Assembly (NCBI RefSeq): GCF_004010195.1
Contig: NC_057755.1
Span: 6,665,210 to 6,723,267 of the forward strand
Source: Chiloscyllium plagiosum
Lineage: Eukaryota
Reading direction: 5' to 3'
DNA: 58,058 nt
Under the pieces are notes generated by a model, which saw only the letters and a list, made by a program, of their open reading frames with translations, made no database searches and was not told the DNA's origin. Both the position numbers and the translations under genes were made by a program. Below are positions 1 to 58,058 of the stretch, one piece after another; position 1 is the first letter of the stretch; the number at the start of each line of letters is the position of its first letter.

Positions 1-3000
1 ATTGGTGCAGTGTGGTGCTGAAAGGGAGAATTGTGGCAGTGTGGCATCAAACAGGAGAATTAGTGCAGTGTAGTACTAAAAGGAGAATTCGGTTCAGTGC
101 AGCATAAAATAGGAGAATTGATGCAGTGTAGTAATAAAACAGAGAATTGGGGCATCTTGGCACTTCTCGGGAGAATTTTGCCAGTGTATCACTAAGTTGT
201 AGAAATGCAGCAGTGTAGTACTAAATGGGGCAAATGGTACAGTGTCGCAATAAATGGCAGAATTCGTGCAAAGTTGCATAATTGGGAGAAGTGGTGAAGT
301 GTAGTGGTAAAAGGGAGAATACATGCAGTGCAGCACTGAATAGCAGAGTTGGTGCATTGTAGCACTCAATGGGAGAATTGGAGCAGTGTAGTCCTAACCG
401 GGAGATTGGTGCAGTGTAGCATTAAATTGGAGATTTAGTGCAGTGCAGCAATAAATTGAAGAATTGGTTCAGTCCGGTGGTAAATGGGAGAATTGGGGCA
501 GTGTAGCACTGAATAGCAGAATTGCCGCATTGTAGCACTAAATCGGAGAATTGCTGCAGTGTAGCACTAAATGCGAGAATTGACGCAGTGTGCCAGTAAA
601 TGAGAGAATTGGTGCAGTGTAGCACAAAATGGGAAAATTAAAGCAGTGTATCAGTAAATGACTGTGATTTAGGCCAGTGTATTATTAAAAGGGAGAACTT
701 AGGTCGTGCAGCACTACATGGGAGAATTGAGGTATCGTTGCAATAAATGCAACAATTGGCACATTGCAGCAATAATTGGGAGAAGTGAAGCAGAGTGACA
801 CTAAATGGGAGAATTTGTGCAGTGCGTCACTAAAGGAGAGAATTGAAGCAGTGTATCATTAAATTACACAATTGGTGCAAGTCGGCTCTAAATTGGTGCT
901 GTTTCACATTATATTGGAGAAGTGGCGCAGTGTAGTACTAAATAGGAGAATTGGTGCAGTGCAGCACTAAATGAGAGAATTGATGCAGTACAGCACTAAT
1001 TGGGAGAATTTAGTGTAGCACTAAATGGGAATATAGTACTAAATGGGAGAACTGAAGATGTGTATTACTGAACAGAATAATTGCTGCAGTGTAGCACTAA
1101 ATGGAAAAAATGGTGCAGTGTTATATTAAATGGAAGAACTTTTGCAGTATTGCACTAAATGGGAGAATGAGGACAGCGTAGTACTAAATGGGAGAATTGA
1201 TGCAATGTAGCACGAAATGGGAGAATTTAGTAGCACTAAATGGGACAATTGGTGCTGTGTAGAATTAAATAGGAGATTTTGTGAATTTTGGTTTAAAAAG
1301 GAGAATTGGGAGAAGTGTGGCACGAAATGGGCGGATTGGTGCAGATTAGCACGAAATGGGAGAATTGTGTCATTGAAGCATGAACGAGGAGAATTGGATC
1401 AGTACAGTACGAAATGGTCAAATTGGTACAGTGCAGAACTAAATGGGAGAATTAGTGCAGTGTGACAATAAATGGGAGAATCAGTGCATTGTAGCTGTAC
1501 ATGGGAGAACTGGGGCAATGTAGCGCTAAATGGGAGTATTGGTATAATGTAGTACTAAACAGTAGAATTTATGCAGTGTAGTTTTAAACAGAAAAAAATG
1601 GTGCAGTGTAGTACGAAATGGGAGAATTAGTGCAGTGCGGCACTAAATGAGAGAATTGAAGCAGTTAGTATTAAACAGGAGTATTGCTGCAGTGTTCTAC
1701 TAATGGGAGAATTTATTCATGTCAGACGAAATGGGAAAACTAGGACAATGTAATACGAAATGTGAGAATTGGGCTGTGGCGTATTAAATAGCAGAATTGA
1801 TGCAATGTAGCAACAAGTCAAATGGTAGGGCATTAATAAATGGGAGAAATGGTGTCAGGGAATCAATGTGAGAGAATTGGTGGGCATCAGTAATTGGGAG
1901 ATTTGGTACACTATGCGATTACATTAGAAAATTAGTGAGGATTGTCAATGCATTAAAGAATTGTATTAGATCAGTCCTTATTAGTAGAATACTGGCTGGG
2001 AATCACATAAAAAAACAGAAATGTTGCAAGTATCAGTAAATTAGAGGTTTGGTTCAGCTCATCACGAATGAGAAAGCAAGTGTATTAGGGGACAACTAAA
2101 TGGGGGTATTAATACAGGGCACCAACAATTGGAGAATTTGTGTCAATTAGAGAATAGGTACACGAAGTGGTAGACCTGGGGTAGGACTATACTCAATTGG
2201 AGATTTGCCATCCAAAAGAAGGTTTGTGCCAGATTGGTATTTGGGAGAATTGTTGTAGGGAAGTGGGGTCCTAATTTGGAGAATCGTTGCAGGGACAACA
2301 AAATTAAAGAGCTGCACAGTGGACATATATCAGAGAATTGGGATACAACACCATTAAATCAGAGATATAGGTTATGTCACTCCTAAATGGGACAATTAGG
2401 CGAGGGCATCAGTAAATATCGGATTTGATGCAGGACAACAATGAGAAGAGAACTTGGTCAGGACATTAGCAAAGGGGAGAATTGGGCAAGACAATAATTC
2501 ATAGGAGATTGGGTGCAGTTCACGACTAAAGGGAGGATTTGTGCAGGATTGGTAATTTTGAGATTTCATGTACGGCCCGGCCATTTTAGATAATTCTGGT
2601 AGCGGACAACTAAATGGGAGAATTGTTGCAAGGAAATGTTAAATGGAAGAACTGGTGGACAGTGGAAGTTAATGCGAGAACTGTGGCATGGCACATCTAA
2701 ATGAGAAAAGTAGAGTAGGGCACCTCTAAATGGTAGAATTGAGCTAGGGCATCAGCAAATGGAAGAATTAGCATCAGGGTTTAAGTAAATGGCAGAATTG
2801 GTCGACATTAGTAAATGGGAGTTTGGTGCACAGTGCCGTTACATTGTAAAACTTGTGGCAGTGCCAAAAAATTAGAGAATTTGAGCAGAGAGGGTATAAA
2901 TGAGAGCAGCAATCACAAAAGGAGAAATGCTGCACGTATCAGTAAAATGGAAATTCAATTCTGCGCACGACAAAATGAAAACAAAATTGAGTATGGAAAC

Positions 3001-3460
3001 AATACATGGAACAGATGCACTAGAGAAAAGACAAATGAGCATCGATAATTGGAGAATTCATGCCGGTGTCACTGAATATGAGAATTGGTGCAGGGTGCCA
3101 CTAAGTGGGAGAACTGGGGCAGGATAATACGCAATGGGAGAGATGGTGCAGTTCCAGGATTTGTGCAGGACTGGTAAATTGGATAATTGGTGAAGAGCAG
3201 CAGAGCCCTAAATAGAGTCATACAATCACAGAGATGTACATGATGGAAACTTAAAAATTCTGTCAATGGACCAATAAATGGGAGAACAATTGCAAGGAAC
3301 TATGACATGGAAGAATTCAGCCAGGTCACGCCTGAATGGGAGAATTTAGAACAGCACATAAGATAATGGAAGAACTGGTGCAGTGTAGAAGTAAATGGGA
3401 GAATTGGGGTAGGACAGCACTGGATGGGAGAATTAGAATAGGGCACCACAAAATGGGACA
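1..3460. repeat. Diverged 29-bp tandem satellite, consensus ~GGGAGAATTGGTGCAGTGTAGCACTAAAT
   Basis: 29-bp periodicity is directly visible (units start at 1, 30, 59...). The part from ~1820 to 3460 is a more decayed variant. Confidence 0.95.
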
Positions 3461-3469
3461 ATTGGGCTC

Positions 3470-3975
3470 GGGCACTCTGTCAGTTCTCAGACAATGTTGC
3501 AGCACTGGCTGCGACGTCACTGCCTCACAACTGAACCTCAAACAGCAAGACACTTCTTCACTTCTGACCCTCTGACAAGGAAGGACTACCTCAGTTCTCA
3601 ACCTCTGACAGTGCTTTAACACCACAGTACTGATCCTCTAATTGTGCAGCACCCCCTCAATTCTGACCCCATTACAAAGAGGCACTGGCTGAATATTGAC
3701 CATCTGTTACTGATGCACTCCCTCCGTGTCTGAGTGTAATGAGGTCAGAATTGATGGCCGCTACATGATTAGAGGGTGAGGACACAGACAGTATCGAGGC
3801 ACTGTCAGACGATTAGTACTGAGCGAGTACTTCCTTTACTGAGGGTTGGAAATGAGGGAGTGCGTTATTTTCAGAGTTTCTGTCTGGCTCTGGAGATTTA
3901 AAGGAGATACCCATGATACAGGTATTGCAGCTCTGTCATAGTCTTAGTACTTAGGGAGTACTTGAATATCAGTTC
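3470..3975. repeat. Degenerate ~32-bp minisatellite (CTGACCCTCTGACAGTGCAGCACTCCCTCAGT-like), in two blocks of opposite orientation
   Basis: ctgaccctctgaca/cctcagttct motifs at ~3470-3725, and reverse-type motifs (cactgtcaga, gtactgaggg, gagggagtgc) at ~3770-3975. Confidence 0.6.
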
Positions 3976-3989
3976 TAAGTCATTGCCTC

Positions 3990-4125
3990 TTTAATAGAAT
4001 CCCTACTTTGGGGAAACAGACCAAAGGGGTTCTCGTGCTGTATACTTCTATGACTCTTTGACTGCATGATTAATATGGATGAGTTGGACCTAAGGGTCTT
4101 TTTTCCATGCTATACATCTCTATAT
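3990..4125. mobile_element. Cluster of short CR1/SINE 3'-tail remnants
   Basis: gtgctgtatacttctatgactct and gagttggacctaagggtc...ccatgctatacatctcta resemble the CR1 3' ends at ~11040-11097. Confidence 0.5.
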
Positions 4126-7100
4126 CAGTGACTGATTATATCTCTTCACTCCACCCAAATCCTAACACTACTGCCCCGACATCTCAATCTCTGGGGACAT
4201 GGGCTATATCCTCAGTCCCCGGGATAGCAGGGTTCAGATACAGATCTGTGTCTCCCCGAGTGCTGGGCGTTGGTCGCTGTGCGCTGGGTGCTATGTACTG
4301 GATGTTGGGTGGTGCGAGCTGAGCGCTGGATGCTGGACGCTAGATTCTAGGTGCTGGGTGCTGGTTGTTGTGTGATCGGTGCTGGGGCCTGTGTTTGGGC
4401 ACAATTGACTGACTGCAATTGGCACTGAGAAGACGACATCGTAGAACTGACCAGCTGGAAGGTGCTCAATTCCCTTCCATTCATATGTGGGTGGTCTGGG
4501 GACAACCACGTGCCGGAGAGGGAGTAGGTGGATGTGGGCATGTGCCGACTGCCTTGGCAGCTGTCAGTCCACAAACACCTACCAACACCCTGGACCGCTT
4601 TCCCCCCACCCTACCCTGAGTTTCTGAGAGGGTCCAGCCAAGACTGCCAACTGGGGGTTGGGCACAAAGGTTATGCTGCTGATGCCACCTGACAGATGAT
4701 TAGTGCAGACACGATGCTGCCAGTTCCTCAAAAAGGGCAGACAGGTGGGATCCGCTGGGGACAGGTTCATGGTGTTCTGAGCCGGCTCTGAGGGGACAGT
4801 GTTTACCACAATAAACCAGATGGAGTGTGATGAATTGTACTCGACTAATGCACAATCAGAGAACGCAGTATCGTACTAGTCTCCTGAACAGAGCGCACTA
4901 TATTGCATTGGTGTTATGCACAATCACAGCACACTGTATCGTACTGGTCTACTGAACATTCAGAGCACTCTGTATAATACTGGTCTGCTGCACGGCATAT
5001 GCTGTATTGTACTGGTCTATTGGACAATCAAGCACTCAGTATCATATTGGTGTACTGCATAATCAGAGTACGTAATATCATACTGGTCTACTGCACAGAG
5101 TACACTGTATCATACTGGTCTACTCACAGAGTACGCTATATTTTACTGGTCTGTTACACAATCAGAGAACACTTTCTCCTACTGGTCCACTGCACAATCA
5201 GAACACGACGTATTCTACTGGTCTACTGCACAGAGTGCACTGTATTGTACTGTTCTACTGCACAGAGCGTACAGTATCGTATTGGTCGACTGCAGAGGAC
5301 ATGTTCTCCTACTGTTGTACTACATAATCAGAGCATGCTGTATCATACTGGTCTACTGAACAAAGTGCGTTCCATCGTACTGGTTTACTGCATGGAGAGC
5401 GCTATATCATACAGGTCTACTGTATAATCAGAGCACACAATATCGTATTGGTCTTCTCTAATAATCAGAGCACACTGTCATACCGGTCTACTGCACAGAG
5501 CAAGCTGTATGATACTGGTCTACTGAACAATCAGAGCACAATGTATCCTACTGATCTACTGCACAATCAGAGCAAGCATTATCATACCTATCTCCAAAAC
5601 AATCAGAGCATGCTGCATCGTACTGGTCTACTGCACAATCATAGTGTGCTAATTGTATTGGTCTACTGCACAAACAGAGCACACTGCATCTTCTGGTCTA
5701 CTGCACAAAGCATGCTGTATTGTACTGGTCTACTGCACAGAGGATGCTGTATTGCACTGGTCGACCTCACACAGCATGCTGTATCGTACTGGTCTACTGC
5801 AAATCAGAGCATGCTGTATCATGCTCGTCTACTAAAGAATCAGAGCACACTGTTGCAAACTGGTCTACTGCACAGTAGGAATACGCTGTATTGTACTTGC
5901 GTACTGAACAAAGAGAACACGCAGTATTGCATTGGTCTACTGCAGAAGCAGAAGACACTGTATAATGGCATGCTATATCGTGTTGGTCCACTGTACAATC
6001 AAAATATATTGTATCGTACTGGTCTGCACAATCTATGCACAATCAGAGCATGTTGTATTGTACTTGGCTACTGCACAATCAGAGCATGCTGTACTGTACT
6101 GGTCTGCTGTACTGTCCTGGTCTGCTGCACGATCAGAGCATTTTGTGTCGTACTGGTATACTGCACAATCAGGGCATGCTGTATCGTACTAGTTGACTGC
6201 ATACTCAGAGCACGCTGCATCGTAGTGATCTATTGCACAATCAGAGCACGCTGCTTCACACTGGTCTACCGCACAGAGCATGCTGTATCGTACTGGTCTA
6301 CTGCACAATCAGAGCACGCTATTTCGTACTGGTCTACTGCACAAGCGCGGCATGCTGTATCGTACTGGTCTACTGCACAATCAGAATGTGCTGTACCATA
6401 CTGGTCTTCTGCACAGTCAGATCGCACTGTATTGCACTGATCTCCTGCGCAATCAGAACGTGCTGAATCATATTGATCTACCACACGCTAAGAGCACGAT
6501 GTATCACAACGATCTATGGCACAATCAGAACAAGTTGTATCGTACTGATTTACTACACAGAGCAAGCTGTATGATACTGGTCTACTGCACGATCAGAGCG
6601 CGCTGTTTCAAACTGATCCACTGCACAATCAGGTCATGCTGTATCGTACTGGTCAACTGCATAATTAGCGCATGCTGATTCATACCGGTCTATGGCACAA
6701 TCAGAGCACGCATTATCGTACCTTTCTCCTAAACAATCAGAGCATGCTGCATCATACTGGTCTACTGCGCAATCAAAGTGTGCTGATTGTATTGGTCTAC
6801 TGCACAAACAGAGCACACTGCATCTACTGGTCTACAACACAAAGCATGCTGCATTGTACTGGTCTACTGCACAGAGCAGAATGTATTGTACTGGTCTACT
6901 GCACAGAGGACGCTGTTTTTCACTGGTCGACCTCACACAGCATGCTGCATCATACTGATTGACTGCAAATCAGAGCATGCTGTATCATATTCGTCTACTA
7001 AATAATCAGAGCACACTGTCACAAACTGGTCTGCTGCACCGTCAGAACACGTTGTATTGTACTTGTATACTGAACAAAGAGAACACACTGTATCGTATTG

Positions 7101-10100
7101 GTGTCCTGCAGAAGCAGAGGAAAATGTATAACTCTGGTCTACTGCACAATCAGAGTACATTTTATCGTGCTGGTCTACTGGACAATCTAAACATATTGTA
7201 TCGTCTTGGTCTATGCAAAATCAGAGCATGTTATATTGTACTTGTCTACTGCACAATCAGTGTATGCTGTATTGTACTGGCCTACTGCACATTCAGAGCA
7301 TGTTGCATCGTACTAGTCGACTGCACAATCAGAGCATGCTGCATTGTACTGATCTACTGCACAATCAGAGCACGCTGTTTCATACTGGTCTAATGCACAG
7401 TCAGTGCACACTATGTCGTACTGGTCTACCACACAATCACAGCTCGCTGTATTGTACTGATCTACTGCACAGAATGTGCTGTATCGTGCTACACCATCAG
7501 AACACACTGTTTCGAACTGGTCGACTGCGCATGGCACACTGTATCGTACAAGTTTAGTGCACAATCAGAGCGTGTTGTATGATACTGGTCTGCTGCACAA
7601 TCAGTAGGTGCTGTATCATACTCGTGTACTATACAGTCAGACCGCCATGTATCACACTGATCTACTGCACAATCGTAGTGGTCTATGGCACAGTCATAGC
7701 GTGATGTATCACACTGATCTACTACACAATGAGAACGTGCTGTATCATAGTGGTCTACAGCACACTCATAGCACGACGTATCACACTGATCTACTGCACA
7801 ATCAGAACACGCTGTATCGTACTGGTCTACTGCACAGAACAAGCTGTATGATGCCGGTCTACTGCACATTCAGAACACGCTGTATCATACCATTCTACGG
7901 CACAATCAGTGCATGCTGTATTGTACGTGTCTACTGCACAATCAGGGCATGCGATAACGTACTGATCTACTGCATAATCAGAGCACGCTGTTCCATACTG
8001 GTCTACTGTACAATCAGAGCACTCTGTTTCAGACTGGTCTACTGCACAATCAGGGCATGCCGTATCGTACTGGTCTATTGCACAATCAGAGCTCGCTTTA
8101 TTGTAGTGGTCTACTGCATAATCATGGCATGCTGTGTAGTACTGGTCTACTGCACAATCAGAGCGCGCTGTTTCGTGCTGAACTAGTGTACAATCAGAGC
8201 AGGTGTATCGTACTGGTCTACTGCACAATTAGGACATGCTGTATAGTACTGGTCTACTGCACAATCAGAGCACACCTTTTTGTACTGGTCTACTGCGCAA
8301 TCAGGGCATGCTGTATTGTACTAGTCTATGCACAACCAGAACTTGCTGTTTCCTACTGGTCCACTGCACAATCAGGGCATGCTGTACCGTACTGGTCTAC
8401 TGCTCAATTAGAGTACGCTGTATTGTACTGATCTGCTGCACAGAGTGTGCTGTATTGTGCTTCACCCTCAGAACACGCTGTCTCGAACTGGTCGACTGCA
8501 CAGGGCACGCTATATCTTACAAGCTTTCTGCTCAATCAGAACTCGCTGTATCGTATTTGTGTACTGCACAGAGTGCTATGTATCACACTGTTTATTGCTA
8601 AACTGGAGCACACTGTATCGTACTGGTCCATTGCACAGTCAGAGCGCAGTGTATTGCACTGTTCTACTGCACAATCAGAACGTGCTGCATCGTACTGGGC
8701 GACTGCACAGAGCAAGCTGTGTGACACTGGTCTACTGCACCGTTAGAACACGCTGTATCAGACCGTTCTACTGCACAATCAGAGCATGGTGTATCGTACT
8801 GGTGTACTGCACAATCTGCATACGCTGTATCGTACTGGTGTACTGCACAATCAGATCAAGCTTTATTGTGCTGGTCTACTGCACAGAGCACGCTGTATCG
8901 TACTGGTCTATTGCACAGAGCACACTTTATTGTACTGGTCTACTGCACAGAGTATGCTGTATTGTACTGGTCGACTGCAGAGAGTTTGCTGCATCGTACT
9001 GGTCTACTGCAAAGCAGAGCATGCTGCATTACACTCGTTGACTAAAGAATCCGAGCACTCTGTCGCAAACTGGTCCACAGCACAGTCAGAACACGCTGTA
9101 TTGTACTTGTGTACTGAACAAACAGAGCACGCTGTATCGTGCTGGTCTACTGTAGAAGCAGAGCACACTGTATAACACTGGTCTACTGCACATTCAAAGT
9201 ATGTTGTATCGTGTTGGTCTACTGCACATTCAGATCAAGCAGTATTGTAGTGGTCTACTGCACAATCAGATCACGCTGCATTTTACTTGCCTACTGCACA
9301 ATCAGCGCATGCTGCATTGTACTGGTCTACTGCACAACCAGAGCACATTGTATCGTACTGGTCTCCTGCACAATTCAGGCATGCTGTATCATACTGGTCT
9401 ACTGCACAATCAGAGCACGCAGTATCACACTTGTCTACTGCACAATCAGAGTATGTTGTATCGTACTGGTCTCCTGTACAATCAGGGCATGCTGTACCGT
9501 ACTGGTCTACTGTGCAGAGTATGTTGTATCGTGTTGGTCTACTGCAGAGAGTTTGCTGCATCGTACTGGTCTACTGCAAAGCAGAGCATGCTGTATTACA
9601 CTCGTTGACTAAAGAATCTGAGCACTCTGTCGCAAACTGGTCCACTGCACAGTCAGAACACGCTGTATTGTACTTGTGTACTGAACAAACAGAGCACGCT
9701 GTATCGTGCTGGTCTACTGTAGAAGCAGAGCACACTGTATAACACTGGTCTACTGCACATTCAAAGTAAGTTGTATCGTGTTGGTCTACTGCATATTCAG
9801 AGCAAGCTGTATTGTACTGGTCTACTGCACAATCAGATCACGCTGCATTTTACTTGTCTACTGCACAATCAGCGCATGCTGTATTGTACTGGTCTACTGC
9901 ACAACCAGAGCACATTGTATCGTACTGGTCTCCTGCACAATTAAGGCATGCTGTATCGTACTGGTCTACTGCACAATCAGAGCATGCTGTATCATACTGG
10001 TCTACTGCACAATCAATTTATGTTATATCGTACTGGTCTCCTGCACAATCAGGGCATGCTGTATCCTACTGGTCTACTGCACAGTCACCACTCTCTTTAT

Positions 10101-10654
10101 CACAATGGTCTACTGCAGAATTAGAGCATGCAGTATTGTACTGGTAGACCTCGCAATCAGATCACGCTGTATCGTGCTAGTCTTCCGCTCAATCAGAGCA
10201 TGCTGTACCCAGCTGGTCTGCTGCATAATCAGAGAAAACAATATCGTACTGGACTACGACACAATTAGAACATGCCATAACCTACTGGTCTACTGGACAC
10301 TTAGAGGATACTGTAGCGTACTGGTCTGCTGCACATTCATAGCACACTGTATCACAGTGGTCTTCTGCACAATCAGAGCACGCTGCATCATACTGGTCTA
10401 TTGCACACGCAGAGTGCAATACATAGTACTGGTGTTATGCATCATCAGAGCATACTGTATCGTACTGGTCTACTGCACAGAACAATTTGTATGATACTGG
10501 TCTGCTGAACAGAGTGCACTATACTGCATGGGAATTTGCGCAATTAGAGCACACTGTATGACACTGGTCTACTGCATAATCAGAGCATGGTGTATCATAC
10601 TGGTCGCCTGCACAGAGTGCACCACATTGTAATGGTGTTACACATAATCAGAGG

Positions 10655-11097
10655 ACAGGGAGAGGTTGAACAGGCAGGGCCTGTTTTCCCTGGAGCGTCG
10701 GAAGCTGAGGGGTGACCTTATAGTGGTTTACAAAATTATGAGGGGCATGGATAGGATACATAGACAAAGTCTTTTCCCTGGAGTCGGGGAGTCCAGAACT
10801 AGAGGGCATTGGTTTCAGGTGAGAGGGGAAAGATATAAAAGAGACCTAAGGGGCAACTCTTTCACACAGAGGGTGATATGTGTATGGAATGAGCTGCCAG
10901 AGGATGTGGTGGACACTGGTACAATTGCAACATTTAAGAGGCATTTGGATGGGTATATGAATAGGAAGGGTTTAGAGGGATATGGGCCGGGTGCTGGCAG
11001 GTGGGGCGAGAGTGGGTTGGGATATCTGGTCGGCATGGACGGGTTGGACCGAAGAGTCTGTTTCCATGCTGTACATCTCTATGACTCTATGACTCTA
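10655..11097 (+). mobile_element. 5'-truncated CR1 (HER1-like) LINE 3' end
   Basis: ORF2 C-terminus LFSLERRKLRGDLIVVYKIMRG...FTQRVICVWNELP...FKRHLD, followed by a (CTATGACT)n tail. Confidence 0.93.
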
Positions 11098-11195
11098 AGA
11101 AGGCAGCTCACCACCACCTTCTCGAGGACAATTATTGTGGTCAAGGTATACTGGCCCAGCCAGCAACACACACATCCCATGAATGAATAATAAAT
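11098..11195 (+). mobile_element. Old LINE/SINE 3'-end fragment
   Basis: aaggcagctcaccaccaccttctc...cacatcccatgaatgaataa, recognised as a common shark retroposon tail. A related decayed sequence lies on the minus strand near 39995-40330. Confidence 0.55.
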
Positions 11196-11891
11196 ATATA
11201 GATGGTGGAATCTAGCCCTCAGTCAGCTTGATTTATGAGGTGGTGACATTCCCCAGAACCGTCCGAGAGACCTTTTGTAGCTTCACTGCCATTGATCCTT
11301 CTTATCTTATTTGCCTAACCAATGGTTATTGAGTCAAGGAGGTTGACCACATGAAGAAGTGTGGAGTTGCACATCCTCCATGTGTGTGCGTCATTTTACT
11401 TCACGTTGTCCAGTTTCCTCCTACAGTCCAAAGATGTGCAGGTGAATTGGCTGTGAGACTCACAACATAGCTATTGATATAACAAGCGTGCACTGGCACA
11501 GGAAGTACAACTGCAGATACACCCAATGCTGTGCTCACATTGACTTGCATTTATGCTTTATGCTGTCATCAGTGAGCAATGAAACCAATTAATCAGGCCC
11601 CATGACAGGTCTGAAAAGGTTTTCATCTCCAATTTGATTTATGTCATAATAAAAATCTTCACACATTGGTAATGAAGCCATGCCTATAGTTGTCAAGCCT
11701 AGATGTAATATCAGCAGATATGGAGGAGATAAACAACTTGCTGCTCTTGGGATTTTTTGGCAGCCTAACAGGAGAATGTTTAAGAAGATAGAATTGATCA
11801 AAGGCTGAGAAGGCGCTCTCTCGCTCTCTCTCTCATCCCTCCCTCTGTCTCCAATTGGTTCATTTGAAAAGGGCCTTGTCACTGAAGGTAA

Positions 11892-12156
11892 AATAGACAA
11901 TAGACAATAGGTGCAGGAGCAGGCCATTCTGCTCTTCGAGCCTGCACCACCATTCAATATGATCATGGCTGATCATCCTTAATCAGTATCCTGTTGCTGC
12001 CTTATCTCCATAACCCTTGATTCCACTATCCTTGAGAGCTCTATCCAACTCTTTCTTAAATGAATCCAGAGACTGGGCCTCCACTGCCCTCTGGGGAAGA
12101 GCATTCCACACAGCCACCACTCTCTGGGTGAACAAGTTTCTCCTCATCTCTGTCCT
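11892..12156 (-). mobile_element. CR1 LINE 3' end, different subfamily
   Basis: Minus-strand RTEMRRNLFTQRVVAVWNALP...SFKKELD; tail appears as (TAGACAA)n on the + strand. Confidence 0.9.
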
Positions 12157-12576
12157 CTGGAGCGTCGGAGGCTGAGGGGTGATCTTATAGAGGTTTACAA
12201 AATTATGAGGGGCATGGATAGGATAAATAGGCAAAGTCTTTTCCCTGGGGTCGGGGAGTCCAGAACTAGAGGGCATAGGTTTAGGGTGAGAGGGGAAAGA
12301 TATATAAGAGACCTAAGGGGCAACTTTTTCACGCAGAGGGTGGTACGTATATGGAATGAGCTGCCAGAGAATGTGGTGGAGGCTGGTGCAATTGCAACAT
12401 TTAAGAGGCATTTGGATGGGTATATGAATAGGAAGGGTTTGGAGGGATATGGTCCGGGTGCTGGCAGGTGGGACTAGATTGGGTTGGGATATCTGGTGGG
12501 CCTGGATGGGTTGGACCGAAGGGTCAGTTTCCATGCTGTACATACATATGCCTCAATGACTCTATGACTCTATGAC
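12157..12576 (+). mobile_element. CR1 LINE 3' end, same subfamily as 10655-11097
   Basis: Closely similar to ~10690-11097; RGMDRINRQSLFP...WNELP; (CTATGACT)n tail. Confidence 0.93.
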
Positions 12577-15500
12577 ACTGTACTGGTCTACTGCAATGAC
12601 TCTATGACTCTATGACACTGTACTGGTCTACTGAACTTTCAGAGCACGCTGTATCATACTCGTCTACTGTACAATCAGAGTGCACTGTATCATAATAGGT
12701 GACTGCACTATGAGAGCACGCTGTATCTTATTGGTCTACTGCATAATCAGAGCATGTTATATCATACTGGTCTACTGCACAGAGTACAATGTACAATACT
12801 TGTCAACTCACAGAGCGCTCTGTATTGTACTGGTCTGGTGCACAATCAGAAAATGCTCTCTCCTACTGGTCCACTGCACAATCAGAGCACGATGTATTGT
12901 ACTGGTCTACTGCACAGAGCACACTGTTTTGTACTGGTCTATTGCACAATCAGATCCTGCTGTATCCTACTGGTCTACGGCACAGTCAGAGCGCTATTTA
13001 TCACACTGGTCTACTGCAGAATCAGAACATTCTTTAACGTACTGGTCCACTGCACAATCAGAGCATGCTTTATCGTACTGGTCTCCTGCACAATCAGAGC
13101 AGGCTGTATTCTCCTGGTCTCCTGCACAATCAGAGCAGGCTGTATCCTGCTGGTCTGCTGCACAATCAGAGCCCGCTATATCGTACTGATCTACTGCACA
13201 ATCAGAACATGTTATATCATACTGGTCTACTGGACAATCAGAGGATACTGCATTGTACTGGTCTGCTGCACAATCAGAGCACGCTGTGTCATACTGGTCT
13301 ATTGCACAATCAGAGTGCACTACATTGTACTGGTTTTATGCATCATCCAAGCATACTGTATCGTCCTGGTCTACAGTACTCTGCACAATACACTGTATTG
13401 TACTGGTCTGGTGCACAATCAGAGAACGCTCTGTCGTACTGGTCCACTGCACTACCAGAGCACAATGTATCGTACTGGTGGACTATACAGAGTGCACTAT
13501 ATTGTACTGGTGTATTGCACAATCAGTACGTGTTGTATCGTACTGGTCTACTGCACAGAGCACGTTGTTTCGTCCAGGTGTACAGCACAATCAGAGCCCG
13601 CTGTATCCTACTGGTCTACTGCACAGAGTGTGCTTTATTATAGTGTTCTACTGCACAGAGCATACTGAATCATATTGGTCAACTGCACAGTCAGAGGATG
13701 CTTTATCACACAGGACGACTGCAAAAGTTTAGCACGCTGTATCATACTGGTCTATTGCACAAAGTACACTGCATTGTACTGGTCTACTGTACAGTTCTAC
13801 TACACAATCATTATCGTACTATTCTCCTGCGCAATCAGAGCATGCTGTATCATACTGGTCTACTGCAAGATCAGAGCGTGCTGATTATATTGCTCTACTG
13901 AACACTCAGAGCATTCTGCATATACTGGTCTACTGCACAGAGAATGCTGTATCGTACTGGCCTACTGCACAGTTAGAATGCGCTGTACCATACTGGTCTA
14001 CTGCTCGGAGCACGTTGCATTGTGCTGGTCAACCTCATAGAGCATGCTGCGTCGTACTGATCTCCTGCAAATCAGAGCATGCTATGTCATATTCGTCTAC
14101 TAAAGAATCAGAGCACACTGTCGCGAACTGATCTATTGCACAGTCAGAGCACGCTGTTTCGAGCTGGTTTACAGCACAATCAGAGCATGCTGTATCACAC
14201 TGGTGTACTGAAGAATCAGAGCCCGCTGTTTCATACTGGTCTATTGTACAAAGCAGACTGTATTGTACAGGTCTACTGTACAGAGTGTGCTGTATCATAC
14301 AGTTCTACTGCATAATCAGAGCACGCATTATCATACTATTCTCCTGCACAATCAGAGCATGTTAAATCATACCGGTCTACTGCACAATCAGAGCGTGCTG
14401 AAAATGTTGCTCTACTGAACAACCAGAGCATGCTGCATCTACTGGTCTACTGCACAGAGAACGCTGTGTCGTACTGGCCTACTGCATAGTCAGAATACAC
14501 TCTACCATACTGGTCTATTGCTTGGACCACGTTGCATTGTACTGGTCAACCTCATAGAGCATGCTGCATCGTACTGGTCTCCTGCAAATCAGAGCATGCT
14601 ATATCATATTCGTCTACTAAAGAATCAGAGCACACTGTCGCGAACTGATCTATTGCACAGTCAGAACACACTATATTGTACGTGTGTACTGAACAAATAG
14701 AGCACGCTGTAGTGTGCTGGTCTACTGCAAAAGCAGAGCACGCTGTATAACGGTGTTCTACTGCACAATCAGAGCACGTTATATCGTACTGGTCTACTGC
14801 ACAATCAGAGCACGTTGTATCGTACTGGTCTACTGAACAATCAGGGGACGTTATATTGTACTTGACTACCCCGCAATCAGAGCATGATGTATTGTACCGG
14901 TCTTCTGCACATTCAGAGCACGTTGTATCGTACTGGTCTACTGCACAATCAGGGCATGCTGTATCGCACTGGTCTACTGCACAATCAGAGCGTGCTGCAT
15001 TGTACTGATCTACTGCACAGAGCATGCTGAATCGTTCTTAACCATCAGAGCACACTCATTTGAACTGGTCGACTGCACAGGGCACGCTGTATTATACAGG
15101 TTTTCTAAATCAGAGCACGCTGTATGGTACTGGTCTACTGCACAATCAGAAATTGCTGTTTGTCCAGTTCTGCAGCACAATCAGAGCACGATGTATTTTA
15201 CTTGTCTACTGCACAATTGGAGCATGTTGTATCGTACTGGTTTACTGCACAATCAGAGCATCTTGTATTGTCCTGGTCTTTTTGCACAATCAGAGCATTT
15301 TATATCGTACTGTCTACAGCACAATCGGAGCACACTGTTTCGAACTGGTCTTCTGCACAGAGAGCCCTGCATTGTACTGGTTTACTGCACATGGCATGCT
15401 GTATCGTGCTGCACCATGAGAACAAGCTGTTTCGAACTAGTCCATTGCAGAGTGCAAGCTGTATCGTGCAAGTTTACTGCACAATCAGAGCACGCTGTAT

Positions 15501-15861
15501 GGTACTGGTCTGCTGCTTAATCAGAACGTGCTGTATCATACTCGTGTACTGCACAGTCAGAGCATGACGTATCACACTGGCTTACTGCATAATTAGAGCA
15601 CACTGTATCGTACTGTTCTACTGTTCAAAGTGCACTGTATTGTACTAGTCTACTCTACAGAGTGCGTTTTATTATATTGGTCTACTGCACAATCAGAGCA
15701 CACTGCATCTACTGGTCTACTGCATAGAGAATGCTGTATCGTACTGGCCTACTCTACAGTCAGAATGTGCTGTACCATACTGGTCTACTGCACAGAGCAC
15801 GCTGTGTTGTACTGGTCGACCACCCAGAGCGTGATGTGTCGCACTTGTCTACTGCAAATCA

Positions 15862-15993
15862 GTAGATTCCTGAAGAAGGGCCTGTGCCCGAAACGTCGAA
15901 TCTCCTGTTCCCTGGATGCTGCCTGACCTGCTGTGCTGTTCCAGCAATAAAGTTTCAACTTTGATCTCCAGCATCTGCAGACCTCACTTTCTC
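15862..15993 (+). mobile_element. 132-bp Penelope-type terminal-repeat insertion with a 13-bp TSD
   Basis: CTACTGCAAATCA is present at both 15849-15861 and 15994-16006. The body is homologous to the terminus of the PLE at 28298-28400. Confidence 0.88.
15864..15903 (+). ncRNA. Minimal type I hammerhead ribozyme
   Basis: AGATTC-CTGAAGA-A-GGGC-ctgt-GCCC-GAAAC-GTC-GAATCT: 6-bp stem I, CUGANGA core, 4-bp stem II, GAAA, palindromic ACGT in place of stem III, and a GUC cleavage triplet. Confidence 0.85.
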
Positions 15994-17784
15994 CTACTGC
16001 AAATCAAAGCATGCTGAATCATACTCGTTTTCTAAAGAATCGGAGCACACAGTCCCGAGCCGACTGCAGAAGCAGAGCACGCCGTATAACAGTGGTCTAC
16101 TGCACAATCAGAGCACGTTATATCATATTGGTCTACTACATAATCAGAGCACGCTGTTTCGTACTGGTCTACTGCACAATCAGGGCATGTTGTATCATAC
16201 TGGTCTAGGAAAAATCAAAGCATGCTTCATTGTATGATCTACTGCACAGAGCATGCTGTATCGTTCTTCACCATCAGAACACACGGTTTCAAACTGGTCG
16301 ACTGCATAGGGCACGCTGTATTGTACAAGTTTTCTACATGATCAGAGCACCCTGTATGGTGCTGGTCTACTGCACAATCAGAAAGTGCTGTATCGTCCAG
16401 GTCTGCTGCACAATCAGAGCACGATGTATTGTACTTGTCGAATGCACAATTGGAGCATGTTGTATCGTACTGGTCTACTGCACAATGACAGCACGTTTTT
16501 TAAATACTATTCTACTACACAATCAGGGTATGAGGTATTGTACTGGTGTAAAGCACAATCAGAGCACGCTGCATTATATTTCTCTACTGCCCACAGCATG
16601 CTGTATCGTGCTTCACTATCAGAATACGCAGTTTCGAATTTGTCCACTGCAGATTGCACACTGTATTGTACAGGTTTACTGCAGAATCAGAGCACGCTGT
16701 ATGGTACTGGCCTGCTGCACAATCAGAGCGTGCTGTATCATACTCGTGTACTGCACAGTCAGACCATGACGTATCACACTGGTTTACTTCACAATTAGAG
16801 CACGCTGTATCATACTGGTCTACTGCTGAAAGTGCATTATATCGTATTGGTCTGCAGTACAGAGTGCGCTATATCATACAGGTCTACTGAACAATCAGAG
16901 CATGCTGCATCATACAAGTCTACTACACAATCAGAGCGTGCTGATTATATTGCTATACTGAACAATCAACGCACACTGCATCTACTGGTCTACTGCACAG
17001 AGAACGCTGTATCGTACTGGCTTACTGCACAGTCAGAATGTGCTGTACCATACTGATCTACTGCACAGAGTATGCGGTATTGTACTGGTTGACCTCACAG
17101 GGCGTGCTGTATCGTACTTGTCCCCTGCAAAACGGAGCATGCTGCATCATTCTCGTCGACTAAAGAATCAGAGCACGCTGTCACGAACTGGTCTGCTGCA
17201 CAGTCAGAACATGTTGTATTTGTGTACTGAACAAACAGAGCACGCTCTATCGTGCTGGTCTACTGCACAAGCAGAGCACGCTGCAAAACAGTGGTCTACT
17301 GCACAATCAGAGCACGTTGTATCGTACCGGTCCACTGCACAATCAGAGCACTCTGTATTGTACTTGTCTACTGCACAATCAGAGCGTGATGTATTGTACC
17401 TGTCTACTGCACAATCGGAGCATGTTGTATCGTACTGGTCTGCTGCACAATGAGAGAGCGGTGTTTTGTGCTGGTCTACTGCACAATCAGGGTATGCTGT
17501 ATCGTACTGGTCTACTCCACATTCATAGTGCTGCATCATATTGATCTACTGTACTCAGCATGCTGTATCGTGCTTCATCTTCAGAACACGCTGTATCGAG
17601 CAAATCCACTGCAGAGTGCACGCTGTATTGTACAAGTTTTCTACACAATCAGAATATGCTCTATGGTACTGGTCTACAGCACAATCAGAGCTCGCTGTAT
17701 CGTACTCGTGTACTGCTCAGTCAGAGCCTTTTAGACAATGAGCCTTAAAGATTCTCAGCACATTTTATTGACATAGAAATAAAT

Positions 17785-18040
17785 AAACATCGTGAAAAGG
17801 AACAGTAGACTGTCATTCAGTTGGTCAAGCCTGCTCCGACTCTCACTATGATCGTGGCTGATCGTCCAACTCAGTATCTGCTCCCAATTCCTCACCATAG
17901 CCCATTAACTCTGTTTTCCAAAGAACTATATCTACATCTTCATTGAATGTCTTCAATGTTTTTGCCTCAACACATTCCTTTGGCAAAATAAAACTCCACA
18001 GGTTCACCACTCTCGGGGTTAAGAAATTGCTCCTGAGCAC
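17785..18040 (-). mobile_element. Decayed CR1 3' fragment
   Basis: LRSNFLTPRVVNLW...CVEAKTLKTF. Confidence 0.75.
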
Positions 18041-18534
18041 AGCATAGTGCGGAAAAGGCTTGCCCTATACCTTAATTATGGCTTTTGGTTCTGGAGGTGC
18101 TTATTGCCAAGCTGGTCTCAGGGTCAGTCTTCCTCTGAAAATCTTTATGTTGTTTCAATAATAATCATGTTAACATTAAATTAAACAGTTCATGGAATAT
18201 GTCGGAAAAGGGATATATGGTTGCTCATGGATTTTGACTAACAACTGAACTGGTGATACTACTTTTTGAGATTATGATCAAGTATCCTCAGGTAATTTAT
18301 ACAAATTAATAATGAAAAATAATGTTCATTCACCAAGGACAATGATGTTTGCAAGAACAGGATAGTAAATTTCCTTTATGAGCAGAATAGCTGCCCGGTC
18401 CATTTATTTTCCTGAAAAGATGATTCAGTGTGTTGGAAGTGATCCTTTAGAGCAGCACCTGGGAATAGCGGGAGAAGGAAATGTGAAATAAGACAAACAC
18501 CTGTGGATAATGGAGGTGTGAAACTATTACTGAG

Positions 18535-18621
18535 AATGCTGGAGAAACTCAGAATGTTTGGTATCGTTGTGAAGAGAGAAACAACTTGAGCATTTCCAGA
18601 CAACTGAATCTTCACCTGAAC
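18535..18621 (-). mobile_element. Decayed Penelope-type terminal repeat (second family), with the hammerhead core eroded
   Basis: gctggagaaactcag...gagagaaac...catttccagac...cttcacctgaac resembles a shark PLE terminus recalled from memory. Confidence 0.45.
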
Positions 18622-19202
18622 CGAAAGCAGCTGGGACAGAAGGGGAGGCAGTCAATAGCATAAACAGATGGTGCGAATAGCGATTTTTTAAATAAATGAG
18701 AGGCAAACAAAGGGATTACTGATGATGACCCAAGAGAGCAAAGCTGAGGAGAGTGCTGACGTGAATGCTGAATGGTTGAGCCTGGATTGGGTGTGCTGGG
18801 CGTCCCATATTACCATATGGACTGAGATATTGTCCAATTCTGGCTTTTGCTGAATTAAAAAAAACGGTGCCCCTTATTTCCTTTTTTTCCAAATTAAAAT
18901 GGTAACATGTGATCGAGTGGAAGTCTTCAAAATGTTACCAGGCTTTCTGATGTCAAGGGAACTCAAGATTGAGTGTCAATCATAATTGCATAGGATCAGA
19001 AGAATACAGCTTTGTCTCTGATCTGCACTTGATGGTTTGAAAGGCCTTTTTGTTGTGCTGTAGACATCAAGGACTGTAGAATCTGTTCAGCATGGTTAAG
19101 AACTATAGACCACTTGTGTTCTTTCACATTGCAGCTGTGTCACTGTCAGTGTGCATTAGGTATAGTTGCTCAAACAGAAATACAGGTCACTCTTGTTGTT
19201 TT

Positions 19203-19300
19203 AGGGCGTTTGTGGCTTAGTTGCAGTGTCGCTACCCCTAAGCGAGGAGGCCTGGTTTCAAGTCTATCCTGGTCTGGCGATGTGTAATAACAAATTGATG
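19203..19300 (+). mobile_element. Decayed tRNA-derived SINE head
   Basis: A-box-like gtggcttagttgc and B-box-like ggtttcaagtct. Confidence 0.45.
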
Positions 19301-19654
19301 AGAAATCTATGATGTGCCTTATTGTTGCAGCATTGCTGGGTTTAACTCCATGAGAGCACGATACTATTGTGTATACGGCAGAGGATGCCGTGAGGAACAT
19401 AAATAGCATCACAGCCGTGGAAAGTGCATGATCCCAGGAGTAATGGGTGAACATTTGCAACATTATGTTGAGTGTGTGCTTGCAGATTCATCACTTCAGT
19501 AAATGACGGGTCATCACTCGGTATAACTATTAACATAACAGTGCATTACCACCAGTTTAGGGGAACAGAGAACCCTGTGGTGCGATGTGGGGTTCCACAA
19601 AGATCAAACCTGTCAGTACAAATCGCATGCTGAAGACAAATCTAGAATTGTTAA

Positions 19655-20000
19655 TACATGCAACATAGGAACTTTGGAACAGGAGGAAGCCATTCAGCCT
19701 CTCCAGCCAGTTCTTTCATTCAATAAGATCATGACTGGTCTGTCACCTAATTTACACATACTTGCTTTTGGCTAATCTCCCTTGATACCTTTGCTTAACA
19801 AAAAAAAAATCCATCTCAGATTTACAACGAGTGATTGATCCAGCCTTCACTTCCATTTGCGAAAGAGAGTTCCTCTACTTATCTTTGTGTATAGAAATAC
19901 GTTCTAACATTTCCTCTGAATGCGCTGGCCCTAATTCGAAGACTATGTAGACCCTGTTCTTGATTTCCTCAAATAGTGAAAATATTTTGTCGTTATCAAA
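19655..20000 (-). mobile_element. Decayed CR1 3' fragment
   Basis: aacaggaggaagccattcagcc...cattcaataagatcatg, similar to ~11910-11970. Confidence 0.6.
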
Positions 20001-23000
20001 TCTGCTCCTGACTCTATTATGAACTTACTTTCTTGGTATTGTCATATTATTTAAGGTAACATGGAATAGAGTGCCTGTGTTAATGCGTTAGGGTGTGTTT
20101 TGTTGTGTTAAAGCGTTAATTGGTGTGTAAGAGTGTGTTAGTGAGTATGTTAGTTTCCGTGTGTGTTTTATGGTGGGGCAAGGAGATTCAGTCTTCTATA
20201 ATCAAATGCAGTGAGTTCCTTGATGTGAAGTTTATACCTTGCCCACAAATTGGTCTGAAATTTCTCTGTACCCGCTAACTATTCTCTTTAAAATCGTTCT
20301 CAGCCAGAGAGACATGCATTGTTAATAGATGATCTATTAGTCTTCAGTAATCAAGTTCCATATCAATTAGAGGTGTGTTGACTTTATCCATTGTTTATTT
20401 GTTCCAGTATTATCCTCCCAGTTCGGTGTTTTCAGAACCCCCACTGGCAAAGATATTTATTACCTTGAACAACTGAGACCGTATCCTGCATGAAATTCGA
20501 TGGGCACAATTTTATTGTTATGTTTTTCTCTACTATAACCAGTGTCTGTTAAAAAAGAAACGGAGAGGGACAAGGGTGAACGTAGGGAAGAGTTGCTTTT
20601 AACCACTTCTCCCTGTTCAATCTTTGTCTCCAGAGCATTCGAGACTTTGTGAGCTGTTCAACGGTTCCTGATTTTCTAATGTCCTTTCTGACCCAACACA
20701 AGGGTGACTTGCTCAGGGCAAATTAATGATCAAAGCATGCAAAGTTTGCATCATTAGCCCTTTCAACTGTTTCAATTATACCTTCAACAAAGTTAATAAC
20801 TTTGGTCAATTCATGACCTTCCTTCTGAAAATTGAGGTAAACATGTTTCCCTATTGATATCGTCAGAATTATAATTTCGCCAGTTGTGCAACGCAAACTT
20901 GGTCATCACATCAGGTATTGCCAAGACTTTAATAACATGCAATTAACATTAAAATCTGAATTAATATATTTGCACCATTGCTGTATCTCCCTCGAATAAT
21001 TAGATCCCACTGACAAGCTTTGAGTTGAGCTTAATCAGTTAATGACTCTTGAAAAGAAAAATTGGATTTAGAATATTTATTTTACATTCCATTAACGTCG
21101 TGGTTCTGGAAAATGTTGAAGCAAGTGAATACCGAATTTGAAGCAATACCCAATTTCTGCCTTTTCCATGCCATGCATAACTCTGTGCAAGTCCTTTAAT
21201 ATTGCTCAGCTTTATTGTCTAAACTTTTTTTCTAAGTTTCATTGCAGCAGCAATTCAAGAACATTCCATATCAGAAGGCCATAACAAATAGAAACAGCAT
21301 TCGGCCATTCGGCCCCTTTAGCTTGCTCTGTCTTCGAATGGGATCATGGCTGATTGCTGGTTCCTCATGTCCATTTGCCTATCCTTTCCCCATAACCCTT
21401 GATTCCCCTCCTGACCAAGAATCTATCTATCTCAGTCTTAAATATACTTCAGTACACTGCCCTCTCAGCTGTCCCTTGGAAATGTAGTCACGAATCTAAA
21501 ACAATAAGCGTATGCCATGCACTTTCCAGTAATGACAAAGGATGGTCACCACACTCGATGATCAATGATGCTAATGCTCATGACAATTCAAAACTGTCGC
21601 TGTTACTGTCTAAATGAGTGAGACAAAGGATGCTTAATGACTTTTTTTTATCGTTAACCAGAACTGAAAGGAAACCAAGAAAGTTACAACGAATTATGAG
21701 CGATTCCTGTTCCTCTGTGGGCATGCCAGTCACCTTCGTCCTGTGATGATATTCCGTTTGTTCATTTTGGTGAATGGTGTATCTGTTATTCAGCTGCGTT
21801 ATCTCCTCATGAACACATAGAACATAGATCATAGAACATTACAGCACAGTACAGGCCCTTCGGCCATCGATGTTGCGCCGCCCTGTCTTACTAATCTGAA
21901 GCCCATCCATCTACACTATTCCATTTGCATCCATATGCCTGCCCAATGAAGACTTAAATGAACTTAAACTTGGCGAATCTACTACCACTGCAGGCAATGC
22001 ATTCCATATCCTTACTATTCTGCGAGTGAAGAAAGTACCTCTGAAATCTGTCTTATACATATCTCCCCTCACTTTAAAGCTGTATCCCCTCGTGTTTGCC
22101 TACCCATGCTTGGAAAAAGGTTCTCCCTGTCCACCCTATCTAACCCTCTGATTATCTTGTACGTCTCTATTAAGTCACCTCTCAACCTTCTCTCTAGCGA
22201 GAACAGCCTCAAGGCCCGCAGCCTTTCCTCGTAAGACATTCCCTCCATACCAGGCAACTTCCTAGTAAATCTCCTTTGCACCCTCTCCAAAGCTTCAACA
22301 TCCCTCTTATAATGCGGTGACCAGAACTGTACACTATACTCCAAGTGTGGCCGCATCAGAGCTTTGTACAGCTGCAGCATAACCTCCCGGTTCCAGAACT
22401 CAATCCCTCTATTAATACAGGTCAAAACACTGTATGCCTTCTTAACAACCCTGTCAATCTGGGTGGCAACTTTCAGGGATCTGTGTCCATGGACACCGAG
22501 ATCCCGCTGTTCATCTGCACTCCCTAGATACCTACCATTAGCCCAGTACTCTGCATTCCGATTACTCCATCCAAAGTGTATCACCTCACACTTGTCCACG
22601 TTAAATTCCATTTGACAACTCTCAGCCCAGCTCTGCATCCTAACTATGTCTCTATGCAACCTACTACATTCTTCATCACTATCCACAACTCCACCTACCT
22701 TAGAGTCGTCTGCAAATTTGCCAACCCACCCTTCTAAGCCCTCATCCAGGTCATTTATAAAAATGACGAACAGCAGTGGACCTAACACTGACCCTTGTGG
22801 TACGCCGCTACTAACTGGACACCAAGATGAACATGTTCCATCAACTACAACCCTCTGTTTTCTTTCAGTAAGTCAATTACTTATCCAAACTGCTATGTCT
22901 CCCACAATCCCATTCCTCCGCATTTTGCATAATAGCCTACAGTGGGGAACCTTATCGAACGCCTTGCTGAAATCCATATACACCACATCAACCGGTTTAC

Positions 23001-23353
23001 TCTCATCTACCTGTTTGTTCACTTTGTCAAAAACTCACTAAGATTCGTTAGGCACGACCTACCCTTCGCAAAACCGTGCTAACTGTCCCTGATCAGATTA
23101 TTCTTTTCTGGATGGTTATAAATCATATCTCTTATAATCTTTTCCAACACTTTACCAACAGCTGAAGTGAGACTCGCTGGCCTGTAATTACCAGGGTTGT
23201 CTCTACTACCCTTTTTAAACAAGCGAACCAAATTTGCTATCCTCCAGTCCTCTGGCACTATTCCTGCAGACAATGATGATTTGAAGATCAATGCCAAAGG
23301 CTCGGCATCTCTTCCCTTGCTTCCCAGAGGATCATATGATAGATACCATCTGG

Positions 23354-23406
23354 GATGGAAATGTGTTGCTGGAAAAGCGCAGCAGGTCAGGCAGCATCTA
23401 GGGAAC
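23354..23406 (-). mobile_element. 53-bp Penelope terminal-repeat fragment flanked by a 94-bp direct duplication
   Basis: gctggaaaagcgcagcaggtcaggcagcatc matches ~28318-28347; 23260-23353 is repeated at 23407-23500. Confidence 0.85.
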
Positions 23407-24295
23407 ATTCCTGCAGACAATGATGATTTGAAGATCAATGCCAAAGGCTCGGCATCTCTTCCCTTGCTTCCCAGAGGATCATAGGATAGATCCCATCTGG
23501 CCCAGGGGACTTGTCTATCTTCACATTCTGCAATAATTCCAATACCTCTTCCTTATGAACCTCAATTTCTTCTAGTCGAGATGAAAGTATCTCTGTATCT
23601 TCCTCGCCAGCATTGTCATTTTCTATGTTGAACACTGTTGAAAAATATTTATTTAGTGTTTCCCCTATCTCCTCTGCCTCCACACACAACATCCCATTAC
23701 TATCCTTTATTGGCCCTAATTTAACTCTTACTCCTTTTATTCCTGACACACCTATGGAAAGCCTTAGGATTAACCCTGATCCTATCCGCCAATAACTTTT
23801 CATGTCTCCTCCTGGCTCTTGAGTTCTCTTTTTAGGTCTTTCCTGGCTTCCTTGTAACCGTCAAGCTCCCTATCTGAGTTATCACATTTTGCCCTATCAT
23901 AAGCCTTCTTCTTCTTCTTGACCATAGATTCCACTTTCTTAGTAAACCACGGCTCCGTTCTATAACGTCCACCCTGTCTAACAGGTACATACTTATCTAG
24001 GACACACTGGAGCTTTTCCTTGAATAAGTTCCGCATTTTTAATGTGCTCATCCCCTGCAGTTTCCTCCCGAAATCTACGCTTCCTAAATCTTTCCTAATT
24101 GCATCATAGTTTCCCTTTCCCCAGCTGTAACTCCTGCTCGGTGGAGTACACCTATCTCTTTCCATCATTAAAGTAAACTTGACAGAATTGTGATCGCTCT
24201 CTCCAAAGTGCTCACCTACTTCTACATCTAACAACTGGCCAGATTCATTACCCAGTACTAAATCTAAAGTGGCTGCGCCCCTTGTAGACCTGTCT

Positions 24296-24382
24296 TGATT
24301 TTGCTGAAGCTCCTCGATGCAGATTTTGCTGAAGCTCCTCGATGTTGCCTGAACTGCTGTGCTCTTCCAACACCATTGATCC
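24296..24382 (+). mobile_element. 87-bp Penelope terminal-repeat fragment with a 10-bp TSD
   Basis: AGACCTGTCT at 24286-24295 and 24383-24392; body gatttt...ctcctcgatgttgcctgaactgctgtgctcttcc. Confidence 0.8.
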
Positions 24383-24885
24383 AGACCTGTCTACATACTG
24401 TGTCAGGAAGCCCTCCTGCACACAGTGGACAAAAACTGACCCATTTATAGAACTCGTACTGTAGTGTTCCCAGTCAATATTTGGATAGTTGAAGTCCCCC
24501 ATGACAACTACCCTGCCTCTCTCACTCCTATCGAGAATCATCTTTGCAATCCTTTTCTCTACATCTCTGGATCAATTCAGAGGCCTATAAAAACTCCCAG
24601 CATGGTGACTTTTCCTTTCCTGTTTCTAACCTCAGCCCATACTACCTCAGTTAATGAGTCCCCAAACGTCCTTTCTACAGCTGTAATATTGTCCCTGATC
24701 AACAATGCCACACCTCCCCCTCTTTTACCATCTTCTCTGTTCTTACTGAAACATCTGAATCCTGGAACCTGCAATAGCCATTCCTGTCCCTGCTCTATCC
24801 ATGTCTCTGTAATGGCCACAACATCGAAGTCCCAGGTACCAACCCACGCTGCCAGTTCACTCACTTTGTTTCGGATGCTCCGCGT

Positions 24886-25070
24886 GTAGATGTTGGGGAC
24901 AAGGAGTAAGTTTAAGGAAGGGTTAGAAAGAGTTTTGATGAGAAATGTGCTGCTGGGCTGTGGAGAGTTGGCCACAAAATGAGACCGAGATGAGATCAGT
25001 CATGACAGTAAAAAAAGGAACAGAATCGAGGGGCTGAATGGCCTCCCTCTGCTCGTAGTACTTATCTTCT
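24886..25070 (+). mobile_element. Decayed CR1 3' fragment
   Basis: tttaaggaagggttaga...agatcagtcatga...gagggctgaatggcctccctctgctc. Confidence 0.6.
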
Positions 25071-25504
25071 GGGTTGTGACCACCTCATCAGCTTCACATC
25101 CTTTCAAATGTACGGTAGCTGTAATTGAATACTATATTCCAGCTGAGACAGAAGTAGTGCCATGCATCCCATGACCATAAAATGCTTGCAATTGTCCTCT
25201 GTGCCCATAACAATTAACTGCGGTGACTTACAAATCACTCTCTCGACCTACCCCGGCAATTTCGGTGACATTACATCAGAATGGTGCTGGAAAAGTCCTC
25301 ACTTTTGCCAAATGTCAGTGACATGTCCACCCAATTTCCTCTTTATCAGCATTTCAGGACAATACATTACTGAAACATTAATGGCTACGTGGTAAATTAG
25401 TCAATTTGTTTTGTAATATTCTTCACTGCTTGTTTTAATTCGAGATTTTCATGTAAAAAAAATAATTAAACAGTGCAAGAGGGCTGAGTGCATCAGGTTA
25501 TGGT

Positions 25505-25596
25505 CGAGAGTGCGGTGCTGGAAAGGCACAGCAGATCAGGTAGCATCCGAGGAACATGAAAATCGACGTTTTGGGCAAAAGCCTTTCAACATGAGG
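25505..25596 (-). mobile_element. Penelope terminal-repeat fragment with a degenerate hammerhead
   Basis: Reverse complement reads catgttgaaaggcttttgcccaaaacgtcgatttt, with both core motifs mutated. Confidence 0.75.
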
Positions 25597-26334
25597 TTAT
25601 GGATATGGATAAAAGAATACGTACAGAATGGATACTACTTTTGCCAATGCATGAGAATTGACGCTGTTACGATGAGTGTTCGGTAATGTGGTAATGGAGG
25701 TTTGGGCAGTTAAATGTTCCTCCTGCAGGATGTGGCTCATGTCCCTGCTGATTTCATCTGCAGTAAGTGTACCCATTCCAAGCTCCTCGAAAACCACATT
25801 AGGGAACTGGATCTGGAGTGTGATGATCATTGGATTATTCAGGAGGCAGAGGGGTTTATATAAGAGAGTTTACAGGGAGGTAGTCACACCTGAGGTACGA
25901 GAAGAAATTTAGATGGGTTACCGTCAGGGGACGGAAAGGGAGCCGGCAGTTAGTGCAGGGATCACCTTTGGCCGTTTCCCTCAAGAACAAGTACACAATT
26001 TTGGATACTGTTGAGGGTGACATCTTGCCAGGGGTAAGCAATGGGGCACAGGTCTCTGGCATGGAATCTGTCATTGTTGCTCAGAAGTGAAGTTTGAAAA
26101 GGAGCACAGCATTTGTTGCTGGGAACTCCACAGTTAGGGGGACAAACAGGAAGTACTATGGGAACGAGAGAAACTTACAGTTGGTGTGTTGCTTCCCATT
26201 TTCTAGGGTGTGTGATGCATCTGATCGTGTTTTTGGGATCCTTGAGAAGGAGGGGAGCACAAGTCGTGGTCCACAGGAATCAGCAACACAGGGATGAAGA
26301 GAAACGGGGATTGAAGGCTGAAATTCAGGGATTC

Positions 26335-26649
26335 GATTAGATTAGATTACTTACAGTGTGGAAACAGGCCCTTCGGCCCAACAAGTCCACACCGACCCGC
26401 CGAAGCGCAACCCACCCATACCCCTGCATTTACCCCTTTAACCTAACACTACGGGCAATTTAGCATGGCCAATTCACCTGACCCGCACATCTTTGGACTG
26501 TGGGAGAAAACTGGAGCACCCGGAGGAAACCCACGCAGACATGGGGAGAATGTGCAAACTCCACACAGTCAGTCGCTGAGTCAGGAATTGAACCCGGGTC
26601 TCTGGTGCTGTGAGGCAGCAGTGCTAACCACTGTGCCACCGTGCCGCCC
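26335..26649 (-). mobile_element. Full-length HE1-type V-SINE
   Basis: Minus-strand head GGGCGGCACGGTGGCACAGTGGTTAGC (A box), GGTTCAATTCC (B box), V-domain TGTGTGGAGTTTGCACATTCTCCCC, CR1-like 3' end and (GATTA)n tail. Confidence 0.92.
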
Positions 26650-28297
26650 ACAAATCTAGGATCTAGGGTGGAAGCTTATTACTCAGACAAAGACAGCTGT
26701 TTTCTCCGTGTTGTTGCCCGTACCATGTGCTAGCGAGGCAATGAACAGGGAGAGAGAGAGAGAGAGAAGTTGAACACGTGACTGCAGAAAAGGTGCAGGA
26801 AGGAGGATTTTGCACGTTGGATAATTGGGATGCTTTCTGGGATAGGTGGGACCTCTAACAAAGGTATGGTCTTCACCTGAACCAGAGCGCTTACCTGGGG
26901 TGCAGGGAGGAATTTTCTAATCCTCTCCAGGTCGGTTTAAATGAGTTCAGCAGGGGAATGGGATCCCAAATTGTAGGACGCAAAAACAGGTGGTTGAAAG
27001 TAGTGAAGTCCGAAATAAGTTGTCAAGGTCACAAGAGGGCATTGGCAATGAAGAAGCTGGTTTGAAGTGTGTCTACTTCAATGCCAGGAGCATCTGGAAT
27101 AAGGTGGAGAACATTCAGCATGGGTTGGTACCTGGGATTTCGACGTTGTGGCCGTTTCGGAGACTTGGGTAGAGCAGAGGCAGGAATTGTTGTTGCAGGT
27201 TTTGGAATTTTGATGTTTCAGTAAGAACAGCGAAGATGATAATAGAAGGGAGGGTGTGTGTGCATTGTTACTCAAGGGAAGTGTTACATTTGAAGAAAGT
27301 ACATTTGAGGGCTAGTCTATTGAGGTAGTATGGGCTGAGGTTAGAAATAGGAAAGGAGAGGTCACCCGGTTGGGAGTTTTCTATTAGCCTCTGAGAAGTT
27401 CCAGAGATGTGGAGGAAAGGATAGCAAAGACGATTCTAAGTAGGAGCGATAGTGACATGGCAGTTATTACAGGGGCTTAAACATTCCAAATATTGACTGG
27501 TAATACGATAGTTCAAGTACTTTAGATCGGTCAGTTTTTGTCCAATGTGTGCAGGAGGGATTCTTGACACAGTGTGCAGAGAGATCAACAAGGGGCGAGG
27601 GCATATCAGATTTGGCTCTGGGTAATAAACCCGGCCAGGTGTTAGATTTGGATGTAGGTGAACTCTTTGGCGTTTGTGACCACAATTTGGTTATGCTTAC
27701 TTGAGTGATGGAAAGGGTTAGTTATATATCACAGGCAAGAGATATAGCTGGGGGAAAGGCAATTACAAAGCCATTCGGCAAGATTCAGGATGCAAAAGAT
27801 GGGAAGGAAACTGAAGGGGACGGGCACAATTGAAGTGTGGGGCTTATTCAAGGAACAGCTACTGCGTGTCCTTGATAAGTATGTGTCTGTCAGGCAGAGA
27901 GGAAGTGGTCAAGTGCGGTAACCATGGTTTACTAAAAAGTTGAATTTCTAGTTAAGTGAAAATGAAGGCTTATGTTAGGATGAGATGCGAAGGCTCAGTT
28001 AGAGTGCTTGAGAGTTACAGGTTAGCCAGAAAAGAGCTAAAGAAAGCACTAAGAAGAGCTAGGAAGGGCGATGACAAGCCATTGCGGATAGGATCAAGGA
28101 AAACCCAAAGGCTTACTATCAGGAATAAACAAATGACAGGAGTAAGATTAGGACCGATCAAGGATAGTAGTGGGAAGATGTGTGTTGAGACAGAGGAGAA
28201 AGAGAAACCGCTTAAAAAATTTCATCAGTATTCACAACAGAAAAATAAAATGTTGTCGAAGAGAATACTGAGATACAGTCTACTAAACTAGATGGGG

Positions 28298-29871
28298 ACG
28301 TCAAGATTAGAGTATTGTTAGAAAAGCACAGCAGGTCAGGCAGCATCTGAGGAGCAGGAAAATCGACGTTTGGGGAAAATGCCCTTCATCAGGGATGAGG
28401 CTGGTAGCCTCAGTGGTGGAGAGATAAATGTGGCTGGGGTGAAGATAGCTGAGAGTACAATCGTTGGATGGAGATTGCGTAAAGGTAATAGGTCGGAGAG
28501 AAGGGTGGAGTGGATAGGTGGGAAGGAAGATTGACAGGTGAAGCGGGTCAGGTACGTTGCTGAGCTGGAAAGTAGAATTGGAGTAAGTTGTGGGGAGGGG
28601 AAATGAGGAAACTGGTGAAGTCCACTTTGATGCCCTATGGTTTAAGGGTTCCGAGGCCGAAGATGAGGCGTTATTCGTTCCAGGCATCGCGTGATAAGGC
28701 AATGGTGATGGAGGAGGCCTAGGATCTTCGTGTCTTCTGTATGTGAAATGTTCGGCCACGGGGCAGTGGGATTGATTGGTGTGGATGTCCCTGATATGTT
28801 CTCTGAAGTGCTCTTCGAGTAAGCGTCCATTCTCCCCAAGGTCGGCAGACAGTATTGGGAGCAACAGATACACTAAAGGACACGTGTGGAGGTGCAGGTG
28901 AAACTTTGATGGATGTGGAAGGCTCCTTTGGGGCCTTGGAAGGAGATGAGGTGGGAGGTGTGGGCACCGGTTTATCAATTCCTGTGGTGACAGGGGAAGG
29001 TGTTGGGAGGGGAGGGTGAGATGTTAAGGGGCGTGGACTTGACCAGGTATATGTGGATGAAACAGTCTTTATGGAAAGGGTATAGAAGTGGGGAGGGAAA
29101 TATATCACTGGTGGTGGGTTCCATTTGAAGATGGGAAACTTTTGATGGATGATGCAATGAATACAAAAGTTGGTGGGGTGGAAGTTCAGGACCAGGGGGG
29201 TTCTGTTTTGTTGTGGTTGGAGTTGTGGGGTTCGAGGGCAGAGGTGCAGGACGTGGATAACATGCGTTGGAGGGCATCCTCAACCCTGTAAGAGGGGAAA
29301 ATGGTGGCTTAAAAGTATTGGATGTGTTCTGTCGTGAAACTGGTCCCCCTGGGAGTAGACAAGGCAGAGGCAGAGGAATTGGGAATGGGGATAGTATTTT
29401 TGCAGGACGTAATGTGGGAGGAAGTGTAATCGAGGTAGCTGTGGGAGTCAGTGGGTTTATAGAAAATGTCAATGCTGAGTTGGTCACCATTGATGGAGAT
29501 GGAGATGTTCAAGAAAGGGAGAGAGGTGACAGATATGGTCCAGGTGAATCGAAGGTCGGGGTGGAATGTGCTGTTGAAGTTGATGAACTGTTCAACCTCC
29601 TCGTGGGAGCCTGAGGTGGCACCAATGCAGTCATCAATGTAGCAGAGGAAAAGGTGGGGAGTGGTGACGCTGCAATTCTGGTAGATGGGCTGTTCCATGT
29701 AGCTGACAAAGAGACAGGCATAGCTGGGCCCATGTGAGTGCCCATGGCTGCATCTTTCGTCTGGAGGTAGTGGCATGATTCGAAGGAGAAATTCTTGAGG
29801 GCGAGAACCAATTCAGCCAAACGAATAAGAGTGGCAGTGGAAGGATACTGGTGGGGACGTCGGGCGAGGAA
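28298..29871 (-). mobile_element. Penelope-like retroelement, 5'-truncated and frameshifted
   Basis: RT motifs AMGTHMGP / GPSYACLFVSYME / LCYIDDCI / LPFLNISI / IFYKPTDSHSYL; GIY-YIG-like GENGRLLEEHFREH...VAEHF; terminal repeat with a hammerhead relic at ~28360-28397. Confidence 0.9.
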
Positions 29872-31096
29872 GCTATTTTATGTAGCCGAAAAATGGTTAC
29901 ATGGGATTGAGGTTCACAAGGAGGAGGTGTTAGTAATTCTGTAAAGTGTGAAAATAAATAAGTCACCTGGGCCAGTTGGAATTTAAACTACAATTCTCTG
30001 GGAAGCCATGGAGGGGATTCCCGAGGCTTTGGTTTTGATTTATGTGTCAGCGTTGTCTGCAGGAATAGTGCCAGAAGATGGGAAGTTTGGAAATGTTGTC
30101 CACTTGTTCAAGAACGGGAGTAAACAGAATCCTAGTAATTATAGACCAGTGAGCCTTACTTCGGTTGTAGGATAAGTGTTGAAAAAAGTTATCAGAGATA
30201 GGACTTCTAATTAACTAGAAAGAGTTAAGCTGATTAGGGATTGTCAAAAGGATTTTATGAAGGGTAGGTCGTGCCTCACAAACCTTATTGAGTGCATTTA
30301 GAATGAGACCAAACAGGTGGATGAAGGTAAAGCTGTTTATTTGGTGTATATGGATTTCAGTAAGGCGTTTGTTACGTTTCCCCATGGTAGGCTATTGCAC
30401 AAAATACGGAGGCATGGTATTGGGAGTGACTTAGCGGTTTGGATCAGAAGTTGGCTCGCTGAAACAAGACAGAGGGTGGTGGTTGATGGGAAATGTTCAT
30501 CCTGGAGCTCTGTTACGAGTGGCGCACTGTACTGATTTATTTTGGGTCCACTACTGTTTGCCATTTTTATAAATGACCTGGATTAGGGTGGAGAAGGCTG
30601 GTTTATTAAATTTGCGGATTACACTGAGGTCGGTGGAGCTTTGGATAGTGCAGAAGGGTGTTGTAAGTTAGAGAGGGAAATGCATAAACTGCAGAGTTTG
30701 GCTGAGACGTGGCAAATGGAGGTTAATGCGGAAAAGTGTGAGGTGATTCACTTGGGAAGGAGCAACAGGAAAACAGGGTATTGGGCTAACGGTTAGATTC
30801 TTGCTGGTGTAGATAAGCAGAGGGATCTCGGTGTGCATGTAATAGATCCCTGAAAGTTGCCACTCAATTTGTTCGGTTTGTTAAGAAGGCATACTGTTAT
30901 TAGCTTTTATTGGTAGAGGAATTGAGTTTAGGAACCACGAGGTCATGTTGCAGCTGTACAAAACTCTGGTGCGGCCACACTTGGAGCATTGCGTACAATT
31001 CTGGTCACCTCATTCTTGGAAGGATGCGGAAGCTTTGGAAAGGGGTCAGAGTCGATTTATGAAGATGTTGCTTGATATGGAGCGAAGGTCGAATGA

Positions 31097-31613
31097 GAAC
31101 ATAGAACATAGAACATTACAGCGCAGTACAGGTCCTTCAGCCCTCGACGTTGCGCCGACCTGTCATACCAATCTGAAGCCCATTTAACCTACACTATTCC
31201 ATGTACGTCCATATGCTTGTCCAATGACGACTTAAATGTACTTAAAGTTTGCGAATCTACTACCATTGCAGGCAAAACATTCCATGCCCTTACTACTCTC
31301 CGAGTAAAGAAACTACCTCTGACATCTGTCCTTTCTCTGTCACCCCTCAATTTAAAGCTATGCCCCCTCGTGCTTGCCGTTACCATACATGGAAAAAAGC
31401 TCTCCCTGTCCACCCTATCTAACCCTTTGATTATCTTATATGTCTCTATTAAGTCACATCTCAACCTTCTTCTCTCGAACGAAAACAGCCTCAAGTCCCT
31501 CAGCCTTTCCTGGTAAGACCTACCCTCCATAGGTCCTAGTAAATCTCCTCTGCACCCTTTCTAAAGCTTCTACATCCTTCTTATAATGCGGTGACCAGAA
31601 CTGAACAAAATAC
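31097..31613 (-). mobile_element. Younger CR1 3' end nested antisense in the host CR1
   Basis: MEGRSYQERLRDLRLFSFERRRLRCDLIETYKII...; (ATAGAAC)n tail; same subfamily as the 21816 element. Confidence 0.92.
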
Positions 31614-33077
31614 AGGAAAGGCTCGGATACTTGAAGCTGTTTCTGTTAGAGGGAAGGTTGAGAGGCGACTTAATTGAGACATATAAGATAATCAGAGAGT
31701 TACATAGGGTGGGTAGTGAGTGCCCTTTTTCTTCAGATGGTGATGGCTAGTCGAAAGGGCAGAGCTTTAAATTGAGGGATGGCAGATACAGGACAGATGT
31801 CAGAGATAGTTTGTTCCCTCAGAGAGTAGTCGGAGCATGGAATGAACGACCTGCATCAGTGGTAATAGACTCTCCAATATTAACTGTATTTAAATGATCA
31901 TTGGATAGAAATATGAACGAAAATGGAATAGTGTAGGTTAGATAGGTTTCTGATTGGTTTCACAGGTCGGAGTAACATTGAGGCTGAAGGGCCTGTACAG
32001 CGCTGTAATGTTCTATGTTCTATGTAGTATAATCAAAATAATGCAGCATTTACAGGAGGTAAAGCAAACGGACAAGGAAAGGTATATTCAAAATTCGTAG
32101 CATTCAAGAATCTGTTGATACTACTTTTAGGAAAGGTAAAATGAAACAACTTTGATAGTCGGCACTTTGAAACAGAAAGATATGATGATAATGCTCAGCC
32201 ATCTCCCATTAGGAGGGGAATAAGGATTGTTTATAATTTTGGGCAACCCGACTGATATATGACGTCAAAGATGCGTCAGTGAAGTCGGTCAGTGAGTTAC
32301 TTAATATATCAAAGATCAAGGCAAGGTGGGAAATGAATAAACGATTAACATAAGACCTAATGCAAGTATTGAAAATGATGAGGATTTTTGATGAGCAATT
32401 ATTTTTGCTGACATTTTAGAACACAAAAACGAAAACGATTGAAATTAGATGATTTTAAAACACTGTTTTCCCAGTAGACACGAGGCGACAGATGATATTT
32501 TAACCTGAAGTTCACCTTGTCTCAGATGAGAGGAGCGGGTCTAAAGGAGAGTCCTTCATGGTAACCTCAGTCAAACACACTGTTCACATCACTCAGCAGG
32601 CACAAACCAAACGCCTCCTCTGTAAATTTAGGTGAATTCAATTCACTTCAGGTTCACCCTCCACATTTGTATCCCGTTGCTACCTGTTAATTTATTTTAT
32701 CTTTGAAACTATTCTGTTGCGTTGGTTCTGTTGATAGAATGATTTCTAACAGGGAGTCACAATGGGAGATTATACTGACACTTGGGCACTGGAATGAATT
32801 GTATCATACCCGATTAATTACTTTTCCTCTTCAATCAGGAGAATGACTGGTAAATTTCCCACCACGGTCGTATGTAGCAAATAATGGAAAATGAAATATT
32901 TGAACATTTTATATTACCTGGTAGTATTTGCATTGCAAGTCACAACACCTTCTCTACGACTAGCTTCATCATTTTAACAACAAGATCTCTCTCAGATCAG
33001 GCTTAACTTTTTTAATTTCTATAGTAATTAATCTCTCGCTAGGTGGAACCACCAAATCATTTTCCACCCACTGAGAG

Positions 33078-33560
33078 AGTTATAGAGCTGGACAGCATGG
33101 AACTATTCGTTTCGGTCCAGGACATCCATGCTGACCAGATATTATAAATAAAAAAATCAATTTGCCAGCACTTGGCATATATCCCTTTAAAGTATTTCTT
33201 TTTATATTCCCAATCCAGTTGCCTTTCAAATGTTTTACTGCACCAGCCTCCACCACTTCCTCTGGCAGCTCATTCCATACATGCTCTACCCTCTGCATGA
33301 AAAGTCCCTGCCGCTTAAGTCCCTTTTAAATTTTCCCCCTCTTCACCCTAAATCTGTGCCCTCTAGTTTTGGACTCTGCTAACCTGGGGAAATGACCTTA
33401 GCTATTCACATGATTTATGACCCTCATGATTTTATAAATCTCTATAATTTCAGCCTTCAACCTCCAATACTCGAGGAAGCATGTCCCATTCTATTCATCC
33501 TCTCCCTGCAGCTCAAAACCTCCAACCTGAGCAATACGCCCATGCATCTCTTCTTAGTTT
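33078..33560 (-). mobile_element. Decayed CR1 3' fragment
   Basis: QRVEHVWNELPEEVVEAG. Confidence 0.8.
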
Positions 33561-34588
33561 TCCAATAGCAGGCTTGAAAGAATATACATTTGATCCTTAA
33601 AACTGAGATTCTATTTTCTGTACCTCTGCTTTCTTGTTATTGAAGTCGAGGCCAGAGCCTGAATTAATATTTGGGTTGCATGTGCTGCTGAAGTATTATG
33701 CCTGTTAAAGATACACCAGAAAGTTCAGTTTGTGCTGTGATTTTCCAACTTATTATCAACGTATTTAAGGTTCAGAGAGTAGGATCGTAGTTCTAAGAAT
33801 CAAATGAATGTTCTTTGGATCCTGCAGAATGTTTTCTCCATGTATCTGCATCATCTGAAACCAAGAAAGCAACAATCTCCTGTGACAATGATGATCCAGA
33901 TTGTAGAAACAGCGTAAGCAAGGTGACCATTTAATCGCATCTAGTGTGTTTTTCTTTTTCAGTTATTCCTTAATATTCCCACTTGTCTGTCTGTCTTGGT
34001 GTTAGAGTACCGGCTATAATTAAGGAATGTTGGGGTTAAAAAGAAACCATTAGTTAGATCATTTTGCTGCTGAAAATTGCTCTGCTTAGGTTAATATATT
34101 GGTAACGAATTGTTTAGCCTTTTGTTTGAGGGATAGACTTCATATATGGTATTGATTATTCAAAAAGTCTAATGCTGGTGATTCAAAGAATATGTTTGGG
34201 AACCATTGGCATCACTTTTGTGAGACACTGAGCATTTTAATTTTCCTGCATAGTAAATACAAGTACCTGTATAGCGAAACTGATTTGATTTGGCTGTCAG
34301 GCTTTGTATCTGAGCAAATGCAACCTGTTCTAAGGACAACTTCCATAATGAATTTTCAATAAATTGAAAGCAATTCACTGGAAGATGCTGGAAACAAGCC
34401 AAAATATCAGTCACTCCATTCTGAGTATTCAGGGATTTGTTATCCAACTATGAACTTTCCATTACTCATATGAGAAAAAACATTGCATGGAATTCTGTGT
34501 CGTAAACGTCTCCACATTTCATCCCAAAAGTTGTAGACTTTTGTTATAATTGATTCCCTTTTATGATTTTCATTCATTTAACTCACAG

Positions 34589-35598
34589 CAAACCTGATGA
34601 CAATGATAATTCTCTCCATGGGAAATTGCAGCCTTTCCAATTGTACCTCTGCCTACATGGTGGCCATGACAACAGCAGTTTTACTGGTCTTGATCTTAAA
34701 CATAACTGTGTTTCATATTGTCAGTGATCACTTTCCACATTCGGACCTTTCTTACACTGGGTTTTGTAAGTTCCTTAATTATACGAGCTCAACCAACCTG
34801 TTCTTTTCAGTGTGGTCCACAGTCTTGTTCACATTTGATCGATATGTAGCTATATGTTGTGAGAGGCTGAAAAGAAAATATTGCAGAGCGAGGACAGCGT
34901 CTGCAGTTATAATGATCACCACTGCCCTGGTTTGCCTGGAGAACATACCCTTTTTATTTGCATTTGAACCTCAAAAAGTAACTGTTCATTTACAGTAGGG
35001 TTGTCACAATAAGTTGAACTTCTTCACTTCGCCATTAGGTTTAGCATTCTCCCAGTTGCAAACTGCTTTTGTTGTTTGGCTTCCGTTATCTTTACTGTTC
35101 ATATTTAATTGTTTGATCATCAGACGTATTGTAGTCGCCAATAGATCTCGCAGAGCTGTCTGGGGACGAAATACTGGGAGTCAAGAGACCCAGAGATGGA
35201 AAGTCGAAAAAGGTCCATGATTTTATTCTTCACTATATCCGGAAGTTTTATTCTTCTCTGGCTGACAGCTGCTGTGAGCTTTTTATGTACGAGGATTACA
35301 AATACTACACACTATCGTGGTGATTACACAGCTCCTGCCTACATTGCCACTGAAGCGGGCTACCTGCTCATGTATTTGAGTTCATGCAGTAACGTGTGTA
35401 TTTGTACAGCCACACAAAGGAAATTCAGGGAAGAACTTTCGGAGGCAGAGGAATACAAAGGAGCTGGAGGTAGTGTTTACTTCCTGTTAAACATTCGTCG
35501 ACTGACCAAACCCAGAATTAATGGCCAAGGAAGTGATGACATTCCCTTGGCCATTAATTCTGGGTTTGGTCAGTCGACGAACGTTTAACAGGAAGTAA
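34589..35598 (+). pseudogene. GPR139/GPR142-like class A GPCR pseudogene, main exon (end of TM1 to C-terminus)
   Basis: Acceptor ...aactcacag at 34588. Protein motifs: NLMTMIILSMGNC...YMVAM, SVWSTVLFTFDRYVAICC, ENIPFLF, DPEMESRKRSMILFFTISGSFILLW, TQRKFREEL. Lesions: TAG at 34996-34998, a frameshift near 35170-35190, and an 88-bp insertion at 35439-35526. The upstream exon was not located. Confidence 0.88.
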
Positions 35599-35643
35599 AC
35601 ACTACCTCCAGCTCCTTTGTATTCCTCTGCCTCCGAAAGTTCT
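35432..35643. repeat. Near-perfect inverted repeat: 99-bp arms, 14-nt loop, one mismatch
   Basis: 35432-35530 is the reverse complement of 35545-35643 except at position 35493. Confidence 0.97.
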
Positions 35644-36923
35644 AATGAGCAGAAGTAAAGTCCCTTACACTTTACTTTCTCTATGTCCAAACTGGATACT
35701 TCAAGAAAGAGTGAGAAGTGTTCAGTTATATACCATTTCTCACGAATGATGTTTTGTCAGTTACTCGTATCAATGAAATAAAACAAGTCAAATTTGTTAC
35801 ATTATGTGGGCACCATTCAAATCGTCTTGAAATGAATTGGGTGGATTCTACTCTAATAAATCCAGATCCTCTCTTCTCATCTCAGTTCATTGCTCTTTCC
35901 AGCTGACGCGTCCATCTCAAACCCGCCCTCTCTGCAGCCACACTGAATCTCAGAGTCATCTCAATCAATGTGGGAGTAGCTGATGATCCCGTGGAACTAT
36001 AGCGCCTTAGGGATTATAGGGATTTTTGTGAATGAGTGCATGAGGCTGGGAATGATGCAGATGAATTTTCTTTAATGGAGCAGAGTATAATAAAGATAAA
36101 CATGATTGCCACAGACGATTCCATCTGAAATTTAATAATTGCAGGAATTATGCTTCTAGCAGCAAATTATGTGTACTGTCATGTAAAGATAATTTGAATG
36201 GTGCTCACACACTGGAACACGAGCAGAATAGATTGCTGAAACATTCCGCAAACAGATGTGGGGACTATTTAGTCACAACTATTCGTTGGAGTGTACTCTG
36301 TTAGCTTTCTCCTGGCATCGCAAGTTATGAATGCTCAGCCTGCCTCAATAAAAGTGACTCATGGGCTGTATAAATGTGAGGTTTGCGATGGCCCATTGTT
36401 CCTAGTAGTAAGTTTCATGCATTACAGCCCTTGAGTGTTCAGAGTCGGCAGTATACAAGTGGCATGAAAATGACCCGAGTTTGCAAAAGTGAGGACATAA
36501 CTCGAAGTCATAGGATATTCTGTAATTGAATAGCTCTGAAGGAACAATGCCAAGTATGCCATATATTATATTAATTTCAGATTTATGGTTCTCTGGAAAC
36601 CAGTCAATGTGACCAATTGTTCTTGCTGGAATCTTTTCAAACATAAACATCCTCTCTGCAAATAAAAATGAAGATGTCCATCCTGGCAATATTGTGCCAT
36701 CACGAAAAGAACATTGGATGGTAGATTTCATTGGGACTCTCCATGGTAATACATGAACCATGCAGATCACAATTTTCAGTTTGGCAGCGACACGTTCCAA
36801 TGTTGTCAGGCGAAGGCACAGTGGTGTTAAACTGTTTATCTCGTCCCCAAGGGACTCTTCTGGGAATTTGAATCAAAATCACACTGCAACAAATGGTGGA
36901 AAAGAATTCAATGACAAATGTGG

Positions 36924-37740
36924 CGTTACGATGTGGGATGCGAAAACCTCTGTTTATTAAAACCAAACAAACAGAAAAGCTCCCCTCACTTGTAATCTGT
37001 AAAAAATGTGAGTGAGAGAGAACTCCCAATTTCCACTATTTGAAGAAAGAAAAGTTGCAATTTAATTTCCTGTCTCTAACAGTGAACACTGAACAGTACT
37101 ATGAACAATTCCAAGCCCCTTTGTTCTTAGCAAATTAATATCTGACACCAACTCTATAAAAAATGCTTTTATAACGACACACTTATTAAACATCATATTG
37201 ACTTAATCTCAAATCCGCACAGTGTCGGTATTTCCCACCCATTTCAATCTTCCATATGCAGATCTCCCTGGGTCGTCTTCTTTGTTGTTACAGTGAATAT
37301 GTCTTGCAAGAAAATGTAACTTTGGTAGAGTGGTTTCGAATTTCTTTGAGAGCAGGATGTTCGATAGGCAGTTAGCTCTCCGCCTATACAGCAGTTGCTT
37401 TAGTGATCAATAGCAATTGTTCTCTGATTATTTCTAAAATACCTGCATTATTTATACCACCCAAACATTGTCTCATCTCATTGGCCCGATGTTGTCAAAA
37501 CAATGGATTGAAACTCGATTGGGTTTTGGTATCCTGGGCTTAATTTAAACTAATTCATTAAATCCGAAATGATGTCAAAACAGCAGCCAAACCGAGGTAT
37601 CCATTTCACAGCCATTTGCTACATGTTCTATTTTTGAACACTCGGTCTCATAGTCAGTCCATTCAGGCAGCTGACCTGCACTTTCAGTTTACTTCAATAC
37701 TCAGAAAACACTGTACTTTGAAGTGAACATACATTCATTC
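36924..37740. mobile_element. Possible decayed solo LTR
   Basis: Begins (c)gttacga, similar in style to the 49166 element; the right boundary and TSD are unresolved. Confidence 0.35.
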
Positions 37741-37871
37741 GATTTTGTTTGACTGTAATTAACAGTATAAAGGGGACCTGCAGCTGTTGTTGAGTGACTG
37801 GAAAAACTTCTGAGAAACAAAATGTCTGTTTCCCGAATGCCCTTTAATGAGTGAAAATTGTTGTTCTTACC

Positions 37872-38350
37872 TAGTCATAGAGTCAGAGTCACAGAGTCAC
37901 ACAGGACAGAGACAGGGCCTTTGGTCAAAAGTGGTCCATGCCGACCAAAATGTCCACCCACACTAAATCCATTTCCATGCACTTAGCCCATATCCTTCTA
38001 ATCCTTTCCTATCTATGTATTCATCCAAATTTTATTTTAATTTTGTTAATGTGCCCGCATCAGCCACTTCTGCTGGCAGCTCATTCCATATGCGTACCAT
38101 CCTCTCTGTAAAATATTTCCATTCAGGTTCCCGTTTATTCATTCCTCTCTAATCTTTAACTAAATCCGTCTGGTCCATGATTCCCCAGCTCTGGGAAAAA
38201 GACTGAGTGCATTCACCCTATCCATACCTCTCGTCATCCTACGCAATTGTGTAAGATCACCCTTCCGCCTTCCAAAAAACATAGAAAAATGACGGCACTT
38301 GACCAAACTCTCTTCCTTAGTCATAACATTGAGTCCTCGCAATATTTTTG
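37872..38350 (-). mobile_element. Decayed CR1 3' fragment
   Basis: (AGTCACAG)n tail; RGMDRVNALSLFPRAGESWTR. Confidence 0.8.
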
Positions 38351-38949
38351 ACTGGTCTACATACAATTCGAGACGAACGACAATACAGCTGACAGTTAAC
38401 ATACCAAAGGAAAATTTTATGCTGGGCTAGTCAATTATACCCATACCTCATCAATAATAATAATAAAAAAAATCTTGCAGTTCCAGTTCACGCTGCCCTT
38501 AATGGGATTTACTTGCAAAATATTCACTTGGAAACGATGACTCGGAATGGGTATCAATTCTGACCAGCCAGCACTGCCCATATTCAATAAATATATCAAA
38601 AAAGACACAATAATTTACTGGTAGTGGGCAATTGATGTAAAAGGTGAACCAGTACGGTTTGATGTGGATCAAAATAGTTCAGGTTGCGTGTGATAACACT
38701 CGTGGTTAACTTATTGTCTCGCAATGAGAAATGTTTATTTCTAATATTAACTAGTAATGTAGTTACAATTTTAAATATAAAGTGAGATACCTGTACGAAG
38801 TAGATGACAAATTTAGTTTAGCCTTCAAACAGATGCAATAAGGAACATCTTCTCATTCCGATTTGCATTTTTAGGAAGGACAACCATGGTTACGCCACTT
38901 AGAACTTAATTGTGGCAGAATGGAAGCGGGAAGGGGTTGAGCTTCCAGG

Positions 38950-39370
38950 CTGCCTTCTCAAGGCTCTTGAGTGTCATATACGCGTGAATTGGACCTCCTC
39001 TCAATTCTTTTCAACGCCGGAGAGTGTCTGCCTAAGCTGCTCAATCTCACTTCACGAAACAAACCCCTGATCACAGAAATCAATCCAGTGAACCTGCTCT
39101 GACCTGCCTCCAATGTAATTAAATCCCAGCCAGAGGGTGGTGAATCTGTGAAGTTCATTGCCTCATAACACTGTGGAGGACAGGTCATGGAGCCTATTTA
39201 AGGCTGAGATAGATAAGTTCTTGATTATCAAGGGGAACAAAGGTTTCTGGGAGAAATTGGTGAAATTGGTTTGTAAAAACTATTAGCCGTGGCAGAATGA
39301 TGAAGCAGACTGTTTTGGCCAAATAGCCTAATTTTTGTTACTCTGTCAGATGGTATTATGGTTTTATGCT
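38950..39370. mobile_element. Two decayed CR1 fragments in opposite orientation, joined near 39125
   Basis: Minus-strand LEAGQSRFTGLI...; plus-strand ccagagggtggtgaatctgtg...tttaaggctgagatagata. Confidence 0.6.
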
Positions 39371-40757
39371 GAATGTTCTTTCCAATCATTTCAGCAACAT
39401 GACTTTTTTTTGGATTTATAACTGGATGAAGTCATATTTGGACGTGTAAAGAATGTTGCATGAAATTAGTGTCCAGTTGAAGACATCCTCTTCTTAATCT
39501 GTAATTATATCCAAAAACGTTTTTTTTTTCAGATTGCTATATTCTTTCCCTCTCATTACAGTGCGTTTATCCCAGATGCAAAATTGGGAGCTGTAAAATG
39601 CTTCTTGTCTTGGCTTGAATGCAGTTTTATTCTGATGTCTTTCAAACTCCAATCCCTTCCAACTTTCATTGTGAAGCAAGTACAAGTTGAGTTTAAAATA
39701 GTCTGCCCTCTAGTGGATTCAGAGCATATTGCATCAGTATTTTCTCTGAAATTTAAGTTGAAATTGCTATTTGAAAAAGAAAAGACTCTTTCTGCTTCTA
39801 ATTGATCATGGAAGTAAGAATGCCAATTTTAACCACTTATATAATGTGACAATTATTTTCTTAACTAACTCGTTGTCTAAGTGCAGCACTACAACAGGTA
39901 TGTTGAACACCACATCCATTGTATTTCAAATTTCTTTCCTTCGTCTGGACCATGGGTCAGAGTTAACTGTATTCCCTTAAATTTATCCTCTGATAGTGCC
40001 CCAGCATCGCTACTTGCTCCCTTTAGAAGATGGTGTTGATCTGCCTTCTTGAACTACTGCTGTCTATGTGCCACTGGTAGACACATTATGCCCTGATGTC
40101 CAATTCCTGGAATTCCATCCCTCACAAAACTGAAGGAACAGGGTTATATTTCTGAGTCAGAATGATGAGCAGCTTGTAGAGGAACCTGCAGTCGGTTGCA
40201 TTCCTATGTATCTGCGGCCATTGACCTTCTAGACGGTAGTTGTTATATGTTTGCAAGGTGTTATAAGAACCCTTTGTGCTTCATGTAGTCAGCACCCACT
40301 GCAGTGAATGGGAAGTTGAATTGAATCACATTATTCTCGATCTGTTTGTGATAGACGAAGTGCCCATGCCACTAAACTATGACATATCGTCTTATGATTT
40401 CATTTTTCGGTACAAATTCCTCCTGCGTTTTAACATCTTCCAATGCTTTAGGTATGCCATATCCTTAATATGCTTTTATTATGTTTCTTTCCTCTAACTG
40501 TGACATACAATCATTTTTCTGGAGCATTTGTGTTCTTAGATCAAGTAGCATTCGCATGGAGAATCAATGTTTCTTTACATTAGTGGCTGTTGGAGATATT
40601 CTGGTCCAAATCCGTAATCTTATCAAATTTCATTTTGGTTCAGATTTCTGCTTTAGTGGTCATTGTGTCTTCCCACCACACTGAGGTCCAGTAAGATGTA
40701 AAATAGTAGGAACTGCTACTGATTTGCCTTTCAATGCACGCATTAAAGCAATTGATA

Positions 40758-40842
40758 AAGTGTAGTATTGGAAAAGGCAAAACAGGTCAGACAGCATCTG
40801 AGAGCAAGAGAGTCGATGTTTCGTGCATAATCCTTCATTCTG
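40758..40842 (-). mobile_element. Decayed Penelope terminal-repeat fragment
   Basis: ggaaaagg...caggtcagacagcatctg...gtcgatgtttcg; GAAAC is retained on the minus strand but the CUGANGA core is damaged. Confidence 0.65.
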
Positions 40843-41944
40843 ATTTCTGACAGATTGAGGTTTACTTGATCTTTTATTATATGTGCTGAGTTAAACTAAT
40901 GTCTGCAGAAGGTATCTTGTTTCCAGTGCGTAATCTTATCGCTTTTCAATTCATTTCAGCTCAGACTGTTACCTTAAGCATCTTTAAATCTTTCTGACAT
41001 TGTTACCTTTACCACAATGTAAAAAACCTCCCCTTTTTAAAAGTAAACATTAAATTCATATTATTATGGTTTTTGCCAGAGTGAAGTGTGCTCAGTCTTT
41101 CAATATAAAGTAAGTCTGTTTGACTGTTCCATGTCGAGTTCACAATAGTCTGCCCTCTAGTAGGTTGAGAGAATATTGCTGTAAGTTTGCTTGACTGCTC
41201 CTTGTGGAGTTCACAATAGTTTTCTTTCTCGTGACTTTACAGCATATCACTTCAAAATCTTCACAGCAATTCAATTGAAATAAAGAAAGTGATTTATTTC
41301 TGGTGTCCATTGTGTTCTTTTTATACTGCATTCTCATTTCCCAGTCCAAGTACATCCAGAAACTGTGAATGAATATGGAGATGGATAAGTACATCCTGGA
41401 TAGTTTTCCCTTTTTAAGTCTGTACAAAACCTTAGCTTATTTGCTTGAACTGCAAAAGCGTGTGGTTTATTTTCATGGTCCCACTGTGACCATGCATTCA
41501 CAACAAAGAGAAAGAAACTTCATGATCCCTAAACAAATTAACATGCTGATTCTGAGATCTGGTCCTGGATTATAACACTGACCGTGTGCTGAGATGGGTT
41601 AGCATTGATACAGGGCATGGGAGTTGATCATTGGAGAATTCTTATCATTTGCAAGTTTTTGTTGTTGTCTCAGCGTTAGGGCTGTTACAATGATATTCGT
41701 GGTGACAATCGGGATTTGACGGAGACAGATGCAAAGTGCCAAGCTGTGATACGTCAATATCAAATGTTCAGCTGCCCTGTCACAGGACTGATAATTTTTC
41801 ACATGTTCCTTCTCAGTTCTCTGTCCATGTCAGGCTGTATTCCCTATTCAATCGTTTAATCTTTCTGATGTTAAACTGTAAATGCGCTATGTTTACTGGT
41901 TGACCCTCATTTGAATAAGACTTAGGCTCAGCAAGCGTGCTAAT

Positions 41945-42335
41945 TTAGAGTCTTAGGGAAATGCAGCATGGAAACCGAATCTTTGGTCCAACTCGTCCAT
42001 GTGGGCCAGATATCCCAAATTAATCTCATCTCATTTACCAACACTTCGTCCATATGCCTCTGAGCACTTTACATTCACACAATCATTCAGATGCCTTTTA
42101 AATATTGTCATTGTACCAGCCTCTGCCAATTCCTCTGGCAGCTCAATCTATACATAACCACCTTCTGTGTGAAAGAAAATACCCCTTCTGTCTCCTTTAA
42201 ATATTACCCCTCTTAATATAAACCTATGCCCCTAGTTCTGGACTCCACTACCCCAGGGAATACACTTTGTCTGTTTATCCTATCCATATCCCCAGAAGAA
42301 TATAAAGCTCTATAAGGTCACACCTTCGCCTCTGA
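41945..42335 (-). mobile_element. Decayed CR1 3' fragment
   Basis: Reverse-complement homology to ~10720-11097. Confidence 0.8.
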
Positions 42336-42461
42336 CACTGTTAGGAATTTCATCGTCGAATCTTTGACATTCAAATTGGACACACATAGCGGCACTCTCT
42401 CGCTCACACATATATGCTCATTTACAGTCAGAAACTCAACCTCTGTCTCTCTCTTACGTGA

Positions 42462-42512
42462 GCACACACACACGTACCCCCCCCCCCCCCCCCACACACA
42501 CACACAGACACA
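42462..42512. repeat. (CA)n / poly-C simple repeat
   Basis: Directly visible. Confidence 0.85.
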
Positions 42513-43029
42513 GAAATATCAACATGTTAGATGGAAATATACAAATAGAAAACACACAGAGTTATATCTGGAAGTCACACTGAGAGCTGGAAAATTCTGA
42601 GGCAGAACCTCAGCAATTAACCCAGCACAATCTACTCAGTGCACTGTGGCGGGGAGTTTGGGGTGAGAGAATCTTAAATGTTACTGTGGGATCAGTATTT
42701 TCAAACTACATTGATGTCGCCATGTGTGCTAGCTTTTAACTGTTTATACAGTCAATGTCAGTGATCTACTAATATAAAACGATGGCTGTGAACACATTTA
42801 AGATGTCTGACTGATTCATTTGAGAGAGAGGTGTGAATGTGTCCAGAAATATTTCTATTCATAGGTCCTTGCAGAGGTAGGAAAGGCGGGGCAGCTCCTT
42901 GTAGGTGATTAAGATGCAATTTTCAGAATATCTTTACAGTGAATGCCTGAGACAAAGTTACATTAAAGCAATGTGTGCCTTCGCTTCCATGCTCCAAAAA
43001 TTGGTTTCAGGTTTTTAAATTTTTGATGA

Positions 43030-43400
43030 GATTGGGGGAGGTAGCACTAAATGGGGGAATTGGTGCAGTATAGTACTAAGTGAGAGAATTGTGTCAATGC
43101 TGCAATGAATGGGAGCATTGCTGCAGTGCAGCACGAAATGGAAGAGTTGGTGCAGTTTTGCAATAAACTGCAAAATGCATGAAGTGTTGCTTTAAATTGG
43201 AGAATTGGTGCAAGGTAGTACTAAAAGAGGGAATTAGGGCAGCGTAGCACTACTTTGGAGAATTGGTGCAGTGAAGCAATAAATGGGAGAATTCGTGCGA
43301 TGTATCCTGAAATGGGAGAATTAGTGCAGAACAGTAGTAAATTGGAGACTTGGGACAGTGTAAAATAAACGGGAGAATTGGAGCAGCATAATACTAAATG
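43030..43400. repeat. 29-bp satellite, edge block
   Basis: Same consensus and orientation as 1-3460. Confidence 0.92.
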
Positions 43401-46400
43401 TCCTGGTGAAATTATCCTGTGTGGGAAATTTGCTCATGCTACTCGGGTGGGTTTAAATTAGCTCAGCATGGGAATAGGACCTGTGGTGTATTTCCAGTGC
43501 ACAGCAGAATGCGAGTATGGAGGACATGGAAAGGATTTCACGGTCAAAGGAGTGCGGTGGCAGACAGCTGGCTTGCCTGAAGTGTGTCTACTTCACCGGT
43601 AGGAATATCCAGAACAAGGTGGGTGAGCTTGTAGCATGGATAGTTATTTGGGACTTCAATGTTGTGACTATTTCGGAGACATGGATAGAACAGGTTCAGA
43701 TTTGGATGTTGCAGGTTCCAGAGTTTAGATCGTTCATCAAGATCAGAAATGGTGGCATAAGCGAAGGAGGTGTGGCGTTGATAGTCAAGGACAGTGAAAC
43801 GGTGGCTGAAATAACTTTTGACGAGGCCTCATCTGCTGAGGTGGTATGGGCTGAGTTGAGAAACAGGCGAGGAGGGGTCACACTGCTGGGAGATTGTTTA
43901 TAGGCCTCTGCAGAGTTTCATGGATGTGGAAGAGTGGATTGGCAAAGCGAATCTGGGTAGGAGGGAAAGGAACAGGGTGGTCATTACGGGGGACTTTAAC
44001 TTCACCAAGCTTGACTGGAAATTGTATAACTTCCTAGTACGTCGGATCAATCCATTTTTGTCCAGTTTGTGCAAGAGGGTTTCCTGACACAAATATTTCA
44101 AGGAGCAGACGAAACTGGATGCCACACTGGATCTGGTGCTTGGTAATGAACCAGGCCAGGTGTTTGATTTAGTGGTAGGTGAGCACTTTGGAGAGAGTGA
44201 CCATAATTCAGTTACGTTTAGTTTAGCGATGGAATGGAATACTAACATGCCACTGGGCACGAGTTATGGATGGAGGAAGGACAATTATAATGCGATTAGG
44301 CAAGAAGTAGGAGGCATAGAATGGGGTCGTAAAGTGCAGGGGATGGGGACAATCGAAATGTGGAGCTGGTTTAAGAAACCGATACTGCATGTCTTTGACA
44401 TGTGTGTCCCTGTCAGGCAGGGATGAAGAGATAACGTAAGGGAGCAGTGGTTTAATGAAGAAGCTGCATCTCTTGTTAAGTGGAAGATGGAGGCTTATGT
44501 GAGGTTGAGATGAGATAGTTCAGATGAGGCGATTGAGAGTTATACATTAGCTGGTGAGGACTGATAAAGAGAGTTAAGAAGAGCAAGGCAGGGACATGAG
44601 CAGTCTTTAGCTGGTAGACTAAAGGAGAACCTGAAGCTTTCAACTGATATGTGAGGAATAAGAGGATGGCTTGGTCGGGGAAAAGGCCAGTCAAAGTCAG
44701 AAGTAGGAATTTGTGTGTGGACCCCGTGGAGATCAGAGAGGTGCTAAATGAATATTTCTCATCTGCTTTCACTCAGGAAACGGAGAATACTGTAGTAGAG
44801 AAGGCTGAGATACCAGACCAGAAGTCTGAGATATCAGACCAGAAGGGATAGAGGTGTTATCAATTCCAGAAGGTGTGGAAGTAGATAATTCACCTGGGCC
44901 AGAAGGGATTTATCCGAAGATTCTCTGGGAAACTAGGGACGAGATGGCGGAGCCGTTGGTCTTGATCGTTGAGTTGTCCTGTCTACAGGTTTAGTAGCAG
45001 AGGACTGGAGGATTGTAAATGTTGTGCCCATGTTTAAGAAGGGCAGTAGAGATGATCCAGGAAATTATAGACTAGTGAACTTTACGTGTGTTTTAGAAAA
45101 CGTTTTGGATAGGATTATAAGAAATAGGACTTATAATCATCTAGCAAGCAAAAATTGGATTGGAGATAGACAACATGGTTTAGTCAAGGGCAGGTCGTGT
45201 CTCACAAACGTCATTGAATCTTTTGTAAGGTGACCAAGAATGTGGATGAGGGTAGGACAGTTGACGTGGTGTAGATCGCCTTTATTAAAGCCTTTGTTCA
45301 GGTTCCAATAATAGGCTTTTGGAGAAAATCTGGATGCATAGGATTGAGGGTGATTTAGTTGTTTTGATTAGAAACTGTCTTTCTGTATGAATGCAGCGAG
45401 TGGTGGTTGATGTAAATTATTCAGTCTGGAGTCCGGTTACTAGTGGTGTGCCACAATGATCTGTTTTGTGACCACTGCTGTTTGTTATTTTTACAAATGA
45501 CTCGGACGCAGGCAAAGGTCGATAGGTAAGTTACATGCAGATGACTAAAGTTGGTGGAGTGGTAGACTGTGTGGTAGAATGTTGCAGGTTGCAGGGAACT
45601 TGGATAAACTGCAGAATTGAACTGAGAGGTGGCAAATGGAGTTCGATGCAGACAAATTTGAGGTGATTCACTTTGGGAAGATGAACAGGAAAGCAGAATA
45701 TTTGGTCAACGGAAAGATTCTTAGCAGTGTAAATGTGCAGAGAAATATACATAGATCCCTGAAAGTTGTCACCCAGGTTGATAGTGCTGTTAAGAAGGCA
45801 TGCTGTGTGTTAGGTTTTATCCGTAGAGAGATTGAATTCCGGAGCTGTGCTGTCATGCTGCAACTGAAAAAAAATACTAGTGCGGCCTCACTTGGAAGAT
45901 TATGCACAGTTCTGTTCACCCCATTATCGGAACGATGTGGAAGCATGGGAAAAGGTGCAGAGGAGATTTACCAGGTCGTTTCCTAGTCTGAAGGGAAGGT
46001 CTTAAAAGGAAAGCCTGAAGAACTTGTGTCTGCTCTCATTAGACAGAAGAAAACTAAGAGGGAATTTAATAGAGACACTCAAGACGATCAGAGGATTACA
46101 TAACGTGGACAGTCAGAGTTTTTTTCTAGGAGGATGACATCTGTGTGTATGAGGGGGCAGAGCTGCAAATTGAGGGGTGATAGATTTCAGACAGATGTCA
46201 GAGTTAGGTGTTTTACTCAGAAAGTGGTAAGTGAGTGCAATGCCCTGCCTTTCCATGCAGTTAACTCAGCCACATTAGGGACATTTAGACAATCCTTGGA
46301 TACAAATATGGATGATGATGGGATAGTGTAGGGGGGTCAGTTTAGATTAATTCACAGCTCGGTGCCACATCAAGGGCCAAAGGGCATGTTCTGCGCTATA

Positions 46401-46414
46401 TTGCTCTATGTTCT
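43401..46414 (+). mobile_element. Decayed CR1 LINE (end of ORF1 region + ORF2) inserted in the 29-bp satellite
   Basis: LKCVYFTGRNIQNK...ISETW, GEHFGESDHNSV, KKGSRDDPGNYR, MEFDADKFEVIHFG; tail ctatgttcta; possible TSD CTAAATG at 43394-43400 and 46413-46419. Confidence 0.92.
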
Positions 46415-49165
46415 AAATGGGGGAACTGGTTCAGTTTAGCTTTAAAAGTAAAAGGTTTGGGGCAGGGTAGCACTAAATGGGAGAAATTGTGCAGTGTTGC
46501 ACTAAATGGCAGAATTGGTGCAGTGAAACAAAAAATTGAAGAAATGGAGCCGTGTTGTACTAAATGAGAGAATTCGTGCAGTGTAGCACTAAATAGGAGA
46601 ATTGGTTCAGAGTAGCAAGCAATGGGACAATCGGAGTAATGTAGCACTAAATGGGAGAACTGGTGCAGTGTTGCACAAAATGGGAGAATTGGTACAGTGT
46701 AGCAAGACATGGGAGGATTAGGGCACTGTATCACTAAATGAAAGAATTGGTGCACTGCAGCTCTAAATGGGAGAATCAAAGCAGTGTTGGACTAAGTGGA
46801 AGAATTTGTGAAGTTTAGCACTAAATGGAAGATTTTGTGGAGTGTGGTACTGAAATGGATAATTGGGACAGCGTAGCACTAAATGCGAGAATTAGTGCAG
46901 CGTAGTACTAAATGGACCAATCGATGTAGTGCAGCTCTCAATGGGAGAATCGATGTGATGTAGCACTAAAAGGGAGAATTGGGGCAGCATAGCGCTAAAT
47001 GGGAGAATTGGTGCAGTGGACCACGATATGGGTAAATTGGTGCAGAGTAGCATCAGATGGGAGAATTGGTGCAGTAAAGCTTTAAATGGGTAAATTGGGA
47101 CTGTGTAGCACTAAATGGGAGAGTTTGTGCTGTGGTGCACACAACGAAAGAATTGAGGCAGCGTAGGAAGAATTATGAGAATTCTGGACATGTAGTATGA
47201 AATGGGAAAATGGATGCACGGTAGCACAGTATGGGTGAAATGGTGCAGCCTTGTACTAATGGTAGGATTAGTGTAGAGTATCACTAAATGATATAATTTG
47301 TGCTGTGTCACACTAAATGGTAGACATGATTCAGTGTAGCACTTAACTGAAGAATTTTTGCAGGGGAGCACTAAATGGATGAATTGGACTAAATAGGAGA
47401 ACTGTTGCAGACTGGCAATAAATGTAAAAATTGGTGATGTGTAACACTAATGGTAAATTGGTGTCGTGTAGCAATAAAAGGGAGGATTGGGGCAATGTAG
47501 AAGTAATTCGGAGAATTGGTGTGGAGAGAGCACTAAATGGGAGAATCGAGGCCATACAGCAGTAAATGGGAGAATTGGTGCACTGTAGCAATGAGTGGGA
47601 CAACTGGTGCAGTTTCGTACTAAAAAGGAGAATTTGTGTAGTGTCGGAATAAATGGGAGAATTGGGGCTGAGTAGCATTAAATATGAGAATTAATGCATA
47701 GTAACACTAAATTGGAGAATTCGTGCTTGGTCGCACAAAATGGGAGAATTGAGGCAGTGTAGTGCTAAATGGGAGAATTGGTGTAGTGTGGCACTCTATG
47801 GCAGAATTGGTCGCAATAAGTGGAAGGATTGGAGCAGCGGAGCAATCAATGGAGGAATTGATGTAGTGTTACACGAAATCGGAGAATTGGTGCAGTGTTA
47901 CACGAAATGGGAGAATTGGTGCAGTGTAGAGTAAATGGGAGATTTGGTTGAGTGTAGCAATAAATAGGAGAATTCCTGCAGTGTAATACTAAATGGGAGA
48001 ACTGGTGCAGTGTTGCAATAAATGGGAGAATTGGTGCAGTGCAGTACTAAATGTGAGCATGACTGCACTGTAATGTGAATTGTGAGAATTGGTACAGTAT
48101 AATGTTAAATGGAAGTGTTCGTTCAGTGCAGTACTAAAAATTGAGCATTGGTGCAGTGTAGTACTAAATGGGAGAATTGGATCAGTGCAGTGGTAAATGG
48201 CAGAATCGTTGCAGTGTACTGTTAAATGGGAGAATTGTTTCAGTGTAGTACTAAAAATGGAGAACTGGTTAAGTGTACCAAATTGCTGCAGTGTAGTACT
48301 GAATGGGAGAAAAGCTGCAGTGTTGGACTAATATCCAGTGCAGTATAGCGGGAAGTGCAAGAATTAGTGCAGTGCAGCACTAAGTCGGAGAATTGGTACT
48401 GTGTAGCAATAATTGGTAGTTTTGGGTCAGTGCAGCACTAAATGGGAGAATTGAGGCATTGTAGCGATAAGTAGGAGAATTGGTGCAGTGTTGCACGGAA
48501 TGGAAGAATTGGTGCAATTTAGCAATAAGCTGGAGAATTGATGAAACGTGGCAATAAATGGGACAATTTGTGTCGTGCAGCAATATATGGGAGTAGAGTC
48601 GCAATAATTGGAATTGGGCTCGTGTAGCACGAATTGGGAGAATTGGTTCGGTGTAGCAATAAATGGAAGAATTGGTGCAGTGTACCCCTAAATGGGAGAC
48701 CCGATGCAGATTAATACTAAATTGGAGACTTGGGGCATTGTAGCAATAAATGGGAGAATTGGTGTTGCATAATACTAAATGCGAGTATCAGGGCTGCGTA
48801 GTCAAAATGGGGGAATTGTTGCAGTGCATTTTTGAAATGTGGATTTGAGGCTGGGTAACAATAAATATGAGATTTTGTGCAGTGTTGCGCTAATTGGCAG
48901 AGTTGGTGCAGTGTAACACTAAATTGAGGAAATGGTGCAGTGTTGTACTAAATAGGCAATTTGGTGCAGAGTAGCGCGAAATGGGAGAATTGGTGTCATA
49001 TAGCAATAAACAAGAGAATTAGTGCAGTGTAGTACTAAAGAGGATAATTTGTGCAGTGTCGCACTAAATGGGAGAATTTTAAAAGGGAGAATTGCGGCAG
49101 TGTGGCACTAATTGAAAAATTGCGGCAGTCTGTACTAAATTAGATGATGAATGCAGTGTAGTATC

Positions 49166-49827
49166 TGTTATGGACTAGGCAACACCACTCACAACTTTCT
49201 TAAGCAGGCAGCGAAGGCCATAACTTTGTTTCAATAAGTGTACAGTAAAAATTACCCGTTTTAAGTTAGCTAGGTTGACTACTAGATATTAAAAATACTC
49301 ACACAATTACACAACGAAACCCAAAGAACAGAATAAATAACCTCGTACAAAACTCACTCTATCCAAACTAGACTTAATTATGCTGTTCCGAACATGCACA
49401 ACAGTCCTAAAAAGCAAACACACTTTAAAACCCAGTACAAACGGAACACATGCTTACAGGTTGAAATTGACGGGCAAAAAGAAAGAGAGAGGGAGAGGGA
49501 GAGAGAGAGGGGAGAGAGAGAGAGAGATAGTTTCCACGCAGCTCACAGATGAAAGCCTCACCAGCTCAAGAGTGAACTAAACTGCTCAGCTAGAGAACTG
49601 ACCACTCCCTTTTCATTATGCATATCACTTCAGAGACATGACCACTTTGGCAAAAGTCTCATCTGTTTATATGTAAACTAAAGGCGTCTCAAAATCCTTT
49701 TCATCTCTGTACCAAATCAGTCTGATCGGAGCCCGGCCTGGTTTATTCTACGTCTGAAATAATCAAGGACAGAGTATACTTGAGAGAAGAAACACCTTTT
49801 AGAAAAAAAGGGACTAGCTTTTTGACT
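49166..49827. mobile_element. Probable solo LTR (~660 bp) in the satellite
   Basis: Starts TGTTA and ends TTGACT (TG...CA with one change). The satellite phase resumes with a likely 4-bp TSD (tatc/tacc). Internal (GA)n at ~49483-49527. Confidence 0.65.
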
Positions 49828-52800
49828 TACCAAATGGGAGAATTGGTGCAATGTAGAACTAAACAGGAGAGTTGGTGCAGAGTAGCAATAAATGGGACAA
49901 TAGTATCAGTGTGTCTTTACATGGCAGAGTTAGAGCAGTGTAGCCTCATTTTGGGAGAACTGGTGCAGGACAGCAATAAATAAGAGAAATGGGACAGAGC
50001 AGAACTAAATGAACGTGTTGGCGCTGCGTAGAACTAGGTCTTGTAGAAGTAAACAGCAGAATCGGTGCAGTGTAGTGCTAAATGAGCAATTTAGCGCAGG
50101 GTCACACTAATAGCAGAATTGGCACAGTGTAGCAATAAATGTGAGGATTCGGGCACTGTAGCACTGAATAGGAGAATTGGTGCAGTGCAGTTCTAAACGG
50201 GAGAATTCAGGCATTGTAGGACTAAATGGAATAATTGGTGCGGTATGCAACTGAAAGGTAGAATTGGGCTAGTGTCGTACCAAATGGGCAATTTGTGCAG
50301 TGTAGTACTAAATGGAGTAATGGGTGCAGTGCATCACTAAATAGGAGAATTGGTGTAGTGTAGTACTAAAAGGGAGAATTACAGCAGGGTAGCAATAGTT
50401 AGGAGAATTGGTGCAGCGTAGCAATAAATGGAAGAATTGGTACAGCAAAGCACTGAAAGGGGGAATAGACAACGTGTATCACTAATTGAGAGAATTGGTG
50501 CAGTGTTGCAATGAATGGGAGAATTGGTGCAGTGTGGAACTACATGTTAGAATCGGTCCAGAGTCATACTAAATTGGAGACTTGAGGCAGTGTAGCACTA
50601 AATGGGGGAAACTGGTGCAGTGTAGCTTTAAAAGGTAGAATTGGGCAGGGTAGCACTAAATGGTCGACTTGGTGCAGTGCAGCACTAAATTGAAGAGGTC
50701 GTGCAGTATTGTTTTAAATGGTGACATTCATGCAGTGTAGTCTGAGAGTTGGTGCAGAGTAGCAATGAATGGGACAAATGGTGAAGTGTCACACTAAATG
50801 CACTAAATGGAAAAATTGATACAGTTTAGCAATAGAAGGGAGGAATGGGGCACTGTATCACGAAATGGGAGAATTGTGCAGTACAGCTCTCAATGGGCGA
50901 ATTAAGGCAGTGTAGGACTAAGTAGAAGAACCGGTGCAGTGTAACACAGAATGGAAGAATTGATGGAGTGTGGTGCAGAAAGCGATAATTGAGACGGCGT
51001 AGCACCAAATGGGAGAATTGGTGCAGTGTAGTACTAAGAGGGAGAATTGGGACTGGGTAGCACTAAATTGGAGAAATTGTGTAGTGCGGCAGTAAGAGGG
51101 ACAATTGGTGCAGTGTGACTGTATAAAGGAGAATTGGGGCAGTATAGCACTGAATGGGAGAAATGGAACAGTGTATAACTAAACACGAGAATGGGTGCAG
51201 TGGGGCAATAAATGAGAGAATTGGTGCAGCGTGCCTTTAAATGGGAGAATTGATGCAGTGTAGTAATAAATGGGAGAATCAGTAGCATTAAACGGGAGAA
51301 ATGGTGCAGTTTCGCATTAAATGGGACAACTGGTGCAGAGTGGCAATGAGTGGGACAATTATTGATGTGTTGCACTAAATGGGAGAATTGGTGCAGAGCA
51401 GCACTAATTGGTAGAATTGAGGCTATATAAGGCAATTGGTTCTGTGTAGCACTAAATGGAAGAATTGTGCAGTGTAGAACTCAGTGGTACAACTGCCGCT
51501 GTGTAGTACTTAAAATGAGAATTTGTAAAGTATTATAATAAATGGGAGAATTGAGGCTGCGGCGCAGTAAATGATAGAATTGGCACAGTGTAACATTGAA
51601 AGGTGGAATTGGTGCAGTGGAGCACTTAATGGGAGAATTGAGGCATCGTTGCAGGAAATGAAAGAAATGGTGCTGTGTAGCATTAATTGGGAGAACTGGT
51701 GAGGTGTAGAATTAAATGGTAGCATTAGTGTAGTGTGGTACTAAATGCGTGAAATGGTGCAATGTAGCACAAAATGGGAGAATCAGAACAGTGTGGCACT
51801 CAATGGACGATTTGGTGCAGTGTTGCACTGAATGGGAGAATTGATGCAGTCCAGCACTAAATGGGAGAATTAGCACAGTGTAGCACTAAATGGGAGAACT
51901 GGTCCATTGTTGCAATAAATCAGAAAATTACTGTGGTGCAGTACTAATAGGGAGATTTGGTGCACTGTAATGTGAAAAGAGAGAATTAGTACAGTATAAT
52001 ACTAAATGGGAGTATTCGTCCAGTGCAGTACCGGAAATGCAGTATTGATGCAGTATAGCACTAAATAAGAGAAATGATACAATCTAGTACAAAACAAGAG
52101 AATTGAATGAGTGTAGTACTAAATGGAAGAATTGTTGCAGTGTGATAATAAATTGGAGAATTGGTTCAGTGTGATAATAAATGGGAGAATAGGTTCAGCG
52201 TAGTATTAAATGGGACAATTGGTGCACCATATCACGAAACGGGAGAATTGGTCAGGATGGTACTAAATGGGTGAATTAGTGAAGTGCATCATGAAATGGG
52301 AGAACTTGTTTACTGTAGTGCTAAATGGGAGAATTTTTACAGTGTACTACTAAATGTGACAATTGGCACAGTCTAGTACCAAATTGCAAAAAAAAAAAGA
52401 TGCACTGTAGCATGCAATGAGTGAATTGGTGCAGAGTAATGTTAAATTGTAGAACTGGTACATGGAGTACTGGACAGGAGAATTGGTGCAGTGTAATATT
52501 AAATGAGTGAATTGTGGCAGTGTAATGATAAATGGGAGAATTGGTACAGTGTATTAATAGAAAAAGGAGAACTGGTGCAGTGTAGCAATAAATGCGAGAA
52601 TTGATACTGTGCATGACTAACTGCAAGAGTTGGTAGTGTCAGATGAAAAAGAGAGAGTTAGTGCACTGTAGCTCTAAAGGGAAAAGGTGCCACTGCGGCA
52701 TAGAAATTGGAGAAATTGGGATTGTAGCACTAATTTGCAGAATTGGTGCAGTGGAGCAATAAATGGGAGAATTCGTGCAGTTTAGCATTTAATGGTAGGA

Positions 52801-52895
52801 TTGGAGCAGTGTTGCACTAAATGTGAGAATTGAGGCAGTGCAGCACTAATTGAGAAAATTGGTGAGGTGTAGCACTAAATGGAAGAACTGGTGCA

Positions 52896-53127
52896 TGCAA
52901 CTCTTGGATGCAAGAGTTGTGAATGCATGGAATGCGTTGCCAGCGGTGGTGGTGGAAGCAGAATCATTAAGGACATTTAAGTGACTGCTGGCATTACACA
53001 TGGACAGCAGCGAATTGAGGGGTGCGTAGGTTAAGTTATTTTATTTTAGATTAGGAATAATCCTCAGCACAACATCGTGGGCCGAAAGGCCTCTTCTGTG
53101 CTGTACTTTTCTCAATCCTGTTTTCTA
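52896..53127 (+). mobile_element. Short CR1 3' end in the satellite
   Basis: agagttgtgaatgcatggaatgcgttgcc...ggacatttaag...gggccgaaaggcct...tgtgctgta. Confidence 0.85.
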
Positions 53128-56100
53128 GCGCTAGATGAGGAAATTTTTGCAGTATAGAGCGAATATAGAGAATTGGTGCACTCTGGTACAAAATATGAAA
53201 ATTGATGCATTATAGCACTAAATGGGGGAATAGGTGAAATGTAGCACTAAATGAGAGATTTGGTGCACCTTTGCAGTGAATGGGAGAATTGGTAGAGTGC
53301 CGCAGCAAATGGAAGATCTGGTGCAAAGTAGGACAAAATAGGAAAATTGATGCATTCTAGCACTAAATTGGTGCAGTGTAGGGACTAAACCGGAAAACTG
53401 GTGCAGTGCTGTCCAAAATGGGAGAATTGGTGCAGTGTAGCAGTAAATGGTTGAATTGATGCAGTGTAGTGGTAAATGGGAGAATTGGTGCAGTGTAATG
53501 TTAAAGTGGAAAATTGTTACAAGTGTAAGACAAATGGGTCATTGGTGCAGTGTAGCGCTAAACGGGCTAACTCGGGCATATTTGCTATAAACAGAACAAT
53601 TGGTGCAGTGTAGCACAAAATGACTGAATTGTTACAGTGTAGCAATAAAAGGGAGGATTGGTGAAGCATATTTTTAAAAGGGAGAATTTGGGCAAATGTG
53701 ACACGAATTGGGAAAATTGCCGGTGTGTAGTACTAAATTGGAGGATTGGTTCAGTATAGTAACAAATGGGAGAATTGTTGCAGAGTAGCACTCAACTTGA
53801 ACATTGGAGCAGTGTAGAAGTAAACTGGAGAATTGGCGTAGAGCAGCAATAAATGGGGGAATTGTATAGATGTACCTTCACGTGGCGAATTGGAGCAGTG
53901 ATGCACCAACTTGTGAGAACTTTTGAAGAGCAGCAATAAATTATGCTGTGTAGAACTAAACGGTAGAACTGGTGCAGTTAAGCGCGAAATGGGACTTTTG
54001 CAACAGTTCAGCAATAAGTGGGAGGATTGGGTTACAGTCGCACTAAATGGGAGAAGTGGTGCAGTGAAGCTCTAAATGTGAGATTTAAGGCAATGCAACA
54101 TTAAATAGAAGAATTGGCGCAATGGATTAAATTGAAAATTGTGGCAGTGTGGCACCAAACAGGAGAATTGTTGCAGTGTAGTACAAAAAGGAGGAACCGG
54201 GTCAGTGCAGCACTAAATGGGGGAATTGCTAGTGTAGTACGAAAACGGAGAATTGAGGCAGCAGATCACTAAATGGGACATTTGACGCAGTATAACAGTA
54301 AATTGGAGAATTAGTGCTGTGCAGCATTATTTGGGAGAATTGGTGCAGTGTAATCTGAAAAGGAAGAATTAGGGCAGTGTAGCACTAAGTTGGAGAAATG
54401 CAGCAGTGTAGCACGAAGTGAGAGAATTGGTGCATTTGCATATTAAATGAGAGAGTCGGTGCCGTCCATCACTAAATGAGAGAATTGATGCACAGTAGCA
54501 ATAAATGCGATAATTGGTGCAATGTTTAAATAATGGAAGCATTGTTGCAGTTTAGCACTGGATAGGAGAATTATGGCAGTGTGGTACCACAATGAAGATT
54601 GACGCACTACGTGAGAAAAATGGAATCTTGCAGCACAAAATGGGAAAATCGGTGCAGTGGGGCACTAAATGGGAGAATTGGTGATGTGTAGCACTAAATT
54701 GAAGAATTGGTGCAGTGTGCCACTAAATGGAAGAAATGTTGCTGTGTACCACTAAATGGGAAATTAACACATTGCAGCAATAAATTGGAGTACTGATTCA
54801 GTATAGCTTTAAATTTGAGAATTGGGGCTGTGGAGCACTAAATTGGAGGGTTGGTGCGGTGTTTCAGTAAATGAGAGAATTGGGCAGTGGGGTATTAACT
54901 GGGAAAATTGTGGCAGTGGAAGAATGGGTGCAGAGTCGCACGAAATGGAAGAATGGGAGAGTGTCACACTAAATTGTAGACTTGGTGCAAAGTAGCACTA
55001 AGTTGAAGTATTGTGGTAATGTAGCACTGAATGAGAGAATTGGTGGAGCGTTACAAATAATGGGAAAATTTATGCAGAGTAGGAACACGTGTGAGAATTG
55101 GTGCAGTGCCGCTCTAAATGGGAGAATTGGTACATCATAGCAATAGATGGGAGGATTGGGACACTTCAGCACTTTTGGGTGAATTGGTGCATTGTAGCCC
55201 GAAATGGGAGAATTGTTGCAGTTGATCATTAAATCTGAGACTAGTAGTGACATACTAACTTGAGAGTTTGTGCAATGCAGCAATAACTGGGAGAATTGGT
55301 ACGGAGTTGCACAAATTGTGAGAACTGGTGCAGTGTAGCCCTAAATGGGAGAATTGGTGCAGAGAAGTACTCAATGGGAGACGTGGGACATTGTAGCACT
55401 AACTGGGGCAATTAGTGCAGTGTAGAACTAAGTGGAAAATTTGTTGTAGTTTTGCAATATTTGGCAGAATTGTAATAATTGGAAGGAGTGGTTCCTTCCA
55501 ATTGAAAATTGATACAGATTAGTACTAAACGGGAGACTTCGGGCAATGAAGCATTTAATGGGAGAATTGACACCGTATCGTACTAAATAGCAGATTTGGG
55601 TCAGTGTACTACTCAATGGGACAAGTGGTGCAGTAAAGAAATAAATGTAAAAATTACAGTAGCATTGCAATGAATTGGAGCAATTATGCATTAAAAAGAG
55701 AATCGGTGCAGAGTAGCATGAAATGGCAGAATTGGTTCAGTGTGGTCGCATATGGGTGGAGAATAGTGTTAAATGGGAGACTTGGGGCAGTGTAGAACCA
55801 AATGCGAGCACTGTTGCATGGAAATACTAAATAGAAGAATTGGGCAGTGTAAAACTAAACGGGGGAATTGGTGCATTGAAGCAGTAAATGGAAGAATTAC
55901 AGCAGTTTGGCAGTAAATTGGGTAATTGGGGCATTGTAGTACTTAAAGGGAGATTCAGTGCAGAGTAGCACTAATTGGGAGAATTGGTCCAGTATGGTAC
56001 TATATGAGAAAATTTGCACAGAGTAGTACTAAATGCGAGACTTGGGGCAGTGTAGCAACAAATGCAAAAACTGGGTGCACCGTAATACTAAATGGAAGAA

Positions 56101-56529
56101 TTGGGACACTGCAACACGAAATGGGGGAAATGGTACAGTGTAGCAATAAATGAGAGAACTGGGACAGTATCATATTAAATCGGGAAATTGGGGCAGAGTC
56201 GTAATAAATGGGACAAGTGGTGTAGTTTTGAAATATGTGGCAGAATTGGTGCAGAGTTGCAATAAATGGATGAATTGGTGCGTTGTAACCAGAAATGGGA
56301 CAATTGGTGCAGAGTAGTACTAGATGGAGTAGTACTAAATGTATCATTAAATGGGGCAATCAGTGCAATGAAGCAGTAAATGCAAGAATTACAGCAGCAC
56401 AGCAATAAATTGGAGAATCGGGGCATTGTAGTACGTAAAGGGACAACCGGAATAGAGTCGAAATACATGGGAGAATTGGTATAGTGTGGTATGAAATGGG
56501 AAAATTGGTGCAGTGTAGAACTAAATGGG

Positions 56530-57029
56530 NNNNNNNNNNNNNNNNNNNNNNNNNNNNNNNNNNNNNNNNNNNNNNNNNNNNNNNNNNNNNNNNNNNNNNN
56601 NNNNNNNNNNNNNNNNNNNNNNNNNNNNNNNNNNNNNNNNNNNNNNNNNNNNNNNNNNNNNNNNNNNNNNNNNNNNNNNNNNNNNNNNNNNNNNNNNNNN
56701 NNNNNNNNNNNNNNNNNNNNNNNNNNNNNNNNNNNNNNNNNNNNNNNNNNNNNNNNNNNNNNNNNNNNNNNNNNNNNNNNNNNNNNNNNNNNNNNNNNNN
56801 NNNNNNNNNNNNNNNNNNNNNNNNNNNNNNNNNNNNNNNNNNNNNNNNNNNNNNNNNNNNNNNNNNNNNNNNNNNNNNNNNNNNNNNNNNNNNNNNNNNN
56901 NNNNNNNNNNNNNNNNNNNNNNNNNNNNNNNNNNNNNNNNNNNNNNNNNNNNNNNNNNNNNNNNNNNNNNNNNNNNNNNNNNNNNNNNNNNNNNNNNNNN
57001 NNNNNNNNNNNNNNNNNNNNNNNNNNNNN
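56530..57029. other. Assembly gap (exactly 500 N)
   Basis: Run of N. The round number suggests a fixed-size scaffolding spacer. Confidence 0.99.
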
Positions 57030-57560
57030 CCTGCAGTACATTGCACATTACAAAATCTTTCTAACCCTTCCCTAAAATTACTCATTGTCCCAACACCTAC
57101 TATGCAATATGGGTCTGAATTTAAAAGATTCATGGTTCTTTGAGGGAAGGAAGTCCTTTGCATATGGTTTTAAATCTGCTCCCCCTTCTCCTAAAACTGT
57201 GGGCTCTCTTCTCGACTGTGCCAGCAAGGACACATCTGGTGGACAACTACTCTGCTGATTCCGTTTGACTTCTGATATGCCTCTATTAGTTCTCCCCTCA
57301 TTCTTCTATAATCCAGAGAGTATCTGATTCAACTACTCAGTTTTGGTACTAATTACAAACCCCTCTGGCATCCATCTAGTGAACTACTTCTGACCTTTCT
57401 TCAATTGAAGGACATAATTCCTCAGTTAGTGGGTTCGAAATGTTAAGCAGTGATCCATGTGCAGACTCTCTAATGCCTTGTATAGTTGCAGCATCACCTC
57501 CCTATTTTGATACTTCATCCTTTTAGCAATAATTCAGAATTTTCCAGTTGCTTTATTGCC
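57030..57560 (-). mobile_element. Decayed CR1 ORF2 3' fragment
   Basis: MQRTSFPQRTMNLLNS...FREGLERF; similar to the reverse complement of ~24886-24930. Confidence 0.65.
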
Positions 57561-58058
57561 TGCCTGCTCGACCTACACCAAATTGGATACAAATGCAATC
57601 CAAATTGAAGGACTGAATCGTCTCCTCTTGCCCTATTTCCGATGTGTCTAAGGGATCTTCGCTGAGCTTATTGTCAGAAACTGTCACAATTCAATGACTG
57701 CATGAACCAACAGAATATTGCTGACTTACCAGGAATTCCGAAGGCTGCCAGAATTGGATAGTAAATTATCTTTATCTGGACAATTGTCGGCTGCACCATT
57801 CTCTGAAGAATGTTGGACATGTACCCAGATCTTTGCATTCACTTGCAACACATTTGGGGGATTCAATAGTCCTTATTTATACAGCAACATGTCCCTCGTT
57901 GAGAACAAAATAAAGGTGATGCAACACGACCAGAATAACGTTCACTGAAGAGATTTTTGCTGCTCCATTTCACTCATGTGTCCATGAAGAGATGACGCAG
58001 GTGAATAACAGGTGCACTTTTCACCAAAACGAACAAATGGAATAACATCACAGAACGA

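Follow-up and report, generated by a model that had tools for sequence, protein, structure and literature searches.

A short, probably recent insertion of a Penelope-like element end module with a minimal hammerhead motif in a satellite array of Chiloscyllium plagiosum

In our analysis of a 58,058-nucleotide stretch of the Chiloscyllium plagiosum genome (contig NC_057755.1; the whole stretch is hereafter the window), we found a 132-bp insert in a satellite array which, by the features tested, is a truncated insertion of an EN+ Penelope-like element (PLE) with a minimal hammerhead. We consider it quite probable that the insert is a solo pseudo-LTR (pLTR) plus tail of a high-copy, likely Neptune PLE, and that it arose as a short by-product of the element's own copying and not as a member of a separate mobile family. 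The coordinates of the features are collected in Table 1.

Table 1. Features of the insert, its target site and the related element relic in the window.
Feature	Position	Strand	Basis or remark
Left target site duplication (TSD), 13 bp, variant of the 36-bp satellite unit	15849..15861	+	CTACTGCAAATCA; sequence comparison, empty site in run X1
Right TSD, 13 bp	15994..16006	+	CTACTGCAAATCA, identical to the left copy
Non-element junction filler GTAG	15862..15865	+	Family homology starts only at 15866; the outer 2 stem I pairs come from the filler
Minimal type I hammerhead	15864..15903	+	Sequence, fold, chance test and hallmarks described in PMC4209133; activity is a prediction
pLTR, 3' end module of a Neptune-type PLE	15866..15961	+	The RT/EN relic's 3' end is 82% identical over 84 nt; other window copies stop about here
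Optional ~35-nt tail	15962..15996	+	Last 2-3 nt overlap the right TSD (putative priming microhomology)
Diverged 36-bp satellite array hosting the insert, ~148 units with 65% matches	12620..17727	.	
Degraded 5'-truncated PLE: RT, Cys-linker remnant, GIY-YIG region, pLTR with broken hammerhead	28313..29982	-	Older, different subfamily; locates the insert's sequence within the parent element

The insertion is real and likely recent, because one contig of DNA run X1 shows the site empty, paralogous array segments align across it without a gap and the duplicated 13-mer is a scarce satellite variant. The insert lies at 15862-15993, and the clean 13-bp TSD that a sequence-only reading had placed around it is correct in its coordinates and identical at 13 of 13 positions. 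This variant 13-mer occurs three times in the window (at 5794 and as both TSD copies), as against 37 copies of the satellite-consensus 13-mer across the two arrays, and the insert-free site is ~80% identical to array segments 13916-14232 and 16973-17283, with no gap at the junction. The X1 contig joins 15848 to 15994 (the 13 letters fit either side) at a depth of 14.7, equal to that of the flanks, which carry no listed letter differences; X1 may be another species or carry a duplicate of the array. The rare variant, the gapless paralogues and the empty site rule out a TSD that is merely two neighbouring satellite units, and the perfect duplication together with the empty site indicates that the earlier description of a young, TSD-flanked retroposition product is probably right. 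The comparison with sequencing runs covered four of the 24 listed (X1, X9, X20 and X22) at an identity threshold of 88%.

The 36-bp satellite forms arrays at 4837-10479 and 12620-17727, which resemble themselves at a higher order (~80%) when shifted by roughly 1.1-1.2 kb or by 1.8 kb, and the two arrays are parted by LINE-like fragments at ~10.6-12.5 kb; a perfect 40-bp duplication lies at 12554-12633. A second satellite, with a 29-bp unit and strong G skew (about +0.4), occupies 1-1812, 43041-43400 and 46457-56529, where it ends at a 500-N assembly gap (56530-57029). Interrupted rhodopsin-family 7TM receptor frames at 34582-35588 on the plus strand (7tm_1 E 1.9e-10 for the first piece) are likely a pseudogene.

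Using BLAST, we found five further copies of the insert sequence in the window (at 28396, 25587, 23407, 24337 and 40827), three of them with flanking direct repeats of 9, 10 and 94 bp. The copy at 28396-28313 (minus strand) is 82% identical to the insert over 84 nt and forms the collinear 3' end, on the same strand, of a decayed ORF (29982-28576) which matches RT and GIY-YIG proteins. This relic (28313-29982) carries frameshifts and stops, is truncated within the RT and has a hammerhead core broken at G12; inspection of its ends gave no clear TSD. Its RT has 33 protein matches, the best being Chiloscyllium punctatum ORFs (76%), and in 23 of these 33 relatives we noticed a CX3-5CxxC linker, which marks Neptune/Nematis rather than Poseidon (the criterion for Neptune being a CX2-5CxxC linker between RT and a C-terminal EN). 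The parent element is likely of the Neptune clade, judged from a relic which is only 82% identical, lacks the tail, has itself a decayed Cys linker and represents a different subfamily from the insert; the sequences compared include no full-length element of the exact subfamily. At least half of 11 sampled 31-mers were present in 20 of the 24 listed runs (5 organism labels, 8 studies), and 28,688 contigs of X1 match the stretch, with a summed contig depth 10^5-10^6 times that of the flanks, a figure unsuitable as a copy number. Because of this spread, the number of X1 contigs and the collinear RT/GIY-YIG relic, sequence comparison identifies the insert as the pLTR end module of an abundant PLE common to related species. 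The insert codes for nothing, in keeping with the dependence on a PLE RT that had been proposed for it.

A LINE relic at ~22070-25000 (minus strand, with RVT_1 and Exo_endo_phos matches), which we take to be CR1-like, hosts two pLTR insertions. Within this relic, a 53-bp pLTR fragment (23260-23500, minus strand) is flanked by a 94-bp direct repeat (23407-23500 and 23260-23353, identical at 92 of 94 positions), far beyond the usual PLE TSD length, which could have arisen through a very long stagger or through duplication coupled to repair. The pLTR fragment at 24286-24395 (plus strand) has a 10-bp TSD, a 5' end at about the hammerhead cut site and a tandem duplication of its first ~23 nt, and is a single candidate for a copy made from cleaved RNA.

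The 3' ends of the family pile up at 15993-15996 with heterogeneous flanks in four of four runs, and the five other window copies stop at about 15959-61 or earlier, leaving one of six copies with the tail. An optional PLE tail of 30-40 bp has been described (PMC11167929, PMC8557442), and the tail of PAc, an Anolis Poseidon PLE, is bounded by two internal RT start sites (PMC11167929). A 40-aa read-through search for a link from tail to ORF gave 0 matches. At the other end, the six window copies show at least four kinds of 5' start. One copy begins in the PLE body and two or three of the six (the insert, 25587 and possibly 40827) at the ribozyme front edge; 24337 begins roughly at the cut site, and 23407 further downstream. 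Random 5' boundaries had been named earlier as the mark of an ordinary truncated PLE, and the outcome is mixed; the several kinds of 5' end speak for truncation, and the share at the ribozyme front edge against fully random ends. The agreement of 5' loose ends at 15866 was 0.58 in X22, 0.43 in X9 and 0.42 in X1, the last barely above the 0.34-0.39 of most heterogeneous 3' flanks, and many copies end near 15866, as a dedicated short master would also give. The X22 loose-end consensus begins with TTATCT ~30 nt upstream, and in the relic body this sequence stands about equally far from the core. On this sequence evidence, some genomic copies continue into the PLE body and many end near 15866. Head-to-tail or partial tandem copies of the unit do occur elsewhere: in a few X1 and X20 contigs the tail is repeated, or its end runs back into the front of the hammerhead. 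Such copies would be where to seek dimer-competent ribozymes.

Between the left TSD and the first family base stand four letters foreign to the element. In the run comparison, family depth climbs ~40-fold at 15866, the family sequence is CCTC where the insert has GTAG (15862-65), and loose ends at 15866 read ...CCTC in three of the four runs (X22, X1 and X9). Together with GTAG, the target and junction bases (TCTACTG 15848-54 / CAGTAGA 15860-66) make up a 7-bp inverted repeat, the copied part of which stops at the left edge of the TSD. In a post hoc test, 2 of the 256 possible 4-nt fillers would yield such an inverted repeat; that the AG of the filler also lengthens stem I is a 1-in-16 coincidence. 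From the 7 bp and this test, GTAG is likely a snap-back copy of the target at the 5' junction, a category of junction known from R2 insertions (PMC11371274). The 6-bp stem I called perfect in the sequence-only reading is indeed present in the sequence but is specific to this copy, with two of its six pairs supplied by non-element junction bases and one by the minority base A15900, where 480 of 715 family RNA reads and 62% of X1 depth have T. Because the family has CCTC at 15862-65 and mostly T at 15900, its usual stem I would hold about 2-3 standard pairs at these positions. This is an annotation trap, in that junction filler can supply a 'perfect' ribozyme stem which, in context, it is also predicted to disable.

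The motif itself comprises stem I (15864-69/15898-903), the core CTGAAGA (15870-76), a 4-bp stem II (GGGC/GCCC, 15878-81/15886-89), GAAA (15890-93) and the palindrome ACGT (15893-96), with a predicted cut after C15897. The core (CUGANGA / GAAA / UH) is intact and complete as first described, and its pattern has a single match in the 58 kb and none in 100 shuffles. PLE minimal hammerheads are recognised by an extra base between positions 9 and 10.1, a G10.1-C11.1 pair and a palindrome (PMC4209133), and the insert has all of these: an unpaired A15877 between A9 and G10.1 (left out of the earlier account), the pair G15878-C15889 and a palindromic 15.2-16.2 segment with no stable helix III (self-duplex -3.1 kcal/mol). 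The assignment to a PLE-type minimal type I hammerhead with a palindromic, loopless stem III is thus borne out by its hallmark features. A search of the Rfam hammerhead models gave 0 hits, whether at the gathering threshold or at E <= 10, probably owing to the missing helix III; the lone Rfam match, TCL6_1 (E = 2), is due to chance. The folding energy of the whole insert was no better than that of shuffles (z -0.98), and the hammerhead alone gave z -2.04. Family variants in the run comparison were common at N7, in loop II and at 15900, and the only core variants listed were A-to-G at 15892-93 (6-7% of RNA reads, <0.2% of X1 depth), in a tally which is biased by the identity threshold. A hammerhead pattern scan of metagenome and viral contigs gave 0 matches; a second metagenome pattern gave nine loci, all chance, with no homology beyond 22-25 nt and no PLE ORF.

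It had been suggested that the ribozyme could cut read-through satellite transcripts after 15897, leaving RNA 5' ends at 15898. Such cutting by the insert is unlikely on the folding predictions, because a junction hairpin competes with stem I, the window holds no intact dimer partner and no RNA starts pile up at 15898. The 6-bp stem I forms when the insert is folded by itself. With up to 10 nt of upstream flank, the probability of its inner pair is at least 0.88 in 11 of 12 folds; flanks of 14-20 nt give mixed values (0.00-0.87, 8 folds), and flanks of 30-200 nt leave it at 0.25 or less in all 16 folds. With the pairing span limited to 80 nt, the probability is 0.11-0.16 for flanks of 50-200 nt, all of these being equilibrium predictions. 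The predicted junction hairpin takes up the 5' strand of stem I and would displace the stem in read-through satellite RNA. No second intact hammerhead core occurs in the 58-kb window, and co-folding without constraints failed to reproduce the active geometry of a dimer, a result neutral as to dimer activity. Among the 24 listed runs, no RNA run contains the exact stretch. In X22, a polyA single-cell library ill-suited to this test and of which about 2% was read, 2,041 family reads showed no read-end pile-up at the cut site (depth 746 before and 778 after, a weak test) and 0 reads fell on the insert flanks; the reads derive from copies other than this one, and the insertion may be missing in that animal. 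As described in PMC4209133, a tested minimal hammerhead monomer did not cleave and dimers cleaved weakly, and dimer cleavage is credited to Lunse et al. 2016 in a review (PMC6765202). The PAc ribozyme needed the protein and was dispensable for insertion in vitro, and the account in PMC11167929 reports no reads stopping at its cut site. The ribozyme of the insert is predicted to be a passenger, inactive alone, with no partner nearby and with stem I lost in satellite-initiated transcripts.

To account for the structure of the insert, the following sequence of events can be proposed. A PLE protein would nick the satellite and prime on the RNA through a 2-3 nt match at the tail end (15994-96), and reverse transcription would start internally, at the tail, a mode shown in vitro with the lizard PLE PAc. 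cDNA synthesis would halt ~130 nt on at the ribozyme front edge, either on reaching the 5' end of the RNA, or its vicinity, or on meeting the folded motif. Either the single-stranded 13-nt overhang of the target or the cDNA end would then snap back and copy 4-5 target bases, giving GTAG before the 5' junction closes, and gap filling would yield the 13-bp TSD. If priming took place internally, on the tail belonging to the first pLTR of the RNA, and copying ran back to near the RNA 5' end, the 5' clustering could arise without a second family. Such an origin is in keeping with the published descriptions, according to which RT initiates internally at two sites (PMC11167929) and most minimal hammerheads are single and probably derive from truncated PLEs (PMC4209133).

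The closest competing view is that the ~130-bp unit is its own non-autonomous, PLE-dependent, SINE-like family, its short copies being transcribed from the ribozyme front edge, with the Neptune protein copying them again in trans. The very high copy number, the sharp 3' end, the recurrence of 5' ends near the ribozyme front edge and the low loose-end agreement in X1 and X9 would suit it, and rotifer PLE pLTRs are reported to suffice in cis for trans mobilisation (PMC3846280). Against this, the sequence is no more than the end of the PLE, some of the copies reach into the body, the insert has no family bases just upstream of 15866, and internal priming on an autonomous RNA gives the same product (PMC11167929); we therefore hold a separate family to be unlikely. 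Of the earlier proposal of an own family, the short non-coding unit stands, with a fixed 3' end, and its separateness is unlikely given the collinearity with the RT/EN relic, the mixed 5' ends and the copies extending into the body. Similarly improbable is a currently mobile, self-propagating shark family whose ~130-bp RNA starts at the hammerhead front edge and is copied whole by the Neptune protein, with the ribozyme switched on only by that protein or by trans-dimerisation between its many transcribed copies. If true, this insert, still segregating and with its stem I rebuilt from target DNA through snap-back, would capture integration in the act of making new, context-switched ribozymes.

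Two further explanations concern the route by which a lone pLTR came to lie between TSDs. A longer PLE (pLTR-ORF-pLTR) could have inserted and then recombined between its repeats to a solo pLTR with the TSD kept; the same TSD and ends would be expected, and solo pLTRs formed by recombination or deletion have been suggested for rotifer PLEs (PMC3846280). We judge this very unlikely, as the insertion looks recent (perfect TSD, X1 empty site), just ~100 bp of homology would be available for recombination and no long allele appears among the loose ends or joints listed. That the insert is a monomer of a non-LTR retrozyme, derived from ribozyme-released (circular) RNA and actively cutting satellite transcripts, is hardly credible. 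Its complete core, the formation of the 6-bp stem I in folds of the insert alone, the few head-to-tail joints among X1 and X20 contigs and the description of solo monomers of PLE-derived retrozymes (bioRxiv 10.64898/2026.07.22.740005) would favour it, but the insert is a single copy, its ends (15866 and ~15996) do not fit a unit released by cleavage at 15897/15898, its hammerhead is minimal and not canonical, and both the competing hairpin and the want of a second intact core in the window count against it, as do, weakly, the lack of a read-end pile-up in X22 and of RNA reads on the flanks. No tail-to-front back-joint carried reads of this polyA single-cell run. The solo pLTR left by the element's own copying is the explanation we prefer.

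The single copy by itself is of little weight. Nevertheless, the empty site suggests recent Neptune-type PLE activity in the shark lineage, and fresh insertions would help in studying the PLE cycle. Should the short copies turn out to form a family of their own, the PLEs of sharks would have a ribozyme-headed, SINE-like partner of very high abundance.

In comparison with known systems, the insert most resembles the minimal hammerheads of metazoan PLE pLTRs (PMC4209133; Cervera and de la Pena 2014) in its intact core, extra base, G10.1-C11.1 pair and palindromic 15.2-16.2 segment without loop 3, and in occurring singly and in linkage to a PLE ORF; it differs from those described there in its short stem II (4 bp) and in a stem I lengthened by target-derived bases. 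Sharks are not named among the hosts in the text of PMC4209133 examined, and we found no publication on shark PLE hammerheads in the literature outside Repbase/Dfam, subscription journals and supplements; the supplements of PMC4209133 and bioRxiv 10.64898/2026.07.22.740005 may list shark motifs. As with EN+ PLE insertions (PMC11167929, PMC8557442, PMC3846280), there are two 3' ends ~35 nt apart, 5' truncation, an uncut hammerhead and a TSD within the described 8-13 bp, the TSDs of those insertions being of variable length and the site here being known empty. Unlike the described insertions with an inverted pLTR (same sources), the insert has only a 4-5-nt mirror of the target, and unlike Anolis Poseidon PAc (PMC11167929), its relatives carry the Neptune-type Cys linker. 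The short inverted copy of nearby sequence is like the snap-back at TPRT 5' junctions of R2 (PMC11371274), although the R2 cases described are mostly cDNA-primed and come from engineered human cells, whereas this is one natural case of 4-5 nt. Animal non-LTR retrozymes (PMC7229834, bioRxiv 10.64898/2026.07.22.740005), as characterised in these sources, share the short, non-coding form, the type I hammerhead, the relation to PLEs and a TSD of >4 bp; unlike them, the insert is not tandem, its ribozyme is minimal and its ends are PLE ends. It is a single unit with the one intact core of the window, in place of tandem hammerhead units, and it has no helix III loop, in place of a canonical hammerhead with helix III and loop 1-loop 2 contacts. 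The label 'retrozyme-like' given in the sequence-only reading does not suit a single unit with ends away from the cut site. In essence, the insert is of a kind already known, solo minimal hammerheads from truncated PLEs having been described in 2014 (PMC4209133).

What the first reader, a model, noticed from the sequence alone, without database searches (positions are those of the whole stretch)
35432..35643. 99-bp-arm palindrome created by an inverted template switch in the GPCR C-terminus
Seen: removing 35439-35526 (88 bp) restores an in-frame ending KFREEL-KEVMTFPWPLILGLVSRRTFNRK* (TAA at 35596-35598). The removed piece is an inverted copy of downstream coding and 3'UTR sequence, with microhomology at both joints (AGAACTT with AAGTTCT; AAGG with CCTT). 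Inference: a replication template-switch or microhomology-mediated event. The single arm mismatch suggests it is recent or maintained by conversion.
Basis: partly seen in the sequence, partly recalled or inferred. Interest (0 to 1): 0.7.

Follow-up and report, generated by a model that had tools for sequence, protein, structure and literature searches.

The report
Fold-back insertion in dead shark gene
A DNA-copying slip pasted a reversed 89-letter copy of nearby sequence into an already broken shark receptor gene, making a long hairpin that a related species lacks and that one other animal of the same species seems to have deleted again; this is a large, clean example of a known kind of mutation.

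Summary
Observation confirmed: 99-bp arms (35432-35530 / 35545-35643), one mismatch, 14-nt spacer. The left arm is the newcomer. Two runs of a sister organism (93-97% alike) join 35437 to 35527 with a single G, and 106 of 112 homologue tails match the sequence resuming at 35527. So 89 inverted bases replaced one base, between 6-bp and 4-bp microhomologies: a '1-4-3-2/3-2-1-4' template switch, at the long end of published sizes. The host is a shark 'GPR139-like' pseudogene with a TAG at 34996 and a frameshift near 35182. The sister organism shares the frameshift, so the gene was already dead. The one mismatch is a CpG transition; conversion is not needed. One run of the window's own species has a contig skipping 35360-35601 at a 6-bp repeat, removing the hairpin: probably a second, hairpin-provoked deletion, possibly a library slip. 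Only contigs were laid, so no read spanning both arms was seen and support for the insert in the species' own data is indirect (artefact about 10%). Known mechanism, likely neutral; modest interest as a birth-and-loss case.

The parts
35432..35530 (.). Left arm of the palindrome (99 bp): outer homology + new inverted tract + inner homology
35438..35526 (-). Inserted tract, 89 nt, reverse complement of 35549-35637; replaces one base (G in the sister organism)
   Evidence: tables 5 and 5c (X12, X13 join 35437 to 35527 with G)
35432..35437 (+). Outer microhomology (6 bp), pre-existing, complementary to 35638-35643
   Evidence: (sister organism matches up to 35437)
35527..35530 (+). Inner microhomology (4 bp), pre-existing, complementary to 35545-35548; weak pre-existing stem with the spacer (-2.0 kcal/mol)
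35531..35544 (.). 14-nt spacer (loop), original coding sequence, not inverted
35545..35643 (+). Right arm = original sequence (last 17 codons, stop, 45 nt of 3' flank); donor of the copy is 35549-35637
35493..35493 (+). Single arm mismatch: CA in the left arm where the right arm predicts CG, i.e. a CpG transition
   Evidence: that it arose in the new copy is inferred
34589..35598 (+). Second exon of a rhodopsin-class 'GPR139-like' pseudogene (acceptor AG 34587-34588; original stop TAA 35596-35598)
   Evidence: acceptor read
34996..34998 (+). Premature TAG where 112 of 120 aligned homologues have Trp
35182..35183 (+). One-base frameshift (paralogue contigs have an extra A here; the sister organism's orthologue contig has no gap, so it shares the shift)
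   Evidence: tables 4 and 8 (records 14, 22)
35360..35601 (.). 242 bases skipped in one contig of run X5 (same species), removing the left arm, loop and 57 bp of the right arm; 6-bp direct repeat at 35360-35365 and 35602-35607
   Evidence: tables 2, 5, 8 (record 32)

Best explanation
A single replication template switch in the germ line of the window's lineage. In one version the nascent minus strand, having passed 35643 to 35527, folded back: its last 4 bases paired with their complement 14 nt away, it copied 89 nt of itself (35549-35637), then re-annealed to the proper template at the 6-bp match 35432-35437, losing one base. The mirror version is a jump of the plus strand to the opposite template at the 6-bp match and a return at the 4-bp match. 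The two give the same product and cannot be told apart from sequence. SHOWN: the hairpin, which arm is new, the empty site, the two homologies, the broken host gene and the frameshift shared with the sister organism. INFERRED: that it happened at a replication fork, that the mismatch is later CpG decay, that it is neutral, and that the 242-bp skip in X5 is a later deletion provoked by the hairpin (about 0.55 for a true allele caused by the hairpin, 0.3 for a library slip across the hairpin, 0.15 for an unrelated 154-bp deletion of the empty allele).
For: Empty site in X12 and X13 (two studies), on single-copy-depth contigs that run 271 nt into the 3' flank at 93% identity (records 15 and 23). 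Empty site also in an 87% paralogue contig of X1 (record 7). Homologue tails: 106 of 112 score better against the 35527 frame, 5 better against the inserted frame, 1 tie. Chance of 6-bp and 4-bp homologies at random breakpoints about 3e-5 (crude). The switch-point order matches type 1-4-3-2/3-2-1-4, 31% of high-confidence human-chimp events (PMC5453318, passages). For the insert being in the species' own reads, indirectly: X1 alone of 4 runs has depth inside the insert (3.18 over 35439-35505), which equals a contig of depth 9.3 ending at 35461, where a k=31 graph predicts the left-junction unitig to end (X1 single-copy depth 9.6-11.5). Neither X1 nor X5 lists a near-identical empty-site contig like those in X12 and X13. 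The mismatch is a CpG transition, the usual germ-line decay (my knowledge), not the exact copy expected from an in-vitro fold-back.
Against: No listed record shows the insert junction or the loop directly; 495 records were not shown and only contigs were laid. X1 has 0 records that fit two places, although an unsimplified graph of the palindrome predicts arm-only unitigs that would. X1's depth in 35506-35572 (21.8) is fitted as well by contigs that all start at 35527 (31.7 x 46/67) as by any loop-spanning contig. The 3.18 depth could also come from another short piece. X5, from a different study of the same species, shows no cover of 35439-35601 at all. The ancestral G rests on the sister organism and its paralogue loose ends; X1's paralogue has another base there. 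PMC5453318 argues that switches are mostly inter-strand, which weighs against the fold-back version.
Confidence: 0.65

Rival explanations
1. Same product, made during break repair: a break at the junction, snap-back synthesis from the 4-bp stem, then end joining through the 6-bp match (polymerase-theta-type, synthesis-dependent microhomology-mediated end joining; recalled, not read here).
For: Identical geometry; near-zero net loss (one base) at the site and microhomology at both joints. Fold-back priming at microhomologies is discussed for palindrome junctions in PMC4057610 (passages).
Against: 89 nt is long for such inserts (my recollection). Replication-type events of this size are on record: max 128 nt in great apes (PMC7954356), 97-180 bp per human individual (PMC9435742).
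Confidence: 0.2
2. The left arm is an artefact of library making or assembly (a local fold-back), and the animal really has the empty site.
For: No spanning read was seen; no arm-only record in X1; no cover of the insert in X5. Palindromes are hard to amplify and sequence (PMC4057610, passages).
Against: If the site were empty, X1 should hold a near-identical contig across 35437/35527 and on to about 35713, as X12 and X13 do; none is listed although shorter pieces are (table 8). X1 has depth inside the insert. The sequence returns to the forward strand at a clean homology, and the arms differ by a CpG transition. The X5 skip is most easily explained if the hairpin exists.
Confidence: 0.1
3. 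The hairpin is kept intact by arm-to-arm conversion or by selection for a double-stranded RNA function.
For: 98 of 99 pairs intact. Template switches have founded miRNA stems (PMC10710096, part 1 of 6 read) and pseudogene hairpins can give endogenous siRNAs (PMC3616710, passages).
Against: Sister-organism divergence is 66 of 1377 aligned letters (4.8%), so even an insert as old as the split would show 1 or fewer mismatches with P = 0.074, and a younger one needs no conversion. No first exon was found upstream on the plus strand. One conspecific run appears to have lost the hairpin. All 7 Rfam matches are far below their gathering scores.
Confidence: 0.05

Closest known systems
Short-range template-switch mutation, four-point model type 1-4-3-2 / 3-2-1-4 (PMC5453318; PMC7954356; PMC9435742)
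   Same: [quoted passage not shown]
   Different: Size: 89 nt against a great-ape median of 12 and maximum of 128; it is an almost pure insertion; it is in a shark. No difference in kind.
Ripley-type quasipalindrome correction (as described in PMC5453318)
   Same: Uses short pre-existing complementary stretches as switch points.
   Different: Here no near-perfect inverted repeat pre-existed (only 6-bp and 4-bp matches); a whole arm was created rather than corrected.
Inverted-repeat-induced deletions with microhomology at the junction (PMC12686595; review PMC7999016)
   Same: The X5 skip removes the hairpin centre and joins at a 6-bp direct repeat, one copy outside and one inside the stem.
   Different: Seen in one contig of one run; those papers describe somatic reporter or model-organism events, mostly larger; germ-line status here is not shown.
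Template-switch-born miRNA stems and pseudogene hairpin siRNAs (PMC10710096; PMC3616710)
   Same: One event creates a perfectly paired stem in a gene-derived sequence.
   Different: The stem is 99 bp, far beyond the ~35-bp miRNA stem; no transcription shown; no promoter or first exon found.
Cartilaginous-fish 'probable G-protein coupled receptor 139' paralogues (rhodopsin class, PF00001)
   Same: 60-62% identity over TM1-TM5 and about 70% over TM6-TM7 to whale shark, zebra shark and bamboo shark proteins.
   Different: This copy has a premature stop, a frameshift and the insert. The name is the databases' automatic label; orthology to mammalian GPR139 was not tested.

Membership tests
Template-switch mutation type 1-4-3-2/3-2-1-4 | Inserted fragment is the reverse complement of nearby sequence | tested here: met
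   88 of 89 bases complementary to 35549-35637
Template-switch mutation type 1-4-3-2/3-2-1-4 | Ancestral sequence lacks the fragment and is collinear on both sides | tested here: met
   X12 and X13 join 35437 to 35527 with one base; homologue tails 106 of 112
Template-switch mutation type 1-4-3-2/3-2-1-4 | Order of switch points 1, 4, 3, 2 along the reference; spacer not inverted | tested here: met
   leave at 35437, return at 35527, donor 35549-35637 downstream; spacer keeps the homologue-like frame
Template-switch mutation type 1-4-3-2/3-2-1-4 | Present in raw reads of the organism (not an assembly error) | tested here: inconclusive
   indirect support in X1 contigs, no spanning read seen
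Template-switch mutation type 1-4-3-2/3-2-1-4 | Arose at a replication fork rather than in break repair; intra- versus inter-strand | not testable with these tools
   products are identical; PMC5453318 calls the two orders indistinguishable mirror cases
Ripley quasipalindrome correction | A near-perfect inverted repeat exists before the event | tested here: not met
   only 6-bp and 4-bp matches in the empty site; inner stem -2.0 kcal/mol
Rhodopsin-class GPCR pseudogene (shark GPR139-like) | Homology to PF00001 and to the family | tested here: met
   Pfam E 1.9e-10, 41.1 bits over cut-off 30.5; E 8e-73 to nearest protein
Rhodopsin-class GPCR pseudogene (shark GPR139-like) | Disabling lesions independent of the insert | tested here: met
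   TAG opposite Trp in 112 of 120; 120 of 121 homologues need two frames; X1 and X5 contigs match the window exactly over 34938-35270
miRNA / endogenous siRNA hairpin gene | Match to a described family | tested here: not met
   7 Rfam matches, all below gathering score (best 68.8 against 99)
miRNA / endogenous siRNA hairpin gene | Transcribed and diced into 21-22-nt RNAs | not tested
   no RNA run was laid

The most novel reading that the evidence does not exclude
One template switch turned the tail of a dead receptor gene into a 99-bp double-stranded RNA source (it folds whichever strand is transcribed, for example by read-through from the first exon at 57799 on the minus strand), yielding small RNAs against the many 'GPR139-like' paralogues, and the hairpin allele now segregates with a deletion allele that removes it. 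That would be a de novo regulatory hairpin caught between birth and loss. The weaker half, a three-state series (empty site, hairpin, hairpin deleted) without function, I put at about 0.5 with interest about 0.35.
Probability: 0.04. Interest if true: 0.6.

Novelty: new member of a known kind. Interest (0 to 1): 0.24.

Why it matters
The mechanism is known and the host gene was already dead, so the biological effect is probably nil. Its value is as a clean, large natural example outside mammals, with the ancestral state in hand and both switch points readable. If the X5 skip is a true allele, the locus holds birth and loss of a long palindrome within one species, which gives a direct field test of how long a 99-bp-arm, 14-nt-spacer hairpin lasts in a vertebrate germ line and how it is removed. 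It is also a caution for annotation: the insert leaves an open 49-residue tail that could be taken for a new receptor C-terminus if the upstream breaks were missed.

Tried and rejected
Own genome search: no genome held, so paralogue DNA and a genome-wide count of such hairpins could not be had. Right arm as the newcomer: rejected, since homologue tails and sister-organism contigs follow 35527 onward. A new functional C-terminus: rejected, gene broken upstream. Known RNA family: 7 sub-threshold Rfam matches, taken as generic long-hairpin scores. First exon on the plus strand: none in the window with a profile from 62 homologue N-termini; a frameshift-tolerant scan of 32000-34600 peaked at 2.0 bits, below the controls (2.3-4.6), and my candidate near 34400-34450 scored 1.4, so it was dropped (crashed). 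Depth bookkeeping for X1 over 35506-35572 could not separate a loop contig from paralogue contigs. Whether the sister organism shares the TAG at 34996 could not be read (290 difference rows not shown). Earlier findings: none near, none by words. Literature: no paper on this locus or on the shark expansion among the 4 that hold 'GPR139', 'shark' and 'expansion' (listing only); no close report of a switch-born palindrome with a later deletion allele among 15 of 26 listed (listing only); a search on PCR slips across hairpins gave 1 irrelevant paper; PMC3519483 (passages) added nothing. Searches were used for listings only. No supplements were read; Supplemental Figs S1 and S3 of PMC5453318 (event types, lengths) may bear on the size comparison.

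Full report
1. The observation. Positions 35432-35530 pair with 35643-35545 at 98 of 99 places; the exception is A35493 opposite C35582; 14 bases lie between the arms. The strand folds at -132.6 kcal/mol, z -28.5 against 200 shuffles, and no other close inverted repeat in the window comes near it.

2. The host. The palindrome sits at the end of a rhodopsin-class receptor exon (Pfam 7tm_1) whose nearest proteins are shark sequences labelled 'probable G-protein coupled receptor 139', 60-62% identical; a second search gave 129 relatives, 120 listed, nearly all from sharks and rays. The exon is broken twice before the palindrome: a TAG at 34996-34998 where 112 of 120 aligned homologues have Trp, and a frameshift near 35182 (120 of 121 homologues need two frames). 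Contigs of two runs of the window's species match the window without a difference over 34908-35270 (X1) and 34938-35270 (X5), so both breaks are real (records 4 and 31). No first exon was found on the plus strand.

3. Which arm is new. Of 121 homologues held, 115 could be anchored at the end of helix 7 and 112 had tails of 12 or more residues; 106 of these 112 resemble the frame starting at 35527 more than the frame running into the left arm, 5 the reverse, 1 tie. At DNA level, 17 runs hold part of the region; I laid 4. Runs X12 and X13, of a second organism and from two studies, each have one contig at single-copy depth that joins 35437 to 35527 with a single G between and continues 271 bases into the 3' flank at 93% identity (tables 5, 5c, 8). 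Four orthologous pieces of X12 differ at 66 of 1377 letters. Paralogue loose ends behind 35437 in both runs also begin with G, and an 87% paralogue contig in X1 also skips the tract. So the left arm is the addition: best read as 89 bases (35438-35526, the reverse complement of 35549-35637) in place of one base. The pre-existing matches are 6 bp at the outer joint and 4 bp at the inner; two such matches at random breakpoints have a chance near 3e-5 (crude).

4. Order of events. The sister organism's contig over 34952-35256 aligns without a gap in both runs (records 14, 22), while paralogue contigs in all four runs have an extra base at 35182 (table 4). The frameshift is therefore older than the split, and the insert, absent from the sister, fell into a gene that was already dead. 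One mismatch in 89 bases gives an age of about 0.23 of the split (95% range 0.006-1.3); even at the full age P(1 or fewer) is 0.074. Conversion is not needed. The mismatch is CA for CG, a CpG transition; that it struck the new copy is inferred.

5. Is the insert in the animal? Support is indirect. For: X1 alone has depth in the bin wholly inside the insert (3.18), which is what a depth-9.3 contig ending at 35461 would give, and 35461 is where a simulated k=31 graph ends the left-junction piece; X1 and X5 list no near-identical empty-site contig; X1's listed long pieces stop at 35270 and resume at 35713. The contigs are simplified graphs (PMC12424806, passages), which may remove such pieces. 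I leave 10% for an artefact.

6. A second event. Run X5 (same species, another study) has no cover over 35439-35601 and a 519-base contig that joins 35359 to 35602, then matches the window exactly to 36096 (record 32). The 242 skipped bases are bounded by a 6-bp direct repeat, one copy 72 bases before the left arm and one inside the right arm. In the simulation a contig begins exactly 24 bases before this joint only if the unskipped path also exists there (other allele or paralogue), and runs unbroken through 35643 only if the arm pieces are absent or were pruned. So X5 fits a true deletion allele, or a polymerase slip across the hairpin during library making with drop-out of the hairpin allele; a deletion of the empty allele cannot be excluded. 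Inverted repeats are known to provoke deletions with junction microhomology (PMC12686595, passages; PMC7999016, passages), and palindromes are under-represented in amplified libraries (PMC4057610, passages). It is one contig in one run.

7. Mechanism. Leaving at 35437, copying 35637 back to 35549 from the other strand, and resuming at 35527 is switch-point order 1-4-3-2, the mirror of 3-2-1-4, which makes an inverted repeat and was 31% of high-confidence human-chimp events (PMC5453318, passages). In the mirror reading the nascent minus strand folds back on a weak 4-bp stem (-2.0 kcal/mol), copies itself and rejoins at the 6-bp match. That paper holds the two indistinguishable and favours inter-strand switching in general. 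Snap-back synthesis during break repair gives the same product (recalled). I put replication switching at 0.65, break repair at 0.2, artefact at 0.1, functional upkeep at 0.05.

8. Compared with what is known. Great-ape events have a median copied length of 12 and a maximum of 128 (PMC7954356, passages); human individuals carry maxima of 97-180 bp in unmasked sequence (PMC9435742, passages). At 89 nt this one is long but within range. It is not classic quasipalindrome correction, as no near-perfect repeat pre-existed. Switch-born miRNA stems (PMC10710096, first of 6 parts read) and pseudogene hairpin siRNAs (PMC3616710, passages) show that such hairpins can gain function, but nothing here points to it: Rfam matches are all sub-threshold, no promoter exon was found, and one conspecific seems to lack the hairpin.

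9. Verdict. A real-looking, well-resolved, large template-switch insertion in a shark pseudogene: a new member of a known kind, probably neutral. Interest 0.24, raised a little by the possible deletion allele that would complete a birth-and-loss series.

Noticed in passing
window 57799-57731 (-) and 18403-18344 (-): Two first exons of the same receptor family (49.5 and 35.9 bits), each followed by a GT donor, point leftward on the minus strand, yet no minus-strand second exon lies in the window, and the plus-strand second exon at 34589 has no plus-strand first exon. A local inversion, lost exons or a mis-oriented contig could explain it.
   Followed up: partly
window 56530-57029: 500-N scaffold gap; GC skew is +0.44 just left of it and -0.21 just right, so orientation across the gap is not assured.
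   Followed up: partly
window 34302-34445: A 144-bp stretch matched by many contigs at about 90% in all four runs; some of them skip 123-168 bases to rejoin near the acceptor (tables 2, 5, 8). A conserved intron-end element of the family, with extra sequence in this copy that the sister organism shares.
   Followed up: no
window 35550 and 35578: The sister organism's orthologue lacks one base at 35550 in X13, and two X1 paralogue contigs have an extra A at 35578 (table 4): further decay of the tail.
   Followed up: no
window 35795-35835 and 36179-36219: A 41-nt, 80% inverted repeat; X1 shows two low-depth strand-changing joints at 35805/36237 and 35836/36152, probably from a dispersed repeat.
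   Followed up: no
protein hits: Dozens of divergent paralogues per shark or ray species carry the label 'probable GPR139'; none of the 4 papers holding GPR139, shark and expansion appears to treat this expansion (listing only).
   Followed up: partly
window about 4900-17500 and 44000-57200: Long degenerate tandem-like arrays that leave many overlapping open frames and strong strand skew.
   Followed up: no
window 10648-11190, 12064-12477, 22069-24999, 28307-29877, 31189-31560, 43478-45986: Broken reverse-transcriptase and endonuclease-like frames; they look like CR1-type LINE and, at 28-30 kb, Penelope-type fragments (labels recalled, not tested).
   Followed up: no
window 31099-31124: A second, short close inverted repeat (7 matching 20-mers), beside a retroelement fragment.
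   Followed up: no
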